Shown here: positions 1-52,798 of the stretch, piece after piece
Layout: every line of letters begins with the position of its first letter
Numbering within the stretch: the first letter of the stretch is position 1
Assembly: GCF_006345805.1 (NCBI RefSeq)
Contig: NW_021833712.1
Coordinates: forward strand, 1-52,798
Length of the DNA stretch: 52,798 nucleotides
From: Octopus sinensis
Taxonomy: Eukaryota
Reading direction: 5' to 3'
Translations under genes and position numbers: made by a program
Notes under the pieces: generated by a model
The model's input: the letters and a program-made list of their open reading frames with translations, nothing else
Database searches by the model: none
What the model was told of the DNA's origin: nothing

Positions 1-39
1 TACTGTTGTTGGTTCCTCAGCTTTTACTTCTGTTGGTTC

Positions 40-3000
40 TTCAGCTTTAACAGTGAAAGCTGAATAACCAACAACTGTAAAATCTGAAGAACCAATTACA
101 ACAGAAAAACTGTAAAATTTCAGATTTTAATGTTATCTTTGGTCCTTCAGATTTTACAGTTGTTGGTTATTCAGCTTTCGCTGTTGTTACTGGTTATTAA
201 AAGCAGAAAAACAAACAATAACAGTAAAAGCCGAAGAAGAAACAACAGTAAAAGCTGAAGAAGCAAAAGACAAAAGTAAAAGCTGAAGAACCTGCAACAA
301 CAGTAAAAGCTGAATAACAGGCAACATTAAAAGCTGAAGAACCATCAACAACAGTTAAAGCTGAATAACCAACAACAACAATAAAATCTGAAGAACCATC
401 AACAACAGTAAAGGCTAAAGAACCATGACAACAGTAAAAGCTAAATAACAAACAATAGTAAAATCTGAAGAACTAATAAAACATTAAAAGCTGAAGAACT
501 AACAATAACGGTAAAAGCTGAAGAACCATCAACAACTGTAAATGCGAAATAACAAACAAAACAGTAAAAGCTAAAGAACCAACAACAGTAAAAGCTGAAG
601 AACCAACAACAGTAACACCTAAAGAACGATCAAGAGCATTTAAAGCTAATGAACCAAGTACAACAGTACAGGGTGAAGAGCCAACGACAAGAGTAAAAAC
701 TGTAGAAACAACATTAAAGCAAAAGCTGAAGCACAAAGAACAAGAGTAAAAAGCAAAAGAAACAACAGCAAAAGCTGAAGTACCAACAACAAAATTAAAG
801 CAGAAGAACCATAACAGTAAAATCTGAAGTACCAACAACAGAAAAGATATAAAGAACCAACGACAACTGCCAGCTTTTACTTTTGTTTTTGGTTCTTCAG
901 CTTTTGCTGTTGTTGATTCTTTAGCTATTACTGTTTTTGGTTCTTCGGCTTTAACTGTTGTTGTTAGTTCTTCCGCTTTTACTGTTGTCGGTTCTTCAGC
1001 TTTTACTGTTTTATTGGTTCTTTTTTGTTTGTTATTCTGGTTTAAATGCTGTTGATGTTTCTTCACGTTTTCCTGTTGTTAGTTAATCAGCTTTTACTGT
1101 TGTCGTTGGTTCTTCAGCTTTTACTGTTGTTGGTTCTTCAGCTTTTACTTCTGTTGGTTCTTCAGCTTTAACAGTAAAAGCTGAGAAGAAACAACACAAC
1201 TGTAAAAGCTGAATAACCAATAACAACAGTAAAATCTGAAAGTACATAAACACACTAAAATCTAAAGAACCAGCAACTACAGTAAAAGCAGAACTAACAA
1301 CAGTAAAAGCCGAAGAACCAACAACAGTAACACCTAAAGAGCAATAAAAGCTGATGAACCAAGTACACACAGTACAAGGTAGAAGAGCCAACGATAAGAG
1401 TAAAAACTGTAGAAACAACAATAAAAGTAAAAGCTGAAGCACAAACAACAAGAGTAAAAAGCAAAAGAAACAACAACAGCAGGACGCTGAAGAAGCAACA
1501 ACAACAGTATAGTGAAGTACCAACAACAAAATTAAAAGCGAGAACCAACAACAGTAAAAGCAGAATAACCAACAGCAACAGTAAAATCTGTAGAAACATC
1601 AACCACTAAAATCTGAAGAACTAGCAACAACAATAAAAGCAGAACTAACAACAGAAAAAGCCGAAGAACCAACAGTTATTCTGCTTTTACTGTTGTCGTT
1701 GGTTCTTCAGCTTTTACAGTTGTTCATGGTTCTTCAGCTTTTACTGTTGTTGGTACTTATGCTTTTACTGTTTTATGGGTTCTTCAGATTTTACTGTTGT
1801 TTGTTATTCGTCTTTTAATGCTGTTGATGGTTCTTCAGCTTTTAATGTTGTTGATGCTTCTTCATCTTTTACTGTTCTTGGTTCTTCAGCTTTTAATGTT
1901 TTTGATGGTTCTGCAGCTTTTCTGTTATATAACAATAAATTCTTTTCTAAAGAAACAATAATAAAAGTAAAAGCTGAAGCACAAACAAGAAGTGTAAAAA
2001 GCAAAAGCTGAAGAACCAACGACAACAGTAAAAGCAGAATAACCAACAACAGTAAAATCTGAAGAAACATCAACAACTAAAATCTGAAGAACCAGCAACA
2101 ACTGTAAAAGCAGAACTAACAACAGTAAAATCCGAAGAATCAACGACAGTCATTCTGCTTTTACTGTTGTCGTTGGTTCTTCAGCATTTATTGTTGTCGT
2201 TGGTTCTTCGGCTTTAACTGTTGTTGATGTTTCTTCAGCTTTTACTGTTTTTGTACTTCAGATTTTACTTTGTTTGTTGGTACTTCATTTTACTGTTGTT
2301 GTTGGTTCTTTAGCTTTTACTGTTTTTGTTGCTTCTTCAGCTTTAATGGGTCTTCAGGTTTTGCTGTTGTTGTTGGTTCTAGAGATCTTACTGTTGTTGA
2401 TGGTTCTTCAGATTTTACTGTTGGTCTTCGTTATTCATCTTTCAATGTTGTTGCTGGTTCTTCAGCTTTTACTGTTGTTGTTAGTTCTTCAGCTTTTACT
2501 GTTTTATTGGTTCTTCAGATTTTACTGTTGTTTGTTATTCGTCTTTTAATGCTGGTTCTTCAGCTTTTACTGTTTTTGTTTGTTTCTTAAGATTTTACTC
2601 TTCCGTTGGTTATGCATTTTACTGTTGTTGTTAGTTCTTCAGATCTTGCTGTTAATGTTTCTTTTGCTTTTTACTCTTGTTTGTGCTTCAGCTTTTACTG
2701 TTATTGTAGTTTCTTCAGTTTTTACTCTTGTCGTTGGCTCTTCTACCTTGTACTGTTGTACTTGGTTCCTCAGATTTTGGAGCTCTTTAGGTGTTACTGT
2801 TGTTGGTTATTCAGCTTTTACTGTCGATGCCGGTTCTTCAGCTTTTACTGTTGTTGGTTCTTCGGCTTTTACTGTTGTTAGTTCTGCTTTTACTGTTGTT
2901 GCTGGTTCTTTAGCTTTTACAGTTGTCGTTGGTTCTTCAGCTTTTACTGTTGTTGGTTCTTCGGCTTTTACTGTTGTTGGTTATTCTGCTTTTACTGTTG

Positions 3001-6000
3001 TCGTTGGTAGTTCAGATTTTACTGTTATTGGTTCTTCTGCTTTTACTTTTGTTGTTGGTACTTCATTTTACTGTTGTTTCTTTTGCTTTTTATTGTTGTT
3101 ATTGGTTCTTAAGAACCATCTTTTACTTTTGTCGTTGGTTCTTCAGCTTTTAATCTTGTTGTTGGTTATTCAGCTTTTACTGTTGTTGATGGTTCTTCAG
3201 ATTTTACTGTTTTTGGTTATTCAGCTTTTACTGTTGTTGTTGGTTCTTCAGGTTTTACTGTTGTTGGTCTTCAGCTTTTAATGTTGTTTGGTTCTTCAGC
3301 TTTTACTGTTTCATTGGCTCTTCAGATTTTACTGTTGTTGTTTGTTATACGGCTTTTAATGCTTTTACTGTTGTTCAGCTTTTACTGTTGTTGTTCGTTC
3401 TTCAGCTTTTATTGTTGTTGATGTTTCTTCACGTTTTACTGTTGTTGTTGGTTATTCAGCTTTTACTGTTGTTATTCTGCTTTTACTGTTGTTGGTTCTT
3501 CCGCTTTTACTGTTGTTGTTGGTTCTTCAGGTTTTACTGTTGTTGTTGCTTCTTCAGGTTTTACTGTTGTTGTTGGTTCTTCAGGTTTTACTGTTGTTGA
3601 TGTTTCTTTTACTGTTGTTATTTGTTATTTTTCTTTTACTGTTGTCGTTGGTACTTCAGATTTTACTGTTGTTGGTTCTTTAGCTTTTACATTTGTTGTT
3701 GGTACTTCATTTTACTGTTGTTGTTGGTTCGTCAGCTTTTGCTGTTATTGTTGTTTCTTCAGTTTTTACTCTTGTCGTTGGCTCTTCTACATTGTACTTT
3801 TGTACTTGGTTCATCAGCTTTTACTGTTGTTGTTAGTTCTTCAGGTGTTACTGTTGTTGGTTCTTCAGCTTTTACTGTTGTTGTTGGTTCTTCAGGTTTT
3901 ACTGTTGTTGTTATTTCTTCAGCTTTTACCTTTCTTGTTTGTCCTTCAGGTTTTACAGTTGTTCTTGGTTCTTCAGCTTTTACTGTTTTTGTTAGTTCTT
4001 CAGCTTTTACTCTTGCCGTTGGCCCTTCTACCTTCTACTGTTGTACTTGGTTTATCAGCTTTTACTGCTCTCGATGGTTCTTTTTTGTTTGTTCTTCAGA
4101 CTTTTCTGTTGTGTTGGTTTTTCAGCTTTTACTGTTGATGGTTCTTCAGCTGAAGAACCAACAACAACAGTAAAAGCTGAAGAACCAACAACAACAGTAA
4201 AAGCTGAAGAACCTTGGTTCTTCAGGTTTTACTGTTGTTGATCGTTCTTCAGGTTTTACTGTTGTTGATGTTTCTTCAGCTTTTAATGTTGTTGTTGGTT
4301 CTTCAGCTTTTACTGTTGTTGTTGGTTCTTCAGCTTTTACTGTTGTTGTTGGTTCTTCAGCTGAAGAACCATCAACAACTGTAAATGCGAAATAACAAAC
4401 AACAACAGTAAAAGCTAAATTACCAACAACAGTAAAAGCTGAAGAACCAACAACAGTAACACCTAAAGAACGATCAAGAGCATTTAAAGCTAATGAACCA
4501 AGTACAACAGTACAGGGTAGAAGAGCCAACGACAAGAGTAAAAACTGTAGAAACAACAATTAAAGTAAAAGCTGAAGCACAAAGAACAAGAGTAAAAAGC
4601 AAAAGAAACAACAGCAAAAGCTGAAGTACCAACAACAAAATTAAAAGCAGAAGAACCAATAACAGTAAAATCTGAAGTACCAACAACAGTAAAAGATAAA
4701 GAACCAACGACAACTGCCAGCTTTTACTTTTGTTTTTGGTTCTTCAGCTTTTGCTGTTGTTGTTAGTTCTTCCGCTTTTACTGTTGTCGGTTCTTCAGCT
4801 TTTACTGTTTTATTGGTTCTTTTTTGTTTGTTATTCTGGTTTAAATGCTGTTGATGTTTCTTCACGTTTTCCTGTTGTTAGTTAATCAGCTTTTACTGGT
4901 GTCGTTGGTTCTTCAGCTTTTACTGTTGTTGGTTCCTCAGCTTTACTTCTGTTGGTTCTTCAGCTTTAACAGTGAAAGCTGAATAACCACAACTGTAAAA
5001 TCTGAAGAACCAATTACAACAGAAAAACTGTAAAATTTCAGATTTTACTGTTATCTTTGGTCCTTCAGATTTTACAGTTGTTGGTTATTCAGCTTTCGCT
5101 GTTGTTACTGGTTATTAAAAGCAGAAAAACAAACAATAACAGTAAAAGCCGAAGAAACAACAACAGTAAAAGCTGAAGAAGCAAGAACAAAAGTAAAAGC
5201 TGAAGAACCTGCAACAACAGTAAAAGCTGAATAACAGGCAACATTAAAAGCTGAAGAACCATCAACAACAGTTAAAGCTGAATAACCAACAACAACAATA
5301 AAATCTGAAGAACCATCAACAACAGTAAAGGCTAAAGAACCATGAACAACAGTAAAAGCTAAATAACAAACAATAGTAAAATCTGAAGAACTAATAAAAC
5401 ATTAAAAGCTGAAGAACTAACAATAACGGTAAAAGCTGAAGAACCATCAACAACTGTAAATGCGAAATAACAAACAACAACAGTAAAAGCTAAAGAACCA
5501 ACAACAGTAAAAGCTGAAGAACCAACAACAGTAACACCTAAAGAACGATCAAGAGCATTTAAAGCTAATGAACCAAGTACAACAGTACAGGGTAGAAGAG
5601 CCAACGACAAGAGTAAAAACTGTAGAAACAACAATTAAAGCAAAAGCTGAAGCACAAAGAACAAGAGTAAAAAGCAAAAGAAACAACAGCAAAAGCTGAA
5701 GTACCAACAACAAAATTAAAAGCAGAAGAACCAATAACAGTAAAATCTGAAGTACCAACAACAGTAAAAGATAAAGAACCAACGACAACTGCCAGCTTTT
5801 ACTTTTGTTTTTGGTTCTTCAGCTTTTGCTGTTGTTGATTCTTTAGCTATTACTGTTTTTGGTTCTTCGGCTTTAACTGTTGTTGTTAGTTCTTCCGCTT
5901 TTACTGTTGTCGGTTCTTCAGCTTTTACTGTTTTATTGGTTCTTTTTTGTTTGTTATTCTGGTTTAAATGCTGTTGATGTTTCTTCACGTTTTCCTGTTG

Positions 6001-9000
6001 TTAGTTAATCAGCTTTTACTGTTGTCGTTGGTTCTTCAGCTTTTACTGTTGTTGGTTCTTCAGCTTTTACTTCTGTTGGTTCTTCAGCTTTAACAGTAAA
6101 AGCTGAAGAACCAACAACAACTGTAAAAGCTGAATAACCAATAACAACAGTAAAATCTGAAAGTACATAAACAACACTAAAATCTAAAGAACCAGCAACT
6201 ACAGTAAAAGCAGAACTAACAACAGTAAAAGCCGAAGAACCAACAACAGTAACACCTAAAGAGCAATAAAAGCTGATGAACCAAGTACAACAGTACAAGG
6301 TAGAAGAGCCAACGATAAGAGTAAAAACTGTAGAAACAACAATAAAAGTAAAAGCTGAAGCACAAACAACAAGAGTAAAAAGCAAAAGAAACAACAACAG
6401 CAGACGCTGAAGAAGCAACAACAACAGTATAGTGAAGTACCAACAACAAAATTAAAAGCAGAAGAACCAACAACAGTAAAAGCAGAATAACCAACAGCAA
6501 CAGTAAAATCTGTAGAAAACCACTAAAATCTGAAGAACTAAAATCTGAAGAACTAGAAAGCAGAACTAACAACAACATAAAAGCAGAAGAAAAAGCCAAC
6601 CAGTTATTCTGCTTTTACTGTTGTCCTTGGTTCTTCAGCTTTTACAGTTGTTCATGGTTCTTCAGCTTTTACTGTTGTTGGTACTTATGCTTTTACTGTT
6701 TTATGGGTTCTTCAGATTTTACTGTTGTTTGTTATTCGTCTTTTAATGCTGTTGATGGTTCTTCAGCTTTTAATGTTGTTGATGCTTCTTCATCTTTTAC
6801 TGTTCTTGGTTCTTCAGCTTTTAATGTTTTTGATGGTTCTGCAGCTTTTCTGTTATATAACAATAAATTCTTTTCTAAAGAAACAATAATAAAAGTAAAA
6901 GCTGAAGCACAAACAAGAAGTGTAAAAAGCAAAAAAACAACAACAGCAAAAGCTGAAGAACCAACGACAACAGTAAAAGCAGAATAACCAACAACAGTAA
7001 AATCTGAAGAAACATCAACAACTAAATCTGAAGAACCAGCAACAACTGTAAAAGCAGAACTAACAACAGTAAAATCCGAAGAATCACGACAGTCATTCTG
7101 CTTTTACTGTTGTCGTTGGTTCTTCAGCATTTATTGTTGTCGTTGGTTCTTCGGCTTTAACTGTTGTTGATGTTTCTTCAGCTTTTACTGTTGTTGGTAC
7201 TTCAGATTTTACTTTTGTTGTTGGTACTTCATTTTACTGTTGTTGTTGGTTCTTTAGCTTTTACTGTTTTTGTTGCTTCTTCAGCTTTAATGGGTCTTCA
7301 GGTTTTGCTGTTGTTGTTGGTTCTAGAGATCTTACTGTTGTTGATGGTTCTTCAGATTTTACTGTTGGTCTTCGTTATTCATCTTTCAATGTTGTTGCTG
7401 GTTCTTCAGCTTTTACTGTTGTTGTTAGTTCTTCAGCTTTTACTGTTTTATTGGTTCTTCAGATTTTACTGTTGTTTGTTATTCGTCTTTTAATGCTGGT
7501 TCTTCAGCTTTTACTGTTTTTGTTGGTTCTTAAGATTTTACTCTTGCCGTTGGTTATGCAGATTTTACTGTTGTTGTTAGTTCTTCAGATCTTGCTGTTA
7601 ATGTTTCTTTTGCTTTTTACTCTTGTTTGTGCTTCAGCTTTTACTGTTATGTGTAGTTTCTTCAGTTTTTACTCTTGTCGTTGCTCTTCTACCTTGTACT
7701 GTTGTACTTGGTTCCTCAGATTTTGGAGCTCTTTAGGTGTTACTGTTGTTGGTTATTCAGCTTTTACTGTCGATGCCGGTTCTTCAGCTTTTACTGTTGT
7801 TGGTTCTTCGGCTTTACTGTTGTTAGTTCTGCTTTTACTGTTGTTGCTGGTTCTTTAGCTTTTACAGTTGTCGTTGGTTCTTCAGCTTTTACTGTTGTTG
7901 GTTCTTCGGCTTTTACTGTTGTTAGTTCTGCTTTTACTGTTGTTGCTGGTTCTTTAGCTTTTTTTACAGTTGTCGTTTTCTTCAGCTTTTACTGTTGTTG
8001 GGTCTTCGGCTTTTACTGTTGTTAGTTCTGCTTTTACTGTTGTTGCTGGTTCTTTAGCTTTTACTTTTGTCGTTGGTTCTTCAGCTTTTACTGTTGTTGG
8101 TTTTTCAGCTTTTACTGTTGTTAGTTCAGCTTTTACTGTTGTTGTGGTTCTTTAGCTTTTCAGTTGTCGTTGGTTCTTCAGCTTTTACTGTTGTTGGGTC
8201 TTCGATTTTACTGTTGTTAGTTCTGCTTTTACTGTTGTTGCTGGTTCTTAGCTTTAGCTGTATAGTTGTTGGTTCTTCAGCTTTTACTGTTGTGGTTCTT
8301 CGGCTTTTACTGTGTTAGTTCTGCTTTTACTGTTGTTGCTGGTTCTTTAGCTTTTACAGTTGTCGTTGGTTCTTCAGCTTTTACTGTTGTTGGTTCTTCG
8401 GCTTTTACTGTTGTTAGTTCTGCTTTTACTGTTGTTGCTGGTTCTTTAGCTTTTATAGTTGTCGTTGGTTTTCAGCTTTTACTGTTGTTGGTTCTTCGGC
8501 TTTTACTGTTGTTAGTTCTGCTTTTACTGTTGTTGCTGGTTCTTTAGCTTTTACAGTTGTCGTTGGTTCTTCAGCTTTTACTGTTGTTGGTTCTTCGGCT
8601 TTTACTGTTGTTAGTTCTGCTTTTACTTTGTGTTGTGGTTCTTTAGCTTTTACAGTTGTCGTTGGTTCTTCAGCTTTTACTGTTGTTGGTTTTCGGCTTT
8701 TACTGTTGTTAGTTCTGCTTTTACTGTTGTTGCTGGTTCTTTAGCTTTTATAGTTGTCGTGGTCTCAGCTTTTACTGTTGTTATGGTTATTCTGCTTTTA
8801 CTGTTGTCGTTGGTAGTTCAGATTTTACTGTTATTGGTTCTTCTGCTTTTACTTTGTTGTTGGTACTTCATTTTACTGTTGTTTCTTTTGTTTTTTGTTG
8901 TTGTATTGGTCTTAAGAACCATCTTTTACTTTTGTCGTTGGTTCTTCAGCTTTTAATCTTGTGTTGGTTATTCAGCTTTTACTGTTGTTGATGGTCTTCA

Positions 9001-12000
9001 GATTTTACTGTTTTTGGTTATTCAGTTTTTACTGTTGTGTTGGTTCTCAGGTTTAATGTTTTGTTTTTGGTTCTTCAGCTTTTACTGTTTCATGGCTCTT
9101 CAGATTTTACTGTTGTGTTTGTTATACGGCTTTTAATGCTTTTACTGTTGTTCAGCTTTTACTGTTGTTGTTCGTTCTTCAGCTTTTATTGTTGTTGATG
9201 TTTCTTCACGTTTTACTGTTGTTGTTGGATATTCAGCTTTTACTGTTGTTATTCTGCTTTTACTGTTGTTGGTTCTTCCGCTTTTATTGTTGTTGTTGGT
9301 TCTTCAGGTTTTACTGTTGTTGTTGCTCTTCAGGTTTTACTGTTGTTGTTGGTTCTTCAGGTTTTACTGTTGTTGATGTTTCTTTTCTGTTGTTATTTGT
9401 TATTTTTTCTTTTACTGTTGTCGTTGGTACTTCAGATTTTACTGTTGTTGGTTCTTTAGCTTTTACATTTGTTGTTGGTACTTCATTTTACGGTTGTGTG
9501 GTTCGTCAGCTTTTGCTGTTATTGTTGTTTCTTCAGTTTTTACTCTTGTCGTTGGCTCTTCTACATTGTACTTTTGTACTTGGTTCATCAGCTTTTACTG
9601 TTGTTGTTAGTTCTTCAGGTGTTACTGTGTTGGTTCTTCAGCTTTTACTGTTGTTGTTGGTTCTTCAGGTTTTACTGTTGTTGTTATTTCTTCAGCTTTT
9701 ACCTTTCTTTTTGTCCTTCAGGTTTTACAGTTGTTCTTGGTTCTTCAGCTTTTACTGTTTTTGTTAGTTCTTCAGCTTTTACTCTTGTCGTTGGCCCTTC
9801 TACCTTCTACTGTTGTACTTGGTTTATCAGCTTTTACTGCTCTCGATGGTTCTTTTTTGTTTGTTCTTCAGACTTTTCTGTTGTTGTTGGTTTTTCAGCT
9901 TTTACTGTTGTCCTTGGTTCTTCAGGTTTTACTGTTGTTGATCGTTCTTCAGGTTTTACTGTTGTTGATGTTTCTTCAGCTTTTAATGTTGTTGTTGGTT
10001 CTTCAGCTTTTACTGTTGTTGTTGGTTCTTCAGCTTTTACTGTTGTTGTTGGTTCTTCAGCTGAAGAACCATCAACAACTGTAAATGCGAAATAACAAAC
10101 AACAACAGTAAAAGCTAAATTACCAACAACAGTAAAAGCTGAAGAACCAACAACAGTAACACCTAAAGAACGATCAAGAGCATTTAAAGCTAATGAACCA
10201 AGTACAACAGTACAGGGTAGAAGAGCCAACGACAAGAGTAAAAACTGTAGAAACAACAATTAAAGTAAAAGCTGAAGCACAAAGAACAAGAGTAAAAAGC
10301 AAAAGAAACAACAGCAAAAGCTGAAGTACCAACAACAAAATTAAAAGCAGAAAATCTGAAGTACCAACAACAGTAAAAGATAAAGAACCAACGACAACTG
10401 CCAGCTTTTACTTTTGTTTTTGGTTCTTCAGCTTTTGCTGTTGTTGTTAGTTCTTCCGCTTTTACTGTTGTCGGTTCTTCAGCTTTTACTGTTTTATTGG
10501 TTCTTTTTTGTTTGTTATTCTGGTTTAAATGCTGTTGATGTTTCTTCACGTTTTCCTGTTGTTAGTTAATCAGCTTTTACTGTTGTCGTTGGTTCTTCAG
10601 CTTTTACTGTTGTTGGTTCCTCAGCTTTTACTTCTGTTGGTTCTTCAGCTTTAACAGTGAAAGCTGAATAACCAACAACTGTAAAATCTGAAGAACCAAT
10701 TACAACAGAAAAACTGTAAAATTTCAGATTTTACTGTTATCTTTGGTCCTTCAGATTTTACAGTTGTTGGTTATTCAGCTTTCGCTGTTGTTACTGGTTA
10801 TTAAAAGCAGAAAAACAAACAATAACAGTAAAAGCCGAAGAAACAACAACAGTAAAAGCTGAAGAAGCAAGAACAAAAGTAAAAGCTGAAGAACCTGCAA
10901 CAACAGTAAAAGCTGAATAACAGGCAACATTAAAAGCTGAAGAACCATCAACAACAGTAAAGGCTAAAGAACCATGAACAACAGTAAAAGCTAAATAACA
11001 AACAATAGTAAAATCTGAAGAACTAATAAAACATTAAAAGCTGAAGAACTAACAATAACGGTAAAAGCTGAAGAACCATCAACAACTGTAAATGCGAAAT
11101 AACAAACAACAACAGTAAAAGCTAAAGAACCAACAACAGTAAAAGCTGAAGAACCAACAACAGTAACACCTAAAGAACGATCAAGAGCATTTAAAGCTAA
11201 TGAACAAAGTACAACAGTACAGGGTAGAAGAGCCAACGACAAGAGTAAAAACTGTAGAAACAACAATTAAAGCAAAAGCTGAAGCACAAAGAACAAGAGT
11301 AAAAAGCAAAAGAAACAACAGCAAAAGCTGAAGTACCAACAACAAAATTAAAAGCAGAAGAACCAATAACAGTAAAATCTGAAGTACCAACAACAGTAAA
11401 AGATAAGAACCAACGACAACTGCAGCTTTTACTTTTTTTTTGGTTCCTCAGCTTTTGCTGTTGTTGATTCTTAGCTATTACTGTTTTGGTTCTTCGGCTT
11501 TAACTGTTGTTGTTAGTTCTTCCGCTTTTACTGTTGTCTGTTCTTCAGCTTTTACTGTTTTATTGGTTCTTTTTTGTTTGTTATTCTGGTTTAAATGCTG
11601 TTGATGTTTCTTCACGTTTTCCTGTTGTTAGTTAATCAGCTTTTACTGTTGTCGTTGGTTCTTCAGCTTTTACTGTTGTTGGTTCTTCAGCTTTTACTTC
11701 TGTGGTTCTTCAGCTTTAACAGTAAAAGCTGAAGAACAACAACAACTGTAAAAGCTGAATAACCAATAACAACAGTAAAATCTGAAAGTACATAAACAAC
11801 ACTAAAATCTAAAGAACCAGCAACTACAGTAAAAGCAGAACTAACAACAGTAAAAGCCGAAAACCAACAACAGTAACACCTAAAGAGCAAAAAAGCTGAT
11901 GAACCAAGTACAACAGTACAAGGTAGAAGAGCCAACGATAAGAGTAAAAACTGTAGAAACAACAATAAAAGTAAAAGCTGAAGCACAAACAACAAGAGTA

Positions 12001-15000
12001 AAAAGCAAAAGAAACAACAACAGCAGACGCTGAAGAAGCAACAACAACAGTATAGTGAAGTACCAACAACAAAATTAAAAGCAGAAGAACCAACAACAGT
12101 AAAAGCAGAATAACCAACAGCAACAGTAAAATCTGTAGAAACATCAACCACTAAAATCTGAAGAACTAGCAACAACAATAAAAGCAGAACTAACAACAGA
12201 AAAAGCCGAAGAACCAACAGTTATTCTGCTTTTACTGTTGTCGTTGGTTCTTCAGCTTTTACAGTTGTTCATGGTTCTTCAGCTTTTACTGTTGTTGGTA
12301 CTTATGCTTTTACTGTTTTATGGGTTCTTCAGATTTTACTGTTGTTTGTTATTCGTCTTTTAATGCTGTTGATGGTTCTTCAGCTTTTAATGTTGTTGAT
12401 GCTTCTTCATCTTTTACTGTTCTTGGTTCTTCAGCTTTTAATGTTTTTGATGGTTCTGCAGCTTTTCTGTTATATAACAATAAATTCTTTTCTAAAGAAA
12501 CAATAATAAAAGTAAAAGCTGAAGCACAAACAAGAAGTGTAAAAAGCAAAAAAACAACAACAGCAAAAGCTGAAGAACCAACGACAACAGTAAAAGCAGA
12601 ATAACCAACAACAGTAAAATCTGAAGAAACATCAACAACTAAAATCTGAAGAACCAGCAACAACTGTAAAAGCAGAACTAACAACAGTAAAATCCGAAGA
12701 ATCAACGACAGTCATTCTGCTTTTACTGTTGTCGTTGGTTCTTCAGCATTTATTGTTGTCGTTGGTTCTTCGGCTTTAACTGTTGTTGATGTTTCTTCAG
12801 CTTTTACTGTTGTTGGTACTTCAGATTTTACTTTTGTTGTTGGTACTTCATTTTACTGTTGTTGTTGGTTCTTTAGCTTTTACTGTTTTTGTTGCTTCTT
12901 CAGCTTTAATGGGTCTTCAGGTTTTGCTGTTGTTGTTGGTTCTAGAGATCTTACTGTTGTTGATGGTTCTTCAGATTTTACTGTTGGTCTTCGTTATTCA
13001 TCTTTCAATGTTGTTGCTGGTCTCAGCTTTTACTGTTGTTGTTAGTTCTTCAGCTTTTACTGTTTTATTGGTTCTTCAGATTTTACTGTTGTTTGTTATT
13101 CGTCTTTTAATGCTGGTTCTTCAGCTTTTACTGTTTTTGTTGGTTCTTAAGATTTTACTCTTGCCGTTGGTTATGCAGATTTTACTGTTGTTGTTAGTTC
13201 TTCAGATCTTGCTGTTAATGTTTCTTTTGCTTTTTACTCTTGTTTGTGCTTCAGCTTTTACTGTTATTGTAGTTTCTTCAGTTTTTACTCTTGTCGTTGG
13301 CTCTTCTACCTTGTACTGTTGTACTTGGTTCCTCAGATTTTGGAGCTCTTTAGGTGTTACTGTTGTTGGTTATTCAGCTTTTACTGTCGATGCCGGTTCT
13401 TCAGCTTTTACTGTTGTTGGTTCTTCGGCTTTTACTGTTGTTAGTTCTGCTTTTACTGTTGTTGCTGGTTCTTTAGCTTTTACAGTTGTCGTTGGTTCTT
13501 CAGCTTTTACTGTTGTTATTGGTTATTCTGCTTTTACTGTTGTCGTTGGTAGTTCAGATTTTACTGTTATTGGTTCTTCTGCTTTTACTTTTGTTGTTGG
13601 TACTTCATTTTACTGTTGTTTCTTTTGCTTTTTATTGTTGTTATTGGTTCTTAAGAACCATCTTTTACTTTTGTCGTTGGTTCTTCAGCTTTTAATCTTG
13701 TTGTTGGTTATTCAGCTTTTACTGTTGTTGATGGTTCTTCAGATTTTACTGTTTTTGGTTATTCAGCTTTTACTGTTGTTGTTGGTTCTTCAGGTTTTAC
13801 TGTTGTTGGTTCTTCAGCTTTTAATGTTGTTTTTGGTTCTTCAGCTTTTACTGTTTCATTGGCTCTTCAGATTTTACTGTTGTTGTTTGTTATACGGCTT
13901 TTAATGCTTTTACTGTTGTTCAGCTTTTACTGTTGTTGTTCGTTCTTCAGCTTTTATTGTTGTTGATGTTTCTTCACGTTTTACTGTTGTTGTTGGTTAT
14001 TCAGCTTTTACTGTTGTTATTCTGCTTTTACTGTTGTTGGTTGTTCCGCTTTTACTGTTGTTGTTGGTTCTTCAGGTTTTACTGTTGTTGTTGCTTCTTC
14101 AGGTTTTACTGTTGTTGTTGGTTCTTCAGGTTTTACTGTTGTTGATGTTTCTTTTACTGTTGTTATTTGTTATTTTTCTTTTACTGTTGTCGTTGGTACT
14201 TCAGATTTTACTGTTGTTGGTTCTTTAGCTTTTACATTTGTGTTGGTACTTCATTTTACTGTTGTTGTTGGTTCGTCAGCTTTTGCTGTTATTGTTGTTT
14301 CTTCAGTTTTACTCTTGTCGTTGGCTCTTCTACATTGTACTTTTGTACTTGGTTCATCAGCTTTTACTGTTGTTGTTAGTTCTTCAGGTGTTACTGTTGT
14401 TGGTTCTTCAGCTTTTACTGTTGTTGTTGGTTCTTCAGGTTTTACTGTTGTTGTTATTTCTTCACCTTTTACCTTTCTTGTTTGTCCTTCAGGTTTTACA
14501 GTTGTTCTTGGTTCTTCAGCTTTTACTGTTTTTGTTAGTTCTTCAGCTTTTACTCTTGTCGTTGGGCCTTCTACCTTCTACTGTTGTACTTGGTTTATCA
14601 GCTTTTACTGCTCTCGATGGTTCTTTTTTGTTTGTTCTCCAGACTTTTCTGTTGTTGTTGGTTTTTCAGCTTTTACTGTTGTCCTTGGTTCTTCAGGTTT
14701 TACTGTTGTTGATCGTTTTTCAGGTTTTACTGTTGTTGATGTTTCTTTAGCTTTTACTGTTGTTGTTGGTTATTCAGGTTTAACTGTTGTTGATGGTTCT
14801 TCAGGTTTTACTGTTGTTGATGGTTCTTCAGCTTTAACTGTTTTTGTTGGCTCTTCAGCTTTTACTGTTGTTGATGGTTCTTCAGATTTTACAGTTGTTG
14901 TTTGTTATTCAGCTTTTAATGTTGTTGCCGGTTCTGCAGCTTTTACTGTTGTTGGTTCTTCGGGTTTTAGTTTTGTTGTTGGTTCTTCAGCTTTTACTGT

Positions 15001-18000
15001 TATTGTTGGTTCTTCAGCTTTTACTGTTGTTGTTGGCTTTTCAGCTTTTACTTTTGTTGTTGGTTCTTCAGATTTTACTGTTGTTGTTGGTTCTTCAGCT
15101 TTTACTGTTGTTTGTTATTCAGCTTTTTTTGTTGTTGCCGGTTCTTCAGCTTTTACTGTTGTTGGTTCTTCAGATTTTACCGTTGTTGTCTGTTATTCGG
15201 CGTTTAATGCTTTTACTGTTGTTCAGCTTTTACTGTTTTTGTTGGATCTTCAGCTTTTATTGTTGTTGATGTTTCTTCAGATTTTCCTGTTGTTATTGGT
15301 TATTCAGCTTTTACTGTTGTTATTGGTTTTTATCTTCTACTGTTGTTGATGGTTCTTCAGCTTTTACTGTTCTTGTTGGCTCTTCAGCTTTTACTGTTGT
15401 TGATGATTCTTCAAGTTTTACTGTTATCTATGGTTCTTCAGATTTTACAGTTGTTGGTTATTCAGCTTTCACTGTTGTTAGTAAAACCCGAAGAACCAAC
15501 AACAGTAAAAGCTGAAGAAGCAAGAACAACAGTAAAAGCTGAAGAACCGGCAACAACAGTAAAAGCTGAATAACAGGCAACATTAAAAGCTGAAGAACTA
15601 TCAACAACAGTTAAAGCTGAATAACCAACAACAACAATAAAATCTGAAGAACCATCAACAACAGTAATACCTGAAGGACCATCAACAACAGTTAAAGCTG
15701 AAGAACCAACAACAACAGTAAAAGCTGCAGAACCATGAACAACAGTAAAAGCTAAATAACAAACAAGAGTAAAATCTGAAGAACCATCAACAACTGTAAA
15801 TGCGAAATGACAAACAGTAAAAATTGAAGAACCAACAACAGTAACACCTAAAGAACGATCAAAAGCAATAAAAGCTAATGAACCAAGTACAACAGTACAA
15901 GGTAGAAGAGCCAACGACAAGAGTAAAAACTGTAGAAACAACAATAAAAGTAAAAGCTGAAGCACAAAGAACAAGAGTAAAAAGCAAAAGAAACAACAGC
16001 AAAAGCTGAAGAACCAACAACAACAGTAAAGTGAAGTACCAACAACAAAATTAAAAGCAGTAGAACCAATAACAGTAAAATCTGAAGTACCAACAACAGT
16101 AAAAGCTAAAGAACCAACGACAACTGCCAGCTTTTACTGTTGTTATTGGTTCTTCAGCTTTTACTGTTGCTGATTCTTTAGCTATTACTGATTTGGTTCT
16201 TCGGCTTTCACTGTTGTTGGTTCTTCCGCATTTACTGTTGTTGGTCCTTCAGCTTTTACTGTTTTATTGGTTCTTTTTTGTTTGTTATTCTGGTTTAAAT
16301 GCTGTTGATGTTTATTCAGGTTTTCCTGTTGTTGGTTAATCGGCTTTTACTGTTGTCGTTGGTTCTTCAGCTTTTACTTCTGTTGGTTCTTCAGCTTTAA
16401 CAGTGAAAGCTGAATAACCAACAACTGTAAAATCTGAAGAACCAATTACAACAGAAAAACTGTAAAATTGTTGTTTCTCCTTCAGCTTTTACTGTTGTTG
16501 TTGGTTCTTCAGCTTTTACTGTTTTTGTTGGTTCCTCAGCTTTTACTCTTGTCGTTGGCCATTCTTCCTTGTACTATTGTACTTGGTTTATCAGCTTTTA
16601 CTGCTCTCGATGGTTCTTTTTTGTTGGTTCTTCAGACTTTTCTGTTGTTGTTGGTTTTTCAGCTTTTACTGTTGTTCTTGGTTCTTCAGGTTCTTCAGGT
16701 TGATCGTTCTTCAGGTTTTACTGTTGATGTTTCTTCAGCTTTTACTGTTGTTGGTCCTTCAGCTTTTACTGTTTTTGTTGGCTCTTCAGCTTTTGCTCTT
16801 GTTGATGGTTCTTCAGATTTTACTGTTGTTGTTTGTTATTCTGCTTTCAATGTTGTTGCCAGTTCTGCAGCTTTTACTGTTGTTGGCTCTTCAGATTTTA
16901 CTGTTGTTGGTTCTTCAGATTTTACTGTTGTGTTGGCTTTTCAGCTTTTACTGTTTTATTGGTTCTTCAGATTTTACTGTTGTTGTTGGTTATTCAGCTC
17001 TTACTGTTGTTGTTGGCTTTTCAGCTTTTACTGTTGTTGTTGGTTCAGATTTTACTGTTGTTTGTTATTCAGCTTTTAATGTTGTTGCCGGGTCTTCAGC
17101 TTTTACTGTTGTTGGTTCTTCAGATTTTACTGTTGTTGTCTGTTATTCGGCTTTTAATGCTTTTACTCTTGTCGTTGGTTCTTCCGCTTTTACTGTTGTT
17201 GGTTCTTCAGCTTTTACTGTTTTTGTTGGCTCTTCAGCTTTTACTGTTATCTTTGGTCCTTCAGATTTTACAGTTGTTGGTTATTCAGCTTTCGCTGTTG
17301 TTACTGGTTATTAAAAGCAGAAAAACAAACAATAACAGTAAAAGCCGAAGAACCAACAACAGTAAAAGCTGAAGAAGCAAGAACAAAAGTAAAAGCTGAA
17401 GAACCAACAACAACAGTAAAAGCTGAAGAACAAACAACAACAGTAAAAGCTGAAGAACAAACAACAACAGTAAAAGCTGAAGAACAGCAACAAAAACAGT
17501 AAAAGCTGAAGAACCAACAACAACAGTAAAAGCTGAAGAACAAACAACAACAGTAAAAGCTGAAGAACCAACAACAACAGTAAAAGCTGAAGAACCATCA
17601 ACAACAGTAAAAGCTAAATAACAAACAATAGTAAAATCTGAAGAACTAATAAAACATTAAAAGCTGAAGAACTAACAATAACGGTAAAAGCTGAAGAACC
17701 ATCAACAACTGTAAATGCGAAATGACAAACAACAACAGTAATAAAAGCTGAAGAACCAACAACAGTAACACCTAAAGAACGATCAAAAGCAATAAAAGCT
17801 AATGAAGCAAGTACAACAGTACAAGGTAGAAGAGCCAACGAGAAGAGTAAAATAAAAACTGTAGAAACAACAATTAAAGTAAAAGCTGAAGCACAAAAAA
17901 CAAGAGTAAAAAGCAAAAGCTGAAGAACCAACAACAAAAGTAAAGTGAAGTACCAACAACAAAATTAAAAGCAGAAGAACCAACAACAGTAAAAGATAAA

Positions 18001-19700
18001 GAACCAACGACAACTGCCAGCTTTTACTGTTGTTGTTGGTTCTTCAGCTTTTACTGTTGTTGTTGATTCTTTAGCTATTACTGTTTTTGGTTCTTCGGCT
18101 TTCACTGTTGTTGGTTCTTCCGCTTTTACTGTTGTCGGTTCTTCAGCTTTTACTGTTTTTGTTTGTTATTCTGGTTTAAATGCTGTTGATGTTCTTCAGG
18201 TTTTCCTGTTGTTGGTTAATAACGGTAAAAGCTGAAGAACCATCAACAACTGTAAATGCGAAATAACAAACAACAATAGTAAAAGCTAAAGAACCAACAA
18301 CAGTAAAAGCTGAAGAACAAACAACAACAGTAACACCTAAAGAACGATCAAGAGCAATAAAAGCTAATGAAGCAAGTACAACAGTACAAGGTAGAAGAAG
18401 CTTTTACTGTTGTCGTTGGTTCTTCAGCTTTTACTGTTGTTGGTTCTTCAGCGTTTACTTCTGTGGTTCTTTAGCTTTAACAGTGAAAGCTGAATAACCA
18501 ACAACTGCAAAATCTGAAGAACCAATTACAACAGAAAAACTGTAAAATCTGAAGTACCAATTACAACAGTAAAACCTGAAGAACCATCAACAACAGTAAA
18601 ACCTGAAGAACCATCAACAACAGAAAATGCGAAATAACAAACAACAACAGTAAAAGCTGAAGAACCAACAACGGTAAAAGCTGACAACTAAAAAAAGAGT
18701 AAAATGTGAATAATCAAAAACAACAGTCAACAACAACAGTAAAAGCTGAAGAAGCAACAACAAGAGAGAAAGCTGAAGAACCAAGAACAACAGTAAAAGC
18801 TGAAGAAGCAACGACAACTGTAAAAGCTGAATAACCAACTTATAATCTGTAGAAACATCAACTAAAATCTGAAGAACTAGCAACAACAGTAAAAGCAGAA
18901 CTAACAACAGAAAAAGCCGAAGAACCAACAGTTTTTCTGCTTTTACTGTTGTCGTTGGTTCTTCAGCTTTTACAGTTGTTCATGGTTCTTCAGCTTTTAC
19001 TGTTGTTGTTACTTCAGATTTTACTGTTGTTGGTTCTTCAGGTTTTTGTTTTGTAATTGGTACTTCATTTTACTGTTGTTGTTGGTTCTTTAGCTTTAAC
19101 TGTTGTTAATGGTTCTTCAGGTTTTACTGTTGTTGATGGTTCTTCAGATTTTACTGTTGTTATTTTAATGCTGTTGCTGGTTCTTCAGGTTTTACTGTTG
19201 TTGTTGGTACTTCTGCTTTTACTGTTTTATGGGTTCTTCAGATTTTACTGTTGTTTGTTATTCGTCTTTTAATGCTGTTGATGGTTCTTCAGATTTTAAT
19301 GTTGTTGATGCTTCTTCAGCTTTTACTGTTGTTGGTTCTTCAGCTTTTACTGTTTTTGTTGGTTCTTAAGAATTTACTCTTGCAGTTGTTAATTCTTCAT
19401 CTTTTACTGTTCTTGGTTCTTCAGCTTTTAATGTTTTTGATGGTTCTGCAGCTTTTCTGTTATATAACAATAAATTCTTTTCTAAAGAAACAATAATAAA
19501 AGCTGAAGCACAAACAAGAAGTGTAAAAAGCAAAAAAACAACAACAGCAAAAGCTGAAGAACCAACGACAACAGTAAAAGCAGAATAACCAACAACAGTA
19601 AAATCTGAAGAAACATCAACAACTAAAATCTGAAGAACCAGCAACAACTGTAAAAGCAGAAGTAACAACAGTAGAATCCGAAGAATCAACGACAGTCATT
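40..19700. repeat. Higher-order repeat (about 4.9-5.7 kb period; fourth copy more rearranged) within the array
   Basis: Junction TTCAGCTTTAACAGTGAAAGCTGAA recurs at 40, 4959, 10644 and 16390. Landmark CTGTTATATAACAATAAATTCTTTTCTAAAG recurs near 1920, 6850, 12470 and 19460. Confidence 0.9.
7790..8780. repeat. Local expansion of a 99-bp four-unit subrepeat (about 10 copies)
   Basis: GCTGGTTCTTTAGC-type motif spaced about 99 bp apart (e.g. 8338, 8437, 8536). It is single-copy in the homologous higher-order units near 2900 and 13465. Confidence 0.85.
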
Positions 19701-19769
19701 CTGCTTTTACTGTTGTCGTTGGTTCTTCGGCTTTAACTGTTGTTGACGTTTCTTCAGCTTTTACTGTTG

Positions 19770-22760
19770 TTGGTACTTCAGATTTTACTTTTGTTGTTGG
19801 TACTTCATTTTACTGTCGTTGTTGGTTCTTTAGCTTTTACTGTTTTTGTTGCTTCTTCAGCTTTAACTGTTAATGGTTCTTCAGGTTTTGCTGTTGTTGT
19901 TGGTTCTAGAGATCTTACTGTTGTTGATGGTTCTTCAGATTTTACTGTTGTTCTTCGTTATTCATCTTTCAATGTTGTTGCTGGTTCTTCAGCTTTTACT
20001 GTTGTATATTTTTCAGCTTTTACTGTTGTTGTTAGTTCTTCAGCTTTTACTGTTTTATTGGTTCTTCAGATTTTACTGTTGTTTGTTATTCGTCTTTTAA
20101 TGCTGTTGATGGTTCTTCAGCTTTTACTGTTGTTGGTTCTTCAGCTTTTACTGTTTTTGTTGGTTCTTAAGATTTTACTCTTGCCGTTGGTTATGCAGAT
20201 TTTACTATTGTTGTTAGTTCTTCAGATCTTGCTGTTGCTGTTTCTTTTGCTTTTTACTCTTGTTTGTGCTTCAGCTTTTACTGTTATTGTAGTTTCTTCA
20301 GTTTTTACTCTTGTCGTTGGCTCTTCTACCTTTTACTGTTGTACTTGGTTCCTCAGATTTTGGAGCTCTTTAGGTGATACTGTCGTTGGTTCTTCAGCTT
20401 TTACTGTTGTTATTGGTTATTCTGCTTTTACTGTTGTCGTTGGTAGTTCAGATTTTACTGTTATTTGTTCTTCTGCTTTTACTTTTGTTGTTGGTACTTC
20501 ATTTTACTGTTGTTTCTTTTGCTTTTTATTGTTGTTATTGGTTCTTAAGAACCATCTTTTACTTTTGTCGTTGGTTCTTCAGCTTTTATTCTTGTTATTG
20601 GTTATTCAGCTTTTACTGTTGTTGATGGTTCTTCAGATTTTACTGTTTTTGGTTATTCAGCTTTTACTGTTGTTGTTGGTTCTTCAGCTTTCACTGTTGT
20701 TGTTAACTCTTCATCTTTTACTGAATAACCAACAACTGTAAAATCTGAAGAACCAATTACAACAGTAAAACCTGAAGAACCATTAACAACAGTTAAAGCT
20801 GAATAACCATCAACAACAGTAAAACCTGAAGAAACGTCAACAACAGTAAAAGCTGAAGAACCATGAACAACAGTAAAAGCAGACCTAACAACAGTAAAAG
20901 CCGAAGAACCAACAACATATATTCTGCTTTTACTGTTGTCGTTGGTTTTTCAGCAGTTACTGTTGTTGTTGGTTCTTCAGCTTTTACTGTTTTATTGGTT
21001 CTACAGATTTTACTGTTGTTGTTTCTTATTCGGCTTTTAATGCTGTTGATGTTTCTTCAGGTTTTACTTTTGACTTTTGTTGATGGTTCTTCAGATCAGA
21101 TTTACTGTTGTTTGTTATTCAGCTTTTAATGTTGCCGGTTATTCAGCTTTTACTGTTGTTGTTTCTTCAGCTTCACTGTTGTTGTTGGCTCTTCTGCTTT
21201 TACTGTTGTTGTTGGTTCTTTAGCTTTTACTGTTGTTGCTTCTTCAGCTTTTACTGTTGTTGCTTCTTCAGCTTTTACTGTTGTTGGTACTTCAGATTTT
21301 ACTTTTGTTGTTGGTACTTCATTTTACTGTCGTTGTTGGTTCTTTAGCTTTTACTGTTTTTGTTGCTTCTTCAGCTTTAACTGTTAATGGTTCTTCAGGT
21401 TTTGCTGTTGTTGTTGGTTCTAGAGATCTTACTGTTGTTGATGGTTCTTCAGATTTTACTGTTGTTCTTCGTTATTCATCTTTCAATGTTGTTGCTGGTT
21501 CTTCAGCTTTTACTGTTGTATATTTTTCAGCTTTTACTGTTGTTGTTAGTTCTTCAGCTTTTACTGTTTTATTGGTTCTTCAGATTTTGCTGTTGTTTGT
21601 ATTCGTCTTTTAATGCTGTTGATGGTTCTTCAGCTTTTACTGTTGTTGGTTCTTCAGCTTTTACTGTTTTTGTTGGTTCTTAAGATTTTACTCTTGCCGT
21701 TGGTTATGCAGATTTTACTATTGTTGTTAGTTCTTCAGATCTTGCTGTTGCTGTTTCTTTTGCTTTTTACTCTTGTTTGTGCTTCAGCTTTTACTGTTAT
21801 TGTAGTTTCTTCAGTTTTTACTCTTGTCGTTGGCTCTTCTACCTTTTACTGTTGTACTTGGTTCCTCAGATTTTGGAGCTCTTTAGGTGATACTGTCGTT
21901 GGTTCTTCAGCTTTTACTGTTGTTATTGGTTATTCTGCTTTTACTGTTGTCGTTGGTAGTTCAGATTTTACTGTTATTGTTCTTCTGCTTTTACTTTTGT
22001 TGTTGGTACTTCATTTTACTGTTGTTTCTTTTGCTTTTTATTGTTGTTATTGGTTCTTAAGAACCATCTTTTACTTTTGTCGTTGGTTCTTCAGCTTTTA
22101 TTCTTGTTATTGGTTATTCAGCTTTTACTGTTGTTGATGGTTCTTCAGATTTTACTGTTTTTGTTATTCAGCTTTTACTGTTGTTGTTGGTTCTTCAGCT
22201 TTCACTGTGTTGTTAACTCTTCATCTTTTACTGAATAACCAACAACTGTAAAATCTGAAGAACCAATTACAACAGTAAAACCTGAAGAACCATTAACAAC
22301 AGTTAAAGCTGAATAACCATCAACAACAGTAAAACCTGAAGAAACGTCAACAACAGTAAAAGCTGAAGAACCATGAACAACAGTAAAAGCAGACCTAACA
22401 ACAGTAAAAGCCGAAGAACCAACAACATATATTCTGCTTTTACTGTTGTCGTTGGTTTTTCAGCAGTTACTGTTGTTGTTGGTTCTTCAGCTTTTACTGT
22501 TTTATTGGTTCTACAGATTTTACTGTTGTTGTTTCTTATTCGGCTTTTAATGCTGTTGATGTTTCTTCAGGTTTTACTTTTGACTTTTGTTGATGGTTCT
22601 TCAGATTTTACTGTTGTTTGTTATTCAGCTTTTAATGTTGCCGGTTATTCAGCTTTTACTGTTGTTGTTTCTTCAGCTTTCACTGTTGTTGTTGGCTCTT
22701 CTGCTTTTACTGTTGTTGTTGGTTCTTTAGCTTTTACTGTTGTTGCTTCTTCAGCTTTTA
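19770..22760. repeat. About 1.5-kb tandem duplication within the array
   Basis: Landmarks GGTTCTAGAGATC (about 19903/21417), GGTTCTTAAGAACC (about 20541/22053) and ORF starts 20863/22373 are each offset by about 1510 bp. Confidence 0.85.
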
Positions 22761-23944
22761 CTGTTGTTGCTTCTTCAGCTTTTACTGTTGTTAGTTCTTC
22801 TGCTTTTACTCTTGTTGATGTTTCTTCAGATTTTACTGTTGTTGGTTATTCAGCTTTTACAGTTGTCGTTGGTTCTTCAGCTTTTACTGTTATTGGTTCT
22901 TCTGCTTTTACTTTTGTTGTTGGTACTTCATTTTACTGTTGTTGTTTCTTTTGCTTTTTACTCTTGTTGTTTATGCTTCAGCTTTTACTGTTATTGTTGT
23001 TTCTTCAGTTTTTACTCTTGTCGTTGGCTCTTCTACCTTGTACTGTTGTACTTGGTTCATCAGCTTTTACTGCTCTTGATGGTTCTTTAGGTGTTACTGT
23101 TGTTGGTTCTTCAGCTTTTACTCTTGTTGCTTCTTCAGGTTTTACTGTTGTTGTTGGTTCTTCAGCTTTTACTGTTTTATAACAATAAATACTTCAGATT
23201 TTACTGTTGTTGTTGCTTCTTCAGCTTTTACTGTTGTTGGTTCTTCAGCTTTTACTGTTGTTGATGTTTCTTTAGATTTTATTGTTAGGAACCAACTTTT
23301 ACTTCTGTCGTTTGTTTTGCAGATTTTACTGTTGTTGTTAGTTCTTCAGATTTTGCTGTTGTTGTCTCATTTGCTTTTTACTTTTGTTGTTTGTTCTTCA
23401 GATTTTCCTGTTATTGTTGGTTCTTAAGTTTTTACTCTTGTCGTTGGCTTTCTACCTTGTACTGTTGTACTTGGTTCATCAATGTTACTGTTGTTGATTG
23501 TCCTTGGGCTTTTACTGTTTTTGTTGGTTCTTCAGCTTTTACTGTTGTTAGTTATTCAGCTTTTACTGTTGTTGTTGGTTCTTCTGCTTTTACTGTCGTT
23601 ATTGGTTCTTCAGCGTTTACTGTTGTTCTTCTCTTGTAGTTTGTTCCTCAGCTTATCCTATTGTTGTTGGTACTTTACCTTTTACTGTTGTTGTTTTTCA
23701 TAGTGTGAAAAATGTTTCTCAGCAAAAATAGACATCACCTATGTGTAAACAGTACACTAAAAAATGATTTCTATTCTACAAATTTGTATAGTTTTTCATG
23801 CATATTTACAATATTTTGTAACAGTATCATATGAAATTTTCTCACCATGAAGTCGAAAATTGGAATATGTTGATTTTTATTGTACCTGTTACACATATGT
23901 GACGTGTATTTTGCTGTGACTGTAGCTTTCTCTATTACCTATAA

Positions 23945-24400
23945 CTCTAGCTAACTCTACACAGTCTTTTTTTGATAATAACCCTTTCTATGTAAGTATA
24001 ACCTTGCTACTCCTGCCCTTGGGTGGTATCCTCCATTCATATTAAATTCCTTCCTAGTTCTTCTGTCTAACTTTGCTGATTCAATTTTTATCCAATCTAG
24101 AAAAGCTTCTGAGTGTCTATGTAATGATACTGACCATGTATTTACACTCTTCACTAGATTCGGACCATTTAGCTTTGACTTCATTAACTTCCTCACCCTT
24201 CTGATGTACTCCTCAATTTTCGTTTTCATTTCTATAGTTAGTGCTCTCTCAAATTCTAATATTCCTAGATTCTTATAACTCTCTCCTCTCAATTTGCTCT
24301 TTTTCAACTCTTCTAACTTTTCCTTGTGGAAATTCCATACTTGTATAGATCAATAAGGTAGTGTCACCTATATTTTTTGTATCTATCCTACTGATTACAG
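23945..24400 (-). mobile_element. R4/Dong-like non-LTR retrotransposon fragment (post-RT region)
   Basis: Translation KSKLNGPNLVKSVNTWSVSL...LDRRTRKEFNMNGGYHPRAGVARLYLHRKG aligns by eye with TELNAKNKIIGINTLAVP...HHPKSDIERLY in the element at 38-42 kb. Confidence 0.8.
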
Positions 24401-24884
24401 AACCTACTTTCCTAGTCAGCTTCCTTCTATTGTTACCTACTAATGCTGCCAATCTTTTTCTTACTTCTTTCCAGGAAGGAAAGGCAGTTTTCCTCTGTTT
24501 GGTGGCTCTGACGAAGGAGGTAGTGTGGCAGATGAAATTGTAAGGACTGTAGGCATACTTTCCTCTTCAGTTAAGCCCTCATCGACTTTTTCAAGTTCCA
24601 CTTGAAAAGGAAAGTAAGGGTAGAGAGGGAAGTTCTGCAAGTAAATTTGTTGAAAGGTTGGTGAATGTGGCGCAGATGGGCCTACTCTGAAACCGGAGAA
24701 ATTGAGGTGCGTCGGGATAACCAGAACTCTTGGTTCCTCAGTTGCGCCTGTGAGGAACTCCATACATTTGGGGAAATTTTATTGCTTAATTGTTTAGGTT
24801 ACTTATTGCATTCACAAATCATAACATTTCTGTTATGATCCCTGATGGAATTCACTTGACTCGTGCTGTTGTACAATGAATACT

Positions 24885-25295
24885 TTTGTTTGACTGTTTT
24901 TCGAAGGCATTCATGCATGTTTCTACCCTTTCATCGTGGTCAATATTGGGATATAAGGAAGAGACATCCATGATTACCAAAAAAACAGTTTTCAACATGG
25001 CTCCGGTGCTTAAAAATCAAAAGGAACTTGATCTTTTTGCGACAAGGGGTAGAAAGCCGTCCAGCTACTCCGAAATTTTGACTGTACAAGATTCATATTT
25101 GCTGCAAATTGGGCGCATTGGAGGAAATGTTAGGGAGACCATAAAATACAGGTGTTCTTTCTGACTCATGGATTTGACCTTATTAATGAAATTGTTTTCC
25201 TCCATTTCCAGAATTATTTTGTCATGTTCCTCTCTGTGATTGAGGTTTGGATCGACAGGTAATTCTTCATATGAAATTTTGTCACTTAAAACTCA
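24885..25295 (-). mobile_element. Penelope-like element RT fragment (degenerate)
   Basis: Minus-strand translation across frameshifts gives TPVFYGLPNI..PPMRPICS and IMDVSSLYPNIDHDE, typical Penelope-like RT motifs. Confidence 0.75.
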
Positions 25296-26166
25296 TGCTA
25301 AAATATACTCTCTTTCGCCCATAATTACGATAGCGTTTCCTTTATCCACTATTTTAATAACAATTAATTATTAGCTAGACGGTGGAGTATGTAATGTTGG
25401 GAATTTGTGAAGTTATTCCAAGACTTCTTTCCACTCGGCTTTCCCTCATGCCTGTCTGAAAAGATTCAATAAATTCCAATAGTGCTTGTGAACATCCATC
25501 CCGAACTTTATCTGGATACCAACTGGGATTCTTTTCAATCCAAATTATGCCAGATTCAATCATCATCGTTTTTATTTTCAGTAAGCATTTTTTTCAGTAT
25601 GGGGGTTTTTCTGACTCTTCGTTACCATTTTTTTCATAAAGATATTCCTTCAGCTTGTTACAGCGGACAAACTGAAATAGCCCTTGAGCTAGTTTATTCT
25701 TGTCGAAATTCTTAGTGCTTAGTGCTCAGTCCCAGATCCATAGACTACACTTTGTATCTACACCACATTTTGTGTGACATTAGCTTGATAGTTCTGAGAG
25801 GGGGGATTCTGATCTTGTGTTACTAGGATAAATCCTTCTGATTCGGCTTTCAAACCAGGTATCTGCAGTCACTGATGAGTTCTTTTCTTATCTACATTAA
25901 TTTCCCCAGCTCGTTTGGGATATTGCCCATGCAATGGCTTTTATTTCCACAGTCTCGATATTTCCTTCAAGCTTTCCTGTTAATTTTCTCTGTTAATTAC
26001 GTGACCAACAGGAGTCTAACCTTTCTGCTGTGTTAGTGAGTGGTGTGTCCTCTTTATCATTATCATAATCAGGGAGATGAAGCTCTTGTCTGTATTTATA
26101 TCCCTTCTTTGAGATTGAGTACAGTTTCTTACTTATGTTGCCTTGCCAGTCATTGTTACTTTGGAT

Positions 26167-28835
26167 TGTAACGAGCTTAGTGAATGTATCTTCTCTTGTA
26201 CTTTCGGGGTACAAGAAAGCAATCACTAGCCGTTGCTTTAATAATCCAGAATTCTACCAGTCAGAAACAACAAGACGCAGACGTAAAAGATATATATACT
26301 ACTTTATTCTCTAATGTGGTAACAGTAACAATAAGTGCTTATCTGGTATCCCTTTGGTATAAATGTGTCAGTGCTGAACCTTATCGCTGTAAAATAAGAA
26401 AGTGTTCAAATGCAAAACGACACTGGTCAAAGATGGCGTCTGGAACAGGGAGATGTGGTCTGCAACAATTTGGTTAAAGGCCTTTTGGTAAGGTGCTGCT
26501 AGAATCAAGTTCGGACAGAGAGAAAATATACGTGACCGTCGCCTTCAGTCGCTGCTGTCTCAAGTCGCTGCTTGATGGACGCTGGTGGTCAACGTCATAC
26601 GATCCCCTTGCCTCGGCTAACTGCTACGTAGGCAAAAGGGTTCTTCTTCCGGTGGTGAAAGCACCAACCTCGCACGCGCGAAATACAAATGGACGGTGCA
26701 CGAGCGCGCGCCGTTGTATAGGATCACTACAGAGCTACACCCCAGTGCGTAAGCACGACACAAAATTCCCTGTAGTGACTATAAAACTCAAGGTTGACAC
26801 CAGATAACCAAATAGCACACAATATAATAAAAATGGCAAAATTTTACATCATACATAAGAAATTCACCAAAAGGAAAAAATACTCAAAATGAGCAAAATT
26901 CAAAAGTGCATGCATGAAAGTGGATACGTCACAAAGTATAGAGCCTTCCGCTGTAGGGAGCGGGAGGAAAGCAAACTCACAGTTAATGAACCTAGGCGAA
27001 ATTAAATCCAACTTCTCTAAAAGTAGTTGATCCTGCGAAATAGCAGTTAAGTCAATTGCTGCAGGAGAGGAAATGGAATCGACAGATAGATCGCTAGTAA
27101 CACAAAAGGCAAAAGTGCAAGCATGCTGGTGTGATGCGCGACACAGATAATTTTCTCTGTTAATTACGTGACCAACAGGAGTCTAACAGGGAAAAATAAT
27201 TACGCCCATACATAGGCGCAGCGCATGTGAACATCCGACATACTATGAGTCGGGAAAAGAATTAAGCTAACGCAAACGTGTTGCAAAAAAACAAGGCAAT
27301 ACACGTGCGAAGCAAAGGCGCATGAAATGCAATAGAGCTTGCCAGACCGAAAAACAGCAATGAATATGCCAGTGGTTGAGCGATTATATGCCTCGTTCGT
27401 ACAGGAACAAAAGTATGACATGCTGGCGCGTTATAATGGACAAACAACCCTCTCTATGTATACGTGACCCCTAGGGTCTATAGAAATGAGGTGTGTCCAC
27501 AAAAGGCAAATTTAGCATGGAATAATCAAGCGAGAAAAGCATGTGTGACGTATGTATGTGAGAGATAGCATTTATGTGTGTGTACGTGTGTGCGACAAAA
27601 ATACATACAAGGCGAAATGCGAGCAAAATAATAATACAGCGCATAGGAAAAATGTCTCTCAGTGCTATTTCAGACAATGGAGTTAATTTACCAGTCTGTA
27701 ATAGCCTGATGCACAATAGCAGTTCGTTCTGTAACAGAATGTTGAGATCACAAATGCAGATGCCGATTGGACACATATCGTGTAACGGTTGTGGCTTCAA
27801 TGCTGTGACAGGTTAACTGGAACAGAAGAATCTCGTAGATAGACGGTGCTGTTAATCCTTGGTGTGCATATGCACAAACAGCGTGCACGCTAAAGTTCCG
27901 CGAGTTGCTATGCGCATCTTGGTCGACGGTGTTGAAAAGCGACGGTGGTGGTGGAAGGCGACTGTAGTGGACTTGAGACAACATTGTTCTTAGTGGTGAT
28001 GGCGACGAAGACAACGACGACGTGAAGTAGAAAGACGACGATGGCGATGACGAAGGTGGAGAAAAGGCATCGTTGATATGATGGCGTTCGTCATCGTGGC
28101 TGTAGAATAAGAAAGAGGCTCCTTCTACAACTGTTTGTGGTGGCCGGAAACAAATCGTCGAAAGATGATGACTGCGTAGAGTTAAATCGTGTTCCGACTT
28201 CGCAGAAAAACTGGATTTTTTGTTGTTGTTCAGTGATCTCTGGTTTTAGACCAGAATCACGTCGGGGTCACCACTGTAACGGTCTTAGTGTGAGTGAACA
28301 TCTTCTCTTGTACTTTCGGGGTACAAGAAAGCAATCACTATTCGTTGCTTTAATAATCCAGAATTCTACCAGTCAGAAACAACCAGACGCAGACGTAAAA
28401 GATATATATACTACTTTATTCTCTAATGTGGTAACAGTAACAATAAGTGGTTATCTGGTATCCCTTTGGTATAAATGTGTCAGTGCTGAACCTTATCGCT
28501 GTAAAATAAGAAAGTGTTCAAATGCAAAACGACACTGGTCAAAGATGGCGTCCGGAACAGGGTCTGCAACAATTTGGTTAAAGGCCTTTTGGTAAGGTGC
28601 TGCTAGAATCAAGTTCGGACGGAGAGAAAATATACGTGACCGTCGCCTTCAGTCGCTGCTGTCTCAAGTCGCTGCTTGATGGACGCTGGTGGTCAACGTC
28701 ATACGATCCCCTTGCCTCGGCTAACTGCTACGTAGGCAAAAGGGTTCTTCTTCCGGTGGTGAAAGCACCAACCCCGCACGCGCGAAATACAAATGGACGG
28801 TGCGCGAGCGCGCGCCGTTGTATAGGATCACTACA
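26167..28835 (-). mobile_element. Non-autonomous LTR retroelement (Ty3/gypsy-like), no recognisable coding region
   Basis: Direct repeats 26167-26731 and 28275-28835, both TG...CA, about 97% alike by eye. 4-bp target duplication GGAT at 26163-26166 and 28836-28839. tRNA-Trp PBS. Internal region about 1.54 kb. Confidence 0.92.
28254..28273 (-). promoter_or_regulatory. Primer binding site complementary to tRNA-Trp 3' end
   Basis: Plus strand GAATCACGTCGGGGTCACCA matches the conserved 3' end of eukaryotic tRNA-Trp including CCA. It lies 1 nt from the 5' LTR. Confidence 0.9.
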
Positions 28836-29683
28836 GGATGTACATTTGGAACCCTATCGTGGTCGTTTTATAGGACATTTCAAGTTGGATTAAGTTTCTA
28901 CTACCTTCCTTATATGGAAGATAGACCCTGTGGACGTCTGATTTTGGGTGTCAGCAGTTTCCTGGACTTTATGTCCATATGCTGGATTTCACTCAGATTC
29001 AAATTGACGACATTAATGAATGGACAACTTGTAATGCAAGGAAGTTTATAGCCGCAATTCTATTCTGGGAGTTCAGCTCAGTATTCAGGACCATTCTTTT
29101 CTTTCATTGACTTGTGTTGAATCTCTTTCCCTTCGTGTACCCCAAGATACTTATAAAAACCTTCTTGCATCAGGTTCTTGATAGATGTATCACGATCATG
29201 TTGGGTCATGATATTAGCTGTCAGTTCACCACATTTGAATGAAGCTTTTGCACACTTGTACAGGCCAAATTCCATATTGATGTCATCGCTGAATTTTTTC
29301 AGTTACTAGTAGCCCTTTCAGACCCTTGTATTCTATATTAATAAAATTGGTTTGGAAATTGTCAGTTGATCAGTGCATGTCAGTCTGCTATAGTCACTCC
29401 TCCTCCCTCAAATAGCCCTACAAAGATCTTAGCGTTCCAATAAATAATAAATAAATGAAAAATATGACGCTACATTATATACTTTACACACAGTTTGTAC
29501 TGTTCACTAACAAATAGTGCCAAGAGTGGGGATGTGGTTTGGCATATGCAAACACATACATATGAATGTGTAACATCCCTTCTTGAGAAAAATAAAGGGG
29601 TCTTCTGGCAGTGAAGACAACTATGAGTAGTCTCCCTTGCACCATGGATTGTAGTCTAGCTGAATTAGATACTTTCCTTTTCT

Positions 29684-30690
29684 TTAACGGTATCGAACCG
29701 GTGGCAGAATGTTCTTTCTCCATCTGGTGGATCTTGTGCTTCGCACCGGTGTCTGAGATGTGTTGTTGGGCTGCTGATATGTGGTTGATACACGTTGGGG
29801 TGATGATTCTGTGGGTGTTGTCACCAATGCAGCAGGTGTTGTACACGTTTTCCTCGGCAGCTCTGGTGTTAGGCGGATGTGGGCCCTGTTGCGTCTCAGC
29901 TGCCTACCAGATTCTGTTTCTATTATATACGATCTTGGAGTTTCAGCTCCACTGACAACCTGTGCTGGGATCCATGTTTTAGTTATGGGATCTTGAGTAT
30001 GCACATGTTGTCCTCCAAGCATCTCAGGTAAATATTGTGCATGCTTGTTGTAATACCTCTGTGATTGTTCTTGAGTGGCTGCTAGTTTTGCCCTTGTCTC
30101 TTCCTGGTCAATAGGAGGTTGGATCTTAGTTGGCAGGGTAGTTTTATACTTTCTGCCATTCAGCAATTCTGCTGGGGATTTCATATCAGCTCTCAGTGGT
30201 GTCGTTCGTAGGGACAGAAGTGCCAGGTGTGGGTCTTCCTTAGTCTCTCGGCATTTGACTAGTGTTCTCTTCACTGTCTGCACCTGTCTTTCTATAAACC
30301 CATGGCCTTTGGGATAGTGTGGAGATGAAGTTGTAATATTGAACCCATACTCATCGGCTAGCTTTTTGAATTCTTGTGATGTGAACTGGGTTCCCTTGTC
30401 ACATATGATCTGCTCTGGTATTCCTTGCTCTGCTAGGAGCCCTCGAGCCACTGTAGTGATTGTTTTGGCTGTCAGGTCTTTCACTTTTCTCACAAATGGA
30501 AATTTGGAGTAGTAGCAGGCCATTATTAAATACTATTCTTGGCCCTCTGTGAATAGATCTACTCCAATAGTTTGCCATGGCCTTCTTGGGATGTCACTAG
30601 ATATCATTTCCTCCTTTTGTTGTGAGGTTTTGTACTTTTGGCAGATGCGGCATGTAGAAACTGTCTTTTCTATGTCTTTGTACATGCGCT
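29684..30690 (-). CDS. Retrotransposon DDE integrase (one in-frame TAG near 30533)
   Basis: TCRICQK, RPWQTIGVDLF, GIPEQIICDKGTQFTSQEF, SSPHYPKGHGFIERQVQTVK, SPAELLNGRK, TPRSYIIETESGRQLRRNR. Confidence 0.92.
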
Positions 30691-30859
30691 TATTGGTTGT
30701 CACATTTACAATGTGGTGGACCTTTCTGCTTAGTCCTTCCATCTCCTTTTTGTTTGTGATTGGTGGTCGGTCTTTGATAGGCATATCACTGTCAATCCTG
30801 CTTGGAGCTGCTTTCACTTCAGCATTGACCGACACAATATTTAACCTCCTGCAGGTATC

Positions 30860-31262
30860 GAGTCCAAGAATTGATGGGCCTTCTGTTCTTGTGACATATA
30901 GCTTAAATAAAGAAACGGAAACTGTGCCTTTACAACAAATCTGAAACGCAACGAACCAGGAAATTAACAAACAAAACATCGCTTCGCCTTCGGACAACAT
31001 AAACAACGAATCCAAGATGGCGACCCCCGTCGCCGTACAGATGAATCTCGATTGTTTTCCTTTTGTGTGTCCCCTTAATCGTTGTTTTCCCCAGTTGTGG
31101 AATCACATCACTTGGTGTGAGGATTCCTTTTCTGACCCTATCCTCTTCTGTCATATTTTCTGGGAACATCTTGTATAAGCTGACAGGCAAGATATCACTC
31201 TGGGCCCCAGTGTCTATCTTCAGCCTTAAGTCTATGTTTGTTCTTTTCCTTCCGGCCTTCTT
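30860..31262 (-). pseudogene. Aspartic protease remnant, interrupted by an inverted leader copy
   Basis: KIDTGAQSDILP at about 31185-31220. The C-terminal KLYVTRTEGPSILG resumes at about 30903, after the 145-bp insert. Confidence 0.85.
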
Positions 31263-32186
31263 TTAGATTCTTATCGTCGTGTATGCCTCATCTTCTTTCT
31301 TCCGGTCGTCCTTTCCCATCTCATGCACATTTATTATGCCGATTGCCAAGAATTCCTCCTCTGAGGTGCTTTGTTCCTGTTGTTGTGCATGTATATCTCT
31401 TCTATTTCTGCTCCTCTTTGAAAATTGGGGCTTGTATCTCTGGGATTTCGTTATCCTACACATTTTTTTCCAGTGGTTCAGTTTTCCACATCCTTTGCAG
31501 TGTGTACCGAATGCAGGACATTTTTCCCGGTTATTAAATTCATGCTCTGTACCACAGTACCGGCATGTTCTTTGTTTGTGGGTTTGTGTCCTGTGCCTAG
31601 ATACAGTATCTACACTGCTACCTAGTGGGCTTGTTTGTAAGCTTAGTGAGGCCATTTGTTTGGTAGTGGCCTCGAATGCTCTTGCAGTGTCTACTGCTTC
31701 TGCCAACTGGAGAGCGTCCTTACCTATGAGGGATTTCTGAACTTCTATGTGGGCACACCCCCATATTAATTGGTCTACAATTCTCTCCTCCCTGTCTTTG
31801 AATTTGCATTTCTCTGCAACATTTTTCAGTCTTGACAGGAAATTGTCAATTGTTTCTTGTGGGGCTTGTTTCAGGCCCTGGAATTCGTATCTGTGAATTC
31901 TATGGTTTGACCTGGGCTCTAGGTGCCTCTCAAATTTCTCAAGAAGTGTATCTGGGTTATTGCAGTCGGACTCTAACATATCCCAGCTATTGAATAAGTC
32001 TATTCCTTTATTACCTGACCACAGAAGGATATAGCTTACCTTCTCATCGTCAGTTGTGCCTGTCAGGAAACTTTTGAAAGCTAGTTGAGTTTTCTGTTTA
32101 AACTTTTTAAATGCCTCCAAAATATCATCAGAATCCCAATTCATAATCGGATGCAGATTCATCTGTACGGCGACGGGGGTCGCCAT
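31263..32186 (-). CDS. Retrotransposon Gag with tandem zinc knuckles
   Basis: 307-aa ORF: LKQAPQETIDNFLSRL..CKF..RIVDQLIWG; CRYCGTEH...CPAFGTHCKGCGKLNHWKKMC. Confidence 0.9.
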   Translation of the reverse strand: MATPVAVQMNLHPIMNWDSDDILEAFKKFKQKTQLAFKSFLTGTTDDEKVSYILLWSGNKGIDLFNSWDMLESDCNNPDTLLEKFERHLEPRSNHRIHRYEFQGLKQAPQETIDNFLSRLKNVAEKCKFKDREERIVDQLIWGCAHIEVQKSLIGKDALQLAEAVDTARAFEATTKQMASLSLQTSPLGSSVDTVSRHRTQTHKQRTCRYCGTEHEFNNREKCPAFGTHCKGCGKLNHWKKMCRITKSQRYKPQFSKRSRNRRDIHAQQQEQSTSEEEFLAIGIINVHEMGKDDRKKEDEAYTTIRI

Positions 32187-32584
32187 CTTGGATTCGTTGT
32201 TTATGTTGTCCGAAGGCGAAGCGATGTTTTGTTTGTTAATTTCCTGGTTCGTTGCGTTTCAGATTTGTTGTAAAGGCACAGTTTCCGTTTCTTTATTTAC
32301 CGCTGCCACCATGTGATGTGTGTGTTGGGTTCTAATGGGATCGACAACCAAATGAAAACCATTGTTATTGTTTACGTGTTTATTTTCATTACTTGTTATA
32401 CGGACGACGACATTCCAGCGTAGTAATACATTATATACTTTACACACAGTTTGTACTGTTCACTAACAAATAGTGCCAAGAGTGGGGATGTGGTTTGGCA
32501 TATGCAAACACATACATATGAATGTGTAACATAAACGATAGTTTTTATATCCAGTTGAAAATTGTCGTCTGTTACTCTCAGCCT

Positions 32585-32639
<55 letters not shown>

Positions 32640-32642
<3 letters not shown>

Positions 32643-34247
32643 AAAAAATGAAGTTCGAAAATGCTGCTGTATTATACAATTTTTAATTTTTATATATACA
32701 TTATAACATGTTTCAGTTCCTGAAATGAACCTTATCAAAAAAAGTTATATATAAAAAAAGACAGCTCATGCCGTCAAACACAAGAAATTCATTTATAATA
32801 CACAACGGAGTCAGACATCTTAGAGTTCATGTATAGTTGATATATAGTTCATGTATAGTTGATATATAGTTTGAAGTATATGTTCAAAGTGTTCGATGCA
32901 GTGGCCCACGGTGGCGATACGTATTCAATACAAGAAACAGATCAAAGTGGTGGAAAGCGGTCAATACAGAAGATTGATGTTTCCGAAAGAGCGAGGAATT
33001 CATTTTTACCTTAAGCAATTGTGATGACCCATGGTGGATGTTCGCTGGGTGGTTCTAGTGGGTTTTGTGAAGTGCTCGGTTTTATAATCAACGTTTTGAC
33101 CAATCGTTTCGTTAGGTGGCTTTAGTCAAGCAGAACGAGACGTCATCATTATTTTGACCAATCGCTGCATTATAACTGCCTCTTGTTTGTTTCCTGTTTT
33201 GACCAGTCGCTTCGTTAGTCAAGCAGAACGGAACGTCATCCAGATTCTGCCCAATCACGACTTATAGCTACATTAGATCTGCCCCCTGTCTGTACTTGTT
33301 AGGTGACTAGTCAAGCAGAAAAGGACGTCATCAATATTCTGACTAATGACTGTCCCCTGTTTGTATCCTGTCCATTCTAGCAGAGCTAGACGTCATCAAC
33401 TTGTTGACCAATCAGAATCGGGTCTGACCCTTAGCTGTATCGTATGTATCAGGGTCAGATTTGCACGAAAGAATTTTTTTCCTTTTTTACTAAGGCATAT
33501 TTCCGTCAGAGCGAGTGTCTGTTTAAAGTAGCGGCCGTGGTGGAATTTTGCTTCTCCTTTTCGGAGGACTTATCTTTTGTTTTAGTATTCTTGGCCCAGG
33601 GTGTTTAAACTTGGTCTAAATTTTTTTATGAAATATAGTTCTTTATTTTGGCGTTGTGTGAAGGTTGCGTTGTCACTGAATTTATAGAGCGGGTTAGTTG
33701 TAAATTTCGGATTTACATTTCCAGCACATGTATCTATGTGTCCGCTGACCGGTATTTTGCGGTAATCAGGGTTTCTAATTTGTGATTTATGCACCGCCAT
33801 TCTGTTACGTAAGCTATTTTTTGTATGGCCTATATACTGCCTATTGCAGCCTGCGCATGTTATGACGTAAATTAAGTTTTCTGATGCGCAGGTGAAGTTT
33901 GTTCTAATGGTGAACTGGTGGCCTTGTTCCAGTATAAATTCTAATCCTTCTTTCAAGATGACACAGATTCCGCAGTTGGGCCTTCCACATTTTCTAACTG
34001 CTGGTTTTGTGGTTGATGTTGAGTGCAGTGTAGCTTGGGTTAAAATCCTTTTCAAGGATTTTGGTTGCCGTTTACTTTTAATGATGGTGTGTGTTTCGAG
34101 GATCCGGTTCATCTTTGGGTCTCCCTTTAGTAGGGCTGTGCTTTGTAGTATGGTGTTGAAGGCCTCATTGTTGAGTGGGTTGTGTGTAGAGATGTAGGGA
34201 AGGGTTTTTAATTGTTCTTTCTGTTTTGGTTTTGTTTGTCTCAGGTC

Positions 34248-34250
<3 letters not shown>
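32640..34250 (-). mobile_element. 5'-truncated Penelope-like element: GIY-YIG endonuclease plus 3' non-coding (pseudo-LTR) region, between (TA)n tracts
   Basis: ORF 33582-34250: LPYISTHNP, KRQPKSLKRIL, CGRPNCGIC, NLIYVITCAGCNRQYIGHT, RMAVHKSQI, ELYFIKKFRPSLN. Confidence 0.92.
33095..33415. promoter_or_regulatory. About 90-bp repeats, each with a CRE-like (GACGTCA) and usually a CCAAT motif
   Basis: TAGTCAAGCAGAA..ACGTCATC at 33123, 33216 and 33308, with a variant at 33378. CCAATC at about 33100, 33158, 33251 and 33408. Function untested. Confidence 0.5.
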
Positions 34251-34325
<75 letters not shown>

Positions 34326-34476
34326 TGGAAGGCTGAGAGTAACAGACGACAATTTTCAACTGGATATAAAAACTATCGTTTATGTTACACATTCATATGT
34401 ATGTGTTTGCATATGCCAAACCACATCCCCACTCTTGGCACTATCTGTTAGTGAACAGTACAAACAGTACAAACAG

Positions 34477-34591
<115 letters not shown>

Positions 34592-34684
34592 GTTGTGTGT
34601 GTGTGTGTGAATTTTAAAAAAAGACACCCAATCTTAACCAACCGACACTAAAAACCGAAATGAAACTCCAACAAAAATCCCAAT

Positions 34685-35310
34685 GAAACTAAAGATCAGT
34701 ACAATATTCTTTACTACTAAAGGCACAAGGCCCGAAATTTTGGGGGAGGGGAACAGTCGATTAGATCAATCCCCAGTACGCAACTGGTACTAAATCTATC
34801 GACCCTGAAAGGATGAAAGGCAAAGTCTACCTCGGCGGAATTTGAACTCAGAACGTAAAGATAGACGAATTACCGCTAAGTATTTCGCCCGGTGTGCTAA
34901 CGTTTCTTATTTCTTTATTGCCCACAAGGGGCTAAACATAGAGGGGACAAACAAGTACAGACAAACGGATTAAGTCGATTACATCGACCCCAGTGCGTAA
35001 CTGGTACTTAATTTATCAACCCCGGAAGGATGAAAGACAAAGTCGACCTCAGCGGAATTTGAACTCAAAACGTAACGGCAGACGAAATACCAATTTCTTT
35101 ACTACCCACAAGGGGCTAAACACAGAGAGGACAAACAAGGACAGACAAACGGATTAAGTCGATTATATCGACCCCAGTGCGTATATCGACCCCGAAAGGA
35201 TGAAAGGCAAAGTCGACCTCGGCGGAATTTGAATTCAGAACGTAGCGGCAGACGAAACACCGCTAAGCATTTCGCCCGGTGTGCTAATGTTTCTGCCAGC
35301 TCGCCGCCTC
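34685..35310 (-). mobile_element. tRNA-derived SINE, three tandem or nested partial copies (octopus-type)
   Basis: Minus-strand head GGCGGCGAGCTGGCAGAAA (A-box-like) and GTTCAAATTCC (B-box). Repeated core GTCGACTTTGCCTTTCATCCTTTCGGGGTCGAT. Family identity is from recall. Confidence 0.8.
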
Positions 35311-37479
35311 GAACAGTACAATATTACCACTATTATTGTTGTTATTGATGACGTTGAAGATTATACTGTTGCAGTTATTCTTGTCTTTTACATATAATTT
35401 CTGATCATCTACGTAGAGCAAGTGTGAGATGGTCTTGTCAGACAATTTGTAACAATGATTTGTTCTATTCAGCTCATAGGACAAGGGATGAGAAAAAGAC
35501 AGAAGAGAAGAGGGAAGAGTGAATCACCCTGGAATATTCCACAGTCAATTATGATGTTCTCTGATACATTACAAGCCTTTCTCGTGGTTGAGAAACAATT
35601 TTGTGCTGAAGGAAACCTTTTACGAAAGTAGAATCTTGTATACAGTCAATCCATGCTGTACTAAGGATGGTTTTTTGGATGAGCAATTTTCGAATATCAT
35701 ACGGTTAATTAATTCTTGGTCTTTTGCACCCTTTTTGTTCATGGGGAAGCGTGTTGTTTTCATCGAGAAATTGGTACATCCTTTCGGTGAGATTGGATGT
35801 TTTGTACATGGTGGTCAAACAAGTGATCAGCCTTTTGTTTTGGGGGTTTCTTGTGTCGCTCGTTTTAGGGAGTAGGTATGTTATCCATAATGTTAACCAG
35901 CTTGGAGTATTTTCAGGGTTTCTGATGATACTAGAGAAACAGTGTGATGATGAGAAGCTGTTAAGCCACAATTTTGAGATTTTATCATGTCCCACTTACG
36001 AGTTTTAGACAGAGCTTGAGTTAGTCCCTGCATTCTAATATCGTTCCATCTCTGTTCTCCAATCTCAAACATTCTTTCTTCTCTCCCTACCCATTCAGCT
36101 TTCTTATTAAATTCCTTTCTGTCCCTCTATATCACTACTTCATCATATCAGGCAGGTCTTTTACTTCGATTGACTGTTTCCCTAACTCTCTGCAAAATTT
36201 CTTAGCAATAGTTTTAAATATCGTATATTGTCTGCAAAATTTTTTTTTCATACTTTTCATTTTTTTCAGTACTTCTTCCACGTTTATCAGATTGTAGTTT
36301 TGCATTATCTTTCTAGCCATCCTCATCTTATATTATTTCTTTTTTTCTCTATCTTGACACCTATTTTCTTTGTGGCAGCAAAGCTGTTAAGTACCAAAAA
36401 AATGGCTTAGTTAGATTAAATCTGTCTCAGTTTCAAGGAGAAGCTGCCATATATTTTGATTGTACAGTGATTTGATCTGGTGTTCTGAAACATTGGTAGT
36501 TGATCTCTCTCATTCATTTCTAGATGTTTAGAAATGCCTAGCTCTCTCAAGATATTGTTCTTTTGCCACAGGTATTTTCTCTCTATTGGCTTCAGTCTAC
36601 CATTGCAGTTTCAGGTTCATTCCTACTTCCTGTTACTTCACTATCAGTTAGGCCATCTGCATGTTGCCTACATCAACATCATGTTCGGGTGTGTCTTTAT
36701 CAATAGGCTGTATGTTTTCCTGTTCATTATTCCCAGTACCTGCACCATGTGCTTCAGCTTAATTTTCTGGGATGGTAGTGGTAATTATTTTTCATTGTCT
36801 CTAATTCTGCTGGTGTTAGACGGTTATTACGCATGATGTCTGCGTAAGATGGCTAATTTGTTTGCATGGATATAACCACAGACGTCATCCCCTATCATTT
36901 CTCTCCAGGTATTGAAACACAACTCAGTTTTATTATGTCCTAGTTAGTTCAGTGCTGTGTAGAATGCTGTCATGACTTGCTTATACTCCTCTGTTGTTCA
37001 TCTATCTTTAGTAGTTCTTTCGACGTTTGTTTTATTTGAGTATCAGGGTTGATTTCTCGGTTCTGGTTTCCCTCAAGATAATTTTAAGAGGAGTTTGTTC
37101 CAGTTTTCAATTTTTCGATCTCAGGTTTGTTCCTCTCTGGAGACGCATCCCTTGGTGATTTGCATGACGGACGATGCAGTGTTTCTAGTTTGCATTTTGC
37201 ATGAAAAATCTATTTTAACCTTACTGGCAAGGAGTGATTCTTGTCACTTCTCTAGACAGATTTGCTTCAAGCGTGGAGGGGCCTGTCTTTCCTCATTTGG
37301 ATGGGCTGTGCTGCGCTGGTCATCAATACAGTATTCACGGCCCTGCAGCAGTGGGTTAAGCGTTTTTTTCTATTATTACTTGGGAAGTATAAACTCTTTC
37401 CGTATTGTATTGCATCAGTGTAGTTTGTTGCTTGAGTCTTTTGTTCTATTAATATGGGTATTGTGAGCTATGTGTTTGC

Positions 37480-37511
<32 letters not shown>

Positions 37512-37513
<2 letters not shown>

Positions 37514-37979
37514 GAGTGAGAGAGCAGTGCATGCCATCAAAGTGACACGGGGGTAAAATATACGAAGCCCAGTATACCCATCATGACTACCCGTCTGATA
37601 ACGGTACACCAGGCACATGTAACACAACCATATGTGCGAGACATGGTGATCTCATATCAAGATGTTGAGAGGAATTCTTCGTGGTATTGATAATTCACCT
37701 CTGGAAACATGGGTGTTTTGTTCAACATCCTTAAACAACCCTTATTCAGAGACTTTTTGAGCGGGATGGGCTACTCGACCTGAAGAAAATCCTAACTGGG
37801 CCCCTACCTGCAGGGTTATGCGCTGTATATCTTGATATGAGATCACCATGTCTTGCACATATGGTTGTGATGCATATGCCTCGTGTACCCTTATCAGACG
37901 GGTAGTCATGATAGGTATACTGGGCTTCATATATTTGTATCCCAGTGTCACTTTGATGATATGCACTTCTCTCTGACTC

Positions 37980-37981
<2 letters not shown>
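37512..37981. mobile_element. MITE / fold-back element with about 150-bp terminal inverted repeats, flanked by (TTA)n and (TAA)n
   Basis: 37512-37663 is the reverse complement of 37829-37981 (about 85% by eye). Spacer about 165 bp, non-coding. Confidence 0.88.
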
Positions 37982-38043
<62 letters not shown>

Positions 38044-38050
38044 TAATAAT

Positions 38051-38240
38051 AACACCGGGGGACGTTTAAGAGAGAACACCGGGGGACGTTTAAGAGAGAA
38101 CACCAGAGGACGTTTAAGAGAGAACACCGGGGGACGTTTAAGAGGAGAACACCGGGGGACGTTTAAGAGAGAACACCGGGGGACGTTTAAGAGAGAACAC
38201 CGGGGGACGTTTAAGAGGAGAACACCGGGGGACGTTTAAG
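38051..38240 (+). repeat. 24-bp tandem repeat x8 at the 5' end of the young R4/Dong-like LINE
   Basis: Units AACACCGGGGGACGTTTAAGAGAG start at 38051, 38075, 38099, 38123, 38148, 38172, 38196 and 38221. The last lacks AGAG and runs into the 5' UTR. Confidence 0.95.
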
Positions 38241-41200
38241 ATGTAAGAAGGAAAATTCAGAGCTCCGAAATCTATCCACAAACATCGAAAACAAGGACAT
38301 CCTATGGAGCCAAAGTTTTACTAACAAAGAATTGGACTGTATCCGAGTAAGTAATACTAATTGAAATTTATTACTATTTTCGAAACGAAATGATGTATTT
38401 TGACTCGATATCATCTCCACCTCTAACGCAACACATGTAAACATGCGTGAAACATCACGATCATCCCCGACGCCAAACGCCATGTACAAAGGAACTACGA
38501 AGAAATTAATGCCACCGATACTATTCAACCCAAGAATAACAATCGAGCGGTACGTACATTAAACTTACAACAAAAAATGTACGAAAAACTACACGTGCGA
38601 ACTAATGTGACAACAGAAATAAACGGACCGGTACCCTACGAAAATGACGACCGTCAAAATAATGGGCCGGACGTTGTACCTCATGTCCCGGAAATAAAAC
38701 CCAAAAGACGTAAATGGACACGTGAGGAATACATTTCTATCTTACACGCATACTTCACAGCAATACTCTACCCAAAAAATGAAAATACAACAACACATAC
38801 ATATAAAATATGGAAGGAAAATAATAGAGATATAGACTTGGATACAGCAATGAACCCTAATAAATTAGCTAACGTACGAAGATACATTCTCAACACAAAA
38901 AAAATATCAGAAATAGAAATAGAACACCTAAAAGAAAACATACACCAGGAAAATGTAGATAGAAGCCACACCAACAATGCCCAATAATATAAACACTGAA
39001 ACTGTAAAACACGAAGACAAACGCAACATTCCCAACAAACACGATGTAAACAACGGAGGGGAGCCTAATGATTATGATAATATAAAAAATAAAATAATCA
39101 AAGAACTGAAAACCACAGAGCTCAAAATGGACCACCGACCATACCTCCCAAGAATCAAAATAAACGAAATAACAACACCTATTATAAACAGCATAAACCT
39201 AGCCGTCACTGAACTGATAGCCACTGAATAAAAAAAAAGTGATATCACTGAACTAAATAACCTAATATACGCAGCAGCCACTGCAGCCACAAAAGAAGCT
39301 GGATACTCACCCAAACCCGCCCAAACAGGAGTACCACCACCCAAACAAACCCTGTGGATAAATAACATCCAAAGCAAAATAAAAAAAAAATTAGAAAAGA
39401 CCTGTCGATTCTTAATGAAATCAACAAACAATCAACGCTACTGAGCAACAAAAAGAGAACAAAAATACTCCGCAAATATAACATCACAGAGAAAGATTTG
39501 CCTGAAATAAAAGAAAAGCTGAAGCAAGATATCCTTGCCAAACCACAAAGGATCCGCCGGTACAAGAAACGCCAACGCTTCTTTGAAGAAGAAAACAAAA
39601 AGTTCAACTCCAACCCCAAAAAGTTCTACCAAGAACTGGGCAAAAATAAAATAGAAGTCACTGCAGCACCAACGGCAGAAGAATTGGAAGAATTCTGGAG
39701 AGAAATATGGTCGGCGAACGAACCACCAAAAAAAAAAAAAAGGAGTATCAAAATAACAAACTCGGCATCTGAACAACTTTGGACCCCCATAACAACTGAA
39801 GAGGTCACCCAGGCACTGCAAAGACTAAGCAACTGGAAGGCACCTGGGCATGACAAGATCCCCAACTTCTGGTTGAAATATCTAACAGGAATGCACAAAA
39901 AGCTGGCTGAAAACTTTAACAACGTACTAGCAGAGCCAGAGACAATGCCTGAATGGCTCACGAAGGGGAAAACCATCTTAATTCCCAAATCAAATGAAAC
40001 AGAAACCAGAAAACTACAGACCAATAACCTGCCTCCCTACTATGTTCAAGGCATTTACTGCAGTGATATCACAAAGGCTGAACAAGCACCTGGACGAAAA
40101 CAAACTGTTCCCAGAAGAGCAGAAAGGATGCCGCAAAGGCTCATATGGCTGTAAAGATCAACTAATAATTAATAAAGCCATAACTGAAGACAGCCACAGA
40201 AAGAAGAAAGGCCTCAGTATGGCCTGGATTGACTACAAAAAGGCGTTTGATAGCATCCCCCACACATGGATCCTCGAAACACTAGCCATTAACAAAGTAG
40301 CACCAACAATCATAAAATTCATAGGGACTCATGAAAACCAAAGACATCCCCATTAGAAGAGGAATATTCCAGGGAGACACGCTCTCTCCACTCCTTTTCT
40401 GCTTGGCACTGTCACCTCTATCTGATATGCTAAATAGAACTGGATGCGGATATAAATGTTACGGCAAAACGATCAGCCACCTTTTATATATGGATGACCT
40501 AAAACTATATGCTGCAAATGACAAACAGCTGGAAACACTATTAAAGACAGTTCATGGATTTACCAAAGAAATAGATATGAAATTTGGATTAGAAAAATGC
40601 GCCAAAGTAACCATGAAAAGAGGAAAACTAGTTAAGAGTAAAACACATCACACTAGATAAAACCAATGAAATAAAAGAATTAGACCAAAGCCAAACTTAC
40701 AAATACTTAGGAATCCATGAACTAGATAAGACACAACACACACAAATGAAAGAGAAAATAAAAAAGAATATTATAGACGAGTTAGATCAATACTAAACAC
40801 AGAGCTCAATGCTAAAAACAAGATAATAGGTATTAACACTTTAGCTGTCCCAGTTATAGGTTACAGCTACAATATCCTTAACTGGACACGAAATGAACTG
40901 ACCAAAATAGATAGGAAAACAAGAAAAATAATGACAGGATCTAGGATGCATCACCCAAAATCTGACATAGAAAGACTATATATACAACGTATAGAAGGTG
41001 GTAGAGGCCTTATACAGCTGGAAAACTACTATAAAATAACCACCATAGGACTGCAAAAATATCTACTTCAGAAGGAAGGAAAACTGATCCAGATAGCGGC
41101 AAAACAAAAAACTGTTCTTAGTATTTAAGGAAGCTGACAAATACAAACAAGAAATCATACCACCAAATAAACACGAAGAAGAAGAAGAAGATGAAGAAAC

Positions 41201-42115
41201 AACAAAAGCTATAAAACAAATGAAATCCAAACTAAAAATAGAACAGCAACGAACCATGATAAAACGATGGCAAGAAAAGCCCCTTCATGGTAAATACTGG
41301 ACTAAACTAAACGCAAAAGAAATAGACAAAGAAAAATCCCAGCAATGGTTGAGAAGCTCAGGACTCAAAGCAGAAACAGAGGGATTTTTAATTGCAGCAC
41401 AAGACCAAAGCCTCCCCACCAGAAATTACCAAAAACATGTAATGAAAAGAAATATTACAAGTAACTGCAGAATATGTGGAGATGGACAAGAAACAATAAA
41501 TCATATTATCTCTAGCTGCCCAGTCCTGGCTAAGAAGGAATATATTCACAGACATGACAGAGTTGGAACCTACATACATTGGAAGCTATGCCAACATTAT
41601 GGAATAACAACAGAAAAAAGATGGTATAGGCACACACCAGAAAAGGTCACAGAAAACGAGAAAGCAACCATACTCTGGGATATGCCGATACACACAGATA
41701 GAGAAATTAAGGCCAACAGACCAGATATAGTTGTCAGAGACCATGAAGAAAAAAAAATGCTTTCTAATTGATGTATCAATACCGGCTGATGACAACGTGT
41801 CTCTAAAAGAAATGGAGAAACTCTCAAAATACAAAGACCTGGAAATAGAGGTAACTAGAATGTGGAATCTGAAAACAGAAACAATTCCTATCATAGTAGG
41901 TGCATTAGGCATGATAAAAAAATATTCAGCCAAATACATAACAAAAACACCAGGACTTACAAACACATATAACATACAGAAAATTGCACTACTAGGCACT
42001 GCACACATCCTACGCAGAACACTTTCCATACAATAACCATCAGAGCATCACAACAAATGACAGCACATACCCAAGGCACACAGTGAAGTGAAAGCACGCT
42101 ATAAAAATAAAACTA

Positions 42116-42120
<5 letters not shown>
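38051..42120 (+). mobile_element. Full-length R4/Dong-like RLE non-LTR retrotransposon inserted in (TAA)n, frameshifted
   Basis: N-terminal KRRKWTREEY..NKLANVRRYI; RT motifs WKAPGHDKIPNFWLK, YRPITCL, EQKGC, WIDYKKAFDS, IFQGDTLSPLLF, YMDDLKLYA; CRICGDGQETINHIISSC knuckle; RHD, RPDIVV, IDVSIP, KYKDL restriction-like endonuclease. (TAA)n on both sides (37981-38052, 42120-42171). Confidence 0.95.
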
Positions 42121-42161
<41 letters not shown>

Positions 42162-42699
42162 TAATAATAATACGACTTTTCTTCAAAGCCCATCTAGCCA
42201 TGTGGGGACTAAACTTAGTTTGTGCAAAGTCGGCGCACAGCGTCCATTTTTGCACATCTGTTATGCCTCCTCCCCCCACACCATTTTACTCCGTACATGA
42301 ACTGCTTCACCTGGTGACTCATATACTCCTTCTGTGTTGTGTATGGGAGTACATATTTTGCTTATAGCCTTATACCTTCATGCAAGCGCCCGGATGCGTG
42401 TCTTATACTGTTAAAGGTATCTCATATATAAATATTTAGACATATAATACTTAAACCGTCATAAGTAGCCACCCTATTCTCTCTTTCTGCTCAACCTATA
42501 TTTCATATTCTCACACCTACTTCATCTATTGTTAGTTCTTGCTCTAGATATTGTATGAAATGGAGGAAACTGTGATTCATTGCAATTCAATGAATAAACT
42601 ATGTAAACTATGTACCAAAGCTCTATGCTAGCTGGCAAGCGTTTGCGCAGATCTTCTTTTCAGGTGATGACGAAAGTTCTACAACTGCCTTCCCACCAT

Positions 42700-44830
42700 C
42701 ACTCCCAAGTACTCAATCTCGGGGCCGCTACTATTAATGTTGGCACAATGAAAGAAGGATTAGGGAGCGATGCCATATTTATGTGTTGGTGTGCAAGAAG
42801 TAAGATGGAGGGGAGCCTCAGCTAGATTCCTCACCGTTAAGTGACAGAGATTAAAATTCTTCTGGGTAGGTAGGAAAGATGGAGTGGGTGATGTAGGCAT
42901 ACTGTTAGCAGAAAAGTGGGTAGATAAGGTAATTGAGATATTCAGAGTATGTGATAAGGTAATTAAGATGAGACATAGATTAATTAACAGTTACATTTAT
43001 CTCTGCATATGCTCCTCAGTCTGGGCTGGCTGATGAGAAGAAGGACCAATTGTATGAGGTCCTTTTGCAGACTACCTCAATGACAAATGACAGTGATTTT
43101 GTTATTGTAACTGGTGACTTCAATGGACATAGAGCATCTCCATGGATTCCAAGGAGTGCGTGGTGGCTATGGCTTTGGATCCAGAAGTGAGGAGGAAACA
43201 AAACTGCTGGAGTTATGTGATGCAAATCATCTTATGGTCTTTAACACTAACTTCAGAAAACCAGCCAACCAACCAGCCAGCCAGCCAACCACCTAATCAC
43301 TTATCAGGATGTACAACACTTAAGCCTTGTAGCAGCTAACTATAATACTACTACACCAGTCATTGAAGAAGGTGCCTTCCTAAATAACTTGATTAACTAT
43401 ACTCGTGACTAAGCTGTATCATTCACCAACGGAAATTTTAATCATCTTGGCAGTGATGGTGAGCACTTAAGCCAGATTAACCACCTCCTCACTAGGCAAC
43501 GAGATAGATGGATGCTTAAAAATGCAAAATCTTTCCCTGATGAAGAGTAAACAATCCAACATAGGTTACTAGTTAGTGACTTCAGAATTAGAGCTAGAAA
43601 ACTCGGAAAAATAAACCAAACTCGAAAGGAAAATTATGAAAGCTCAGTAAACAGACAAAAGTTTAGAGATTTCCAAATGGAAGTTTCTGACGAAAGAGAG
43701 GAAGAGTTGGGGACATATAGCGTAGAGGACAATTGGAAGTTCCTGCGGGACAATATACCGAGGACTACAGACGAAATCTGTGGTTGGTGCTGAGTCCCAG
43801 CTAGACCAAGGGTGACATGGTGGAGGAACAAGGAGGTAGACAGTGCTATAAAAGCAAAAAGACAGACCTGGAAAGACTGGAAAAATGGTAGAAGCAAATA
43901 ATTATATCAGGTAGTCAGAAGGACAGCGAGGCGACAAGTTTACATAGTAAAAGGAATAGCAGAAGGTAAGAGATTTGTAAATGTTGTACAGCGTGAGGAT
44001 CAGCGATGTGAGGTGTTTAGGATTGTAAAGCAGGTATCAGAGAGAATAGAGATGCGGTGGGTGAGAAATGTATGCGAATGGATAATGATATGCTTGCACT
44101 TAGTGACTCAGAGAAGAAAGATGTATGGAAGAGTCACTATTAAAGGTTACTAAATGTAGAGAAAATGAATAGGAGAAAGAAAGTCTACCAAATATTAAAC
44201 CAATTGAGGGACCAGCCATCAGAGTTGATAGGTAAGGCAATTTAGGATATGAAGACAGGGAAAGCCCTTGGGCCATCAGGAATCACTGCCAAGATGATTA
44301 AAACTTTCGTTGGTGAATGATACAGCTTAGTCACGAGTATAGTTAATCAAGTTATTTAGGAAGGCACCTTCTTCAATGACTGGTGTAGTAGTATTAGTAG
44401 TTAGCTGCTACAAGGGCAAAGGTGATGCCTAAGATAGAAACAACTACAGCGGTATCAAACTGCTAGACCAGTCATAAAAGTTACTGAGAGAGTTATAACT
44501 CGGAGAATTAAACTAGATGAGATGCAGTTAGATTTCGTACCTGGGAAGAGTACCACAGATGTTAACTTCCAAGTGAGACAGCAGCAGGAAAAGTATTTGG
44601 CCAAAAATAAGCCATTGTACAGTAGTGCTGTCCGTAATGTGAAAGTTAGCTATAAATAGTGATGAATTTAGCATACAAGTAGGGGTTCATCAAGTCTCAG
44701 TTCTCAGCTCACTCTTATTCATTATAGTCCTCCAGGCCATAAAAGAGGAATTCAAAACTGGATGCTAATGAGAATTGCTATATTCGGATAACCTTACTCG
44801 TATTGCTGAATCTTTAGCAGAATTCGAAAA
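42700..44830 (+). mobile_element. Degenerate RTE-clade LINE (APE endonuclease + RT)
   Basis: TINVGTM, SAYAPQSG, VTGDFNGH, GYGFGSRSEE..LLELC, KGKGDA..RNNYSGIKLL and QVGVHQVSVLS remnants, with many stops. Confidence 0.85.
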
Positions 44831-45461
44831 GAAATCTCAGGATGTTGGATGTTGAAGAAATAACAATGGACCGAGATGTTTGACAATATGAGGTTCTAGA
44901 GAAGATCTGCCCACATCAGCAAAACTTGAGTTCTAGAAGCACTGTGTGTCCCAACTATACTTAACAAGAAAACTTCTCACACACTCTACCACAACAAACC
45001 AAACTACATATCTTCTCTTCCTCACATTTCCTCCTTCATGCACTATGCTCACCTCCCACTCCCCAATCCTGTCCTCACAGCTCTGTTTCATTGCTATCCA
45101 GTAGACCCCCCCACTCTCTAATCACGCTTCTTTGGTAATGTCCTGCCACTTATATTATGATATCTGAACCTCAAGTATGTGCCCTGGCACTTGCCACCAT
45201 CTATATCTTCTTTCCCTCGACCATCCCATCTCCGTCCCTTGTGAGTATGCCTGGCACTTTGCCACCATCTCTATCCTGCTGTCTCCCACTCTCTCTCTCT
45301 CTCTCCAGCCGGGCAGCCTTGTACTCCTCTACAGCAAGACACCTGTTTGTGTCTCTCTGTCACACTAAAACCTTTCATCATGACACAAGATCACCTCCTC
45401 CAATGCCCCCTCCCATCTCAAAAGAGTTTTTGTCATGGAAGTTACTTGGTGACCCTTTCAG

Positions 45462-45755
45462 TTCAGGTGCCACTTAAAAAGCATCCAGTCCACACTGTAA
45501 AGTGGTTGGCGTTTGGAAGGGCATCCAGCTGTAAAAACCTTGCCAAAACTGACTTCGCTTGTGCTTGTGCTACGTAAAAAGCACTCAGTCCACTCTGTTG
45601 GGTGGTTGGTGTTTGGAAGGGCATCCAGCCGTAAAAATCCTGCCAAAACAGACACAGAAATCTGGTGCAGGCTTCTGCCTGACTAGCTCCTGTCGAAGCA
45701 TTCTTCTCATGCCAGCATGGAAGGCTGACGTTGAACGCTGATGATGATGATGAAA
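45462..45755 (+). mobile_element. Retroposon 3' tail (RTE/SINE-type) with internal duplication, ending in (GAT)n
   Basis: Two copies of GTGGTTGG(C/T)GTTTGGAAGGGCATCCAGC, then CATGCCAGCATGGAAGG...GATGATGATGA. Family assignment is from recall. Confidence 0.55.
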
Positions 45756-46582
45756 TATACAACAGCTTTATATACCTACACCCACCCACACAGACATACA
45801 CACTCGCATGATGTTAATAATGACTTCTAATATGGTTGAAATCTACACAGTTTTGTACATACATATACACCCACACGTATACATTGCTGGATCTCATTTT
45901 GTAAAAGAAGATTATAATACAAACAATAATTGAACTTGGAGGAATGGAAAGTAATGTATTTTCCAATACAATTTAAACAGTAAAGTGCAGCAGTGAATGC
46001 AGTGTTGATGTATCATACATGTATGACTCTCCATTATGTCGGCTTTTGCATTGTTTGATATAAATTAAAAGAACGTATTACTGAATTTCGTGTTGAATCT
46101 TTGAAAGACAATTTAAATATATAAAAACCGTTTGCATCTATTATTCAAAGCAGTAGCAATCGAAAGATTAAGATGTTTTCAAAATATAACTTCACTTACC
46201 CGTTTGTTTTGAAAATGTCCCTAAAAATACAAAACGTGTCATGATTACATATGTAAAATTTGAAGAAAGCCTTTTTGTAAAATTAAAGGTACATGCTGAC
46301 ATCGACATACAGAAAGAAAAACGTTTTTATTGCATTACCAAATTTGCTACAGCTCTTTCAAAGCCAGTTATGGACTTCATATGCATATGCGTTTTTTACA
46401 AATACAATTGTCTATATTTATTAAACGTGAATTGTGATACAAAGCAGAAAAGAAAAATGTGCAAATTGCCCTTATATTTTTGAGTAAAATTACGTTTTTT
46501 TAAAATTTCTCACCAGTCAATTAACGAATATTATTATTTTTTAATACATAAATGATAAATATATTTAAGAAATGAATAATCT

Positions 46583-47056
46583 TATCACAAAATTCACAAA
46601 TGTTCGTGATAAAATACTTTTCATAGTTATAAAATAAATTGATAGGCGCAGGAGTGGCTGTGTGGTAAGTAGCTTGCTAACCAACCACATGGTTCCGGGT
46701 TCAGTCCCACTGCGTGGCATCATGGGCAAGTATCTTCTGCTATAGCCCCGGGCCGACCAATGCCTTGTGAGTGGATTTGGTAGACGGAAACTGAAAGAAG
46801 CCTGTCGTATATATGTATATATATATATATATGTGTGTGTGTGGGGGGGGTTGTGTGTCTGTGTTTGTCCCCCTAGCATTGCTCGACAACCGATGCTGGT
46901 GTGTTTACGTCCCCGTCACTTAGCGGTTCGGAAAAAGTGACCGATAAACTAAGTACTGGGCTTACAAAGAATACGTCCCGGGGTCGATTTGATCGACTAC
47001 AGGCGGTGCTCCAGCATGGCCGCAGTCAAAATGACTGAAACAAGTAAAAGAGTAAT
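46583..47056 (+). mobile_element. tRNA-derived SINE (second octopus-type family)
   Basis: A-box TGGCTGTGTGG, B-box GGTTCAGTCCC, CORE-like TGGGCAAGTATCTTC, internal (TA)/(TG) tract, AAAGAGTAA tail. Confidence 0.8.
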
Positions 47057-47605
47057 GAGTAAAGAGAGTATAGTTCATTTTAGATTTTATTATTTTCTAT
47101 TGTTAGCTATAAAACATAGCATGAAGTCCGATAAGTTCATGTCCTTTTATGTGTGTGATTTTTCAGATTTTCATGGAATTTTTTAACAGATTCTTTCTAC
47201 CTAGTAGTATATACGTTCTTCATTTATATATGCAACTTATAACGCATACTTTTCTCATAGCAGCACAAACAGCGGCCATTCTTTGTGTGACATTCTTCTT
47301 AATAATGTTTAAATTCTTTCCATTACTATTAAAGGCAGCCGAAATTGTTGTAGCCAAATGCCTTTAAATAATACCATGCTTTGTAAAACACACGAAACAT
47401 TTTCAATTCAAAATATTGGGAAATTACTCTTCATTCGCTACCCCATAACAAATAATAGTTCTTTAAAAGTGCTTACAACTAGTGATAAAAGGATATCTTA
47501 AATCAATCTGTTTCATTCAAAGCTGCCCATACCACAATATTATTATGGCAATAAATAGACAGTTGTTACATAATTTGACCAAAAGTAATAAAAAAAAAAT
47601 CTTAC

Positions 47606-47686
47606 CTGCTTTGTAAACAGAATGTGTTAGATAACCTCCACAGAAATCTTCTTTGTTGCCTGGACAGCTTGAATTACAGAGGTCTT

Positions 47687-47739
<53 letters not shown>

Positions 47740-47783
47740 CCATATTTGTCATAACTGTTTCCACAGAAGCAGAGGGCACCATG
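47606..47783 (-). CDS. Internal exon encoding the C-terminal half of a WSC domain with a 17-Ala insertion
   Basis: Acceptor TTTTTAATTAG and donor GCAG|GTAAGA. The 178 nt (phase 0 to phase 1) translate HGALCFCGNSYDKYG(A)17EDLCNSSCPGNKEDFCGGYLTHSVYKA, matching the WSC pattern CxCG..CxxxCxGN....CGG...SVY. An in-frame TAG immediately upstream means the sequence must be spliced. Confidence 0.88.
47687..47739. repeat. (CAG)17 microsatellite, read as (GCT)17 poly-Ala in the minus-strand exon
   Basis: 17 uninterrupted CAG plus CA, counted directly. Confidence 0.97.
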
Positions 47784-47849
47784 CTAATTAAAAAGAAATG
47801 CTCTTTTAGCAAAGTTGATGTTGCTAATATTTTCTACTCTTGACAAAAG

Positions 47850-48186
47850 GCTCGAAATTTTTAGGGAGGGTGTGCAGCCGAATAGATCGACCCCGAAAGG
47901 ATGAAAGGCAAAGTCGACTGCGGCGGAATTTGAACTCAGAACGTAACGGCAGACGAAATGCCTATTTCTTTACTACCCACAAGGGGCTAAACACAGAGAG
48001 GACAAACAAGGACAGACAAACGGATTAAGTCGATTATATCGACTCCGGTGCGTAACTGGCACTCAATTTATCGACCCCGAAAGGATGAAAGGCAAAGTCG
48101 ACTTCGGCGGAATTTGAACTCAGAACGTAACGGCTGACGAAATACGGCTACGCATTTCGCCCGGCGTGGTAACGTTTCTGCCAGCT
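47850..48186 (-). mobile_element. tRNA-derived SINE dimer, same family as 34685-35310
   Basis: Same core and the same internal junction (GACGAAAT(A/G)C followed by C(A/T)ATTTCTTTACTACCCACAAGGGG) as at about 35085. Confidence 0.8.
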
Positions 48187-48435
48187 TCTTTTTAGTTTGT
48201 TGAGTCACAACCCCAAAGATGTGTATCGACTATTAATCCATGAGTGACACAGACAAATTTTAGCTAGTCCTAGTTTGAGGAGATTTATAGATTGTAAAGA
48301 TAATTCTCTGAGAGGAATGTTATTAAATATTAAAACTTGTTGCTGAAAAATTGCTCGTAATAAATTGTAGCTGTGTTGTGTTGCATTTCCCAAAATATAT
48401 TCGCAATTAGACATTCCTAAAATCATGTGAAGATC

Positions 48436-49178
<743 letters not shown>

Positions 49179-49549
49179 AAAATTGGTTAAGAGAGAGAGA
49201 GTGGGAGAAAGAGCGGTAACACTATCATGTAATTGCGCGTACGTTTGTTAAAATATGGAAGTCAACAAAAAATTGACATATCAAAAACTGCTAATTAATT
49301 ATTGTATAGTAGCGCGTCATTCATATTTGTGCGCAATATGTAAACAAAGGAAAACTTAAACGCTATCAAATAGAATTGATAAAAAATTTTTTATATAAAA
49401 TAACTAAAATTACTAAAGCCACAATCGCTATAAATCAATATGTTTACCTCTAATTTAGTTTAATAAATTATTTGCTAACATATAAGAAGGTCAGAAAAAT
49501 TGATTGTCTATCTAATATTGAGAAAACGATCTTAAAAGTAATATGGAGG

Positions 49550-49865
49550 TTAGGACAATACAACAACAACAATACAAACATACGAAACCAAAACAACAAC
49601 AATAGCAATAGCAATGTTAATGACAACAACAATAGTGGCAATAACAATAACAACAATGATAACCACAAACAACTTTAACATCAACAACACAAATGTACGA
49701 AAATAAAAACAACAACAATTATAACAACAGCAATAGCGATGATGATAACAACAATAATCGCAACATCCCACACACAGACAACAATACCAACCACATCATC
49801 CACACCACCACCACTAGCATCAACGCCACCCACAACAATAACAACAACAATAACAATAACAATAC
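49550..49865. repeat. Degenerate (AAC/AAT)n low-complexity tract
   Basis: Imperfect trinucleotide repeats, seen directly. Confidence 0.85.
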
Positions 49866-49869
49866 TGAA

Positions 49870-51790
49870 CATAATACACCTCAATACACATGGGAATGTG
49901 GTGTGTTGTTGTTATATATATATAATGTATTGAGTATTAAAGGAAGTAGTGAGTACTTAGTATGAAAGATTAAGAAAATGAGAGAGACTAAAAAAACGTG
50001 TTAACGATACGAGATACTTTATTAGACTGCCGTTGTTGTACAAGGTATTTGTTGTGGCGGGAAACTTACTGAATGTCCTTGTATCAAGGGAGACAATGGG
50101 CAACGTTGATTGTTCATGTTTGTTGTGATGATTACATAACATCTTCCCTTTTTTATTTTTATTTTTTTTTTATCTGTATCTACAGGGAATAATTATTCGT
50201 CGTCCACTTTTTGTGGTTTTATTATTTTGTAGTGTTGAATTCTGTAGTTGTGCTGTTTTTGTTTTTTCATGCGTGTTTGTTGACTTTGGAAATATATTTT
50301 CATAATCTAATTCTTCTGTTATGCGAACGTGTTCGTTTGTTTTAAGAATATGTTGTCTATTTCGTTTGACTGTATTACCTTCCTCTGTTATTACTAAGTA
50401 TGAACGAGGTTGCTCTAGTTTTTTAATTATTTTGCCCCTTCTAACCAATTGTTGTTAAACTTAATTCTAACCGTGTCGTGTGGTTTTAACTCTGGGAGTT
50501 CTGTTGTAATGTTTGATTTCTTCTTTTCGTGAGGCCTGATACCAATTTTATCGTGTAGTAAGTTTGGGAGATTTGTTCGCAATGTTCTATTCATTATTTG
50601 ATTTGCAGGGGATGGTGCACCATTTTGTAATTTAGTCGTGCGTAATGCTCTTGAATGCCTTTTTTAGAGTCTTTTTTATTGTCTGTATATTTCTCTCAAC
50701 CATGCCATTCGCTTGATGATAATGCGGGCTTGTCTTCGTGTGATGAAAATGCCATTTTTTTGCAAATTTTTTGAATTCAGCCGAATTGAATTCTGGACCG
50801 TTGTCACTTATAACTGTTTGCGGAATTCCGAATTTAGCAAAAGTTTCTTTTAATTTTTTGATTACGGTTTTTGACTGGCAAACATTTATTTCGTGTAGAT
50901 CAAAAAATCTTGTTGTATAGTCAATAATTGTGACATACGAATTTCCAGACAGGTGAAATACGTCTGTACCCACTTTGGTCCATGGTGTAGTAGGTATTTC
51001 ATGATTTATTAGTGGTTCGGCTGATTGCTGTTTTTTGTAGTCGATGCAGTATGAGCATGTGTTAATCATGTCTTTGATTTGAGCGTTAATGCCAGGCCAG
51101 TATATATATTTTTTTATTTTTATTATCATCTGTATTTTGGGTTCTTTTAGTATTCTGACACCATGTTGTTGTTATAAATATATAATGTATTGAGTATTAA
51201 AGGAAGTAGTGAGTACTTAGTATGAAATATTAAGAAAATGAGAGAGACTGAAAAAACGTGTTAACGATACGAGATACTTTATTAGACTGCCGTTGTTGTA
51301 CAAGGTATTTGTTGTGGCGGGAAACTTACTGAATGTCCTTGTATCAAGGGAGACAATGGGCAACGTTGATTGTTCATGTTTGTTGTGATGATTACATAAC
51401 ATGGTGCAACATACTCCAACCCAAGAAAAGGACTGCACAAAATTTCCAAGCATTCAACAACGATGTTCCTACGCTATACGGGTTACGTAAGGACCGTAAA
51501 TCCTATGTGAACCCTGTTATGGGCTCCCCAACCCGGCCTGTCTGTGGAGCGAATATCTCCAGCAATTATAGGCTATTCTACTTCCTCTCACAGGTGTTAC
51601 GACCACTCATTGAAATGTCCCCAGATGCGAGCACGGGGGATCTAAGTAGAATCAGTAGTCGCAATTACTCCAACGGCCTCATGGGTTGTGTAGTGGGTTG
51701 TATGGATGTCGTTTCATTCTACCCATCTATAGACAGATTTTGCTGTGGAAAAATGTACTGAGATTACTGTGAGATTGAGGTAGTTCTGCG
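49870..51790 (+). mobile_element. Penelope-like RT fragment (host of the integrase-only LTR element)
   Basis: Removing the LTR element rejoins HMGMWCNILQP..DVPTLYGLRKDRK..PTRPVCGA..FLSQVLRPL..MDVVSFYPSID in one frame. Confidence 0.75.
49904..51401 (-). mobile_element. Young internally deleted Ty3/gypsy element retaining only integrase
   Basis: LTRs 49904-50141 and 51164-51401 (238 bp, TG...CA, 3 mismatches seen). 5-bp TSD TGGTG. PBS TGGTGTCAGAA (51153-51163, tRNA-Leu-like). PPT AAGGGAAGA. Internal 1 kb encodes YWPGINAQIK..PWTKVGTDVF..ISDNGPEF..NGMVERNIQTIK..PRSYLV. Confidence 0.95.
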
Positions 51791-52654
51791 AAGCCAACAC
51801 GAGGGAACTGGGCCTCCTCCTTAAACTAAGCTATGACTGTAACTACCTAGATAAACATGACCAGGTCACAGAGGGGAAGACCACCCACCATCACCTTGGC
51901 AGCGAAGAAAAGCACCACAGAGCGCTGGAATGGTTTGAACCATACTCACCCGGGACCCTAAGAACAACAGTTAGGTGAAAAGAATGATTGCACATGCAAT
52001 AGGAACTAACATAAGAACCATGGTTGCCAATTTAGCATATTTTATGCTAGATTTAGCATTTTTTTCAGCATTTAGCAGAAAATTTTTGAATCTAGCATTT
52101 AGCAAGGAAAATAGGTTTAAAATTTTATTTAGCATTTTTTTTAGCATTTTTCTCTGATCATGATATTTCTCCAATAGTTACCATTTTTTCTTCTTTTTCC
52201 TCCTTTTCTACTTTCGTTAATTTTCTTTCGCTTTCATGAAACTTCAAATGAAGATTTATTCAAAAAGAAGTTTATCAAGTTAAGAATTTTTCCATCCCCT
52301 CCCCCGGCCTGGATACGGAGTGGTGCTGGTGGGGGAGGGGAGAATATAATTCATGTCAGCACCTGAACTCACTACATAATAATGTAAATATGTTGCAAAT
52401 AATGAAATTTGTTCTAACAATGCTTTATTCTGTAGTGGTGAGTTTTTATCATGACAGGTTGTCTGATTTACTTTCAGTTTGACTGTTTTAAAATAGACGT
52501 GTATTTTTCATGCTTGTTTTGGATTATATATCTTGTGTAGAAGTATGGGTTTGGCAGGGGTCTTCCCCTTTATATTTCTACTTTTTTTTTCAAGTATCTC
52601 TTATGATAATTGTAGTTATATTTCTGGCTTTATCAATAGATATTAAATGTAAGA

Positions 52655-52798
52655 TTGAAAGCGAGCTCCACCACTTTGATGACATCTTAAATGTACTAAC
52701 TGAGGGCTCCAACGCGGATGTCATATACCTTGATTTCAGCAAGGCCTTTGATAGAATCAACCATAATATATTGTTAAAGAAATTATACAACGCTGGAG
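52655..52798 (+). mobile_element. CR1/L2-type LINE RT fragment running off the window
   Basis: HFDDILNVLTEGSNADVIYLDFSKAFDRINHNILLKKLYNAG. Confidence 0.85.

Follow-up and report, generated by a model that had tools for sequence, protein, structure and literature searches.

Does a run of 17 identical alanine codons, read in a frame that no listed open reading frame covers, lie in a genuine coding exon, and if it does, is the run an old property of the protein, a recent expansion or a sign that the gene copy is falling apart? The question is raised by a 52,798-nucleotide stretch of Octopus sinensis DNA (hereafter 'the window'), in which a first-pass annotation, made from the letters alone, had placed the run inside an exon for a WSC domain. 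We have compared the exon with protein profiles, solved structures and related octopus loci, and weigh here the explanations that could account for it.

The exon and its host gene

According to Tandem Repeats Finder, plus-strand positions 47687–47739 form a period-3 array of 17.7 CAG copies with 100% purity. This array includes partial flanking units; the alanine tract itself occupies 47688–47738 on the minus strand, where 17 of 17 codons are GCT, corresponding to (CAG)17 on the plus strand. It is an uninterrupted single-codon run of the kind expected of slippage-prone coding microsatellites, and the sole CAG/GCT-type trinucleotide run of at least five units in the whole window. The exon that carries it spans 47606–47783 on the minus strand (178 nt, or 59 codons plus one base), starting in phase 0 and ending with the extra base. 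Read from 47783 to 47607 it is stop-free and encodes HGALCFCGNSYDKYG-A17-EDLCNSSCPGNKEDFCGGYLTHSVYKA. A TAG lies in frame directly upstream, and its AG (47785–47784) closes a pyrimidine-rich tract, tttctttttaattag; the polypyrimidine tract and AG form the 3′ splice site at 47784–47800 on the minus strand, catttctttttaattag/CAT. On the same strand the 5′ splice site, GTAAGA at 47600–47605, follows ...AAAGCAG (that is, CAG/GTAAGA) and is needed to join the exon in frame to a microexon described below. In an ORF scan of the window, no ATG-, GTG- or TTG-initiated open reading frame of at least 150 amino acids covers the exon, in keeping with the earlier description of a pure 17-alanine tract in an unlisted frame. 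A poly-glutamine frame on the plus strand of the repeat was considered and rejected for lack of support. An RNA-level role finds no support either: the repeat does form the expected CUG-type hairpin, yet folding of the whole exon is no stronger than that of shuffled controls (z +1.37).

The exon peptide matches the Pfam WSC profile (PF01822) with a score of 28.7 bits (curated gathering cut-off 27.8; E 1.5e-6), and the match is still significant after allowing for the ∼1,200 stop-free segments in the window. The match runs unbroken over profile positions 47–82 of 82, with the alanines handled as an insertion; when they are reduced to one, the score becomes 29.9 bits. The exon corresponds to the C-terminal half of the second WSC domain of the host protein, comprising the β4 strand with its CxC motif, the L5 loop, the CGG motif and β5. 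All the cysteines of the C-terminal half, namely the CxC pair, the one bonding to β1 and an intra-loop pair, are in place (C5, C7, C36, C40 and C48 of the exon peptide, with G49–G50 completing CGG), and they align to C167, C169, C186, C190 and C198 of Kremen1. Among solved structures the best sequence matches are to the human Kremen1 WSC domain, which reads GYACFCGNNPDYWKYGEAASTECNSVCFGDHTQPCGG. Membership of the Kremen family was rejected because the orthologue described below has PAN and WSC domains only and no Kringle or CUB domain; its similarity to Kremen1 does not extend beyond the WSC domain. By sequence comparison, the feature is a genuine WSC-domain coding exon, as had been proposed.

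An exhaustive HMMER search of 1.84 billion representative proteins returned 38 hits, of which the only close match (E 4.5e-22) was XP_014771072.2 (P0002 in our collection; UniRef A0A0L8HMG8, 'WSC domain-containing protein'), annotated as 'uncharacterized protein LOC106869731 [Octopus bimaculoides]'. It is this match that places the exon beyond chance. The protein has 517 amino acids, with two PAN domains, a Thr-rich linker and three WSC domains that together score 168 bits, and its hydrophobic N-terminus looks like a signal peptide. Residues 374–418 represent the same exon and read HGSLCFCGNSYDKYG-AAA-EDLCYSSCPGNKEDFCGGYLTNSVYKA. Two O. sinensis proteins share its 90% cluster: XP_036364068 ('WSC domain-containing protein ARB_07867 isoform X2'), with 505 amino acids, four WSC domains and AAA at the tract site, and XP_036364440 (LOC118765861), with 408 amino acids and a model that ends in the middle of WSC2. 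Outside the tract, 39 of 42 residues of the window's exon are identical to XP_014771072.2, and 39 of 42 to XP_036364068. The remaining significant hits are WSC proteins from fungi and unidentified metagenomic sources, at ∼25–50% identity. No protein in the collections searched, whether by exhaustive HMMER or by a word-indexed search, contains the exon with A17, although negatives of the latter method are untrustworthy for short queries (it missed XP_014771072.2 despite more than 20 shared five-residue words). A literature search found no paper on the LOC106869731-type gene or on WSC proteins in octopus. The host gene is orthologous or very closely paralogous to LOC106869731. Its product, predicted to be secreted and of the sugar-binding type, would combine two PAN/Apple domains with a mucin-like, Thr-rich linker and three or four WSC domains; the family to which it belongs is an annotated but uncharacterised octopus PAN–WSC family.

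The locus and the state of the gene copy

The orthologous exon of O. bimaculoides lies at 84702–84837 of the locus CM046613.1:27701620-27802680 (L001). It has the same acceptor (ttaattag/CAT) and the same donor (CAG/gtaaga), and reads GGT GCT GCT GCT GAA at the tract site; the splice sites proposed for the window thus coincide with the exon borders of an existing gene model. Outside the tract 132 of 136 nt are identical (97.1%), the four differences being S>A, Y>N, N>H and one synonymous change, while the 200–400 nt of intron on each side are 90–93% identical with many indels. Purifying selection cannot be demonstrated from the exon, because the substitution counts are too small (three nonsynonymous to one synonymous).

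The minus strand of the window is colinear with L001 77444–89379 from position 52798 down to 42228, a distance of ∼10.5 kb, and the identical exon borders together with the colinear flanking introns place the exon in the LOC106869731 orthologous group. On this strand, the 3′ part of the upstream intron (47801–52798) aligns with L001 77444–84701 in blastn blocks of 76–89% identity; the intron between the WSC exon and the microexon (46221–47599) is colinear in blastn with L001 84838–85835; and the first ∼4 kb of the downstream intron (42228–46199) align with L001 85857–89379 at 84–90%. Colinearity is interrupted by a retroelement insertion in the window's upstream intron (∼49904–51401), whose integrase ORF at 50635–51171 matches Pfam rve / Integrase_H2C2, and by 3.6 kb found only in O. 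bimaculoides. The intron between exon and microexon carries a SINE-like element at ∼46570–46940, identified by SINE-family hits to the O. sinensis locus CM016871.1:18868419-18922627 (L002). The window does not overlap L002. Introns of O. sinensis are 86–92% identical to those of O. bimaculoides, about as distant as the window's introns are, and for the transposon copies of the window the matches to O. sinensis reach 96–99%, which makes O. sinensis, O. vulgaris or a near relative the probable source of the window. Two apparent similarities were discarded: a seemingly colinear block at 37663–37748 is a SINE-family match and not orthology, and a (GCT)7 run in L002, considered as an exon remnant, is an intronic compound microsatellite.

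The claim that the WSC exon is the only host exon in the window did not survive this comparison. A conserved 21-nt microexon of the same gene, GGACATTTTCAAAACAAACGG, lies at 46200–46220 on the minus strand, flanked by tttttag/ and /gtaagt; it reads (G)TFSKQT, preserves the phase and codes for the linker between WSC2 and WSC3. Its counterpart in O. bimaculoides (L001:85836–85856) encodes GKISKET, with 91.6% identity over the 143-nt alignment around it, and XP_036364068 of O. sinensis reads GKFSKQT at this position. Reading through the donor of the WSC exon (GGT AAG ATT) would also give 'GKI', as if a different donor were used, but this is a coincidence, since the O. bimaculoides residues are encoded by the separate 21-nt microexon. 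The exon for the N-terminal half of WSC2, with the β1 cysteine and two helix cysteines, is present in the orthologue and lies ∼27 kb upstream in O. bimaculoides. The window offers 5 kb on that side, and the upstream exon falls outside it, as the first-pass annotation had supposed. Neither that exon nor any further exon besides the WSC exon and the microexon was found in the window by motif scan or by tblastn with both octopus proteins.

Much of the remaining window is repetitive. Roughly 24 kb (1–23700) consist of a satellite with a 27-bp unit, TAAAAGCTGAAGAACCAACAACAACAG, and 24- and 51-bp variants, in blocks of both orientations, organized into higher-order repeats of 4.9–5.7 kb that are 92–95% identical (1–4149, 4921–8884 and 10605–14696). 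One frame of the satellite encodes a (K/T)AEEPTTTV-like repeat in stop-free stretches of up to 373 amino acids with no Pfam match, and neither of the fetched loci, from O. bimaculoides and O. sinensis, contains an exact copy of the unit's 20-nt core. Retroelement ORFs were identified with Pfam at 29687–31015, 33585–34352, 41220–41768 and 50635–51171, the retroelement debris amounting to three integrase-type ORFs (rve, Integrase_H2C2), one Penelope-like GIY-YIG ORF and one LINE zf-RVT ORF. A 24-bp tandem repeat, AACACCGGGGGACGTTTAAGAGAG, present in ∼8 copies of 95% identity at 38051–38241, sits within the transposon-rich stretch. A SINE-like element (core ...gaccccgaaaggatgaaaggcaaagtcgac...) occurs just upstream of the exon (47860–48230) and again at 34703–35309; in O. 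bimaculoides the same SINE family is found upstream of the orthologous exon (L001 84256–84659) and beside the preceding exon (57216–57631).

Whether the exon belongs to a working gene turns on what lies beyond the microexon. In O. bimaculoides the next two exons, which encode WSC3, start ∼4.1 kb past it. In the window, a motif scan and tblastn with P0002 and P0058 recovered no exon for WSC3 from the 46 kb that follow the microexon; colinearity breaks off below 42228, giving way to LINE, LTR-type and Penelope-like fragments and then to the ∼24-kb satellite. Given that the WSC3 exons are missing from 46 kb, this could be an intact copy in which one intron is huge, or a paralogue in decay. Decay has a precedent close at hand. 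At L002 43967–46889, in LOC118765861, homology to O. bimaculoides stops 8 nt before the end of the exon for the N-terminal half of WSC2; past the break lies a LINE-like element, followed by exons that match WSC4 in the sister copy, and the protein model runs on into junk sequence. This gene lacks exactly four exons, those for the C-terminal half of WSC2, the microexon and the N- and C-terminal halves of WSC3. Since LOC118765861 is broken, structural decay of copies in this gene cluster is a fact.

A possibility that the first-pass annotation did not weigh is that the window's exon, too, sits in a disrupted copy on its way to decay: a WSC gene duplicated locally, of which this would be a pseudogene or fragment, its alanine run having grown once selection was gone. 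Several observations would fit: the 46 kb without WSC3 exons where O. bimaculoides has them at ∼4 kb; the abrupt end of colinearity at 42228, followed by mixed retroelements and a satellite absent from both loci fetched; the presence in O. sinensis of at least two gene copies, one of them broken and lacking exactly these exons; three nonsynonymous differences to one synonymous against O. bimaculoides; three residues changed in the window alone (Y>N, N>H and K>T), compared with one in the O. sinensis copy, over the same 49 codons; and the failure to recover a protein with the exon and A17 from the collections searched, part of that negative being unreliable. Against this, neither exon nor microexon has lost its open frame or its canonical splice sites, the exon is 97% identical to that of O. 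bimaculoides where the introns are only 90–93% identical, and long introns are plausible in a gene that has a 27-kb intron in O. bimaculoides. We regard decay as a serious possibility that nevertheless falls well short of probable, and give an intact, expressed copy somewhat better than an even chance.

Origin and position of the alanine tract

The tract site holds three alanines in O. bimaculoides DNA and in the O. sinensis protein XP_036364068, and 17 in the window; a difference in length between close relatives is a second hallmark of slippage-prone microsatellites. Because A3 is found in both O. bimaculoides and O. sinensis, parsimony makes A3 the ancestral state and A17 a gain of 14 units. 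The tract is accordingly best read from these alignments as a derived expansion from (GCT)3 to (GCT)17 and not as an old fixed feature. A long tract shared by orthologues, the outcome that the first-pass annotation had set against its own proposal, is not what the relatives display.

The length itself might be questioned, in that the 17 units could be an assembly or sequencing artefact and the true allele have about three. A single sequence of this locus from the same species was available, and the lengths of short tandem repeats are error-prone in some long-read assemblies. Yet an artefact that added 14 perfect units (42 nt) and kept the frame would be unusual, and the flanks of the tract are clean and colinear with the orthologue. 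We consider this explanation most improbable.

The expansion has taken the loop beyond the usual range of the domain. We counted loop lengths in 163 WSC domains from 59 retrieved homologues, a sample biased towards relatives of the query: from the CxC motif to the next cysteine there are 12–18 residues in 162 of them and 29 in one, as compared with 28 in the window. From the aromatic-Gly pair to the cysteine there are 4–10 residues in 79 homologous domains and 20 in the window, which bears out the earlier statement that the tract lies between conserved cysteines in a normally short loop. The sole alanine-rich hit, P0004, was set aside as an unrelated low-complexity protein.

In Kremen1, the WSC domain is a β1–β5–β3–β4–β2 sheet packed on one helix and held by the disulfides C122–C186, C147–C167, C151–C169 and C190–C198 (PMC5014086). 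Yeast Wsc1 has the same PAN/Apple-like core, around which a long loop, L5, wraps, starting just after the CxC strand; the C-terminal part of L5 is conserved in the solved WSC structures (PMC9024836), and we infer that its N-terminal part is the more variable one. Alignment to the solved structures puts the alanines between the equivalents of C169 and C186, and so in the N-terminal part of L5. In an AlphaFold2 model of the orthologue, which has a mean pLDDT of 70 and values of 64–94 per 10-residue block in the WSC domains, AAA389–391 lies between a strand (377–381, LCFCG) and a short helix (392–395), in blocks with pLDDT 85 and 75, the latter being the lowest in WSC domain 2. This model, with its three alanines, matches Kremen1 (5FWS) in Foldseek with E 1.3e-7 and yeast Wsc1 (7PZ2) with TM 0.74–0.77 and an rmsd of 2.1–2.5 Å; the A3 orthologue model has the PAN/Apple-like fold with the L5 wrap.

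Runs of identical codons are prone to slippage and poorly conserved between species; pure codon runs make up more than their share of the amino-acid repeats that vary in length, GCT/CTG ranking with the most frequent, while the mean codon homogeneity of human alanine repeats is only 0.37 (PMC1557989). The codon homogeneity of the A17 tract is 1.0, and its ancestral seed, (GCT)3, was already pure, from which we infer recent stepwise slippage and not unequal recombination. In the history that we propose, ancestral GGT-(GCT)3-GAA (YG-AAA-ED) would have grown in frame to (GCT)17 in the lineage or the copy that the window represents, most likely because replication slipped on a run that amounts to a CTG/CAG microsatellite. 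The 14 additional alanines lengthen the stretch between the CxC strand (β4) and the cysteine that bonds to β1, while the frame, the two splice sites, the disulfide framework and the CGG motif are all unaffected. The insertion may be tolerated as a surface excursion; it would then be neutral to mildly harmful, young and probably variable in length among individuals. Against such tolerance of 17 alanines, no WSC homologue that we recovered has an alanine run of four or more in the tract loop.

The first-pass annotation had speculated that the tract might be a length-polymorphic 'tuning knob' or a damaging allele. In a more purposeful version of the former, the tract would be under selection and its variable length would alter ligand binding, spacing or self-association of the secreted protein. 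Its setting could be read in this way, as the tract lies in a surface loop wrapping the WSC core and pure repeats mutate fast (PMC1557989). The adjacent Y>N change, specific to the window (47676–47668, minus-strand codons AAT TCA AGC), converts EDLCYSSC to EDLCNSSC; the N-S-S that results, immediately behind the expanded loop, is a potential sequon for N-glycosylation and might be counted in favour. But two related genomes manage with three alanines, nothing similar is seen in the 163 homologous domains, and a young neutral expansion accounts for the same facts. We therefore think selection for a tuning function very unlikely. It is unlikely also, though a little less so, that the locus produces an expressed, secreted protein with a length-varying A17 in the wrapping loop of a lectin-like PAN/WSC-fold domain, with effects on secretion, self-association or ligand spacing. 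The explanation that we favour, with somewhat more confidence than doubt, is that of a genuine exon of a LOC106869731-type gene whose tract is young, expanded by slippage and tolerated.

Comparison with known systems

The closest counterparts of the exon, in O. bimaculoides LOC106869731 and O. sinensis XP_036364068, have the same exon with the same borders, the same downstream microexon and the same introns as the window. They differ from it in having AAA, where the window has A17 together with Y>N and N>H in the exon and K>T in the microexon, and the window displays two exons only. Kremen1 (5FWS) and Wsc1 (7PZ2) share with the window the CxC...C...C...CGG framework, and the orthologue model has the same fold; at the position of the tract Kremen1 reads KYGEAASTEC, and it has 16 residues from the CxC motif to the next cysteine as against 28 in the window. 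The domain contexts are different: Kringle–WSC–CUB in Kremen1, a fungal membrane sensor in the case of Wsc1, and in the octopus gene two PAN domains, a mucin-like linker and three to four WSC domains in a protein predicted to be secreted.

The annotation picture is corrected whichever account of the gene copy holds, in that the window has two PAN–WSC exons whose orthologues are annotated in two octopus genomes. If the A17 form is expressed and varies in length, it would be a rare instance of microsatellite-driven variation inside a disulfide-bonded extracellular fold. An expressed copy would show, as a natural experiment, how much homopolymer the wrapping loop of a rigid, disulfide-locked extracellular fold can absorb, and would supply the octopus gene family with a handy polymorphic marker. 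A dead copy would be no more than a small example of how repeats drift once a gene has been disrupted, here in a genome full of transposons and satellites.

In the human polyalanine-expansion disorders (PHOX2B, HOXD13, PABPN1 and others) alanine runs are likewise lengthened in frame, and a run of 17 is near the length range seen in disease. The human runs use mixed GCN codons and are found in disordered regions of nuclear proteins, and unequal recombination is their supposed source. The octopus tract is unlike them, being pure GCT and situated in a loop of a disulfide-bonded extracellular domain, and does not belong to that class. It resembles the polymorphic coding CAG/CTG microsatellites, which are also pure trinucleotide runs with large length gaps between close relatives and for which slippage is expected (PMC1557989); it differs from these in encoding alanine (GCT) instead of glutamine or leucine, and in lying in a folded domain and not in a low-complexity region. 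Coding trinucleotide expansion is a well-known type of mutation; what is uncommon here is the host, a loop in a small, rigid extracellular fold with four disulfides.
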